A stretch of 64,000 nt of DNA from Setoptus koraiensis (GCA_048013815.1 CM106585.1:21328001-21392000), one strand, 5' to 3'; shown: positions 1 through 64,000, counted from the stretch's first letter. Numbers and translations are program-made. Notes: generated by a model not told the origin, from the letters alone.

Positions 1-1841
1 CCTCTGGCTACGACGCCAGCGGAAGAGTTGATGATTTGGCAGCTGAACTTTCGCGACCCATCACCTCTATTGCCATAGGATCAGCTGAAGGATTTAACCA
101 AGCTGAGAGTGCCATCAATAGCGCTTCGAAGAATGGCAAGTGGGTCATGCTCAAGAACGTGCATCTAGCTCCACAATGGCTGGTGCAACTGGAGAAGAAA
201 CTCTACTCCCTGGAGCCCCATACAAACTTCCGCCTATTCTTAACATTGGAGATTCATCCGAAAATTCCCGTCAATTTACTACGTGCTGGTCGAATATTCG
301 TCTATGAGCCACCTCCTGGTATTAAGGCTAATCTGCTCAGAACATTCAATACTATACCTGCTTCGCAAATGATGAGAACACCTAATGAAAGGTCTAGATT
401 ATACTTCTTGCTTGCATGGTTCCATGCGATAGTCCAGGAACGACTACGTTATCGACCGCTAGGTTGGTCAAAATGTTATGAGTTCAACGAGTCTGACTTA
501 AAAGTTGCAGTCAGCACACTGGACACATGGCTTGATTCGGCAACCCAAGGAAGAAACAACATAGCTCCCGAAAAGATACCTTGGCAGGCAATATGCACAT
601 TGTTAGGCGAGTGTATTTATGGTGGTAAAGTGGACAACATATTCGATCATCGACTGCTCAAATCGTTCCTTAGAAAATTCTTTACTAGCAAGAGTTTTGA
701 GTCGGATGGTTTCGCTTTGGTTGAAGATAGACTGAATCCGAATAATACTGTTCTCATTCCCGAAGGTATACGTCGAGATCAATTTCTATCTTGGGTTGAG
801 GCCCTGGGTCCATCGAGTCAATCACCAACTTGGTTAGGTTTGCCGCCCAATGCTGAACGGGTTATACTAAGAAATCACGGCCAGAATATGATAAGCAAAT
901 TATTAAGATTGCAGGCACTAGAGGATAACGACGAAGTTTTGGTGAGCATAAGCCAGAAAGCTGGTGACTCTAGCACTGATTCCTCTTTGGTGAGCGAACT
1001 TTCAGGTGGTGACGTAAGACCTACATACATGCGAGAGTTGGCGATAGATATCGAGAATTGGTTGAAGTTTCTGCCTGATAGATTGGAATTTTTGCGAAGA
1101 AGTATGGACAATATCAAAGATCCCTTATTTAGATACTTTGAGAGAGAAGTCAGCGTTGCTGCTAAGCTGCTCATGGATATAAGACGTGATCTGATGGAGT
1201 TGAGGGACATTTGCGATCCAGATAAGAGAATCAAGCAAACAAATTTCCACCGTGATATGGTCGAGCGTCTAGTCAAGGAACAGATACCGGAACATTGGAT
1301 CAGATATAAAGTATTGAAAGATATGAAAGTCAGGGCTTGGATAACAGATTTCTCGGAGCGCCTGAAACAACTGAACAGCGTTGTCGAAAGGTCCTCATCT
1401 TCGTTGAAAAATTTGCCAATCAACCTTGGGCGCCTTCTAAACCCTGAGGCCTATATCACCGCCACTAGGCAGTACGTGGCTCAAGCAAACAGTTGGTCGT
1501 TAGAAGAGTTGGAATTGGAGTTCACCATTCACGATACTACAAACGGCTCAGAGATGGATGGCGGTAGTTTTACCATACTTGGATTGCATTTGGAGGGAGC
1601 TACTAGCAGAGACAATAAATTATATCTTACGACTGCCATAATGACAGAGATTCCACTGGCAAGTATGAAATGGGTCAAGCGTAAGGCCAAAGAGGAAGGT
1701 TATATATCATTACCCGTGTATTTGGACCAAACAAGAGATGATCTACTGTTTACTATTGAAATGAAACCGGATGGCCAGGACAATATATGGTCATTCTTTG
1801 AGCGAGGTGTTGCTGTGACTTGCTGCTCAGCATCAGCTTGA
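1..1841 (+). CDS. DYNC1H1: Cytoplasmic dynein 1 heavy chain, C-terminal part (AAA6 region and C-terminal domain); 5'-partial, intronless over this 1.8 kb
   Basis: Frame is open from position 3 (SGYDASGRVDDLAAEL). Contains diagnostic cytoplasmic dynein motifs WVMLKNVHLAPQWL..LEKKL, FRLFLT.EI.PK.PVNLLRAGR.FV.EPPPG.KAN, PLGWSK.YEFNESDL, IYGGKVDN.FD.RLL and C-terminal FFERGVAV. Stop at 1839-1841; AATAAA near 1888. Confidence 0.97.
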   Translation, partial: SGYDASGRVDDLAAELSRPITSIAIGSAEGFNQAESAINSASKNGKWVMLKNVHLAPQWLVQLEKKLYSLEPHTNFRLFLTLEIHPKIPVNLLRAGRIFVYEPPPGIKANLLRTFNTIPASQMMRTPNERSRLYFLLAWFHAIVQERLRYRPLGWSKCYEFNESDLKVAVSTLDTWLDSATQGRNNIAPEKIPWQAICTLLGECIYGGKVDNIFDHRLLKSFLRKFFTSKSFESDGFALVEDRLNPNNTVLIPEGIRRDQFLSWVEALGPSSQSPTWLGLPPNAERVILRNHGQNMISKLLRLQALEDNDEVLVSISQKAGDSSTDSSLVSELSGGDVRPTYMRELAIDIENWLKFLPDRLEFLRRSMDNIKDPLFRYFEREVSVAAKLLMDIRRDLMELRDICDPDKRIKQTNFHRDMVERLVKEQIPEHWIRYKVLKDMKVRAWITDFSERLKQLNSVVERSSSSLKNLPINLGRLLNPEAYITATRQYVAQANSWSLEELELEFTIHDTTNGSEMDGGSFTILGLHLEGATSRDNKLYLTTAIMTEIPLASMKWVKRKAKEEGYISLPVYLDQTRDDLLFTIEMKPDGQDNIWSFFERGVAVTCCSASA

Positions 1842-2410
1842 TTTTAAGTTTAGTTCTATTTGTAATATAAACATGTATATTTGATATAATAAATGATAAG
1901 TCACACCAACTATATAAACTACAACAATGTATCACATTGCTTTCAGTGAAAAAAAAAAAACATTTTTTTAGTTGTCGATGTGTGACGGCTAGATCGTTTC
2001 TTTTTGTGCTTGCGTTTTTTGTCAACTCACAACGATGCAAATGCTTATTTTGGTCGGTGTAGTACCTAAACCATTCGCACAAAGTCTATCCCAATCATGG
2101 AAGTGTTGGCAGATCTATGGTTTGCACACTGCATGTTTCGAAACTAGTGCAATCTACAGGTCACTGTTGCAGTTTTTTAGTGTGACAAGATCGTGATGAC
2201 TAGGGATAAAATTAGAACTTTTTGAGTGCATATTCGGAGTTGCAACGAATAGAAACTTATGAAAATCATTACTGAAGCCAATATAGCTGAGATCTGTAGG
2301 CACTTTAGAAGGTTTATTCATTGGAAAAGACAAAATAAATATCTAATTGTGAGTAAGCCTCTGCCTTTAGAACAGATTAATCCAAAACTTCACAATACTT
2401 GTGGTGGATA

Positions 2411-3211
2411 ATGTTGTCTCAAATTCTAGTTAAATCATTGGTTGTTCTGGTGTTCGGTTTACTCTATACAAACCATGTAGGATCTATAAGATACGGCATC
2501 AGCGAAGATGAATTACAGATTCAGACTGATCCCACGGAATTGAAAGAATTAGGCAACAAGAAACTAGAAGAAAAAAAATATGAAGAGGCTCTTGAATGTT
2601 ACAACAAGGCACTAGAGATTGTGCGAGACGATGACAAACCAGAGAGTAGAAGATTGACGTCTGTATTGTATTTTAATATCGCTATAGTTCACGCAACCGC
2701 TAAAAATGCAAACTATGAACGGTCATCTATCGAGGCACTCACCATGGCTATAAATAATTGTGAGAAATATAAATGCGAAGATTTTGTCAGACCTTATGGT
2801 CTGAGGGCAGAATTTTATGCAGCATTAGGTGAATATGATATGGCGATAGCCGACTATTTGCAAATGAACGACATAGTCTCGCTGGACCCAAACAATCGTG
2901 CACTCTGTTTAAATATAGCGAGAAGAGTCCAGGAATTATCCCATAACTATGAGATTACAAATCGTAAAAAAACTCACTATGATATATTAGGTATCAGCAA
3001 GGGAGCCTCTACTATGGAAGATGTTAAGAAAGCTTATAAGAAACGAGCTATGATGTATCATCCAGACAAACATTTCAACGAAAACAAACACATGAAGGAG
3101 TTAAATGGACGCAAATTTAAACGTCTACAAGAGGCTTACGACGTTCTTAGAGATCCCGTGAAAAGAGCTGAGTATGATTATTATCAGAGGAGTAAAATCC
3201 GTATGTTTTAG
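2411..3211 (+). CDS. TPR + J-domain co-chaperone (resembles the C-terminal half of DNAJC7/Tpr2) with a predicted N-terminal signal peptide; intronless, 266 aa
   Basis: First ATG is at 2411 (the ORF track starts at an upstream TTG). Hydrophobic N-terminus MLSQILVKSLVVLVFGLLY. TPR1 ELKELGNKKLEEKKYEEALECYNKALE, further TPR-like segments VLYFNIA and YGLRAEFYAALGEYDMAIADY. J-domain HYDILGISKGAS..DVKKAYKKRAMMYHPDKH..FKRLQEAYDVLRDPVKRAEYD with an intact HPD. Confidence 0.88.
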   Translation: MLSQILVKSLVVLVFGLLYTNHVGSIRYGISEDELQIQTDPTELKELGNKKLEEKKYEEALECYNKALEIVRDDDKPESRRLTSVLYFNIAIVHATAKNANYERSSIEALTMAINNCEKYKCEDFVRPYGLRAEFYAALGEYDMAIADYLQMNDIVSLDPNNRALCLNIARRVQELSHNYEITNRKKTHYDILGISKGASTMEDVKKAYKKRAMMYHPDKHFNENKHMKELNGRKFKRLQEAYDVLRDPVKRAEYDYYQRSKIRMF

Positions 3212-3404
3212 CGCGATACAAGTAGTTGATGTACAAATCTAATACCAAAATAGAGTGTACCTGTAGAATCATTCAATACGATAGCTAGTTCTAATTTGCC
3301 ATGTTTGAAGTGTAAACTTTTAATGACGATTACAAATGAACACAATTGACATATAAAGGTACATTGAGCTAATTTAAATTCTTATCTATGAGTACATCTT
3401 CAAC

Positions 3405-4152
3405 TCAGTGTCTGATCAATCTGAGCCGATTCTTATCGTCGAGTGTGTAGCCTCTTCCGTTGACAGCAATGATAGGATTTGACGAAGCTTCCACTTTGAA
3501 ATTGCGTTCGTCCCATTTTGTAATCATGTCTTTTATAGTCTGAACATGATCAGTTTGTGCATGTTTATCTTCGTCGTCTTGTGTGTAATAATCATTATCG
3601 TCATCCCTGTGATAATTTCTGCTGAATCGCCTCTTTAGGGACTGGGGCCAGGTAAAGAATCTAGAAAACAAACTAGATCTATGGCTAGAGCTTTTAGGGG
3701 AAATGGTATACGTTGGATGGTTACTATTGTCACCTCAGTGCAGGTTTGTTCTCTTCTTGTCTCTCAAATGTCTAAGCTTACCTGGAACCAAGCGAGTCTT
3801 CTATGTCAAAATCCGTTGAACGTTTTCTTCGGGACAACATACCCCCGGGCATCCCGAAGCTTATACCATTATCCATATGTGAGAGGGATCCTCTCAAAGC
3901 ATGATGTAGTGGGCTCATTGGATAATTCTGCTGGCCAAGAGCTGTAGATAGAACACCTAACGACAGACCGATAACTATATCGTTCATGCGTTGCTTCCGT
4001 GCGAGCTCTCTCTTTTGGCGCCATCGCGACCAAAAAAGACATTCGACAGGTGCCGGTAATATTTGTGACAGAACAAGTATTATACACAAAATCGTCAACT
4101 TCGCACATTTTGAGTCATAAACGAAGCCAAATCGAAGCTTGATGAGTTGCAT
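3405..4152 (-). CDS. Orphan secreted prepro-protein, 2 exons (4152-3782; 3660-3405), 208 aa
   Basis: The two minus-strand ORFs of the track join in frame through a 121-nt intron (donor CCAG|GTAAGC at 3781; acceptor TTGTTTTCTAG|A at 3661, phase 2, giving ...DSLGSR-FFTWPQ...). ATG at 4152; hydrophobic h-region LTILCIILVLSQILPAPVEC; furin-type RRKR and a dibasic KRR site. Confidence 0.75.
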
Positions 4153-5907
4153 CGTGAGTTTTTCGTGAAGAGAGTTCGATAATACATGAAACAGATCAGC
4201 AGCAAACATACTGTTTGGATTGATTGGCGTAAGTTTCTTTTAATGGGATACTTCTTTATTAAAATCTCTTTGGTGCACAGTGATGATAGGGGCTCCTGTT
4301 GTTTTTGTGGATGTTCACTTTCGAGATTGATATTCTTCACTAAATCGAGATCTATATCTTGATACGAATGTTACGAAATCCAATAATGATATGTATTGGC
4401 AGTTTTGAAGCTAACCGAGCAATGTTCAATCTGGGCGACAGTTTGTTACACCATCAGATATATACTGTCCGTGCGGCTCGATTGAGAGTCAAACATATAG
4501 TGTTTCGCTCAATAGCTTAACTTGAGCAAGCGACGGTGGCATGTAGGCGGCCCCTGCAAGTTCTGAAAAGCGATGAAAGCTCAAAGAGAAATTTGTTTAT
4601 GAGGAGACATGGGTCAAAGAATCTTTTCCAACACATCACATCATGTTTGGTCTACAGAAGCAGACATAAAAAAGATGAATTTTTTTCCTCGCAGTTGGTT
4701 AGTATTCATATTATATTTGCACTATGAATATAGCAAGAAAGTAATGATTCGAGCAATGAACCGTTATCCGTGTTTGGACCTACCGCAAAGTCGGAGTGGC
4801 CACAGTTGACGATTCACACAGGCAGCAACATCGCTGGTCATTAACCTGGGTTTGAAAGTGTCTTGCCTTTGATCGTTCGTCTTTCCGGCTCTCGAGTTTT
4901 ACAGTTAATTTTGGCTGGTAATGGGCTTTTCCTCAGGGTATGGGCGAGTTGCAAGTTGCAAGAGATAAGGTTAATCGGGTGATATTTGAGACTTGCGTTA
5001 TGGAGAGCATACAGGGTGCAGTGACTGATTATTTTAGTGTGTTGAGAAATTTGTGAGTCTTAAATGTCACCCGATTCTCTCGATATGTTGGATTTTGCTC
5101 ATTTTATTCCAAAAAAGGTAATCTAGCACCAAGAAAATTTCTCAACTCATCGTTCTCTCGATAGTATCGAGTCGATACAAACGGATATCGCATCGCTCGA
5201 TGACAATATTTGCGTCACATAGAAACGTTATGTTGGACGCCAATTGACAATGCAGTATTGACATGTGAAGCTATTCAGTTGTCTGTGCACAATTGCTCCG
5301 CAGTTAAACAGTTTGCGTGCGTGATTGTTTGATACCGATTCGTTTGATATCGCATGAGTCGTACAAGTGTGTTGTTGTGCACAACTACAATGCACTTTGT
5401 GTTTACGAGAGCCTAATAAACGCGCCAAAACTAACGCAACATTGCATTTCTGTGCGCCACGCTCAAAGCTAAAAGCTGTTTTGTCGTTTTTAAAATCGGC
5501 ATGGTCACCAACACACGACGACTATTTATTAGTGGCAGCTTGAATAGCGATAGAGTGCGACAGACTCACAGGCGCAAAGACACAGACAGGGCTCGTACAG
5601 TTGCTCTTCCCGTAAGGACACGCATAGACGACCCAATTGTGTGTATCCTCCATTGTATTTATATGATAATTATCATTGTTATTTATAATCATCAATGTTC
5701 CTGGGACGAGAAACCATCTCATCATAACATCAACACATACATATATAAGCACTACAACTAATCACAAACACCGCTCACCTAGTTAGTTTGTCCATCGAAA
5801 TTCCATCACACTCACACACACACACGCGAATAAATTCGCCAGAAATTAGCGCGTTGTGACACCATCTCGCTCGAAATCACATCGTCATCATCATCGAAAT
5901 TGAGGAA

Positions 5908-6798
5908 ATGGTACTCACAAGAGCCCAGCGACTTAAACAGGAGACCGGAGACACCACCGATGCGCCCAAACAGAAGGCGTCCAAAAATGGCGAGCCTGCC
6001 GCTAAACAACCAAAAACGCCCAAAGTGGTCGTAGAGGACGAAGATCAAGACATGCAAGATTCAGAGCCAGCCACCCCCGCCGTCGTGCCCAAACAAAAAT
6101 CCGCCAAGAAGGCCCAAAAACTGCCCAAAGAAGCGCCCAAGAGCGCCCTCAAGTCAAGCAAAGATGCGCCCAAAAAGAAGCCATCCTCCAAGGCCACTGC
6201 CGAGCCTGTCGCCAAGCCCCGAAAGGCAACTAAGAAAGTAGTGGAGGAAGAGAAGGAGGAGGAAATGGACGAGGAGGAGCAGGAAATAGACGAGGAGGAG
6301 CAGGAGGAAGAGAAGCAGGAAGAGGTCGTGGATACCAGTGAAGATATGGACACCCATGAACAAGACGCGTCGGGCGATGACACTGCAGCGGCCGAAGATC
6401 TCGAAGAGGACGCGCCACTAAACGGCCACGTGCACGTCGATCAAGCCGAGCCGGCTCATACAGATGAGGCAGATGAAGAGCAGGACCAAGAGGAGCTCGA
6501 GGCCGAGCCCAAATCGCCCAAAAACAATAAGAAGGCCGATGCCGATGAGTACGAATTCATTCCTTCGCAAGCAGCTAAGAAGAAGAAGAAAAAGCCCACC
6601 TCAACTAAAGCCGAGACAAAAACATCTAAATTAGAAGTTGCTTCAACTAAAAAACTTGACCAAGTTATCTCTCCTGCACGGGAGACCTTTTTGAATTTCA
6701 AGGAGGAACGTATATCATCCAAGAAGGGCGCTGATGGAAAAACTAGAAAAGTTCCCACTAATCCCACCAAAGATTGGAAAAAGAAGATGCGTGGCTAA
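5908..6798 (+). CDS. Lys/Glu/Asp-rich low-complexity protein, probably nuclear or nucleolar and disordered; intronless, 296 aa
   Basis: ATG-started 296-codon ORF with coding-like codon usage: basic Lys-rich N-terminal third, long acidic tract (EEEKEEEMDEEEQEIDEEEQEEE), KKKKKK NLS-like run and a basic C-terminus. No family recognised. Confidence 0.8.
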   Translation: MVLTRAQRLKQETGDTTDAPKQKASKNGEPAAKQPKTPKVVVEDEDQDMQDSEPATPAVVPKQKSAKKAQKLPKEAPKSALKSSKDAPKKKPSSKATAEPVAKPRKATKKVVEEEKEEEMDEEEQEIDEEEQEEEKQEEVVDTSEDMDTHEQDASGDDTAAAEDLEEDAPLNGHVHVDQAEPAHTDEADEEQDQEELEAEPKSPKNNKKADADEYEFIPSQAAKKKKKKPTSTKAETKTSKLEVASTKKLDQVISPARETFLNFKEERISSKKGADGKTRKVPTNPTKDWKKKMRG

Positions 6799-7259
6799 AC
6801 GGGCGACCACATCTATATGATCGATTTGCTTCACACATCTATTCATACTATTAACCAACTAGATCACGAATGAAACTATATGAATGATAAAATGTTCACT
6901 ATATCTACTTCTAATTACAACCTACAACAATCATTATTGTGACATCAATTTTTTTAAACGTAGTGAGAAGTAGAAGATTGACTTCAAGCAGCCCAACACA
7001 GCCCACTCTAACCACATTGTTGTAAACCTTGTACATTGGATTTGAAATTGCGCGCTGCGAAAAAATAAACATTTGTTATGATCGCGAATAATGCCGTGTG
7101 TTTAGAATATTTTATTATTCACTTATACTTTCACAACCACGAAACATTTCTTGCCATTCTCACATCATCATTCTCTATTTACACTGAATATAACTAGATA
7201 GTTCCACATTTACTCGGACAAAACAATTCCTGAGCACTGCGGTGGAATATACTCAAAAA

Positions 7260-8707
7260 ATGAGTGCCAGAAGCCTTAATCCTTCCAAAGCTAGAAGGCG
7301 GATAGCAAGGGCAAAGTCAAAAGCTCGACCCGGTAAGTCAACAAAACTTCTTCTTTAAAATCTGATGTGTCGATATATTCACTCTATGATTGATCATCGT
7401 ATTTATATCGGTTACAATCTCTATTTTGTCTGAACTGTCAACTATAGAATTAATAACTAGAGATGACTATGACGAGTGGACAATGTATGATTTGGCCAGG
7501 ATATTCGATACGGATCCAGATAAAGTTATTACACGAGACCATGTTCCTCGAATAGACGCTAACAGGGTTGAGTACACAGAATTCTTGGAAAAATACGAGA
7601 AAAAGTATCTGCCTGTTGTGTTGATTGGTGTCATGCAAGATTGGCCAGCAACAAAAAAATGGAATATCAAGGAATTAACTAGAAAATTTAGGAATCAAAA
7701 GTTCAAATGTGGCGAAGACAACGAAGGATACAGTGTCAAGCTCAAGATGAAATATTTCACGTATTACATGGAAACAAATCAGGATGATAGTCCATTGTAT
7801 ATATTCGACAGTAGCTACGGAGAAGTAAGTTGACACTATGTCAAGAATAATATACAAATGGCACGCTTATGATAATCTTGGCATATCATTTTATCATAAT
7901 AATGCATTGCAATTATTAACCAGAGTGCAATTACTGTTTTTCTCATATTGGATCACTATTTAGCATCCCACCAAAAAGAAATTACTAAAAGACTATTCCG
8001 TGCCCAAATACTTTCGTGAGGATCTATTCAAATATGCAAGTGAACACAGCCGGCCTCCATACAGATGGTTTGTGATGGGTAGCGCTCGATCAGGAACTGG
8101 CATACACATAGATCCATTAGGAACCAGTGCTTGGAATGCATTATTGGTTGGCTATAAAAGATGGTGCCTTTTCCCAACGGATACACCAAGGCAATTGATA
8201 AAATTGAATGGACTCGAAGGAGGCAAACAGAGCACTGAAGCTATCCAATGGTTTGTTACCATATATCCTAGAACTCAATTGCCATCATGGCCTCAACAAT
8301 ATCGCCCGATTGAGATACTTCAGAGACCGGGAGAAACAGTCTTCATACCGTCTGGTTGGTGGCACGTAGTTATAAATCTTAGCGATACCATTGCTGTAAC
8401 TCAAAACTTTGTTAGTTCTGTCAATTTCTCGGTAGTATGGCATAAGACCGTTAGATCAAGACCGAAACTATCTAATAAATGGTTGGAAAGACTAAGGACG
8501 CACAGGCCTGATCTAATTGAAATAGCTGAAAGTATAGATATCAATAAACCAACTGGCATTACAACAGATAGTTCAAGCGGATCTTCCAGTTCCAGTTCAT
8601 CCTGCTCCTCTTGCTGTGGATCGGACAGTGAGGATTCAGGCCAATCTAGTTTAGGCAATCACCGCAAAAGGTTGGATAATGGTGGAGAACCTCACCCCAT
8701 GAATTGA
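7260..8707 (+). CDS. JMJD6: JmjC-domain bifunctional arginine demethylase/lysyl hydroxylase JMJD6 (PSR); 3 exons 7260-7332, 7448-7824, 7964-8707; 397 aa
   Basis: Exon 1 [24 protein letters not shown] parallels the JMJD6 N-terminus. GT-AG introns at 7333-7447 and 7825-7963 keep the frame. Motifs [87 protein letters not shown], and a C-terminal poly-Ser tract. Confidence 0.97.
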
Positions 8708-9156
8708 TTACAATTGATTAAAGAAAGAACCATGATTGATATTATGTTCCATGATGGCATAATAACATGTGCGATGGGATACTTAGCGCGTTGATTAACT
8801 ATAGTGTGATATGATACTAATGCGCTGTTGAACGTCTATAAAGATTTCAATAAATAATTGTTTTTTCTACAATACAATCTATGAGTAAGTTTTAACAACG
8901 TTACATTGGATAACGTTAATGAAAAAAAATTATAATTTATTCCTCTTTTACATATCGATTCTTTCAGTATCATCAATACATATCAGCGTGTGCACCTTTT
9001 GTGTGTGTGTGTATGTTGTTTGTTTAATAATATAAAGGTATCGGAAAACACTTTCTTGCAATCAATTTTATTACTTTGGAACGGACCGTTCGACGGACCT
9101 AACCAATTATTCTTCATGAAGAAAAGACTTGTTGTAGTGCATCATCATCATCATCA

Positions 9157-10330
<1,174 letters not shown>

Positions 10331-11287
10331 TCACTTATTGCTGTGTGTATGTATATGTATTATGTAATAATTGATGAGTTAATATATGTATGCGTGTAAG
10401 ACGCGTTACAATGACGCGTAACTGGCTACTGGTGGGCCTACTTATACTCTTATGGGTTGGCTTATCTGTTGTTGAGTTGCTGGTGATGTATTGCTGGCTG
10501 GTTGGATGCTGTGATATCGCTGGCCGATATTGGCCAATGTTGTTCAGCTTGTTCTCAACTTGTTGACTGATGACGACTAACTGACGAGTGTCGCCGGCGC
10601 GTCGTATCGTTTCTATAAGCTATCTAAGAGCTGTCTACTGTGTATGAGTTGTGTCTATGTTATATGTATGAGCTATCCAAGAGCTGGCTGGCTGGCTGGC
10701 TGCTCGTCTGTAGTTGTTCAACAACTGTTGTTGCTGGAGTGGCTCGTGTGAGTTGTTGTGTGGTTGTTGAGTGTGGTTGTTGTGTGGTTGTTGTGAGCTT
10801 GCTGTGAGGTTGTTGTGAGGTTGTGCTGCAGTGAGCGGATAATAGTAGCGAGTGGATAGTAGCTAGTGGATAGTAGTGATGGCGACAACGACAAAACGAG
10901 AATGAGAGTGCTGCTACTAGATTAACATTAGCTGCATGTTACACGATGAGCGGATAACAGCATAGACTCGCTCTCGTCGCACTAGCATCGCCGGTTGCAT
11001 TGCCAGCTCAATACTGCTGCTCAATAACACAGCAGCAGTTGGCCACGAGACGGCGGCGCAAACGGGGGGGGGGCAGCAGCAGCAAAAGCGAGACCGCGGC
11101 GCAAACGGGGGGAAGCAGCAGCAGCAGCAAAAGCGAGAAAGCGCACACACACACGCACACGCACGCACGCACACGAGAGCTTGAGTAACAGGATTACATT
11201 TTGGCCGCTAGAGGGGAAGCAACAGTTGCGGGGCGGGCGTATAGCGTTGCCAGTGCCGCCGTGAGTGCCGGCGCCGCTGGCACATAG

Positions 11288-11293
11288 AACTGA
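11288..11293 (-). promoter_or_regulatory. Candidate Inr (TCAGTT) for the ovo transcript, with a putative 5'UTR intron 11197-10917
   Basis: Minus-strand TCAGTT matches the arthropod Inr. Downstream there is a donor-like AAAT|GTAATC at 11197 and a branch/acceptor-like CTAAT..TAATCTAG|TAG|CAG at ~10931-10911. Motif matches only. Confidence 0.3.
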
Positions 11294-11337
11294 TAGAAGT
11301 AGCTGCATATAGAACTGTACTCGCTATTGCACACTGC

Positions 11338-11417
11338 ACACACACACTACACACACACTACACACACACACTACACACACACACTACACACACACACTAC
11401 ACACACACACTACACAC
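11338..11417. repeat. Compound (CA)n/CTA minisatellite
   Basis: Repeated CTACACACACA-type units. Confidence 0.9.
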
Positions 11418-11765
11418 GACGCACGGCAGCACTGGCAACTAGAGACTGTAGCAGAGACTCTCTAGCAGAGACTCCCTAGTGGAGAGTTCGCGCGCTGCGC
11501 CGCTGTGCCTCGCGCCGCCGAGCGTAGTGTGCATCATGCAGCTCTACAAGTTATGCTGCGAGTTATGCTGCAAGCACTACTGTACTGCCGAGCACAAGTT
11601 GTACAGTTGGGCGAGTTGTACAGCGCCGCACAAGTTGAACTGCTGCTCGCGCGCGCTCGCAAGCTCGCAGCGCAATCCTTGCACTGCAAGGCTTGCAGTG
11701 CTCAAAGGCGCGCACATTGCACCGACGCTGCGGCGACGCTGCACCGGCACCGCGAGCGCGCAATC

Positions 11766-12075
11766 TAGTGCACAATGTAGTGCCCAACGTAGTGCCCAAT
11801 GTAGCGCGCAATGTAGTGCACTGTGTAGTGCAATATGTACAGTTGCGCCCAAAGTGAGACGCTATAGAACGCGCTCGCCGAATGCACGCGCCCTCCGCTC
11901 GCCACAATCTGCTGCAACTTGCACCGCGCTGCACAGTCGCTGGGCGCGCACTCAAATCGCAAATCTCAATTTGAGAATCTCAATTCTCGATTTGAGCTGC
12001 TGTGATAGCGACGCTACGATAGCGACGCTACGATAGCGACGCTATGATAGCAACGCTATGATAGCAATGCGATCA
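11766..12075. repeat. Two short minisatellites: 12-mer TAGTGCNCAATG x~6 (11766-11840) and 14-mer GATAGCGACGCTAC x~5 (12004-12075)
   Basis: Visible tandem units. Confidence 0.85.
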
Positions 12076-12292
12076 TAGCAACAGACAGCGACGAGTGGCG
12101 ACCAATAGCGACGAATTGCGGCGAATTGCGACGAATGGCGACGAGTAGCGACGAGCAGCAAACGGCAACGGACGCAATCGCAGGGGCTCAACGGGCTGAT
12201 TGCATGCCTCTGTGCGACAGTCTGCAGTACAGACTGCGCTTCTGCCGCACCAGCTCTGCGGGACCGTTCGTGCCCTATGCTGCCCAGGCGAC

Positions 12293-12336
12293 GGCCAATC
12301 AGCGGCCAATCAGCGGCCGATCAGCGGCCCTATAAA
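12293..12336 (+). promoter_or_regulatory. CCAAT-CCAAT-TATAAA arrangement pointing away from ovo
   Basis: GGCCAATCAG occurs twice (CCAAT at 12295 and 12306), followed by TATAAA at 12331. The CCAAT boxes sit inside an 11-nt tandem repeat. Confidence 0.3.
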
Positions 12337-13558
12337 GTGCAAGGCGTCCCAGCGAGCGTGCGTCTTGCTGTCAAGTGCGAATGGTCTGTCGAGCACGAAG
12401 CGCAGTGGCTGCCAACAGTTCGACGCTCGCCGGTTGGCCAATGCTGCTAACAGTTCGACGCTCGCCTATTGGCCAATTGTTGCGCCCCCGTTGCCACTGT
12501 TAGTTCGACTGTTGGTGCGACCGTCAGATCGGCGGCCGTTGGTGCAGCGACTGTTGGCTCGGCGGCTGGTGCGGCCGCTGCCGGCAACCAGTTCGATCTG
12601 ATTGTGAGCAGATCTGATCCACTCAGCGCGTTCGCCGGCCCATTGTCGAGTGCGCAGATTCAAAACAAAGCGCGCCAAGCCGGCGGGCAGTGGCATTGGC
12701 ATTGACGATGGCGTTGGCAGTGTCGGCAGTGTCGGCAGTGTCGGCAGTGTCGTTGGTCGGGCGAGCTCCACAGTGGAGGCAACCCATTAGCAAACATGCA
12801 GATTATGATGTAAAAATCCCAGGTAAATGTAGGGGATCAGCAATCTGATGCGAGTGCGTTTTTTCCATTGTTGCCGTCACTGGCAAGCACTTAACTTGCG
12901 AGCACTGCAATTAATCGGCAAGCAAGTGACGCTGACCAGCGATCTTATCGCACTGGCAGTTATCTGTGAGTGAGCGACAAACATTAGTGAAATTTTCCGT
13001 TCTGTTGGCTCAAATCAGTGCAATTGATCAATTAATATTTGCAAACACCGATGATGACATGAGCGGTGTCTGGCGATGTCACTGATCGCAGCTTGCGATT
13101 GACAGTAACGCATGATTAACACGACGCTTGTCACGTTTCTCCGTTCTGTGGCCGAAACTTTTCCTCTTTCACTCCTGCTCTCTCGCATCCTTTCTTGCCC
13201 TCCTTGCCCCCTCCCTACCAACAACTACTGCTAATTGTTGCCGCTAATCCCCCCCCCCCTGCCAGCCCACTGCACCGGCAGCGACCAGCAGCGACAACAA
13301 TGACCAGCCACCACTACTCATCGGCTCGTCAGCTGAGCGGCAAAAACCGACTGATTAATTATTAATTATCAATTAATTGTAGCTGCCCCTCCACAGTGCG
13401 CGAGTCATTTTTTGGGTGGCGCACCGACAGCGCTCGACGGCAAGCCCCGAATGGCGGCCCCCACGTGGGCGCCCTCTCGCAACTGTCATCGCGTGCCGCA
13501 ACAATCGCCACAGCAACTGTCACCCGGGCAACTGTCATGCTGCCCATGTATGTGGCCC

Positions 13559-13632
13559 GTTCGACCGTTCGACTGTTCGACTGTTCGACTGTTCGACTGT
13601 TCGACCGTTCGACTGTTTGACTGTTCGACCGT
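13559..13632. repeat. 8-mer tandem repeat (TTCGACTG/TTCGACCG)x~9
   Basis: Visible tandem units; they generate the RTVEQSNS ORF repeats. Confidence 0.9.
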
Positions 13633-16600
13633 TCGGCCGTTCGCGGCAACAGGTACCTGTTGCCCGAAACTGGTCGCACCGGTATGGCCGCGCACGCGGC
13701 CACATGCGCAGTGTATGGCCGGTTTGGGCCGCATTTGTGCACAACTGGCCTCTGCAACTGCCAGCCGTCGGCCGGGCCGGCCCGCCAATCGTCAGCTGAT
13801 AATGAGCGCAGTGCTAATTAACAATTATGGTTGACAGTTTAACAGGCGACAATTCAATTGTCACAATTGTGCGCGTGCTTGTTTCCGAGAGTGTGCGTGT
13901 TTCGAAGAGTGTGTGTTTGTAAGGAAGGGGACACGAACAGAGCGATTAATCAGTCGCTTTGGGCCAATTATTCACTTTCACTGCCGCCACTATAAACAAT
14001 GGTCGTGCTCGAAATTAAAACAATTAGCTGCATGACAAAACGCCGTTCACTTGTGAACGTTTAGCCGTTTAGCGGGCCTGCTGGCGCTGCGAGCAGCATC
14101 ATTATCACAGGTAAGTGAGGCTGACAATTGTGAGGCGATTAGCGTTCTCACTGGCAGCGGCGGCGGCAGCAGCAGTATTCGCTACCGCTAGCCGGGCGAT
14201 AACTCGAAAACAAACAGCAATAACTGGCTCCGGGTGACGTTCTGTCTGCCGAGATATCCCTGCACCGTGTGCGCCGGAGCTCTGAGAGATGTGCCCGCCG
14301 ACGGCTTTGCAGAGGCACACAATGAGGCATCAATAGGATATATACAGAGAGAGAGATACACGGCCATGATACGGCTTTATTGGTCAGTGTCGTTGTGACT
14401 AAAATGGCCAGTGAATAATTAACGAGACGACAATCGTTAGACGACAAAGTGCGCACCGTTCGGTTTGCACGCCTCACTTTGCGTCGGCCCGTCGGCCGAC
14501 CATTCAACATGCCGTGGCGTTGATACAACGCGCCAGTTGACAATTAATCAGTTTGTTTTAGCTCTAGGCACATATTATTTGCGACCAATACAAACTGCAG
14601 AGTGACCAGTTTGCGAACGAAAGTTTGGGCATAAATAGAAAGTTTTGCGCCACTGTCCGTCGGTTGGCCTGTTTGTGTGTGTTGTTTGGCGAAGAAAGAG
14701 AAAGCTGCTGCCGTTACCGGTACCGCGACACACCGTTGTCGCTGCTGCTATTTTTAACATTAACAACATTCAACAACAGCGCCGGCCAGATGCCCGGCCC
14801 CATATGCCACCCACACGCGCCACTTAGGTGCGCACCTTATGTCGGCCGGTGCGCCACCGACATCGGGCCACCAGTTGCTGGGCCGTCCATTCATGCATTC
14901 ATTCGGGCTGTTACTCCCCCGATTCGACTGCCCATTGCAACACATGCCGCGCGATTATGTCATCGGCACTCTCAACCAATGGCCGCCAATGGCGCCACCG
15001 ACCGTCGCCAACACCGGCCATTGCAGCCACCCAAATACCCAAATACCGATATATCGAGCGGGCCAGATATCGCTCGTGGTCTGTATCGGCTGTTTACGTA
15101 AATAGCCCCGGTGAGCGGTATTGGTGACATTGTTGCAAACAGAGTTACCGTATGCCGGTGCCTGGTCATCCGTTCAGCGACCGAAAACGCGCTGCAATGA
15201 CAATGCGTGTATGGCGCGCTGGCCGCTTGGCGGCCACAATTGTCAGCAACAAGTGAGCCACAACGGGTGTGTCTGCCCAAGAGGTGGCTCGCTCGCGATG
15301 CGTGTCAGGCGCACTGCGGGTCGCTCTCCGTGAAGCGCAGCCCACTTACTGCCGTGCAACGCTCGTGACAATGCGAGCGCTCACTGTTGCGCCATGTGAA
15401 GTACGTCGTTATTACGCATTATCGGGCCGCATCGGTGCAACCCACAAGCGCCACCTCCCGAACGGAGGGCCAACGCGGCGCCAGCAACAACAGTTGTTAT
15501 TTAGAGCGTTACTTTTTTAGGCCAACCGAAAGAGGCCAAGTTGCGCCCGTTGCACGGGTACGTGGCACGGGCAGCAGCGTTACGCCGTCACAAGAGGGCC
15601 TGACCTGATTATGGTTGCGTCGTGTATTTGCATGCCAGGGCCGGTTGCACAAGCCATGGGCGAGTGTGACATAATGATCGAGAGTTGGACAGATTGCGTA
15701 CACTGCGCCGGGCATCGACACGTTGCTTCGGCATAACGTGTCGTTGGCGTAACGTGTCGTTGGGGGAGTAAAAATAGACGACGCCGAAAATAATGGAGAT
15801 TATTTATAGAGGCACACACACACAATGGCTAGTGGTTCAGTTATGATAACAGTTGTTGCTGTTACGATAGCGATGAAAGTGACACACAACGCCAACACCA
15901 TTGTTGCGGCCAACTGTTGCCATTCATTTCGCTTTCTTTCTCGCTTACTCGAGAATGTCGCCGGCATGTTGAGGCGCTCTGACTCAGAACTTCTGAGGCA
16001 CTCGGCGGCGGCGGCGGCGGCAGCGGCGCGGCTTGCACAATCGGCGCCGAGGGGACGCCGACAAACTGTCACTGGCGACTAATCGAGCAAATACCGACAG
16101 CCGCCGGCTTGCGCCCCCGATCGACGATCGGCGCAACGGGCCTCGGTTGACGGGGCCGACAGCGGCGGCGTTACAACGCCGCTCGCAACGCCGATTGGAC
16201 GACGTGCCAGCGTCGCCAGCGTCGGCCGGCATCAGCGCACAGGCCGAAATTGTGTGCGCGAACGCGTTCGAACGGCCCAACGCGAACGCGCCGAACGCCC
16301 AACTCGAAGGCGGCCAACGCTCCAACGGGGCCGCGTTCGAAGACGGCGCCGCGGCATGTGCTAACTGTCGCTACCTGAGCCGGCGACCTACTTTCGGTGA
16401 GTGCTCCGCGAGTGTGTGCGCCTCTTCCTCCCCCTCAGTTGGCCGAGTTATTGTAGTTGCTGTTGCTGTTGTTGTTGCTATTGTTGTCGCGCTGTCGCAT
16501 TGTCTTGCACGTACCAGCGCCCACTTTGGGCATGCTTTTGCTTGCGCGTTCCAACTCGCGGCGACGCGGGCGCCGCCGAGCACGCAACCGGGCAACTGTT

Positions 16601-19600
16601 TTGTGTGCTCGCGTTTCGGTCCAGTTTTCTCGGCTTCTCGGTTTCTCGGCTTCTCGGGTTCGGGGGCGCCTGCTCGGCGTCGCCGTGCGCTGTCGGTCTA
16701 TTTTGAGCGCCCGCCGAGAGCAGCGCGCAGAGCAGCATCGACAGCGGCATCGACAGCGGCATCAGGAGCAACGTTGCGACGAGCAACCGGCCAGAGCGGG
16801 GCCCAATCGCGCAAAATTGTTCGCCGGAGCGCAATCGAATCGCCGCCGCCTGCCGACCGTTCGGTGCCGTTCGGTGCCGTTCGGTGCCGTTGGGCATTTT
16901 GGCGTCTTTCACTGCTGGTGCAAGACGCCAAAATGCGCCACGGCAATGACTCAACTCGGGCCCGAGCGCGGTTGCGTCACTGCGTCGACTGGATGCGGTT
17001 GCTACGCTGGCTGGATGTGGTTGCTACGTCGGCTGGGTGTCGTTGCTGCGTCGGCTGGATGCCGACAATCTCAGCAATCTCAGCGCGCCCAGAGCAGAAA
17101 GCGGCGCCGGCAGCGCCTCGCAGCGGACGGTCCAGCGGCGGCCATTATGATATGATTTGATTTATCAGCACTACTGACTCAAATTGTCAGCAAATGACGA
17201 GACACACTGGCCCACAATTGGCAGGCAGCGGCTCCCCTCGCCAACTGGCCTTGGCTCGCCGACTGTGACCGGCTGGCCGACGGCGGCCTTGTCGAGGCTC
17301 CGTTGCGAGCCCCACGCCACGGCGACTCGCACGGGCGGCATCACGCGGAGTGGAGTGCGGACGGGCGTGCGGAGCGGCCGAAGCGGCGAGACGGCCGGCC
17401 GTCTATTTGTGGAAAGTTTCGCAAGCGGCGTGCTTAGCGTTTATTGTCTGCCTGTTTGTCTATCTATGCGTCTATCTGTTTGTTTGCTCGCTGCGAGTTG
17501 TTTGGCTGCCGCTGCTGTTGCCGCTGCTGTTGCTGTTGTAGTGAAAATGTTTGTGAAATGTTACGCAAAAAAGGGAGAGAGTTGTTAGAGTTGCCGTAGT
17601 TAGTTAGCGTGCTGCTGTTGGCGCAACATCACGCAAGCACGGTACGGGCGAGAACCGGCCACCAAAAAGGCTGCATGCCTTCGCTGCGCCGGCAACCGGC
17701 AGCAACAACCGCGCCAACAACCGCGCCAACAACCGCGCCAGCAGCAAGCACGGCAACAACAACGACGGCAGCAACGACGGCAGCAACGACGGCAACAACC
17801 ACGCCAACAACCACGGCAACAACCACGGCACCAACCACGACGCCAACAGCCAGCAACCGCCGAAAGAAGCTGCGCAAAAGCTGCCAAGCTAGACAATTTA
17901 TCATGCTCGTGAATAGTAATGGCAGCGATGCGAGCACACAAACAACAGCGCCTGCAACAACAACGCAAATGTTGTTGTGTAAGCTAAAGTTGGCTGGTTG
18001 TTGCTGTTGCTGTTGTTGTTGTTGTAGATGCTGCATCGGCTGCAGCGAGCGGTTCAAGGTCGCCCTTTGAACTCTCTCTCCATTTGCGCCATCGCCGGCA
18101 GTGGTTGTTGTTGTTGTTTTCCGACAGCGACAGCAACAACAGCAGCGACAGCAACAACAACAGCGACAGCAGCAGCAACGACAACAACAACAACAACAAG
18201 ACCGGCGGCTGTCGCCGGCAAGTTGCCGCGGCCGTTCCGTGGAGAGCGACACGAATTGATGGACAGGCCGAGTTAAGTGCTGGCTGGCCGGCCGCTCCAC
18301 ACTCCGGAGTCCAGAGGCGTCGACGCAAATGGCCGCCATCTTGGCTCGGCGCTCACAAACATATATTTCGACTTGTATTTTGTTTTCATACCAGATGAGT
18401 TATATCAGTGGCAGTTGCATAACTGGCTTGAGTTATATAACTCCGACTCGCAACACAACAGCCAGCGCGTCACCTGGCCGGCGTGCTGCTCCGATGGCCG
18501 CTGCAAGCTAGTGGCCTTGCTCGCCACGGCCACCGCTTACTACCGGCTTGTCGGCTGCCATTTCACTGCCATTTTAGCCGTTTTCACCGGTGCCGCTGGC
18601 ATGCCATTGAGACATTCAAACATGGCCACATTCAGACATTGGGACACCGACACACTGAGACATCCACACATCGACACACACTGAGACTCTCAATTCGAGA
18701 GTGACGCCGCCAAGCGAGCGCGCATTGTTGCCGAGCGAGCGCCAAACAGCTAACGTGCGCAACGTTGCAATTGCGTGCCAAGTCGCTCTGCGCCATCCAT
18801 TACTGACTGATATACGACTCATATATATATATGACTCATGCATATTTAAATATATATATATTTCAATATATACGACTGCTGCAGCAGTGAGTCGCAGCCA
18901 AGTCGCCTCGGTCGCAACAACAGACTCGTCCAACTCGTTCACCCCCCCCCCCGTGCCTTGAGCGGGCCTCCTGTGCGCCTCTCGCAACCGACGATTTGTG
19001 CCGACTGTGCGCGCCCAATTGTTTGTGTGCGCGCAGGAATTGTGTCAGGTTCAAGGACACGGCTCGCACTCTTTGCGCACACTTTTGTATGCGCACACTG
19101 CTGTGTATACTACAAGCACGCACAGGCACACGCACGAGCACGACACATAGGCACGACACACGAGCACGACACACGGGCACGAAAGAGGGCGCAAACAGGG
19201 CTCCAGTTGTGCCAGAGCCAGCCCCAGAGAACCCATTCAGTACAATGCAGTGTCTCTGTGCGATGCCGTATCCCTGTGCACTGCCGCGTCTCTGTGCAAT
19301 ATCTCTGTGTGTAATAGCAGCTCTATGTAGTAGCAGCTCTATGTAGTAGCAGCTCTATGTAGTAGAAGCAATTAATGGTGGCTCCACTTCCGCCCAGAAG
19401 TGTGCCCCGGCGAACGCGCGCGCTACCACGTGCCCGACTTCCTGTGTGGCAGCAGTTGCAACGGGTTGATCACCTGTTGATTGTCGGCGCGGGTTGCCTG
19501 CTCGGGCGCCGGTCGAGCGCTATTAGAGCGCCAGTCGGGCGGCATCCGAGCGCCGCCGAGTGAGTTGAGTGAGTGATCAGCGATCGCTGGCCGGTGAGCC

Positions 19601-20379
19601 GAGTGAAAGCGCCGGAAATAACTCTTGCCCCGTGCGTTGGCCGGGCCCGCTGCCAGTGGCGCTGTCAGTGGCGCTGTCAGTGGCACTGCCAGTGGCGAGT
19701 GGCGGCGACCGGCGCCGCGTTGGGCACACACGAGTGGCCAAACAACGGTATTTGCGCTCTCGGGTTATTGATAGTGCGTCAGTGACAGCGATAGCCCGCG
19801 ACATGGATGCCCGCGATAGAGACGTCAATGGCGACAGTGGCCAATAAGTGGCGAAAGTGAGCCGCTCCGCAGTGACCTTGCAGATGGTGCCATATGAGCA
19901 TATGAGCGCTATGTCAGCTGACAATTTGCGAAACGATGCAAGCCAAGCAGAGCAACAGCCGACCAGAATATCTCTGTTTGTGCGCGCCTCGTGCAGCGGC
20001 TCGCGTCCGCATCAGCACGAGCCGCCGCGCACCGACAAACAAACGAAAGTAGCGGAAGTGGCGGAAGCGTCGCGATTGTTCCATTGTTCGCCATTGTGTG
20101 CCCAGCTCGCGACCGCTACTCGGGCCGCTCGCGATAATCTGGCCGGCGCGGATAATCTCGCTACTGCCCGTGATACTCGGTCTGATGCTCGGGCCTCTCG
20201 TGACGCTCGGACCGCTCGTGATACTCGGGCCGCTCGGGCGCTGTGGCCCGGGTGGCGGCCGCGGATGACGCGCAATGTTCCGATGGCCGCCAGAGGCGGC
20301 CGTGAGCGAGTGAGCGCAGTCAGCGTCGAGCCAGCCAAACGACCGCTGGCGGGCTGATTGGGTCTGATTGGGTCACGCT

Positions 20380-20429
20380 GCGGACCGATTGCGGACCGAT
20401 TGCGGACCGATTGCGGACCGATTGCGGAC
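20380..20429. repeat. 11-mer tandem repeat GCGGACCGATT x~4
   Basis: Visible tandem units. Confidence 0.9.
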
Positions 20430-21859
20430 TGACTGCGACTGTTCGCCCGCTGACGTTTGGCTGTTTGGTTGGCTGCTTGGTTTGGCACTTGTTGACTGTT
20501 CGGGCGACCGTCCGATTGCGCGAACAGGCAAACAATTGCGCCGTCTGTGACGTAATCGCATCTACGGCCGACGGCCAACAACAAACAGCCAACAACAGAC
20601 AGCCAACAACCGACAGGCAACAACCGACAGGCAACAGGCAACAACTGACGGCGGGCGGTTGTTGTTTGCCGAGTGCCGAGACAAAGCTCGTCGGACAAAC
20701 AGCAAGGTGCCCAAAGTGGCGCTCATTGTGAGCTCACGGGAGTTTTGCGACAAAACCCGACGTTTGTTATTTGCGCGGGCACGTCGCTGGCTTGTGATGT
20801 GACGGGCCAATTTGTGCCCAAATCAGTGCCCAAACACGCCGGCGATTATGCAGTGCGCATGCAGCAACCACCGCCAACCACCGCCAACCGCATTGTGTGA
20901 CCGACAATGACATTGAACCCTGGCCGGCGATGGATATCAGCAGATATTCATCGCCGATGAGCGATCAGCGAGCTTATTTGTCAAATATCAGTGCTGCTGT
21001 CGCTGATTAAATATTAACTGGCAATTGACGTTGGCGATGCCAACCAGTTAGATTAGCCGCAATGGCAAGGGTTTGTGTGTTGTCGCCATGCAGCAGGGCC
21101 ATTGATGATTTGGCAGCCATGATCGACAGTCATAGCCGGCGAGATAATTCAATGGAAACACACGCTGCTGGTACACAAATGTCACGTAATGCACATTACA
21201 TAATGGCCATCATCGCGGCGCTGACAGCTAGCTGGCAAACAATGCCAACACTGTGGCACTCAGTGGTGAGTATACTCTTGTCAGTATATCATTGCGAGAT
21301 GATTAGGTATTATGCGATCATTATTGCGACGATTGTGCATTATGCGACGATTGTGCATTATGCGACGATTAGGCGCGTTGTGAGATACTGCGAGTAGCGA
21401 TAGAGTTGCCAGTAGATGACCGATAATGACAACAAAGCGCGACCCTGTATCGCGCTAATTAATCTCCATTGCCATTCGTTGGCTCAATTGGATCACAATA
21501 GCGAGCGTCGCTTGCGTGCTCGCTGGCAGTTTCCATTGCCACACACAAACTGGCTGACGATCCCACTGTGCGACCATCCGATTGCCGGCGACTAGCAGTA
21601 GTTACATAATCATTGTGTCATAGTGTTCGGCCGCATTTGTCGATTTGTCGCTTGTCAATGCGACCGTCGCAAACAGTTGGATCATGGCCAAGGCACGAGC
21701 CACAGATAACGTACGTTTATCGCGTCCGAACTGTAGGTGTATCGACAAACACTCTCCCGTCGGTTGTTTATGTTTCTGATTGTCGCGATACCGCAGATCT
21801 CCATACTCCACAGAGATCCGCGGAGATCCGCACAAACCCGCACAGGTCCGCACAGATCT

Positions 21860-22097
21860 GGCCTAGACTCGAGGCCTAGACTCGAGGCCTAGACTCGAGG
21901 CCTAGAGGCAGCCGATGGCCACGACTTCGACCGCGTCTCTGCTCGAGGCGCATCGTCTGGGCCACTCTGGCCAGTGCCGATGCTTGCCCGGGTGCCAGAG
22001 TGATGGGTACCCAGAGTGATGGGCACCCAGAGTGATGGGCACCCAGAGTGATGGGTGCCCAGAGTGATGGGCACCCAGAGTGATGGGTGCCCAGAGT
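21860..22097. repeat. 13-mer GCCTAGACTCGAG x~3.5 (21860-21906) and 16-mer AGAGTGATGGGCACCC x~6 (21997-22097)
   Basis: Visible tandem units. Confidence 0.9.
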
Positions 22098-23349
22098 GCC
22101 CGGGGTGGCCCAAGTGGGCAGAGTAGCCCGTTGATCACTTATATGAGTTATATTGCATAATCGTCGGCCCGTATGAAACAATTGTGAGCGCACAATCTTG
22201 TTGAGGCGACCTGTTGATGCACAGGCACAAGTGGCGCCAGTGTGACATTGCCGCAGCTTTCATTATCACCACTCGGCAGCAGCAGCAGCAGCTAATTAAT
22301 TAGGTTCGTCTGTCTGTTTGTTTGTTTGTTTTTACCACTTCATTTGCCATCGGCCGTTCAATGTGTTGCGACACTGTGTGCTATATGCGCCGCTACGGTG
22401 GCGTTTGGCGTAACTGCTGCGTTCAGCTAGCTTGTGCAGTGCTGTTGCTAATCGCCGCTGCGTTTATCTGCGCCCGGATCTCGACAACAACAACAACAAC
22501 GACAACAGCAACAGCAACGACAGCAACGACAGCAACGACAGCAACGACAACAACGACAACAAATGGTAACGACGCTCGCATTTTATCTACTGCTACCAGG
22601 TACACACACCAGGGGACAGCAACATTGGCGCACATTAGTGGACGCACAAGCAAACACTGCCAACAGAAAATACCCTCTGACGTGTAATGTGTGTTGACAC
22701 AAACGCTTAATTACATAACAGCAACAACAATAACTCGCCGGGGGTATTTGCAGCACCGCAAAAGGGGTATCGAGCAACAATTGCAACTCACTAACAGTGT
22801 GAAAGTCGCCCACTGCCCACAGCGAGATTCGGCCTGCGGCCGCCTAGTGGCGGGCATGCCCAAGCAACCGTCGCGGGTAACGTTGGCCGCCAATTTCACT
22901 TGTAACTGACCGGCCATCCACTAGCTGACCAGCCTGGCAGCGCGGCCATCTTGTAACTGGCCGGCGCGGCCAAGGTTGGCGGTTGTTGTCGTTGCCGCTG
23001 TTGCTGTGGCTGTTGTTGCTGTTGTTGTTGCCGCCGCTGTTGTTGTTGCCGCTGTGGCTGTTGTTGTTGTTGTTGTTGCTGCCGTGGTGCACACGCATGA
23101 GTGTGTAGGTATGTATTTATCGTCCGCTGCTGGCGGACAAACGGACAGCGGACGACCGGACAAACGGACAGCGGTCGGTACAGTTGGTGCGGTCGCCATT
23201 AAGTCGGCTGTTACGCCGGCAACAGCGACGTTGCCTCTCGACGCTTGAGCCGCGCAGTGAGAGCCACTCGCTGGGAGCCGCCTCTTGCCTGTTACGTAAC
23301 ACACAGCCAGTTGCGTGAAATTGTTGTTGGCGGTGATTGCGCAATTGAG

Positions 23350-23460
23350 AGTCGAGCGTCTAGCGTCGACGCTTGCGAGCCCAGAGTTGAGCGTCGAGCG
23401 TCGAGAGTTGAGCGTCGAGCGTCGAGAGTTGAGCGTCGAGAGTTGAGCGTCGAGAGTCGA
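23350..23460. repeat. 7/14-mer degenerate tandem repeat GAGTTGAGCGTCGA
   Basis: Visible tandem units. Confidence 0.85.
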
Positions 23461-26400
23461 GAGGCAACAACTGCAAGTTTGCGCACTGCAGTGAGGCAAC
23501 CACAACAGCAACGACTGCAACAACAACAACTACAATAACAGCGGCGGCAACAACTGCAACAACTACAATAACAGCAACAGCGACAGCAACAAGCAAAAGT
23601 GGTGGTGCCTCCGTCGCTGTTTTCGTTGTTGTGCGGTTGTGCTGGCTCATAGCTGCATGAGTGGCAATGGTGAGCAGCCATAGGCAGCCGAAAGCCATAA
23701 GCAGCTTCCTCTGTCGCATTATGTAATGTGCGGCAGCGTTAGCCAGACTTGTGAGAATGCACGAGAACATTTACGAGAGCTAGTGTGTGTGAGAGCTGCT
23801 CATCTGCTGTCGCTGTTGTTATGTAATCATCGGTGATGTGATGCATGAACTGGCAGTGAATTGCTGGCTCGGCTGCCAGTCGGCCCAATGCCGCTCGCCG
23901 AAGCCGCCCGAAGCCGCCCGCTGAAGCCGGCCGCCGAAGCCGAGCGCACCGGCTAGCGCCAGCCGACAGTACCCTTCAGGCTCGCTGCCGCGCCGCCAGT
24001 TGAGCAACTAGCGAGCGCAAAGAGAGGAGCAACAACAACAACAACAACCAGTGTAAACTTTTCCAATGCCATTACTATCGTTATTACATAACTTCTTTTA
24101 TGTGGTGAGTAACTGAGCAACGACGAGCCTGTCAGTGTTTGCCTGAGGAGAGTAGAAAACAAGTTTCGCGATATTTATATGCAACGACGACGACGGCGAC
24201 GATCATTATAACCGCTCGGGAATGACCTGAGGCGGGGGTCGCACTCGCCACTAGCTTGCAGCGCGCTTAATGCGCCGGGGTGAAGGTCGAGTTGATCAAC
24301 TTGAACAGCGGCAACAACAACAACAACAACAACAACAGCAACTGCAACAACTGCAATGCTGCTGCAACATCGCTATTCATCGCCGAGCTCGATTCGTCGC
24401 CGTCCGCCAGCCTTTCGCTCTCCTTTCTCTTTTTGCTTTCTCATTCAACTCGCACACAACAACTGCCAATGTTTTGCCCGACAGCCGCCGCCGCCGCCGC
24501 TCAAAAAACCAAAAGTCTATTCCGACGCCCGGCGAGCGTGTCCTCCTGCCGGCAACAACTATTAGGGGAGTGCACACTTGTTGTTGTCGTCGTCGTCGCT
24601 GTTGCCGTCGCTGTTGTTGTTGCCGTCGCTGTTGTTGTTGCCGTCGCTGTTGTTGTTGTCGTTGTTGCCGTGGCTGTTGCTGTCGCTGTCGCTGTTGCAG
24701 TCGCTGTTGCATCACAACTGCTCGTTGCGGCAACTAAAACTCTCCGACGGTGTCCATGAACCTGACACGAACTCGCACAAACCGCATTCTGGCGCGTTAC
24801 AACGCGCTGCTGCGCCCATCTGCGCCCGTCTGTGCCTGCGCACAGTTGTTACGCAATCTTGATATCCACAACTCGCTATTTCGATATCCACAACTTGCTG
24901 TTTTGATATCCACAACTTGCCATTATGATATCCACAACTGGCTGTTTCCACAGCAGCGGTGCCCCCCGCTCGGCACACAGCGGCACAGTGCTCAACACCC
25001 GACTGACAACACTTGTGGCTGGCAAGTTGCGAGCTGCATTTACTCTGGCTGTGCAGCTCGGTGCAGCTCGGTGCAGCTCGGTGTAACACGCCAAAGGCGC
25101 GCAGCAGCTCCGCCGGGGCCACATCGGGAGCTCGCCAAATGTTTGCGCCGACATGCGCACCGCATTCGAACAGTCTCGGGCCGATTCGAAGCGATTCGAA
25201 TCGAATGAGCCATCGGGGGCGACAGGCGGACAGACGGACGGACGGACGGACGGACGGACGGACGGACGGAGGGCTGTTTGAGAGACGCCAACAACAATAG
25301 GGCAACAACCATCGGATGCGTCATGCGCAAACAATATGCTGGCGGCGGCAACTCGCGCGCCAGCAACTGTTGCGCCGACAACACACAACAAGCTGTATCG
25401 CCGATGTGTTGTCGTCAGCATTCAAAGTTGCTGCAAGTTACATAACAATCGGAATTATTATGTAACACACACACACACATTGTTGGCGTATTGGACAACA
25501 ATTTCGCGTGGAGCCCACTTGTTGTTGTTGTTCAAGTTGAAGTTGAACAGCACACAAACAACAACAACAACAACTGCGCACGCTGTCTGACGAGCAACAA
25601 CAGGTAGGCGTGACAGTGAGGCGAGTTAATCGGCTGGCGAGCTAACAACGACAACAACAACAACAACAACATCATCATCATGTTGCTCCCCCGAAGCAGC
25701 AACAACAACACCGATTAGTGGCGACGACACTGCAAGCGCTGCATGCGTACAGGTGAGCAGACGTGACAGGTGAACTGGCGACGGTTGCGAGTGAGCCGAC
25801 GCCGGCGGAGAGAGTTGAACAACAAGCGCCCGCCTGCTTCTAGGATCATGCTCCCATAGCCGGCTTGTCGGGTAGCCGGGTAGTCGCCGTCGGGTAGTCG
25901 CCGTCGGGTAGTCGGTGCGTCTGTCACAACGAGCGCCTCGCTGGCGAGCGTGTGCTCGCGCAACCGCCGACCGTCTCAATGTCTCAATGGCTCGCAGTGT
26001 CAGTGTCTCGAAATCTCCAAGTGTCGCTGTCTAGAAGTCTGACAATCGCCGAGATTGTGAAAAGTTGCCTGGCGAGGTACGGAGCCCGCCGATTCATGGC
26101 CATTCGTCGGCTCTGTTGGCGTGTCTCGTCGGCGTGTCTCGTCGGCGTGTCTCGTCGGCGGCATTGCGAAAATTGCCAGCTCCGGCGACTGTTGGTTGTC
26201 GCGAAATTGCCTTAAATCACAGCCATTGACATATCGCGTTGCTCACGTTGCCTAGGCACTCTAACAAATTGTAAATGAGTCACACGCAACGTGCCTCACG
26301 TTCTAAATCACTTGCAATCTCAGCCAATTCTTGCCTATTTATTTCTCTTGTCGCAACAGCCTGTTGCGTGAACAACAGCCACAAATCCAGCCTGTCTCCA

Positions 26401-29400
26401 ATGTCTGAGTCGTTGTAATTTTTGAATTATCGCCACAAAAGTTGTCCGCTTGAAGAGGGTTGAGTTCCGGGCGACGGTGGCGCCATCTCTGGCGCGAACG
26501 CAGGCCGCAATTGTGGTTAATTGTTCAACTAATTAATTAGGCACTGTGTGCAACCGGTGCTCGTTAGTTAGTGCGGCCACAACATCCGCTCGCTATGTGG
26601 CTGTGGCACACAAACGATAACGGTCCTGTTGCGCAATGCAAACTGTGCGACAGTGCCAACGGCGGTGCCTGTCAGAGCACACGTTGTTGCACGCTAATGC
26701 ACGTTGTTGCACGTTGTTGCACGTTGTTGCACGTTGCAAAGCCATCACCGGAAACGGCGTCCGATTTCGCGACTCTCACAGCCGCGTCCGCATCACAACT
26801 GTTGATGGTGGCGCCCCCGTCGCAAATGGGCAAACATGCCAAAAACACAATGCACAGACGGCTGGCAGTAGAGCGATCGAGACAAAGGCGAGCAAGCTCG
26901 TTGCGCAACCATCCAATCACCTGTCGTGCGTGTAACTGTGTTAAATTAACACAGTTAACATAACGACGCGCTTATTTGCATATTTCAATTGTGTGCGTGC
27001 CGACGCAGCGAGTTGTTTGGCGAGCTAGCTTGACAGCACATTGAGCGCAACGGTTGCGCTGTTGTCAGTGTTCACTGTCACCTGTCGTGGATGTTGCTGC
27101 GAATGAGTCACCCAAGCAACAGGTGACTCACAGCCGACAATTGTAAACATTGTGGCTGTCGCCTGTCGCTTATGGGAGCATCGTTTGCGTACGCACAGCT
27201 AACAATGCGCGGTTATGTAATGAAAGCTGCCGAGATTGACGATTGGAGGAATTGTGAGAGAGATTCCAGCGACGGGCTTGCTTTTGGCGGAATCGGCGAC
27301 GCTGTTCGCTCGTTTTCGCTCGTTTGTCTCTCTCTCACAAGGGAGTTTGTCAGAGTCTCGCAGGCACTTATAACATTAATACCGCAAACAATGACACAAT
27401 TTGCACGTTACATGCAAATTGTTGTTTGGCGCGATGGGCCGTCATGTGACACGCGAATTCGAACGAAGGCTCGCGTTGCAACAGCGACGCGCCGACAACA
27501 GCGACAACAGCGACAACAGCGACGCGCCGACAACAGCCACAATGGCGCCCACTACGTCGACGAGCATGAGCCGCACAACAGGTAACGGCGGCTTGCGCAG
27601 CCGCTTGGGGGCGCACAATGGGCACATCAATCGATAATTGTTGTCTCGTTGGCACGGTGATATAATAATGATGATATATCAACGTGCCAGCGAGAAACAA
27701 TGCAAACCGGTTTGCCGGTTGTGTCGTGCCGCCATCCATTATCGTTTGTCTCTTTTGATCAGTCTTTTGGCAAGCAGTTGGCAGGCAGCGCGCACAGTTG
27801 CGCAACTAGCTTGCCAGAGCGCACACGGTTTGGGCTGCGCTCGCTGCGCATTTTGTGTGATACATAATTCACACAGCAACATGTAAAAACATGCGAAAAC
27901 TTATATGAAAACGTTGAAAAATATACTAAAATATAGAAAAATATCCATGAAAACACAACTGTTGTCGCATTGTCGCAATCTGGAACAATCATCATTGGCG
28001 AGCTTGTCGTGGCAAGCTCTGCAAAGTTGCTTGTTTGTCACAATGTCAATTCAAGCTGCCGTTGGTCGGCGACAGAAACGATCAAAATCGATGGCCAGCG
28101 CACAGTCACACAGTGGATGAAATGCCGACTAAATCGAGAATAATCGAGTATTGTCATTGAAAGTTGATAATTGAAAATCATCAATCAACTTGTTGTTTGC
28201 AAACGCAACGTCTGACATGAACGACACATGAATTAAATGCCATTAAATACCCACTGCGGGCCAATGTCACACTTACTGTTGCTGTTATTAGATACTGTTA
28301 TTTCCAGTTGACAACCGGCCAAAACCGGCCCGCATGAATTAATAGCGTTATTGTTGCGTTATTACTGTGGTTATTGGGCGCTTGTCGTTGTTGTTATTGT
28401 TGTTGTTGTTATTGTTGTTGCTGTTACTTGTTGTTGGCGTTAGTGTAAATACTGGCGACACTCGCAAACAATGTGACAATCGCAGACTGTGCAGTGTAGA
28501 GACAATTTCTACATGACAGTTAATTTGATCTTGGCATCAAATTAACTGTCGTGGCGTCTGGCTATCACAATTGTTTGCGCATCAGTTTAAATTGCTGGAT
28601 GCCCAATGTAATCACAATTACAGACACAATACGACAGTTTCGTCTATTTGCTTTGTTACTGTTTATTGACGACTGTATAGGCGCCACACCAACCGCCGCA
28701 ACAACCGCCGCAACAACCGCCGCAACAACCAGACCGACGACAGCAACGGCCACGACCGGTCGAGCGTCGTTCGTGGCCCGATGTGACACATATCAATCAA
28801 TAAGTAGCGCGGTTGTTAAGTTATCGGTTGTCTTGTCTGGCCGATCGACGAGCCGTTACTTTGAATAGCCATCTAGCCTAGACGATCTAGCCTAGACGAT
28901 CTAGCCCTAGATCATCTGTGTGCCCGACGATGTGGTGAAATATGACACCCACACACTGTCTGCCACGACACTCTGTGACCGTTATGGCCGGCCTGTTGAT
29001 CGCAATCAAGGCGCATTTTTGCAGTTTCAACGACAAATTGGAGAGCGCCGGATGTTGCAAGATTTGACAGTCACTCTATCGCACGCTATCTCAGCAACAG
29101 TAAACAGCTCTCACTGCCATCAAATAGCGAACTGTGAATAAACAATTAATCAGCCAGCCGATCAATTAATCAACAGATCGCGATATTAGTTAATCACAAG
29201 CTAATTGAAATAACTGTGCTGCGCAATTACAAGCGCGTGATGACATTTATTTTGGCGTCGTCATCTCGTTTTGTGTTGTGTCAGAATATGATTTTTGGTT
29301 TAGTTTTCGAGTCACAGTTTAAAACGGCTCATTACATATGTACAATTATATCGACATTACAGATCGAGGCAAATAATAGTCGATGATATAATAGGCGACA

Positions 29401-32369
29401 ACAGTTATGGCTCGATCGTTGGTGATGGGCGCATCGCGGATTTATTATCGGCGCTGAGCGAAATCATCGGCGCTGAGCGAATTGAAAGAATTAATGCGTT
29501 ATATCATCAAATTGCGCGCATGTTATGTAACGAGCAAGCTACCATGAGCAAGTGTTAGTCATCTTTCCAGAAGCTTGCTTGGGATTATAAATTGAATGAT
29601 TGGAAATGGCTGGCATAAGCTAAGAGCGGCTATCATGATGGCCATCATGGTCGTCATCGTCATCATCATTAGATAGCGGCAAGTATCATATCAATTGGAT
29701 AATGGCAACTTGTCGATGATAATGATAGCTAGCGAGCACCACGTCATGTGTCGCTCATCGTATAATAGTGATACTAGTGATATTATTGTACAGTGTGAGC
29801 ATAAAAAGAGTGGATTACATAAGATAAATGGATAACAGCCCAAGAGATAACATTGAGAGACATGATAGGTTACAAGGTTACAATACCATATAGTGGTTGT
29901 CCTCGTCCTTGCACTTGACTTGCTGCTTAGCCAGCTTGACACTGACATTCACCTAGACATTGAAAAAGAGCTAGCTACACACAGAGCACAGAGCAGCCAG
30001 ATAAGCCAAGGGCACAAAATGGCGACAAACTGATTGATTACATAGTTGAGTTGAGCCGGCTTGCAAGAGCTCAATTGATGTACGAGAGCCAACAAACTAA
30101 ATGAATATTATTATTATCACAAGTAGTGGTAGTATCAGCAGCAGCGGTTCTGCCAAGCTCGCCAGTTATAAATATAAATAAAGTTGCTACGCTCGCTTGC
30201 CAAGCTAGCTGATGGAGCTGAATGGTGCAAAAGATAACAGACAACCATGAGACCATATAACAGCTACGCTAGAGTCATAAAATAAAACAAACTTGAGCAA
30301 CCATCCCTCTTCAACGGCAACGGCAACAGCAACGGCAATGGCAACGCCAATGGCAACGGCAACGCCAATGGAAACGCCAAAAAACTGTTACGTAACTAGT
30401 GACTAAAACTCGGGTGAAACGAAGTGACAAACTCTCTAGTTAGTAGCCACCGCCAATATAACAACCTTTGCAAAACACTGAGCTTGTCGAGCCGAAATTT
30501 CGGCAAATGATCTGGTGAACAGACTAGAAAAATTATGAAAATTATGGCGACACAAGCTCACGCGCTTATTTTTTCCTCGCTAACCTGTACAGGCGTCTCG
30601 AAAATACTCGATAATTCTCACTAATACTCCACAATAATGCTACAATCAATGATTGGCAGCCATTGAGCAGTTACATAATTACATACAGTCGCCAAGTCTG
30701 GTCGGCCTGGCTCGTCGCATCTCGGCCAGTTGAATAGTCGCCCGTCCTGTCCTCAATGTCGTCGTTCCTCGTGTTGATGAACTTCGCTCTGTTCCGATGA
30801 GCGTCGCAATACCCAGTTCCCATTAATTACTTGATTGTAATTAATTAATTTCCGATTATTTCCAATCGTGACGCAGACACAATTGCAGCCATTGTTACAT
30901 GATGTCATAATCATCGATATCCCGCGAATTCAATTGATGGCGTCACCGACCGCAGGAGAATTGAATAATTGAGGGAAATTGGAGAAATTGGAGAAATTAA
31001 AGAGATTGAAGCGATTGAAGCGATAGAAGAAATTGAAGAAATTGAAGAAAAACTGACGCAAATCAATTCTTCTGCACTGCGGCACAGTAACTGTGCTGAG
31101 CAGAATTTCACTTCTCGGTGAACTGCGCCGCTCTCCGCCGATCATTCACGTGCATCGCTGTTCCGGAAAATGAGCCAAAAGCGCACGCTGAACAGCCTGT
31201 GCGCAGTCACAGGTAACTGCTGCAATCGACGGCAATTCGTATTTGAAGAAATCGCCTCTTATGTCATATATTATATTGTTTTAGGCCCTGTTTGCTATAT
31301 CCGATGGTTTCGAGCTGCAGAGCAGCATGTCGGCAATATGTGAGTTGCCGTAATTGGCTCGACAGGTGCCGTTGCGAGTTTGAGCCGACAATCGACGATC
31401 ATGATGCCATGAATCATCATGTGTGTCTCAGTGCGAGTAATACGCCTGAATCAGCCAATCGTGCCGATCGGCTTATTAGCTAATGGCGGAGGGCCTATCA
31501 GCGTGGATAATACGATAATATAAATGGGGAGAACGAGAGGATAAGCAATTGGCAAGGAGGTGGCAATTGTATTGAAACAGACGATGGAAACGGGCTGGCA
31601 AAAACAAGTCAAGTTAAACACAAATTGCGCGAGCCAAATTGAACAAAAGGCTGTTATGCAAGCAGATTTTGCTTTCTCTGGCTCGTTTTATCACTGTTGT
31701 TTCGACACGAGCCAGGCCGGGATAATATTGATATTTTAAAACAACTGTCAGAGAGTTACGACAGTTCACAGTCTGGGCAAAAAGGGAAAAGATCAAGCTC
31801 ACGCTATTACTGGCTCTGTTATTGCCATCATCGGTATTATGGCTGCCATTTGGATGGCGCTGCCAACCTAACCGATTGGCACCATCACCCAAGTGTCTGT
31901 TGAATCACATCCAGCTCGAAGCCGACATGTTGTGCCACAAAATTGTATGGCTGATTTGGCGGATCTGGCTAGATTGCTCGCCACGATCAGCGTGATCAAG
32001 CCGAGGGGGCCCCACGAAGCGCGCCTTTGGCCGGCCCGTCGACAGGCACGAGTGGCGCGAGTTGTCGGGCTTATTTGTGGGGCTTTGCAGGGTATATTTT
32101 GTAATTTAGTGGTAATTGGGTACATTTAGGTACATTTTTGGTGCCACATGGGCATGCATAAAATCACTGTCAGAACTGTTTTGGGCTAGCTTGCTTGGTC
32201 AGACCGTTGCATTGTTGCTCTGACAATTGTGATTGTTGTAACTATTAATGGTGGCCAATTGTGCACTGGTGCAAATTGCTCGCAGCAGCATGTTATTTGC
32301 TGTTGATACGTGTAGATATTGTGTTGTGGTATCGGCTGCTGTCACACTGGCGTCGTTGTTGTCTGCCAG

Positions 32370-32460
32370 CAACAACAACAACAACGACGACAACAACGAC
32401 AACAACGACAACAACGACAACAACGACAACAACGACAACAACGACAACGACGACAACAAC
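32370..32460. repeat. (CAA/CGA) mixed trinucleotide repeat, mainly a 9-nt unit CAACAACGA
   Basis: Visible tandem units. Confidence 0.9.
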
Positions 32461-35147
32461 ATCGGATCAGATGCACTGGCGATAGAGAGGCACTCGAGAG
32501 AGTGCAACAGACAGCGTTTGGCGGCGGCAGCGGCGGCAATTGCAACGGTCTTGACATATGATATGACACACGACGGTTGTGGCGGTTACACAACGACAGC
32601 GGCAGCGCCATCTAGCCCTAGTTGGCGGCAAGCGGGCCAACTTGCAATTTTGGCTAGACAGTTTTTGGCAGTGCTACAGGGCGAGCTGGCATGGGTAATG
32701 GCTGGTGTCGTTGATTGTGAGTTGTCTAGTTCAAGTTCAAAATGACAGACAAGTTCAAGTTCAAGGAATTTGCTGGCTTATTTATCTATTATGTGTGAGT
32801 GTGCATTATAAGTTGGCTATAAGTGTAGCTACAAGCGGCGCAGCTAGAAATAGCAAGCTGGCTGATATGTTAATTTGATCGAGTTTTTTCCTTTTTGTGT
32901 TATGTAATAGTAATAGCGACACTACTGCTACCTATGCGATTTGTATGGATATAATTACACGACGTTGTGTGTTAACATTGTGCCCTGTGTCAACTTTACG
33001 CTACACACACACGCACACCAACACTGTGTTGGCAACACACACACGCACACAACTGTCGGTAGTCTAGACGGCGGAGACGGTGGACGACAAAAATAATGGA
33101 GCATTGATCAAAAAGTGTCACTTGTTGCCTCGAGACCTTTATTTATTATTGTGCCAGCCAGCTGGTAATACGATTCACTTTGCAATTCACTCGGTGAATA
33201 AACGAAAGTTGCCACTATTCACCGATAGTGATTCGCCATTATCGCGGCTGGATCCCGTCCATGTATCCGTCTATCCACGCATTCATGCATCCATGTATCC
33301 GTCTGTCCATGGATAAATAAATGCATTTATCCGCCTATCCATGGATAAATGGATACATGTATCCACGCTAGCGAGAACGGCGTCAAGGGCGGTTATCGCA
33401 GCCTACAGCGACATGGTTGCATCAAGCTGGCATTGATATATAGTTGATATATAGTTACACATATAGCTACATAATAGTTGCGTGAGTGTGTGTGTGTTTG
33501 ACCGTGGCACACACACACGCACGCACACACTCATGCGATGAATGTATATAAATATATTAATGTATAAATAGACTAGACTAACACTGACACCCACACTGAT
33601 TTTAGATGCTAATAGTGGTAGTTGCGCCATTAATTACAGTTACGTAACTGCGGCTGTGGCTGCCATAATTGTGAGCAAACAGTGCACAGAGCAATGTAAT
33701 TAATGGCACTCTCACTCGATTAACGAGCTCACAAATTTGCGGCTTTCCACCATTTCAATGCTAATAATGATACTAATACTAATACTACCAATGCCATACA
33801 AACCGTCTACGATACAAAGCGTATGCGGGCCCTGGCGACCGTCGTCGCAACTACACGCTGGTAACTGGTACTGTCACTTGGTAGCGTCACCACTTACACT
33901 TTTGTGAAATACTCAATCATAATCATAAAATAAAAATAAAAATAATAAAATATAATTTTTCCTAATGATAAACATCATTATAAAAACTGTAATCAACAAT
34001 GGGTTGCGTGAGAGTTGCCTATTGTGAAATGATTGAGTGCCAGCGAAAATGTTAGAAATGTAATAATAGCAATTGTTTTTGCAACCGTCGTGTTTCATTC
34101 ATCTTTATCGGATAAATTTTATCGTTGTGCTCGTTGCCATATCTCGTCCTGTCGTCGTATCGTGGCATCTATTTTTGATCACAGGACAGCGAACCGATAG
34201 CATCATTTATTACATGCTTACATCATGTCTCACAATTGTGCCGAACGTTACTTTTGCTCTAGCTACTTGCAATCAATGGCAGACGGCAGTTGTAACGGCA
34301 GCTCGTTGTTTGTCATTTGTGTTTATTTCCATCACAATTGTACAATTGTGATGGAAATAATTGCCCAAATAGCGACATTGCGTCAATTAATCAATCGAAT
34401 ATCCTCTCTTCACTTGAGTGACTTTATGCGCGAGTCCACGTTTCGACACTCGAACGACAGCCGACGACGGCGAGCCAATGATAGAGCCAATGATAGGCCC
34501 AATGATGGCGAGCGATTGGCGATGAATGGGTGCAAAAGAATAAACAATTGTCGCATGAGATACATCTAATGTAATGCAGCAATAGCTACATCTAATGTAA
34601 TGTAACAATAGCTACATTGGCCACCAGTGACAGCTGACACAGCCGATAGTGTGTTGGTTGCATGACATAACAGTGTTATGACTAGTGTGACTATTGTCGA
34701 GTGTTGCGCAATATAATAATATAATAATATAAATATATCAATATAAACTAAAGTAACATATACAAATGGGAGCGGAGCGCCGTTACAACAACGGCCACAA
34801 CGAACAACAACAAATGCATGATGAGCAACAAGTGCATGCGTTTGGCTCAAAAGCTGGCATAAAGTCGCAAAATGACACCAAACGGCAAGCGATAAGACTC
34901 ATAAGACGGATTATGAGTCAGTTTGAGAGAGTTTGCAAGATGTGCGTTGCGCAAGACGCCGCCATGAGCACATCAAAGCGTCATATGCAACCACATATAC
35001 AATTATCATATCACATATATATAAATATTACAGTGCAAGTATGTGCAAAATCTAGCCATAAAACCCGCTGAAATGTCATAATGGCATAATGCGTCGCGAC
35101 ATTGTTTGCGCAAAATGGCAAGCGCGCTTGCATCACACAACAACAAT

Positions 35148-35207
<60 letters not shown>
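35148..35207. repeat. (GAC)n microsatellite, ~20 units
   Basis: Pure trinucleotide run. Confidence 0.95.
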
Positions 35208-35209
<2 letters not shown>

Positions 35210-37399
35210 CAGTGCCATGCAAAAGCAAGCAATGCCGAGCTGGCCATGTTAATAGCTGATACTCACAATATTTGTTGTATTACGTAACATTTGATACACT
35301 TGTGTGTTGCAGGCAAATGTTAGGCCATTAGGCGAGCTAGTTTAGTCAGTTAGTTAGCTAGTTGGTTGGCGGTGATAACTTTGCGCTTGTGCCAGCTCGC
35401 CTGTCCGTTATCTTGCCAGTTTATCGCCAAGTAACGTTTCTTTTTATTATTATTAGTATTACTATTTATTTAGATTGCTATCTCGGCTCGTCAGCGCCAC
35501 ATAAACAGCGTAGCGAGCGCTATTTATGTGGCGCTGTAACGGTAATACGGTCGCATATCCATATGCGACTAGCTAAGGTTACCATTTCATCTGATGGCAG
35601 CCCAAATATCAGCCCGCTCATTGCTGTATATTTAGTCTATTTAGCTTACAGATTAGACATATTATATCTTTTATTATATCATACGACTTGTATGTGTGTA
35701 GAGTGCATGTGGGCGCAATGTCAATGTTACACAAACACCGTTTTGCACACTTTTGGGCCCGTTCACAACGCCACCACAACATTATACACAAAGTTGTGTA
35801 TTGATCGTGTATAAATGATGATATAAATAGCCAACTGGAGGCAATTAATTCTCCACATTGGCTCATTGTTTGTTTTGTCTAGCTGTCTGTTCAATGTCAA
35901 TGCTGTTGTGCTGCCAACAACCGCCAACTACCGCCAACCGTTGTGCTGCCATCAACCAACAACAACCGCCAACAACCGCCAACAACCGCCAACAACCGCC
36001 AACAACCGCCAACTACCGCCAACAACCGACGACAACAGTCTCTATGTGCAGCAGTTTGACATTGACATTGAATTTAAACTATCGCCACTATTAGCGGTGC
36101 AACAAATAAGTCACAAGTTATCAAGTTGAGATAGTTAAGTCAATGTCATGGCGCAGTTTCGTGAGATTGACGCATGGCGCTAGCTACATACAAAAGCTTA
36201 TACTGGCTGATAATATATATATATTAGTATTTGTATTAATTTTAATACAACTAATGCTGATAATTGCTGTTACACAAACATATTGCTGTTATTACTATTA
36301 CTATTACCACCAGCATGTTATCTGCCATAAATGTGTGCAATATGGCAGTGACACAATCGACGCTCCACTCAAACGCTACTCGCACTAACAGTTACACTGA
36401 CTTACATTTACAATGTTGTTACGTAACGTCTGCTGCGCTTTGCAACGCTCGCAAAACTGCCAAAACACAGCTCTTACACAATATACTTACTATTATACCA
36501 ATATCCACGTTATGTACGCGCTATTCACGCACTATTCACGCGCAAATAGCGGCCCTCAATTGGGTCGTGTCGTGTCGTGTCCTGTCACAGGTGACAACTG
36601 GCAACATTGGCGCTAACTAATGATAATTATTCAAATGATATTTATTCAAAACACAGCGACTACTCACAAGTGTCATGAGTCAACTATCGGGCGGCGATTG
36701 GCGGCTCGCAACTAGCGGCCAGTCACTGGCCGCTAGTAACTGGCAGCCAGTTGTAGTGATGAAACAGCGCCATCTTTGCGCCGTAAGCGAGCGAGAGTAG
36801 TCATACGATAATCGATGCCGATTATCTCAACTGGCAACCAACAACTAACAGCTCGCACAACGCAACAAACACAGTCTGGCCAATCTCTGTTATCACAGCC
36901 TATTGCGTAATACTCACAATACAGTACAGACAATATAATATTGAGTTGATTATTAGCGCTACAGTTTGAGAGTGACAGCGTCGTCGTGAGCGACGACTAT
37001 CTAACGTTTTGCTCGGCACAAACTGGCAATGGTAACTGTTGCACGACGACTGCGAGCCGTTTTTGATTGCGCAACAGTGGGCGCATGTTACAACAATAAC
37101 AACAACAACGACGACAACAACAACAACATCCTCTTGTGGCGTCGTTATCTCGTCGCTGACAGCGTTGCGTCGTGCCTAGTTGTGTTATGTAAGCGCTGCC
37201 ATCCAGTTGATAGCATCAACTGCGGTCGCCGGTCGCGTTGCCTAGTGGCCGATCGCCGCAACCTCGAGTCTCTCGACTCGAGAGTCTCGAGCCAGCTCTC
37301 AAACGAACTCTCAAACAGACCCTCAAACAGTTTGAGTCAAACTGTCTCGAGGCAGATCAATCTCACACTTGGCCTCTCGCCGTGTGTATCGTTTGTGTG

Positions 37400-38846
37400 T
37401 TACGTAATGGCGTGCGAGTGCAAATTTTCTAGTGGCTCACTCAATGTTGAGCCTGCCGGAGCGTGGGCACCAGCAGCAGTCGATGATGTAAAACTGTGCG
37501 CGCGATGCTTATCTGGCTGCTGTGGCTTGTCTCAGATCGAGCGTCCGGGCGACCGGGCCGGCTGACAGTGACTGCCAACAGTGACTGCTAACAGTTATTA
37601 TCTGCCGGCCCGATGAGGGCTCTGTTGCGCAACAGTGCGCCTCTCGTTAGCTCTCTCACTAGTTTGTTGGCTCTCGCTAGTTTGTCGGCTCTCGCTAGTT
37701 TGTCGGCTCTCGTCGGCATTCCGACTGGCGCTGGCTGCCGACGAGAAGCCGACAAACCGACGACTCGCCAGCGAAAAGAAGAGAAGAGAGGAGAAAAGAA
37801 CAGTTAAGCAGCAGCCGAGAAAAAGCCGAGAAAAGGCCGAGCAACGGGCACGCATCAACGCCAGCCGCGACACCGCGGCCAAACGGGCCAATTGGCGGCC
37901 ATCTTTTCTCTCGCCGGCGCCACATTACGTAAGCCGGAGCTGATGAGTGAGAGTGGCGCAGCACAGCGTCAGCGTGTATGTGTGTCAGTAGTGAAAGTGG
38001 CCGTAATGGCTGGCGTTACGTAACGTTAGCCGCTAACTGTTGCGCTGTTGCCTTGACTGGTGCGTGAGACGACGACGGCGCCGGCCAGCATGGCCCAGGC
38101 CCTGCATTATGTAACACACGCTTCATTATATAATACACGCTTCGTTATGTAACACACGCTTAGTTATGTAACAGCGCTGCTATTCAGTGCGCTGATGCTG
38201 CCGCTGATAATGGCCACGCCGGCCCGGCCAGAAGACCGTTATTTAATCGTTACGTAACGCTCGCTCGTGTGTGTGTGTCTCACTGTGATGTGTGCTGTTA
38301 TGCTGGTGTGTGACGGCACTTGAGCCGCTCAAGTTGAGCGTCCGTCGGCCCGATAACGCGCCGGCACAGTGAAGCGGGCGGCCGAAGCCGCGGCCATGAG
38401 CAAACACTGTAATGGCCGTAATGGCGCTCGCAGTATTTGCATTCCGCTGACCACTGGCCGCCCGACTCGCTGGCCTTGATGGACACGGCCGACCGACTGT
38501 CCACGCCCCACAGCGCTTAACCAAACACTCGACCGGCTGTTGGCTGCAGTTGCCGTTGCCGGCCAGTTTCTCAGCCGTCGAGCTGACCAGCGCTTCGAGC
38601 TCCGAATCAGAGCTTCGAGCTTCGGAAAGCCAAATCCGAGCTTCGGAAGGCCAAATGCGAGCCTCGAAAAGCGAAATTCGTACGCGAAATGCGAGCTTCG
38701 AAAAGCGAAATTCGAATGCCAAATTCGAAAGTGAAAGTTGCCGACGAAGCAGCTGCTCGGAGCTCGCAACGCCGACGGACGGCCATTACGTAATGTGTGT
38801 GTGTGTGTGTGTGCACTAGCTCATGCGCTGGCTGCCTATTACGTAA
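37400..38846. promoter_or_regulatory. Homotypic cluster of PAR-bZIP/D-box sites (candidate enhancer)
   Basis: Nine TTACGTAA/TTATGTAA sites in 1.45 kb at 37400, 37925, 38016, 38107, 38145, 38164, 38250, 38786 and 38839, mostly with different flanks. Confidence 0.55.
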
Positions 38847-39550
38847 CAATGGCCGTCCCTGTGGCAGCAGCATCGGCGCAAGTTGTTGCTGTTGTTGCCG
38901 TTGTTGCTGTTGTTGTTGTTATGCAAGAGCAAGCAACGTTGCTGGAGCGTCGATATTGTTTCGCAACGATATTGTGTTCTCACAGCACAACAACTGCCAG
39001 GCAATTGCGCAATAGTAGTGATAGTATTAGTGGCATGTGTGTGTGTGTGTGTGTGTGTGATGCGATGTGATGTTATGGCCGCGCGGCCGTAAACAAGTGC
39101 AACTGCTGCAATTGAAAGCGTACGGTCAACTGTGCCAGTGTCTGGCCGATGCAAACTCACACAACTGCCATTACGCAACAGCAGCAGCAGCTTGTTGCAG
39201 TTGTTAAAAGTCGGTACCGGTCGGCCGGTTGTTGGCGCTGTTGCGCAACACACACACACAATGGACCGAATAAATGGCTTCGTCCGGCGCCTCGTTGCAC
39301 CGGCCAACGCCTCATGATGACGCAACAGCGCCAGCAACAACAACAACAACAACTACAACGGCCACAACAGCGGCAACAACAACAACTGCAAAGTTGCGTC
39401 ACACACACCATCACTGGATGCTGTTGGTGCGCTCATGCAACGTTGATATACTTTGCACGCTTTATACGTCGCATTTGCTGCGGCTCACACAGTGCGTATG
39501 GCCTTGCACTAACTGCCCACTAGCACCGACGCCGACAACAACAACGGCCA

Positions 39551-39586
39551 GTTGTTGTTGCCGTTGCTGTTGCCGTTGCTGTTGCC

Positions 39587-39675
<89 letters not shown>

Positions 39676-39738
39676 CGTTGCTGTTGTTGTTGCTGTTGTT
39701 GCCGTTGTTGCCGTTGTTGCTGTTGCTGCTGTTGCTGC
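39551..39738. repeat. (GTTGCT/GTTGCC)n hexamer array, ~30 units
   Basis: Visible tandem units; source of the poly-L, poly-C and poly-Q ORFs. Confidence 0.95.
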
Positions 39739-42410
39739 CGCTGGAGCGCGGCGACAAGAGCAACAAGTGCAGCGCAAACAAACAACACGGCGGCGAGTGA
39801 ATAGCGACAGAGCAGCCAGCGAAAAGCGCGAAAATCGCGACAGAACAGCCAGCGAACAGTGCGACAGAGTAGCAAGTGAATAGCAGGTGAATAGCGATTG
39901 TGTAGCGGAAAAGTCAGCAGTTTGGCTGCGTCTTCCTGGGAGCCAGCAAATTGGCAGCCTGCAGCAGCCAGCCAGCGATCGGTGTGGCCATTGACAACAC
40001 AACAGAGTGTCGCGCTGTTATCTTTGCTGGCTGTCGGCAGTTGCGAGTTGCGTAATATTGCGCAACTCACTGTATGTTTTCATATTATTGTGCTCGGCTG
40101 TATTGTGTGTGTGTGTGTGTGTATACATAGACACACAATCTCGACAACACACACGCACACACAATAATAATAATAACAACAACGGCAATAACAGCCAGCA
40201 ACAACAGGCAACTCGGTGACAACTATGACGGCCTTTACGACAACGAGCCAGTTTCAAGTTCAAGGTCGCGCTCATCACACCCACACAAACAATTTGATGG
40301 CTCACACAAACAGAATCCATTGTTGTTGTTGTTGTTGTTGTTGCTGCTGCTGGCTGCTCAAAAGGAAACCTGTCGTGCTGCTGCCTACAGGTGCTTTCAC
40401 TCTCTCGCTCCGGCGGCGCCGACAACAGCAACAACAACAGCGCAACAGCAACAACAACCGCGCAACAACAGCGACAGCCACAACAGCGCAACAACAGCGA
40501 CAGCCACAACAGCGCAACAACCGCGCAACAGCAGCGACAGCGCAACAGCAGCGACAACATCGTCGGTCTAACTGCTCGCCGGGCCTGGCAGCGTGCGCAA
40601 CAGGCAAAAGGAAACGGTTGAAAAATTCCATCAATTGAAACTCTTGCCAGACTCAACAAATGTGATCGCTCTCACCCGACGCCGCTCTTACATCATCGTG
40701 TCGGCGCTGTTGTCGCTGTCGCTGTTGTCGCTGTCGGTGTCGCTGTTGTCGTTGTTGTTGTTGCTGCTGCCGTTGTTGCTGTTGTGGCAGCCGGCTTGCC
40801 GATTTGGCCGCTGTGGCGCTGCGAAGTCGCCTGTTGGCTGCGGGCTGAGAGTTGTCGAGCTTTTGCAATTGTAATCAACAACAGAGCGCCAATCACTCTC
40901 GCTCGTTTTTTATTTTCTCTTTTTTCGAAATATCCAGAACAACTATTTAGAGAAACTATTCGGCGCTAATCGAGACTAAATTGAGACAAACCCGGCTCAG
41001 ACTCAATTGAAGAGCCGCCTCAGATTGTCTGCCTGTCGAGCCGCAGCAACAACCACACCGACAACAACAACACCCTCGAAGCAACTGTCGACCAGCCAGC
41101 TTGCTGTATCTGTGTGTGTGTGTGTGTGTGTATTATAATAAGATGACTCCTAAAATTATTATGCAACCATTATGCTCTCTAGCTGTAGTGCTCGATTGCG
41201 CCCACAATCGGTCGTGTCGTAACTAATCGCGTGATTCGCCATCTATCGCTTGCTGTTAGTCAACCGGCTGAGAACTGTTGCAACTCTCTCCCCTGCGCTA
41301 AAATGTTTTTTCCATTTAGATTCTGGCTAAATTCTAGCAAATTTCTGGCGAAATTATCCTCTCAAACTCAATTGTTTTGTTGCCTTTCCGACCGCTCTCT
41401 GTCTGTCTTGCTGTTGCCTTCGCGACATCGGGTGCAATACCAAGCCAACGGTGGCCTCGAACTCTTGTGTCTCGATTGCTTTTTCTAGGCTCTTCCACCA
41501 GAATAACGCCAGCTCAAATCAGCATCGTTTTCACTTTTTCCATCGTTTCTCGGACCCGTTTTCCAGCTTCAGCCAACCAGCTTGAATTGTCCTTTTTTTC
41601 TTTCGGCAGCTCTCTGGTTTCTCGGTTGCCTGTCGGGCGTCAGCAAACAATACCAAATACAAATGTCACACTTTTCTCATTTGTCCATTTTGAAATTGAA
41701 TCATTTATTCACAGATGCAGAAGGCGCTTATTGATGCATCTTCACCTTGTTGAGGCAAACAACATCCAACAACTTTGCTTTATCCGCCATCGAAGAGATA
41801 TTTTCGCCACGAATGAAAATCAAAATTTAGTCAGAGCAGTGGCTCCATCTATGATTGCGGAATGGTACTTTGAGGTAAAAAAGTGCGCGTTTTTTTCTCT
41901 TCGAGTCGAAATTTTTTCTTCGAATAGAAATTTTCGACTCGAAAACTCGCACGCATCGCATTTGATCAAGAGTGAACTTTTTTTTTCTTCTAGCGATTTA
42001 ATAAACCTGTAGTATTCGAGTGCAATGTTCGAATTGATTTTAAGAAAAATACTTTTATTCATTTGTAACACTTTGATCGGTATTGGTTGATGATTGATAA
42101 TTAACGTGGAACATAGAAAACACTGAAATTTGTGTGAAATTTGTTCCATTTGTTAACATTGAACAATTCGAATATTTTTCATCTAACAGTTTGTTTCCTA
42201 AAAAATCTCCTCTTTCATTGATATTGTGGTTGTTGTTGCTGATTGTTGCCACTTGAAAGCCGCTTGCTTACACGGTATCATGTGTTGTGTCCTAGTATCT
42301 ATGAATACCTATAAGCATACATGAGCATGTATAAATCATGTGTCGATGATATTCATCAGTTTTAACTAATTGATTAGTTTCTAAATTACAATGCGACAAT
42401 TTATGACAAT

Positions 42411-45400
42411 TTATTTCACTCGTCCGCTGGGTGTTCTCAATCGTGACATCTGGCCAGTGGTAAGATCTTGCACTTTGTTTCGGCTCTTTTTTATGCTTCT
42501 CTGGGTCTTCCATTTGATAATTCTCGCATTCACAATATCGTATAAATATTCGTTCCAATTCTCTGGCAAAAGACACACTAAAAAACCCATTATTAGTAGC
42601 AGAATGCCGGCCAATTTCATGCCAAAGAAATGGATCTTGTAGAAGGTGACATCAATCACTAAATGTTGCGCGATGGATGCACCACAAATTGATCATCATC
42701 ACCATTAATTTCAATGAAAAGAGATTGGAAAAACAATAAAACAATTATTAGCTGATGCAGCGATACAAGACACCCAATGTTGGCCCATTAATTACAATTG
42801 GCACAAAATATATGTCACAGAAAGTTTACCTGCTGAAAGGACGACAGCCAACAGAAGTCCCAGTGTCAAAAAGATATCGTAGGTGCAGATGGGACCGAAG
42901 TAAGCAACAATGTCCGCGAGTAAATGGAGGCCGCCTGCCGCCACAAGATGCATCCATGGAATGTAACGCCCTGTAGGTGTATGTGACAAATAATGGATAA
43001 ATTGAAATAAATTAATCGTATGTAATTGATGGTTGCATTTATTTGGGCCACACGTTGCGGACACTCACATATTATGGTCTCGGCGCCCGTGAAATAGAGC
43101 AAAAGTGCCATGGGCCACATGAGGATGGCGTTAAGAAAGCCAACAATGGTGAAAAATAGAGACATTTGAGCGATTGACCAGAAGCCAAACATTCTTTGAT
43201 AAAAAACCTGGCAGTGATTTTTTTGTTTGTTTGTTTTTGAGATAAATAATTTAGTTAGTCACAATTTAGTTATGTTGCGTTTTGTTGATAGTTATGGTAG
43301 TAGTTGCAATAATTGATTCACTAATTACCCTATAGATGGCGGAACAAAGTGCCGAGCCTGTGACCAATAATACTGATCCCAGAGTACGATGGGAGTTGTC
43401 CATGTAGGCCAAAAGCGCTATGCCAGTGGTGCATATTATCACAGCCACAATCTGATTGTGGCACAAATTACATAAACAAGAATGGTAATTGCAATTAATT
43501 GATTAATTAATTAGGTTAATTAATTAATTGTTAGCGCAAACAAAGATTTGTTGGTGTGTTGATTGAGATTGATGGACTCACTCTGACGCCAACAAACTGT
43601 TGGTGAAGCACAACCCATGAGAACAGGTAGATAAAAGTAGCCGAGGTCGCGAACAGCGCCATCACCACGGTGGCGTCCGTAGTGGCCAGTGCCGACACCA
43701 GGCCATACACTGTGAGAATCCACAATATAGAAAAGAAGGTGCACCTGTACAGGAATTGCAATGTGGTCAATCCGTTGTCCATGAATTGCGATATGCTTTC
43801 GCTGTTGTTGTTGTTGTTGCGGTTGCGGTTGTTATTATTGCGGTTGTTGTTGGCGCGGTTGTTGTTGTTGTTGCGTCATCACATTGTTTGTTGCCGTTAT
43901 CATCGTGTGTCATGTGACAGATGCCATGTGTCATGTGCGTCAAGTCACGAGCGTCAGGTCACATCGGGTCATTGTTGCACGCGTTTTTGTACGCGTCGAT
44001 CGACGACAAGGTCACCGTGGCGCCGTTTACAATGCCCACGATCGACATTCGCAGAGCAAGGGCATCAAGCGACCATAGAGACAGAGATAGAGACAAAAAA
44101 GCTTCGGTTAGCGGCCACATCGATCATACAGGCAAAAATTGGCGCAGCTTGGCGAAATTAATCAGCCCAAGTTTGGTTATATTCGGCCCCATTATCACGG
44201 AGCTGATCACGTAGCATGCATATGCAAATATACTTACACTAGCAACTTTTTGGTGGTGCCGTCTTCGTGCCTGAAACAGCAGGTCGATATAATGGCAAAA
44301 ATAGGCATAAACAGTATGTTCCAAATAGATAGGAACCAGGTAGTAAAAAATGGTGCATCATAAAATATATTCTGGCTAGACGCCTCAGATTGTTTCCGTT
44401 GTCCGCTAGATGGCATCATCATTGTGGGCTGTGAGGGGCCCAAGCCGCCAATTTGTGGCGCCTGTGGCCCGTGATCCATGATTAATGGGTCCGTGTCGGT
44501 GCTGCCATCTATGGCGGCCAAATTATCGCCCGCTGGCAGGTCGTTTGTGTTGGCCCTCTTGCTAACCCTTGCATTTTGCGATGTCGTCGATACTTGTGTT
44601 GGCGATTGTTCTGCGAAGGCACTTTGTTTACGACCTGGCCGCGAGGGGGCCCACGATGACGGTGACGACGGTGATGACGGTGACGACGGTGATGACGGTG
44701 ATGACCGTGATGGTGACGGTAGGGATGATTGCGTGGAGTGATTGTGATTTTTGATTGAATCAGCGTCAGAATTTCTTGTCAATTTGTTGGCAATTTGCTT
44801 ATTGTGGGCAAAAATTGATGAGGCAACGCCATTTGTTTGGCCGTGATTGTTAATTGGCGTTGTCGTTGTCGTTTTCTTCATTTTCTCACTACTGGAACTA
44901 GCTAATCGATCACTACTGCTGCCGTTGTTGGCCCCATTCACCCGGTCGCCGGCAACCAATCTTTTGCGCCTGCCAAAACTGGTGCCCGTCAATATAGCTC
45001 TGTTGAAATTTTGTTGTTGCTGCTGCTGCTGATTTTGTTGGCCACTAGATAATCTGGACGATAGACGATCTTCGTCGTCATCATCGGCAGGCACAATAAT
45101 AGTTGGATTTTTGTTTCTCATATTACTAGCATTGTTGTTTTGGTTGCTGCTGCTGCTGATATGTGGCGCTAGAGGGGCACCGGCACTTCCGGCACCCGTA
45201 AGCGTATCGTCGTAATCGCTCAACGGTGGCGGTGGTCGCGCTTGTTGCAATGTTGCATCATCAATAATTGGTTGAACAAATTGGTTTTCATTGGTGGCGC
45301 CAGCGAGCAGTAAATCACTATCTCGATCACTATTACTATTTGTTAGTGGAGGTGGCGCTGGCGGCACCGGGGGCAACATTGTCGTAGTGGGTATGGGACC

Positions 45401-45709
45401 CACCAACGGATGACTGTGATGGGCCCTGGTGCGATCCAGATAATTCTGATATAATTGTGACGATTGTTGATTGTTGTACAATGGAAAATAATCTAATGAT
45501 TCGCCTCTGATTGAGATCCATTTCAGTGTGTGTATTATCATGACCCAACAGATGCCTATGATGGCGCCGAGAGTGGCACCAATTAGAACTTTCTTCACTA
45601 ATTGCATACACCTGACACCGTTGTCGTCGTTGTCTAAATCACACGGATCCTGACCTAATGAACCTACATGATCACCTAGGCGCCCCATTTTGCACAACCG
45701 GCCGGACAT
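42411..45709 (-). CDS. SLC35F3: SLC35F3/F4-family (EamA/DMT fold, putative thiamine transporter) membrane protein; exons 45709-44238, 43801-43582, 43451-43329, 43207-43069, 42970-42830, 42658-42411; ~780 aa; 5' end uncertain
   Basis: All five GT-AG junctions were checked by hand and conserve frame. Family-like segments KKVLIGATLGAIIGICWV, YDAPFFTTWFLSIWNILFMPIF, FSILWILTVYGLVSAL, ALFATSATFIYLFSWVVLHQQFVGVRIVAVIICTTGIALLAYMD, FFTIVGFLNAILMWP..LLLYFTGAE, IPWMHL, TYDIFLTLGLLLAVVLSA, GMKLAGILLLIMGFLVCLLPENW. Confidence 0.88.
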
Positions 45710-48254
45710 TTTTGTGTGCAGCAACCATTTCGTTTCGTCGGTAGCGCAATATTTTTTTCAGCAATATTTTTCGCAATATTGTAGAGTGTTGTGTGTGGCA
45801 ACCAGCCATTGGTGTGTTCCAATAATGTTATTATTATGTAATGTATATATAGCGTGACGTAGAATGGAAGGAGAGAAAACGGGGACAAAGTATCGGTCAG
45901 CTAATTGAACAATTGATTGTGTCGCCAAAAATAGACCCCTAGGGGCCATATTTAGTAGGTGAAGTGGGCGAATGTATCGAAATAAAATAATAAAAAATGT
46001 TTGCTATTGGCCTTGTTCTCATTGGCACGAGTTGAATGGAACTGGACACGAATTCGGGACAAGGTAATTCAGTTGGTCAGCTTTCAACAAGCAACCAGAA
46101 TCGATGCCAATAATACAATTCGTTCGTACTTCATAGTGAGTGTTTCTCAGCACTTTACACTGCAAATTGTCTGAAAATTGCGCAACCGAAAAGAGAAAAC
46201 AAAACTTGACCAAGTACCTGGCACGAAATCAGACAATCTACGCCGATCAACTTTCAAACGGAAGCAACAAATCCATTGTCAACATATAGATGATTCGAAT
46301 GAAATTCGAAGGCCATCCCAGTTCCGTGTGTGTATCGTTCGAATCTAATTATCTGGGCCAAACAATAATTGTCTCTTTGTTGTTTTTCGTGTAACGCTGA
46401 TCGAAATTTTGAGCACTAGCGAATGACTTTTTTTTAGTGGTTCATCGCTCGTAGATCTAGTTGAACCTGAAAAGGAGGTCTCTGTGGTGGCATGGTTAGC
46501 ATTTTTTGCCTTTTTTGGTGAAGCTCTTCGCGTTTCATATCATTCAGTTCGGGCATCTTAAGCGGAAAATCATGCGTTTCGCCGACCCGATGAAAAAACT
46601 AGAGACACACACTCTAGCTGCGATGTTGATCACTGATTGAACTCACTGGTTATTGCCTGGAGCACATCGAAGCATCGAGGTAGCAACGAAACTGTCGAAA
46701 CATCTAAGCTACTTAAAAACGGATTCATTTCACAACGAATGTTCGGAAAAACGAAACACTTGACAACGCGAAACACTCAGTCAACTGATTATTAACATAG
46801 TCAACTCGAATTAGCAATGCACGAGATTCTTTTCGTTTTTTTGATCGTTCGCTGTTAAAACTAGCCGTTGGAACGATATCCGCCGTTATGAGCAGTCGTT
46901 GTTTCGTGTTCTCCGTTTCGAACATTCGTTGTTTTGATTTTTCGTTATTTCGATGGGACCGCTATTTCGAAAGTTCGAAATTTCAAAAGTCCGAAATTTC
47001 GAGAGTCCGAAATTTCGTTGAATTATTATCAAGGACGCTGTCTTGTTGGTTCGTCAGCCAGTTAGATGTCGCTTGTCAGTTGGCTTTTTTGTTTGTTGGT
47101 ATTTACATCAAGAGACTTTTTGCTTTTTGTGAATTTATGTCACACTCGAAATTTCGGGCTAGTCCCTTGGTGGCACTGAAATCGGCTGACAAATGGAGAA
47201 TTTCTTCGGGATTGTTTGTGTGGTTACAGATGGCGTTAGTGGTTGCATGGGTGGGGGCCCGATCGCTGTCACTTGGGATGCAGACGGCCAGCTGGCCCCG
47301 CCGGTAACAAGCCGTCAGGTGATCTGGCGCAAATACTGGCAGACTGGCCTATTATGTGTCTGTACCTGTATAATCTGTTTGTCTGTCTGTCTCAGCAAGA
47401 GCCCCATTGGCCATTGGAAGGCACATTTGACAACTAGATAACAATTGTAGTGTTGGCGGCTTTCAAGTGAACAGTGGTATGAAATTGATTGTGTGTCCAG
47501 TTGATGCGGAAGCTGCTCACTGAGAATCGGGGGCACACGACGCCGGCGACGATTATTAAACTTTGGTGGCATGCGAAGAAGCTGCTGCTGCAACTGAAGA
47601 GGCGCACAAGACGACGAGATAACCCGAGGTGATCCGAGCTCGGCGGTCATTTGGTGCCTTTCGCCAGTTCAGTTTCCACTGAAGCGGCCAAAAAGGCAGA
47701 CAGCTAGCCGTTTGCTCTTAGCTCAGCGCCCAAGTTAGCTGCGAACAGCTAAAGGGCTAATGGGTCCTCCCGTTATCCAATGCCGCAAGCCAACAGCAAG
47801 AAGCAGCCGAGAATTCCCCGAAAAAATCCTTTTCTCTTTGCCATTTGTGTTGCAGTGTGTGTGCCAATGTGTCCGTTTCCCTTTCCATTTTCTCGAGGAA
47901 ATACACTGTCGTCATTATTTGGATTAGCGCACACAATGTTGCGCAATAAGACACATTGGCCGGTGCACACTCACTTTAACCCTTTTAGGCATACCTCGCA
48001 CCGAAAACAAAATGGCTTCGTGTCTGACAATGCGCACCTTATCTCTGGCCTCACCGGCCCGCTCGTCCGCTGTCACTTTAATGTGATTATACCCAAGATT
48101 ATAGGCTGTTATTGCGGCAGTTGTTGCTCGCAGCGAGCGGCCTAGATTCATTCAATCCGTATATGGATCGACATACTTATCGTTTCTAAAATGAGCGACT
48201 TTGTATTGATGCGAGTCGAAATTCACTGCGCCGCCACCTGATCCAGCCAGCTCC

Positions 48255-48370
48255 TCGCCGATCTTGCCGACCTCGCCGATCTTGCCGACCTCGCCGATCT
48301 TGCCGACCTCGCCGATCTTGCCGACCTCACCGATGGCGCCGACCTCACCGATGGCGCCGATCTCGCCGAT
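48255..48370. repeat. 9/18-nt periodic minisatellite (CCGATCTTG/CCGACCTCG)
   Basis: Visible tandem units; reads IGEVGK repeats in one minus-strand frame. Confidence 0.9.
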
Positions 48371-50726
48371 GAACTCGCGCTGCCGGCCAGTGGCTGCCGC
48401 CCGAGTGACCATTAATATACGGTGCTGCATCACTTTTCAGCGGGCGATAATTCAATTTCGACTCGGCGAGTTTTTCAACTGCCCATTATGAGCCGCACAG
48501 AGCGAGAAAGAGAAAGAGAGAAAAGAAAAAACAACGACGGCTCGAGCCCAGATTCTGCCTGAAAATTGCCATCTCGATGAGCGTGGGCAAATCATTCGTT
48601 CATGTTGGGGCAAAATGTTTGCGCAAAACGCGCCAGTTGAAAACGTGACCGAAAAATGTATCCGAAAATTTTGCTCGCCGGCAATTACGTCGGCCGGGCG
48701 AGGGGGCCAAGATTAGCAAACATAGTTGTGGCTCAAGTGGAGCGCGTCGATTGCAAACAACAATGTTGCCGGCCCCAAAAACAAACACTCCAACGACGAG
48801 TGGCCGATGATAACATGTGTAGACATGGGCGCATGTATGGGTGGCACGATTGGCTCGTTTGTGAGTTATTTTTTCTTTTTCTGGCCTCGCTTTTTATTTT
48901 CTTTTTCTTTTTCTTTGCCACTGGACGAGGCCAGCGAGGCTTCGTTCGGCGTGGCCTCTTTTTGCCCATTTGGCCCCTTTTGGCTGTTTCTCGCGCTCTG
49001 TATCTCTGTGTGTGTGCCCTGTATCACATTGGCGAGCTACTGTTGTTATCTAAGCAAGCGGAGTGTGTGTGTGTGTGTGTGCCCATTCCGAAATTCGCGG
49101 CAATTGTTGTCGCTCGCATCACAATAATGGCCACTGGGCGCCATTGCGATTCGGGGGGAAGCGGGTGGGGGGGGGGCCGAATTGTTGGGCCCGCTCGTTC
49201 GATGTTGGGCGCCAGGTCAGAATGTCGCTTATTAATTGTTGTCGGCGCTGTTGTTGCTGTCGGTTGTTGGCGCTGCCGTTGCTGTCGGTTGTTGTTGTGG
49301 CGTGACCGCAACGAACAAAAACGGCACCACCACAACAACGGCCAACAACAACAATAATAACAGGGGGCAATAACAATAACGAACACACACACTCAGTAGA
49401 TAGATTAGTTAATATTTGTTTAGACAATTTAGCCGGCCCAGGTCTGAGCAGGGGCGCGCGCCTTGTGTGGGCACAGCCGCCGCAGCGCGAGACCATCAGC
49501 GACCAATTATTGGTCACGGTTAGACCGGCGCCAGACCGACTGGCCGGCCCGCTAACCCGCTCGCCAGACTCGCACGGGCGCCCGCCAGACTCACACAGAG
49601 GGCGCCTAAACAAGCCCAGACGGAACTAGCTTGCCAGAGAACGCGGCTAGTTTGTCCTGTGTGTGTGTGTGTGTGTGTGCGCGCCAGTTTGACACATCGT
49701 GCAAAACGCTCGCTGCTCGGGCCACTCGTTAGCCGGGCCCCTTGTTAGCTCAGGGCATTATCTAGGCATTACAATTGTTGTTCATCACTGGGCCGCGCCA
49801 CATTTCTAGCGCAATTCCGGCCCGATTGGCGGGCCGGCTCGCTGCTCGTGTGTCGATTGCACGAGCTCGCGGGCTGGCCACTCGCGGGGCCCCCAGTTTC
49901 AAATCTAAAACACGACCGCCGATGGTTATCGGCAAGCGTCGCCCTAGGCAGGTGTGTAAACACTTAACGTTTACAAATATACTAAGCTCACATAACTAGA
50001 TTAGTAGTTGGCGGGCGGGAGCCGCCGAGCTGCTCGATTAGCGCGATTGGCGCGCTGCCCACCGGCGCCCACAGCCGACACTGTTGCCGCTTGTCTGGCG
50101 GCGCCGCCATTTTGCCGCCAGAGCACGGCCCGGGCACGGCCCGAACATGGCCCGAACGTGGGCCGAACATGGCCCGAACGTGGGCCGAATATCGCCAGAA
50201 TATCGCTAGAATATCGCCAGAATATCGCCCGACAGTCGGCGATATTCGAACGATTCGCCGCTGTTCGCGTCGCGCTGTTCGACCGTTGTCCGCGAGACCG
50301 GCCCACTCCCAACGGGCTCGAGTTCACTGTGGCCGGTGCCCAGAAAACGGGGCCCCGTGAAGAGGCCCCGTTTCAAAGTTAATTTCATCTTTACAACTAC
50401 ATGGGCACAACTTGGACATGCATTCGGCGATATATATATGGAATACGTTGCGTCACACAGACAACGGGGCGCTGGACAGAGAGTGTATTAACGTGTTTGA
50501 TGGGCGCCATTCTGTGGCCAGCGCTCAATGCGCTCTATCCGACCGACCGACCGACCGACCGACCGACCGACTGTCTGTCTGTCTGTCTGTGTTTGGTTAA
50601 TTTTACCATTTTTGTGACTGTTGTGAGTGGCAGCGCAAAATGTAAACACGCCGAATGGGGCCCCAGTCGAATGGGGCTCCCATCGGCCGTCAGGCACACT
50701 GACAGGTGTCATTGGGACATGTGTGC

Positions 50727-50759
<33 letters not shown>

Positions 50760-51627
50760 CACGGCTAATAGAAATCAAGCATGACAGCGCGCAAAGTGAC
50801 AGCGCCAAGCTTGCGCCCGAATGTGAGTTGCAAAGTGACAGTTATGGTTAAGTTTTGTTGCAAATTTCGCCCGTTGAATGGCGAGCGAAAAGTGGCCCAC
50901 ATTGAATGGGGCCGGCCGCCACTAATCTCGCCATCGAGTCTATCTCGTCTGGCATCGATTGCAAGCCACAAGCGGGCAAGATGGCCCGCCGGAGATTAGC
51001 GCCGTTTTGCACTCGGGCTGGCGCCACTGTCGCGGGCCCGCGCTCGACGCGACACGATTGCGCGACGACGCCAGGCGCAACATCACGTCCGACATTGCGT
51101 AACACAACAGGCTCACAACCTACGCAACAAACGGTATCTTGGGTCGCATCTGAGCCGCCATATCTGGCCTATCTGGCGCCGGCCACTTGAGCCCGCTCTC
51201 TGGCGAGCCGCTCGGCTGGCCAGTCGTCGGGCCGGCCAATCGTCCGGCTCTGTGGCGAGCCGGCCCGGCACGAATCGTGCCTGGTCCCGAACGGCGGATC
51301 GGGCCAGGGCAAACAAAACGAGACGCACCGGCAAAACTCGGCATGGCGAGTCCCGTGAGGGCCCTCCAAGGATCGCTCGCGCTGCCATTATTGCTCGTTA
51401 CTGCCAGCAACACACAATAATCGCGAATGGGCGCTCCCCGGAGTCAGTGCGTTTGACTTGGGGCCCCAACTGCGACCCGTCGGGCCGGGGTCGGCGAGCC
51501 GCAATTTGAGGCCCGAGGCCGGCGAGCCGCAATATGAGGCTCGCTGTTTGTCGCTGTCTGTGTCTATTATTTGTGCTCTCTCGGAAATTTTGTTTGTGTG
51601 TCAGATTGAGCTTTTCGTGAGCCTTAC

Positions 51628-51765
51628 ATGATGCCTGGCCCTTTGGCCCCTGCTGCTGGTTGGACAGTTCACCTGGCGTTGATTGAGCACCGGCAGCGGC
51701 GCCGCCCGGTGAACTGGCCGCCATGAATTGCCGCCTGCACGATTGCTGGCGCTGCTGTTGTTGTC

Positions 51766-51796
<31 letters not shown>

Positions 51797-51800
51797 CTGC

Positions 51801-51832
<32 letters not shown>

Positions 51833-52853
51833 TTGAAAAACAATGTTGACGGGACGGATGTTTGTGTAGCGCGGCACGGGTATTCTCTGATGGGCACTTG
51901 CGATGGGATTTTTATGATTTGAATGAATTGCAGCTGCTGCTGATGTTGTCGTTGTCGTTTGTTGCACGGCCTTGGGTATATTAGACATTGACGAGTGCTC
52001 GCTGCTGGCCTGGCTATTCTGGCCGCTACTCACGCCCGAGCCGAGCTGTTGTTGTTGCTGCTGTTGCTGCTGTTGTTGTTGTTGTTGTTGTTGCTGCTGT
52101 TGTTGTTGCCGTTGTTGTTGCTGGTAGTTGTCGTCTGAATTTCGCTCAGTCGCCGCAGCGGGTGCTGGTGGCACTGCACACAGAGCGGCGGCCTGTAGTT
52201 CACTGGATCGGGTCTCGCTCTGATGCGTCGCACCCGCGGCCCGATGAAGCGCTCCCTGATCGCTGCTGCGTTGCGTCATCGTCGCAGGTAGGCCCCCCCT
52301 TGTTACGCAATTGGCCAAATTGAGCCTGTTCATTTGGTCAGCTGATAACGGTTGTTGTTGTTGTTGTTGTTGCGTGAGTGAGGCTTGCTGTTTATCGGTG
52401 GCGGTGCGCGCAACCACCTCGCTCAGCTGCCGCTGAACGGTCTGAGCCTTGGCCAGCCTCTCTGACCAGCTTGCCGCCGTGCTGGCCCTCTGCTGGCCGA
52501 TTGGCTGGTGCGTAATGTCGTTGCTTAAAGTGGACAGTTTGTTGGCTGTTGGCGCGCTGATGCGCTTCTCAAAGTCGCCACAATTGGTGTCGTCGTCATT
52601 GTGATAGGTGGTGGCCACCGGCGGCGCCCGAGCAGTTGATAAGTTGCTGGCATTGGGCATATTGGACACATTTGATAAATTGTTGTTGCTACTCGATACA
52701 TGCGCCAATGATCTATTGGCGTAAGTTCCGCCATTATTGGTGGCGCCGTCGTCGCCGTCATGCTGGCCGCTCGTTTGGGGCCCCACCGACGGGCCGCCGG
52801 CGCTTATCTTGAGCTGGTCGGCACGGGTAACCTTCAATTGGCCCAGTTGCCAC
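51628..52853 (-). CDS. Probable coding exon of a polyQ/Ser/Asn/Thr-rich protein region; parent gene unresolved (possibly a long N-terminal extension of the SLC35F gene)
   Basis: Lies within the 492-codon open frame 51398-52876. It is bounded by an acceptor-like GGTCTCTAG|G at 52854 and a donor-like CAT|GTAAGG at 51627. Non-repeat segments (EKRISAPTANKL, RIPVPRYTNIRPVNIVF) read like real protein. Confidence 0.55.
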
Positions 52854-55800
52854 CTAGAGACCATCACAACAAGCACAAGTCACTATGACAGCGTCGATTG
52901 ATAATGATGATAATAGTGGTGATAATTGGCCCACAATTGGCTTATTGGATTGTATTGGCTGATATTAATATTGCGATGAGGCTGACGAGCGTTTAATAAT
53001 GCTGCTGACACCGATGCACTGTGCACTGGCAATCTGTCTTGTTTGTTGTCGTCGTCCATTTCTAAGCTTGTGTCGGCTGATATCGGTTGTTATATGCTAT
53101 TATGCTCAACTTATATATTATATAATAAAATTGCGCTGAAATTTATTTCTTAAATTTTCTCTTCAGTGTTCCTATTGTGTAAATGTGTTCATTGTCACGA
53201 GCGCGCAAGATATTTCGCGCAACTCACGCCACAGCGGGCCCGGCTGCGTGGCCCATTGTCATGATTCTGATATTGGATATCGTTCGGATATGTCGTTGGT
53301 GCGTCATTTCATTTCCGTTGCGGCGCAACTCAACCGTCGATAGTGCGCTGAAATTGATACTGTGTAACTGTGTGTAACGTCCGACAACGGACAACTGTCA
53401 TTTTGGGCCCACTGTCCACCGGCGCTCATCTGTTCGGGCCGGTTGTGTGTCACGTGTAAGCGGGCAATTGTATCGGTGATTAGCTGCCGAGCATCGGCCG
53501 CGATCGGGGCCCACCGGGCGACGGATGAATGCGGGTTGCGCAACTTGGCTCGATTTTCAATTTAACAATCATCTGGCCTCACCATGGCCTGTTCGCCTGT
53601 TTGCCCGTTCGCCTATTAGCGTGTTCGCATGTTCGCGCCCCGCGGATAATAATAACTTAATATATATCAACTTTGTAAGTCGCTTGCTGTGTCACGCTGG
53701 CTCGGTCGCTGTGGCTGTTGCTAGCTTGCCAATTTCAGCATGGCAAGATATGGATATGTGTGTGTGTATCACCAGTATGCGTATATATATTTATGTGTAG
53801 TGTGTGTGTGTGTGTGTTGCACCAAACAGCTAATATCAGCGATGACTTTGACTAATTTCTTACGGCTGGCTGACTGGCGCTAGGGCGCTAGTGCGCTGTT
53901 GCAGTGCGCCTAGCGATCGCGACTTGTTTACACACAGCCAGTCGAGCTCTGGCTTGTACTTTTATCGCAAGCTTGACACATGAGAATGATAGGATATGAT
54001 GGCGATGATGACGATGATAGACAACAATATCTGTTGTCGTTGTCGCTGTTGTTGTTGTTGTTGTTAAAGAGTGCTAAACGCGAGTGCTATGGATATATAT
54101 CACATACTCAGGATAATGTCGATGTCAGCTCGACTGTCGCCTCAAACGAACGCACAAGCCAGACGATGCGAACAGCAACAAGACAAAGAATTGGCATAAT
54201 TCCTTGAACCTTGAATCTTGTTTATCTCTCGCTGTTGCTGTCGCTGTTGCTGTCGCTGTTGCTGTTGCTGCAAAGTGCTGCCGCTGTTGCTGTTGCTGCT
54301 ATAAATAAATCTGTCTCAATGATAATGTGTCGCAAATAAACGGAACACCTTGATGCGGGTGACGCAAAAGCAGCCAGCATTAGCGATGCATATCATATTT
54401 GCTACTTGGCTCGGCAGCCAGCTGACATGAGCCCACAATAAATAATCTAATCTAATTATAAGTTATAAACCAATTAGACATGATCCAGTAATAATTCATT
54501 TAGGCGCGCTATATTTGCAGCCAGTTTAAAGGATTATCTATGCTATCCCTCTATCTATGCTGCCTCTGTTCAGTCTGGTGATACGAGTTTATTCGAGCTC
54601 ATTCGCGCTCATGCGAGCTCATTCGCCCTGATGCGGCCCGATTCGAGCCGATCGAGTTGCAGCGCGCCCGACAGTTAGCAAACTTGCAAACAACAGTTAC
54701 ACACACAGGCTACAGATAGGCGCGCATTTATGCAAATGATGGCTCGATGAGACGAGAGAAGAATTCAAAACACTCGGTGTGCAGCTTAAATTGTGCGGTG
54801 TCATCACTTGATTCGAACAGTTATTAGCGTGGCGATATGAATTGTACTTAGTTTGAATTATGAATCAACTGTGTTCAATTTTTGTTACTCTTGCAGCTGA
54901 AATTGCGATTGAGCGCGAATAACGGCGATACATAGATATTTTAATTTTTTCGTTGCGTTCTCATTTTTTCATTTCATCATTTTTCCTTGTTGTTTCTTGG
55001 CTGTTTTTCTCGGCCTCAAGCGCTCGTTTATTTATCTGTTTATCTGTCCGCTTGTCTGTTTGTTTGTCACAGGTTGATCTATGCAACTCGATGTGTGTTT
55101 GTATTGGTATTTGGCAGTGGCAGCGCCAGCAGAAATAGCAAAGTGACACGACGAGTGAAAAAATTTGTTTTTCTCGCGCCTTTTTTTTTTCTCTCTCTTC
55201 CTCACTTTGTGTGTGTTCTGTTTGTGACACTATTGTGCTTGTCTGCTGTGTCGCTTGTCAAATTTACTTTTTTTCCATTAGCTTCTCTCTTGGTTTCTTT
55301 TCTTTGCTTTTGTTGGCTGTTTTTCTTTGCTTCTCTCTTCTCTGATATTCGTCTTCGTCGTTTTTTCTAACTTTTCTGCGTCTTCGCGCAAACAGTCAGT
55401 CGCTTGCTGTCTGGCTGGCAATGGTGGCGGCCGCTATTCGGGCCAAAGATGGTGGCACAAAAAATATCTATCTGTTTTTGTTTGTGTCTATTACAGGTCT
55501 ATTGAACAGACGACATGCGACTATGATTGACTGTTGGCGCCCGCTGGTCTTGTTCGGTGTCGCTCGCTTTCGGTCTTGTTTGGTGTCGCTGGCAGCCGAC
55601 TGGCAGCAGTCGTTAACTAAGCCAAACTAATGGATCGCAAAACAGCTACAAACTTGCCAATGTAACTGGCTCGCTGGCACGTTGCAACTTGCAACAAAAC
55701 TACGTTGTACGTAAATTGTTTCTTTCAACTGGCTGCCACTGGGCTATAGCGACTTTCGCGACCGCACGGCTCGCGACAGAGGCATTCAAATCGCTGCTAT

Positions 55801-57609
55801 TCGTCAAATAATGGCGCCCCCTGCTAAGTGTTGTCTAATGGTGACTCTCGTTGACTGTCTCGTCTATGTAGCTGCCGGCTTCGTTAGCGGTTCGTTCGTT
55901 AGTGGGCGCTGGCGGGCGCGTATGAAAACTACCAAGATGATGTTGATGATGATTGCGCGAATCCAGCACTAGACACACAAGCGCGCCCGTCGCATTATAT
56001 AGTCGCCCCGTCGCCCAGTCGCAAAGTCGCCTCGTCGCATAGGGGCGCTGGCGCGCAGAGGGCGCCCCCTATGCCACGGCGCGAGTGTCGCTAGGTCATG
56101 ATCACATGTTAAACTATGTGCGCAAATCGTGCGCACGGCGCGCAAGTGTTAGCGTGTCGTAAATGATGATCCTTCACGCGGCGCCCACACGATGCGGTGG
56201 CCGCCCCCACTGGCGGCCGCGGCTGGCCCGCCGCTCGGGCCGCCGTTTGACCCGCCGCTCGGGCCGCCGCTGGTGGGCACGTGGGGCTTGGCGGCGCGCA
56301 CCTAGGCAGCGACACGCGCACCGCCACTGGCAAAATGGCGACAAGGCGAAACGGCGAAATGGCGACAAGGCGAAACGGCGACAGGGCGAAATGGCACAAT
56401 GACGAAACGGCACAAGGACGACGCGGCACGAGCGCGCAAACGACGCTAGGCGCTCACAAATCTTGGCCAAGTGTGACGCGGCTGCCCGTCGGCCGGCCAG
56501 CATATATTGTCACAATATTATTGCGCCGGGCCCGGGCCGGCTCACAATATATGTATCCGCTGGGCAACTGTAATGCACTAATTCGGTTATGCCGGCGCCC
56601 GTCAGGGGCCCCGCATCACGAATGAGCGGCGCGCGGAAAGTTGGTGCCGCCCGTGCTGTCACAGTGAGAGTCTCCCTCGGCCAGACTCTGGTCGGCCAAC
56701 TCGGTCGCTAGAGCCGCCAAGCTGAAAACTGGTCGCAATCCAACTGGCGCGTTGCGTAATGACTTTGTGAGGTACGCGTACGTTATTTACATGTTATGCA
56801 TCGCGTCGCGTAATGGCTCGAGTGGCGCCGATTTCATAAACTGAATAAGTGACAAAGTCGCTCGTAATCAATCTCGCCGGCCCCACATTCACAATATGAT
56901 ATTGTGACTGTCACCGCTGAACGGCACGCCGGCCCGCCCGCAGCCGCCAGACACTCTCGAGAGGCTCCCGAGTGGGACCAGCGGCCGCCTGCCTCCACGG
57001 GGCCTCGTTACCTCGCCGGCAGGGCCCGTGAACCGGTACGGTTGAGGCCCCAGTGTGCGAATAATCGGGCGGCCAACGACCAATTCGCTGGCTAAGCCGC
57101 CCGGGCTAAGCGCACTGTAAACGACAATGATACAGCGGCGCAATGATAATATTGCCGCTTGTTTCCGGACCCTGTTGTGCCATTGTAATTCGGTTGTCGC
57201 AAGCACACTACAAATTTTGATCAATTTTCTCCACGGAGCTCGGGCAAGATTTTGTTTTTATCCGAGTGCCCGATTCTCGGAACAACAACAGACCAAAAGG
57301 AAATATCCGGCCTGCACAATGCGTGAGCTGTATGCAAATTTTCTCTAGTTGCAGCGCCCGGACTTTACACTTTTCCGTGCTCGGCGCCGTCGAGCGTCTC
57401 TACGTGAGTTTTCGGGCCGGCGAACGCGCTCGACACAACGACAACCTGTTTTGTGTTTCTTGCGGCGAAATTTGTAACGATTCGCAGCGGATAAAGTAAA
57501 TAGAATAAACTGTGACGCCCACACTCGAGAAAGCGAGCGACTCGCGGCGGGCGCACTGGCCACCGGCGCGGCGTGCATTAGCGGCATCCGTTGCGATTTG
57601 CGCTCGAGC

Positions 57610-57780
<171 letters not shown>

Positions 57781-60700
57781 GATGCAGCGAAACTCGCGCA
57801 GCCGGCGCGCAGTGCACAGGAAACGCGCACTCGGCGAGCGAACGCTGTGCTCGGCTGTCGCCAATTTCGGAGGCGCGAACGCAGCTATGCTCGCCCGCGG
57901 AGGCGGCCCACGGAGCGCGACGCACTCGAGGTTCAACTGGCGCCGGCACAAGTGGCCGCGCAACATCATTTGGGGCCCACAAGCGCCCGCCACTGAATCG
58001 CCTCTTTGGCCCCATCCGAATCGGACCCACGCGGGGCCCGCAATTCGAAATGCGGGCCAAAGAGGCCATTACGAGTGTTTGTCGTGCCACAACATTTGGA
58101 TATGCTACAATTGACCGCAGCTCTTGTGGCTGCCGCCCGCCTGTAACTGGCGGCCAATTCGCTGGCCATTTCGGCACTCGACAGAGCCAGTCGACAGAGC
58201 CAGTCGACAGAGCCAGTCGACAGAGCCAGTCGGAATTCCGGCGCAACCGAGCGGCGACACGGCCAGCTCGGCAAGGATGGGGCACGAAATCAATGTGCAC
58301 GAACATCGCTTGCATTTTGACACTCACACATGTTATGATAATTGAAAATTCATTCATGAAGTCGGCCCACATTTTCGCTAAATCTAAATTGAGCGCCATT
58401 AGGCCGCTCGCCCGAAATAAGAGCTGACAACGTTCGCTGAGTGCTTGCGCCCCCTTAAGTGTTATCCGTTTTGTTTCCTTCCATTAACGGCACAACGCTA
58501 ATGTTTGCACGGCCACTAACGACCAGTGGCCGCCGATTTGTTTCAGCCTGAAACTTTCAGGGAGGGGGCGCTCTTGACATTTTAGTCTCGCTATGTGCGC
58601 CCGGCAGAGCGATATCAGCGGCACAAAATTAACATATCAAGCAATGAGCATGCAACCTTCTCAGAGTGGAGCCCCAATTTTTCTCACACGCGACTGGCGC
58701 GACATTCGTGTCGCAGTTGCCCATTTGTCCATCGACAAGTGGACAAACAGATTGCTCAAGGAGCCAGCTCAAGACAGAATAAGATAAATCAGTTCACGGC
58801 GACAATTTCGGCGCTCGAATTCTCCGCACGAAAATCCTAGAGCGGTCGCAATATCTGATAGGGGAGGCCTCCTCGGGAGCCGGAAAGTGAATCATCATCA
58901 TCATATACAATAATAGTCTGCGGGTCCCATAGTATGGGAGCGAATGGCAGGCCTCCCAAGCCCAGCTCCCAAGATCCGTCAGCGCGCCTCATGAGATGAT
59001 AACAGACATTTTGGGTGATGCTTAAGATCACAGAAAACCATTATGCTATTATGCTGTTATATTATTATAATCAGTCAAAGGTCACAACTGTCACAACTGC
59101 AACTGTGCTGATTTTGCAGCATTTTCCGAAATAATTTCGTTTTCTTCAAAAACGTTACTTATGGAAATTGAAAAATTTCCAGCGTTGGTTTGTCAGTCTG
59201 GCCACTTGCAACATCCAACAAAAGTTGTGAGTGGCCAGTTCGCGTTTCGCCGAGCCAATTCGCAACTTTATTCAAAATTGAAAAATTCACGCTTGTCTGA
59301 ACTGGTGTCATTGGCACTTTAGAGTGAAATTGAGCATACTTCCAGCCTATAAGTTGCTGATAAAAGCAAGCTTTCACTAACAGGACAATGCTCTGATTTT
59401 GGAAAGAGCTGGTCGCTGGCGCGCATATTTCAATTTAAAAATCTCATTGTCACCAACGCCAGCCGACCAGCGTTTTGCCGTGTGTCGAAACGAAACGCCA
59501 GAAAAATTGTTGATGTTGCGGGATTTTGTGTTTGCGGCCGCCCGAGATTCATTTGGCTGTGTGAATATAAAAGATATTGGACGAAGCTATATTGGAAGTG
59601 GCGAGCAAGAAATGATTACTCAGCTGAATGGCGCTTTGCATTGAACCGAACTGAAGAAAAAAAAAATTACAATTTCGAAGAGTTTCGGCTGTCGCTGGTT
59701 AGTTGGCGATAATTGCTGGCCGAGCTGTAGCCGGGCAACCGGTAGCGGCAAAGCAGTTGCGTCACTAGCAAAGAGCTGGGTGCGCAGATTTAAATGATGG
59801 GCCCCGCCAGCCGTGAGTTGGCAGCGCACACTGTGGAAAATCAATTTGGCGCCTAGCGACATTCGCGCATTTAGCATTTCGCTGTTCACTAGAGCTAGAC
59901 TAGAAAAACATTGCGCAAACACGCCGACAAGCCAACCGAGAGCACGAATTATTTATAAACAAAACAAGCCGTTACATGCAAACTGACTATTGCTATTTTC
60001 GCTGGCTCACGTCGGGCCAATTTTAAACAATTTTATTTTAAACAATGTACTGGGCTGCTTGAAATAGCAGCGTGCAAGTGTTTGTGACATGCCACCGAGC
60101 TATAGCGACAACAATATCGGCGCCCATAGTTAGTTTGATTTACTATCGTCTTGTTCACCGTTATTTGGCCTCTGGCTGGTCGGATTGTCGCAACTGGCAA
60201 AGTTAAGTTGTGTCAGCCAAAGTCACGCACAGCGCGACAGGGAAAATTTTGAATAATGCACAAAATAATATATTATTTACATCGATCCGGTTAGCAATGG
60301 GAGAGCGAGTTTGCGCGACATTTTGCGACGCACGCTATGTGCGTCTTGCGGACGGTTTGTCACACAAAACGAAGGGGCCCCCGCAAGCCAGAAAGAAATG
60401 AGCTATTTCTATTATTGTGTGTGCGCGCAAAACAAGTGCCAATTGCCCGCTCGCTCTAATTCAATTTGGCACGGTTTGGCGCCCCTGAGTTTGGGGCCCG
60501 AACAGCGGGGCCTACGTGTACTTATATACGTGTATATAACGCTATATCTGAGGCTCACAATGCTGGCCGCAAACAAACAAATCATTGGTCACGACTGTTC
60601 CGCGTCGGCCACGTGCAACTGCCACGTAGCCGTGACATTGCGTGTCATTCCTGACACGATCGCAAACGCGAATTCGGCGGCGCCCCAATTAGTTGTGGCG

Positions 60701-63700
60701 GCGGCGCCGACTTGAAGGCTAATTATAATTATTGTTGTTATTGCTGCTATTTGCATCGGTGTGCAACCGGATCCGGCCGGCCAGCGAGACTGCTGGTATT
60801 GTGCGTTGGTTGTTGGCCGCTACGTGCGTCCCGTTAACCGGGCCGGTGTGGGCCCGTGCCAATTTTCATTGGTGAAATGTGTCAAAATATTCATGCCCAC
60901 GGATGCGAGACGCGCGCCGGCTGGGGCGTAAAAAGTGCGCACAATGTTGGCACAATATTCGGAAAAAAAGCCGACACAACAATACGGTTAGCAAACCCGA
61001 ATTGGGTCAACCTATAGATAGGGCCCGCGACCCACCGAACCAAGCGAGCCGATCATCAATATCTGATAAAATGCCACGCTTATAAATTGCAAGGCTCGCC
61101 CGGCTGGCACGGGCCCCCCAAAAGCGAACGGTTTAGTGCGACCTGTTCAGTGGCGAATATCAACAAGACGACGGCACCAGTTTTGTCGCCATTGTGCGCC
61201 GATGGCCCGTAATTGATCGCCGATACACTCGGTACATATGAGAGCTCAGTATATACGGAGCATAAGGGGGCGCAATATAAACGAGATATAGTCTCAAGTC
61301 GCATAAAAAGCGGCCAGCCGGTTAGGCAGCGACAGAGCGCTAATCTCAGGTACTTTGTATACTATATATCCAGCATGGCGGGCTGGATCGCAAGCCGGCG
61401 ATACGCGCCCGGTGATATACGCCGGTGAGTAAAGATTAATGACTGCCCAATTGCTCATTCACTATATTAGTGTAAGACAACAGCGGTTATATTGAAAACA
61501 ACCGGGCCCCGGATAAGATGGCAGCCAGCAAATGGACTGGCGCTCGCAGTAAGTGCTCGCGTGACCCCAACTCCGGCCGCAACCAGAGGGCCTCCTCACA
61601 TTAAAAATGGGCGCTTATTTGGCGCCCTCGGCCCCTGGACAGTTTGCGTTTGCTGGCAGCCAGCCAGCCAGCCGAAAGCTGGTGCGAGCTTCGTGCAGAA
61701 AGGTTCGGAGGCTTCCGCGGACTTTCGCGGCGTTTCGCGGCCCGGCCAAGGCCGCCCTGCAAATTGTCATAAATCACAAAATCATGGTGTGCGCTCGTGA
61801 GAACGGGCCTCGCAAGCTCGGCACTAGATAATGCTGGCGTTTTCTCGCTGTTAATTTATTTTATGAATACAAACGACGAGACGCCAGCGCAAAATCGGAC
61901 CGCGGCTCGGGCCGGGCGACCGAAAACAAATATTAATATCAGTTCGCGCCGCTCGGTTCGAATTTCGAGCCGGCCCGGCCGAGTTGCGATTATTTTTTCG
62001 ATGGCTTGGCCGCAGGGGCCGACTTTACATCGAAAGAATGCGCCATTCCGGAATTCCTCTTCTCTTATCTATTGCACAGTATTATACTGTCAGTATATTA
62101 CACTGGGCACAACTGACTTGCGAGCAGAAAGGGACACTCTCTGAGACTCACCGGCGGCCGGCTGTGTTTTTTTTCTGGGAAAAAACTTGCACGTTCGGGC
62201 ACGAGGCATTGTTGTCGCCATGTTATCGTGTTAATGCGCGCGCGTCTTATAACGTTAACGCGAACCGGTGTACCGATCGGTATCGACACCAACTGATGTA
62301 CAACGTATGTACAATATACGTATAATGTAGAGAGTTCCGGGAAAATCGAGCGCTGCTCGAATAATTACGGCGCTCGCGCTTGCCGGTTCAGCCGGCCTGG
62401 ATGTTAGCGGGGGGCCCCTCGAGAAATCACGGCCAGTATTGGCGGGAGAAATGCGAGGGCGCCGCTTGAGCCCGTTCAGTCGATTTCGGCGGTGCGTCGC
62501 TGGTGCGCCGATGGTGCAAGCCGGCGAGCCGGACCAACGAACCTGTCCTGTCCTATTCTGTCGGATTACTATGCTAATGAGAGCCACGAGATTAACGCAG
62601 CAATTAGAGCTCACTCACAGAGGTATACCCTGGCAAGGGGTGCTGTTGCGACGGGCACGGGCACGGGCGGCGGCGGGGCACGGCGCCACGGCGCGGCAGT
62701 GTATCGAAATCATTAGTAAAGTATAAATTATACTCGCGCAATCGTTATCCAACCGATGGTCGGCCCCAAGAGATAACTAGCGACGACACAATCTCAGCTG
62801 CTGTGTCCGCGCTGCCGACCGGCTCACTTTGGCCTGCCGAGGCGCGGGCCCCTTTTGCAATTTCAGCCCGGCGGCCGGGCAACTTGGGGTTGGGCGGCGG
62901 CCATTTTCGCTACTTGCTCATTCCTGTTTAGTGTTTTGCTTTTTTGGCCGGCGCGTTGGCCTGAGTTCCATTGTCATTAGTGGCTCGAGTCAACACAACG
63001 GCCACTGACAGTGCCAACAACGACAAGACGGATTGCCCTGTTGAGATTGATTAAGAACTCGCGCGGGGCCCCTCGCGGGCCCAGCCGGCCAGACAGGCTA
63101 CACTCGCCAGAGCAGCGCTGACACAAACTGACACTCGGCCAGCCAGACTTATCCACTTAGCCGACTGGTTGGCCCGCAGTGGGGCCCCGCTTGGCCCCAG
63201 CGGCTCGCTGACGGCGAGGTGTTCGCCGCTCGCTGTGTGTGTGTGTGCCGATCAATCAGAGAGAGAGAGAGAGAAAGAGAGAGAATCGGCCCGCCAGTGC
63301 GCGCTACTTCGGGCCACTGCTCGTTTGTGGCGGGCCCATTTATAACTCGGCCGCTGGCCTCTGCTCGCTCAACTCAATGTAACAACGCGTAGATGTTGCC
63401 CGGCCGCGCGCACCCCCGGCGCGGGCCACTCGAATGCGCGCCGCGCGCGGGCCCCTCGACGCTTATCTGGCGCGCCGCGTTTCCGATGAGCGCGCATTCA
63501 ATCTGGCGAACAGAATTAAATTAGGGGCTGCGTTTTGGTGTTTGGCCACTCTGTTACTTTTTTGCTATCTGTCCGTCCGTCTGTCTATCTCATTCTTATT
63601 CTCGGATGCACACTTAATGACCACACCACTATCCCAAATACGGGCCCCAGCGGCGGCGGCGCCAGCAGTTGAGCGGGGCCCCCTCCCGTTGGCAGCGTCG

Positions 63701-64000
63701 GCAGCACAGTTTGCATCGGCTTGCCAACTCACACTGTGTGACTCACGCAGCCAGTTACGTAACAAAGTATCATCAAGACACAGCGCCATTATTATTGTTG
63801 TTGCGCGTGCCGCGTTGTGATGGCTCGTGGGGCCCCGCAAAGGTATGCACAGGGGACGCCCGGCTGCTAATCAACTAAAACTCATTAATATTTGCGCAAA
63901 GCGCTCGCTGATTAAGCAGTGATCCAGTTGCGCGATCTCATTTGTTGCTCTCTCGTCACCCGTGCCAACGATGTAGCGGGCCGCTATTTGTATATTAGCC

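What the first reader, a model, noticed from the sequence alone, without database searches (positions are those of the whole stretch)
21196..38846. Massive over-representation of PAR-bZIP D-box palindromes (TTACGTAA/TTATGTAA) upstream of ovo
Seen (manual count): 12 TTACGTAA in the window, 11 of them between 23.3 and 38.9 kb (23292, 30388, 33640, 35280, 36419, 37400, 37925, 38016, 38250, 38786, 38839). There are also ~19 TTATGTAA/TTACATAA (e.g. 21196, 21602, 22711, 23719, 23819, 24084, 25438, 25458, 27213, 29523, 29815, 30671, 32900, 38107, 38145, 38164). A given 8-mer is expected about once per 65 kb at uniform composition. Nine sites fall in 1.45 kb (37400-38846). Flanks differ, so this is not one dispersed repeat. 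Known: RTTAYGTAAY is the site for PAR/E4BP4-type bZIPs (Pdp1, Vrille, Giant). Inference: a large bZIP-driven control system for ovo/svb, linking it to the circadian or moulting clock (Vri/Pdp1) or to gap-gene patterning (Giant). I am not aware of this having been described for this locus.
Basis: partly seen in the sequence, partly recalled or inferred. Interest (0 to 1): 0.75.

Follow-up and report, generated by a model that had tools for sequence, protein, structure and literature searches.

The report
Dense bZIP-site field upstream of ovo
A gene-free stretch upstream of the ovo gene in this apparent mite genome holds 28 exact copies of a DNA word bound by one class of gene switches (PAR-type bZIP proteins), far more than chance gives, but the scan noted similar excesses in many other loci, so it is probably not special to ovo.

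Summary
The window has 13 TTACGTAA, not 12, and 11 of them lie at 23.3-38.9 kb. It also has 20 TTATGTAA/TTACATAA, 17 of them at 21-39 kb. Expected counts are 0.2-1 per octamer, and simulated sequences never came close. Three results point to selected protein-binding sites:
- 60 of 66 half-sites carry the extra purine of the 10-bp consensus RTTAYGTAAY.
- Only the two single-base variants that keep this consensus occur.
- The flanks are unrelated, apart from one 19-bp tandem repeat.

The field lies in a 32-kb intergenic gap upstream of ovo. It is absent from the window's other non-coding DNA. The only non-coding block shared with the closest relative found is a perfect 22-mer holding the site at 23292.

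The ovo-specific reading is only partly supported. This scan already holds 44 notes mentioning PAR-bZIP, and all those shown lie elsewhere in this same genome (Dscam, muscleblind, Fas1, AP-2, AhR and others). I could not check them. Ovo loci of other animals show no excess. PAR-bZIP control of an ovo gene is already published for C. elegans lin-48 (CES-2). I read the field as a homotypic PAR-bZIP site field, one instance of a probable genome-wide habit. No binding or expression data were available.

The parts
21196..38846 (.). D-box field: 28 exact octamers. 11 are TTACGTAA, at 23292, 30388, 33640, 35280, 36419, 37400, 37925, 38016, 38250, 38786 and 38839. 17 are TTATGTAA/TTACATAA.
   Evidence: Counts and positions. 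Markov expectations and simulations. Clustering. The ten longest ORFs tried inside it have no Pfam domain. Rfam and tRNA scans of the whole window found nothing.
37400..38846 (.). Densest module: 9 D-boxes in 1.45 kb, interspersed with short tandem repeats and TAATGGC words.
   Evidence: None of 5000 random placements reached 9 sites in 1.45 kb.
23291..23312 (-). Conserved 22-mer AACTGGCTGTGTGTTACGTAAC (read on the ovo strand), which holds the D-box at 23292.
   Evidence: It is the only significant non-coding match between the window and the closest relative's ovo locus, L010:2586-2607. It has the same orientation relative to ovo, lying 4.95 kb upstream of the ATG in L010 and 13.0 kb upstream here. 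E = 1.4e-4; about 1.4e-5 perfect 22-mers are expected by chance.
38105..38173 (.). 19-bp tandem repeat (3.6 copies) that supplies three TTATGTAA sites, so these three are not independent.
   Evidence: (family D17).
9398..10267 (-). ovo first coding exon: a SNAG-like N-terminus ([10 protein letters not shown]) followed by C2H2 zinc fingers. The coding sequence continues in 9164-9302 (-).
   Evidence: Pfam zf-C2H2 and zf-H2C2_2. Up to 87% identical to Ovo/OVOL/LIN-48 proteins over the zinc-finger third of the query. Exon matches in relatives.
42407..45724 (-). Neighbouring multi-exon membrane-protein gene with no Pfam domain. Its 3' end bounds the intergenic gap. Exons lie at about 45553, 44356-44230, 43804-43576, 43453-43325, 43210-42828 and 42660-42407.
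   Evidence: ORFs. Exon-by-exon nucleotide matches to relatives L003, L006 and L008.
10268..21195 (.). Proximal upstream region of ovo (GC 53-62%), which is poor in D-boxes: only 10360 and 15094.

Best explanation
The stretch 21.2-38.9 kb is a gene-free regulatory domain, 11-29 kb upstream of the ovo coding start. It carries 28 exact D-box octamers, 26 of them independent, and nearly all fit the 10-bp form RTTAYGTAAY.

The sites are most likely real, selectively maintained, high-affinity binding sites for dimers of the PAR / NFIL3-Vrille / Giant class of bZIP factors. Activators (Pdp1/HLF type) and repressors (Vrille/NFIL3/Giant type) of that class recognise the same palindrome. A field of many strong sites would therefore make the whole domain respond to the activator-to-repressor ratio. 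That would work as a stage or tissue gate laid over whatever local enhancers the domain holds. By position, ovo is the likeliest target gene.

This is probably not an ovo-specific device. The scan's notes report similar fields in many long introns and intergenic gaps of this genome, so ovo would be one of many targets of a broadly used factor.

Shown here: the enrichment, the consensus fit, the sharp variant spectrum, the restriction to one domain, one conserved site, and the intergenic position.

Inferred: which protein binds, that ovo is the target, the gating mechanism, and the genome-wide scope. The last rests on unchecked notes.
For: - Enrichment of 13-120 fold, depending on the word and the background model.
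- A purine at -1 in 60 of 66 half-sites, P = 3e-12, although that position was not used to find the sites.
- Inside the domain only two of the 24 single-base variants of TTACGTAA occur in numbers: C4>T (10) and G5>A (7). Both keep RTTAYGTAAY. The other 22 variants occur 0-1 times.
- The half-site matrix follows bZIP logic. TTAC|GTAA is 13 observed against 0.2 expected. TTAT|GTAA plus TTAC|ATAA is 20 against 1.7. The double variant TTATATAA is 3 against 1.7, so not enriched.
- CpG observed/expected is 1.18, so the T variants are not methylation decay.
- D-box words are the top discriminating 7- and 8-mers of 21-39 kb against the window's other non-coding DNA.
- Flanks are unrelated except in one tandem repeat.
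- The perfect 22-mer holding site 23292 is the only non-coding block shared with relative L010, and it is collinear with ovo.
- Relative L001 has three D-boxes within 0.9 kb, lying 3.4-4.3 kb upstream of its ovo. The other ~58 kb of gene-dense DNA from relatives has no TTACGTAA and a single TTATGTAA.
- TTACGTAA is used as the Giant recognition word in PMC3197655. TTAYGTAA is the D-box of DBP/E4BP4, and vrille is described as an E4bp4 homologue, in PMC6687812.
- CES-2 (PAR bZIP) sites upstream of lin-48, the nematode ovo, are described in PMC5010242 and PMC13355510.
- Scope: 44 scan notes mention PAR-bZIP, and all those shown are in this genome.
Against: - No binding, chromatin or expression data exist. 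No RNA run holds the stretch.
- I could not verify that this genome has a PAR-bZIP gene. Only an unchecked scan note mentions vrille.
- Target assignment rests on position alone. The field starts 11 kb from the ovo ATG, the ovo transcription start is unknown, and another gene's 3' end lies 3.5 kb beyond the field.
- Density is not conserved. L010 has a single D-box in the 7.5 kb upstream of ovo that could be read.
- 56 ovo-related loci (some only distant zinc-finger matches) from other animals show no excess: TTACGTAA 5 against 3.9 expected, variants 24 against 20.
- In mouse ChIP data the best DBP/E4BP4 word is TTATGCAA (PMC6687812). That word is not enriched here (4 observed against about 2 expected), so the binder's preference differs from the mammalian in-vivo profile.
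- The genome-wide claim rests on notes I could not test.
Confidence: 0.6

Rival explanations
1. A dedicated control system for ovo. The field evolved specifically to couple ovo/shavenbaby to a circadian clock, a moult clock or gap-gene patterning through Vrille, Pdp1 or Giant.
For: The field lies in the gap directly upstream of ovo. One site is conserved and collinear with ovo in L010. There are three D-boxes upstream of ovo in L001. PAR-bZIP control of ovo exists in C. elegans, where CES-2 also affects developmental timing (PMC13355510, PMC5010242). Vrille/C-EBP motifs are cited as epidermal-differentiation inputs in Drosophila (PMC4053989).
Against: 44 scan notes mention PAR-bZIP, and those shown describe the same excess at unrelated loci of this genome: Dscam, muscleblind, Fas1, AP-2, AhR and RhoGEF. 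Ovo loci of 56 other organisms show no excess. The C. elegans lin-48 locus has no perfect D-box within 10 kb upstream, so a working PAR-bZIP input does not need such a field. No paper in the library links svb with Vrille or Pdp1 as its regulators.
Confidence: 0.15
2. The field regulates another gene, or none in particular. It could be a downstream enhancer block of the membrane-protein gene at 42.4-45.7 kb, or an architectural or boundary element bound by a factor unrelated to PAR bZIPs that happens to prefer the same palindrome.
For: The densest module (37.4-38.8 kb) lies only about 3.6 kb from that gene's last exon but 27 kb from the ovo ATG. C/EBP palindromes and PAR/C-EBP hybrid words are enriched as well: TTGCGCAA 18 against 3.5-4.7, hybrids 9 against 1.7. 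So more than one bZIP class may be involved.
Against: In relatives, the same membrane-protein gene sits in compact loci with a different downstream neighbour and no D-boxes (L003, L006, L008). The conserved 22-mer and the L001 sites travel with ovo. The 10-bp consensus fit is exactly that of PAR/NFIL3-type proteins.
Confidence: 0.15
3. The field has a non-functional origin. The octamers would be by-products of a mutational process, microsatellite slippage or decayed mobile-element ends, with no selection for binding.
For: Three sites do arise from a 19-bp tandem repeat. The domain is full of microsatellites, and several sites abut CA/GT runs. Density is not conserved in L010.
Against: Flanks are unrelated across 26 sites. 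The variant spectrum is confined to the two consensus-preserving changes. The purine preference at -1 lies outside the counted word. There is no CpG decay. A perfect 22-mer is conserved in otherwise unalignable DNA. The window's other microsatellite-rich non-coding DNA has almost no sites.
Confidence: 0.07

Closest known systems
D-box / PAR-bZIP sites (DBP, HLF, TEF and NFIL3/E4BP4 in vertebrates; Pdp1, Vrille and Giant in Drosophila; CES-2 in C. elegans)
   Same: The same octamers TTACGTAA and TTATGTAA with the same flanking rule, R at -1 and Y at +1. PMC6687812 defines TTAYGTAA as the D-box. PMC3197655 uses TTACGTAA as the Giant word.
   Different: Known D-boxes act singly or in small groups near promoters or inside compact enhancers. 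Here 28 perfect sites spread over 17.6 kb. The best mouse in-vivo word, TTATGCAA, is not enriched here. The binder is unidentified.
CES-2 response sites upstream of C. elegans lin-48 (ovo orthologue)
   Same: A PAR bZIP acts directly on the upstream region of an ovo-family gene. CES-2 is also tied to developmental timing (PMC5010242, PMC13355510). LIN-48 is 81% identical to the window's zinc-finger region.
   Different: The nematode input was gained in one lineage and rests on a few imperfect sites. The lin-48 locus has no perfect TTAYGTAA within 10 kb upstream and only ATTACGCAAT at -1222. The mite field is an order of magnitude larger and, according to the scan notes, is repeated at many other loci.
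Drosophila shavenbaby (svb) upstream enhancer array
   Same: A large gene-free region upstream of ovo/svb that presumably holds distributed enhancers. The known features of the fly array are stated from my own knowledge and were not tested here.
   Different: There is no sequence similarity to test. The library holds no paper naming Vrille, Pdp1 or Giant as svb regulators. In PMC4053989, Vrille/C-EBP motifs rank high in Svb-independent epidermal genes, not at svb itself.
Homotypic clusters of transcription-factor binding sites
   Same: Many copies of one factor's site packed into non-coding DNA next to a developmental regulator. There is turnover of individual sites, with one conserved anchor.
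   Different: The word is unusually exact (perfect 8-10 bp matches rather than degenerate ones), and the field is unusually long: a 17.6-kb field holding a 1.45-kb core.
NRG element / 'OxPhos motif' TTAYRTAA of fly nuclear respiratory genes
   Same: The same core word, described as an ATF-like motif TTAcgTAA (PMC6086935).
   Different: That element is tied to OXPHOS genes (PMC6086935). None of the genes I identified in this window is an OXPHOS gene.

Membership tests
PAR/NFIL3-type bZIP binding site (D-box) | 10-bp consensus RTTAYGTAAY: a palindromic core with a purine 5' and a pyrimidine 3' | tested here: met
   22 of 25 TTAYGTAA sites fit the 10-mer. 60 of 66 half-sites have R at -1, P = 3e-12. 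Only the Y4 and R5 variants occur.
PAR/NFIL3-type bZIP binding site (D-box) | Bound by a PAR-domain, NFIL3/Vrille or Giant protein of the same organism | not testable with these tools
   No protein-binding data exist, and this genome could not be searched for the genes. An unchecked scan note (s1-370770) mentions a vrille gene.
Homotypic binding-site cluster in a cis-regulatory domain | Site density far above a composition-matched background, and spatially clustered | tested here: met
   13 against 0.2-1.0 and 33 against 1.6-2.6 expected, with simulated maxima of 3 and 9. None of 5000 random placements reached the observed clustering. 28 against 3 sites compared with other non-coding DNA, P = 3e-9.
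Homotypic binding-site cluster in a cis-regulatory domain | Evolutionary retention of sites, or of site density, in related species | tested here: inconclusive
   One site lies in a perfect 22-mer shared with L010. L001 has 3 D-boxes upstream of ovo. L010 has only one site in the 7.5 kb that could be read, and L007 has none. Contigs of relatives are too short to reach the equivalent of 21-39 kb.
Homotypic binding-site cluster in a cis-regulatory domain | Enhancer or silencer activity that depends on the sites | not testable with these tools
   This needs reporter assays. No RNA or chromatin data were available.
ovo/svb cis-regulatory region | Lies in the intergenic DNA 5' of ovo with no other gene in between | tested here: met
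   The ovo ORF is at 9398-10267 (-). The next gene's last exon is at 42407-42660 (-). The ten longest ORFs tried in 21-39 kb have no Pfam domain, and the window has no Rfam or tRNA hit.
ovo/svb cis-regulatory region | Specific to ovo rather than generic to the genome | tested here: inconclusive
   Within the window the field is confined to one domain. However, 44 scan notes mention PAR-bZIP, and all those shown are at other loci of this genome. These notes are unchecked and could not be verified here.
NRG element (OxPhos motif) | Located in or next to nuclear genes of oxidative phosphorylation | tested here: not met
   The genes identified in the window are dynein, DnaJ/TPR, JmjC, ovo and a membrane protein. 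None is an OXPHOS gene.

The most novel reading that the evidence does not exclude
In this compact mite genome, fields of perfect RTTAYGTAAY sites mark most long regulatory domains, including ovo, Dscam, muscleblind, Fas1, AP-2 and AhR. On this reading a PAR-type bZIP pair (activator against repressor) serves as a genome-wide licensing or timing factor for developmental and neural loci. That role would be comparable to the ones Zelda or GAGA factor play in flies, and it has not been described for this factor class.
Probability: 0.3. Interest if true: 0.75.

Novelty: new member of a known kind. Interest (0 to 1): 0.5.

Why it matters
If the sites are bound, this locus gives a very clean natural test bed. 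Dozens of perfect sites for one factor class lie upstream of a master regulator of epidermal and germline differentiation.

It would add a second ecdysozoan lineage in which a PAR bZIP acts on an ovo gene. The first case is C. elegans CES-2 acting on lin-48.

The larger point is the genome-wide pattern reported by the scan. If it is confirmed, one bZIP class dominates the regulatory landscape of a compact arthropod genome. That would make enhancer domains predictable from sequence alone and would give a handle on stage or moult timing of many genes at once. For ovo alone, the result is a plausible but unproven regulatory input of a known type.

Tried and rejected
- Overlap with OVO autoregulatory sites. 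A CNGTTA core precedes only about 5 of 17 G-flanked half-sites, close to the roughly 25% chance expectation. This was read by eye from the listing. ACNGTTA is 23 observed against 14 expected in the domain, which is weak. Rejected as the explanation.
- A dispersed repeat or mobile element. The repeat finder found only microsatellite families and one 19-bp tandem repeat. Pairwise flank comparison found no shared flanks.
- CpG decay as the source of the T variants. CpG observed/expected is 1.18.
- A hidden gene or RNA in the field. No Pfam, Rfam or tRNA hit.
- Conservation from population data. Contigs of the best runs matched the window letter for letter, so they say nothing about conservation. 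No RNA run was available.
- Cross-species alignment. Relatives' non-coding DNA does not align, apart from the 22-mer.
- Extending L010 further upstream. Two ORF look-ups failed.
- Identifying the organism. The window's proteins are not in the collection. The homologue search with the membrane-protein ORF returned only weak, unnamed hits. The label 'mite' comes from other agents' notes, and I did not verify it.
- C. elegans lin-48 as a positive control. Perfect-octamer counting does not recover the published CES-2 input, so a low count elsewhere does not exclude regulation.
- Two literature searches were too broad and returned nothing useful.


Full report
**Observation**

Direct counting finds 13 TTACGTAA in the window, at 15094, 23292, 30388, 33640, 35280, 36419, 37400, 37925, 38016, 38250, 38786, 38839 and 63755. 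It also finds 12 TTATGTAA and 8 TTACATAA. Nine sites lie in 37400-38846.

Expected counts for TTACGTAA are 1.0 from base composition, 0.8 at Markov order 1 and about 0.2 at orders 2-3. In 200 simulated windows per model the maximum was 3 at order 1 and 2 at order 3. The three-word family reached at most 9 and 7, against 33 observed. With the 21-39 kb stretch as its own background, the counts are 11 against 0.09-0.28, 10 against 0.33 and 7 against 0.33.

TTACGTAA and its overlapping words head the window's list of 8-mers by observed/expected ratio. The sites are clustered: 28 of 33 fall in 17.65 kb and 9 fall in 1.45 kb. None of 5000 random placements reached either figure. Contigs from two other public runs cover most of 33.5-39.3 kb and match it letter for letter, differing only by two insertions in a tandem repeat. 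The sequence is therefore real.

**Are these binding sites or a compositional accident?**

Four results point to selection for a protein-binding site.

- The flanking positions, which were not used to find the sites, follow the 10-bp PAR/E4BP4 rule. 60 of 66 half-sites have a purine at -1 (P = 3e-12), and 22 of 25 TTAYGTAA sites fit RTTAYGTAAY.
- Inside the field, only two of the 24 single-base variants of TTACGTAA occur in numbers: C4>T (10) and G5>A (7). Both keep the consensus. The other 22 variants occur 0-1 times.
- The half-site matrix follows bZIP logic. TTAC|GTAA is 13 against 0.2. One T-variant half gives 20 against 1.7. Two T-variant halves (TTATATAA) give 3 against 1.7.
- CpG is not depleted (observed/expected 1.18), so the T variants are not methylation decay.

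Flanks are unrelated across sites. The exception is a 19-bp tandem repeat at 38105-38173 that supplies three TTATGTAA, which leaves 26 independent sites. The related C/EBP palindrome TTGCGCAA (18 against 3.5-4.7) and the PAR/C-EBP hybrid words (9 against 1.7) are enriched more mildly.

**Where the field sits**

The window holds these genes:
- a dynein heavy-chain C-terminus (36-1841 +)
- a DnaJ/TPR gene (2399-3211 +)
- a JmjC gene (7390-8707 +)
- the first coding exon of ovo (9398-10267, - strand), with a SNAG-like N-terminus and C2H2 fingers that are up to 87% identical to Ovo/OVOL/LIN-48 proteins

On the same strand, a multi-exon membrane-protein gene ends at about 42.4 kb. Its exons are confirmed by matches to relatives. 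The stretch 10.3-42.4 kb is therefore intergenic, upstream of ovo and downstream of that gene.

The ten longest ORFs tried in 21-39 kb have no Pfam hit, and the window has no Rfam or tRNA hit. Within the window the field is specific to one domain. D-box words are the top discriminating 7- and 8-mers of 21-39 kb against the other non-coding DNA (10.3-21 kb plus 46-64 kb). The site counts are 28 against 3, P = 3e-9.

**Relatives**

The window's own proteins are not in the protein collection. The closest ovo loci come from short-read assemblies and metagenome contigs. Only coding DNA aligns with L001, L002, L007 and L009.

The closest relative is L010, which is 91% identical over the zinc-finger match. 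It encodes a 965-aa Ovo in one ORF with the same N-terminus. Its only significant non-coding match to the window is a perfect 22-mer, AACTGGCTGTGTGTTACGTAAC. This corresponds to window 23291-23312 and holds the D-box at 23292. It has the same orientation relative to ovo, lying 4.95 kb upstream of the ATG in L010 and 13.0 kb upstream here. E = 1.4e-4, and about 1.4e-5 perfect 22-mers are expected by chance.

L001 has three D-boxes within 0.9 kb, 3.4-4.3 kb upstream of its ovo. The other ~58 kb of gene-dense DNA from relatives (L002, L003, L006, L007, L008) has no TTACGTAA and a single TTATGTAA. Density is not conserved in the part of L010 that could be read: one site in 7.5 kb.

Across 56 ovo-related loci (some only distant zinc-finger matches) from diverse organisms in metagenomes (326 kb), there is no excess. 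TTACGTAA is 5 against 3.9 expected, and the variants are 24 against 20. So one site is conserved, D-boxes recur upstream of ovo in at least two relatives, and the saturation itself appears lineage-specific.

**Not special to ovo**

The scan's index lists 44 notes that mention PAR-bZIP. Every note shown lies in this same genome, on both of its pieces. They describe the same kind of excess in other long introns and intergenic gaps: a Dscam intron, muscleblind, Fas1 introns, AP-2, AhR introns, a RhoGEF locus, a region near vrille, and others.

These are unchecked AI notes, and I had no way to read other parts of the genome. Their number and agreement still make an ovo-dedicated system unlikely. 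Other follow-up agents call the organism a mite. I could not confirm that.

**Comparison with what is known**

- TTAYGTAA is the D-box of DBP/E4BP4, and vrille is described as an E4bp4 homologue (PMC6687812).
- TTACGTAA is used as the Giant recognition word (PMC3197655).
- The same word is also called the OxPhos or NRG motif in flies (PMC6086935). That does not fit these genes.
- The library holds no paper naming Vrille, Pdp1 or Giant as regulators of svb.
- PMC4053989 mentions Vrille/C-EBP motifs as general epidermal inputs in Svb-independent genes.
- There is a direct precedent for the proposed regulatory link. C. elegans gained lin-48 (ovo orthologue) expression in the excretory duct cell through upstream CES-2 sites (PMC5010242). 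CES-2, described as the homologue of Pdp1-epsilon, also affects developmental timing (PMC13355510).
- The lin-48 locus itself has no perfect TTAYGTAA within 10 kb upstream, only ATTACGCAAT at -1222. A working PAR-bZIP input therefore needs far fewer and weaker sites than are seen here.

**Verdict**

The motif assignment to the PAR/NFIL3/Giant class of bZIPs is well supported by sequence logic. The binder, the target gene and any clock or gap-gene connection remain inferences.

The best reading, at about 0.6, is a homotypic field of selected PAR-bZIP sites in the distal regulatory domain of ovo. It would act as a gate on the activator-to-repressor ratio, and it would be one instance of a genome-wide habit of this species. 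This is a new member of a known kind. The genome-wide pattern is the more interesting lead and deserves a direct whole-assembly test.

Noticed in passing
window 23337-63892 (18 sites; 12 of them in 23-40 kb): The C/EBP palindrome TTGCGCAA occurs 18 times against 3.5-4.7 expected. The PAR/C-EBP hybrids TTGCGTAA and TTACGCAA total 9 against 1.7, and TTGCGTCA is 8 against 1.3. A second bZIP class may share these domains.
   Followed up: partly
window, 41 sites; for example 23306, 63750, 36738/36746: AACTGGC/GCCAGTT occurs 41 times against 10-24 expected. It forms the 5' part of the conserved 22-mer at 23291-23312 and overlaps the D-box at 63755 (TTACGTAACTGGC). It may be a partner motif.
   Followed up: partly
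window 37404-38782 and elsewhere (31 sites, 19 in 21-39 kb): TAATGGC/GCCATTA occurs 31 times against 9-20 expected. Several copies directly abut D-boxes in the dense module, for example TTACGTAATGGC at 37400 and GGCCATTACGTAA at 38786.
   Followed up: partly
window 38105-38173; 38590 and 38649: A 19-bp tandem repeat creates three TTATGTAA sites, an example of binding sites born by tandem duplication. Nearby tandem repeats differ in copy number between public runs.
   Followed up: partly
L010:7547-10444 compared with window 9398-10267 (-): The closest relative found encodes a 965-aa Ovo in a single ORF, with the same N-terminus ([10 protein letters not shown]...) and a long low-complexity linker. 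The window's first exon has 289 aa. The short form here is therefore a recent reduction or a lineage difference. This bears on scan note s1-370914.
   Followed up: partly
L001:2237-2291 and L010:3285-3339: A 55-nt non-coding block (89% identical, GAAGGTT-like repeats) is shared upstream of ovo by two relatives but is absent from the window. In both relatives, D-boxes lie 0.7-0.8 kb further upstream of it.
   Followed up: partly
window 42407-45724 (-), and ORF 51398-52876 (-): A multi-exon membrane protein with a long low-complexity N-terminal exon has no Pfam domain. It is conserved in relatives and in metagenome contigs, where its downstream neighbour is a PIN_4 gene rather than ovo. A 492-aa polyQ ORF further upstream is unassigned.
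   Followed up: partly
window, 13 sites: GGGGCCCC occurs 13 times against 0.4-0.8 expected. Other scan notes report GGGCCC excess elsewhere in this genome.
   Followed up: no
L065 (C. elegans lin-48 locus), position 8779: The only PAR-like word within 10 kb upstream of lin-48 is ATTACGCAAT at -1222. There is no perfect TTAYGTAA, even though CES-2 regulation of lin-48 is published.
   Followed up: partly
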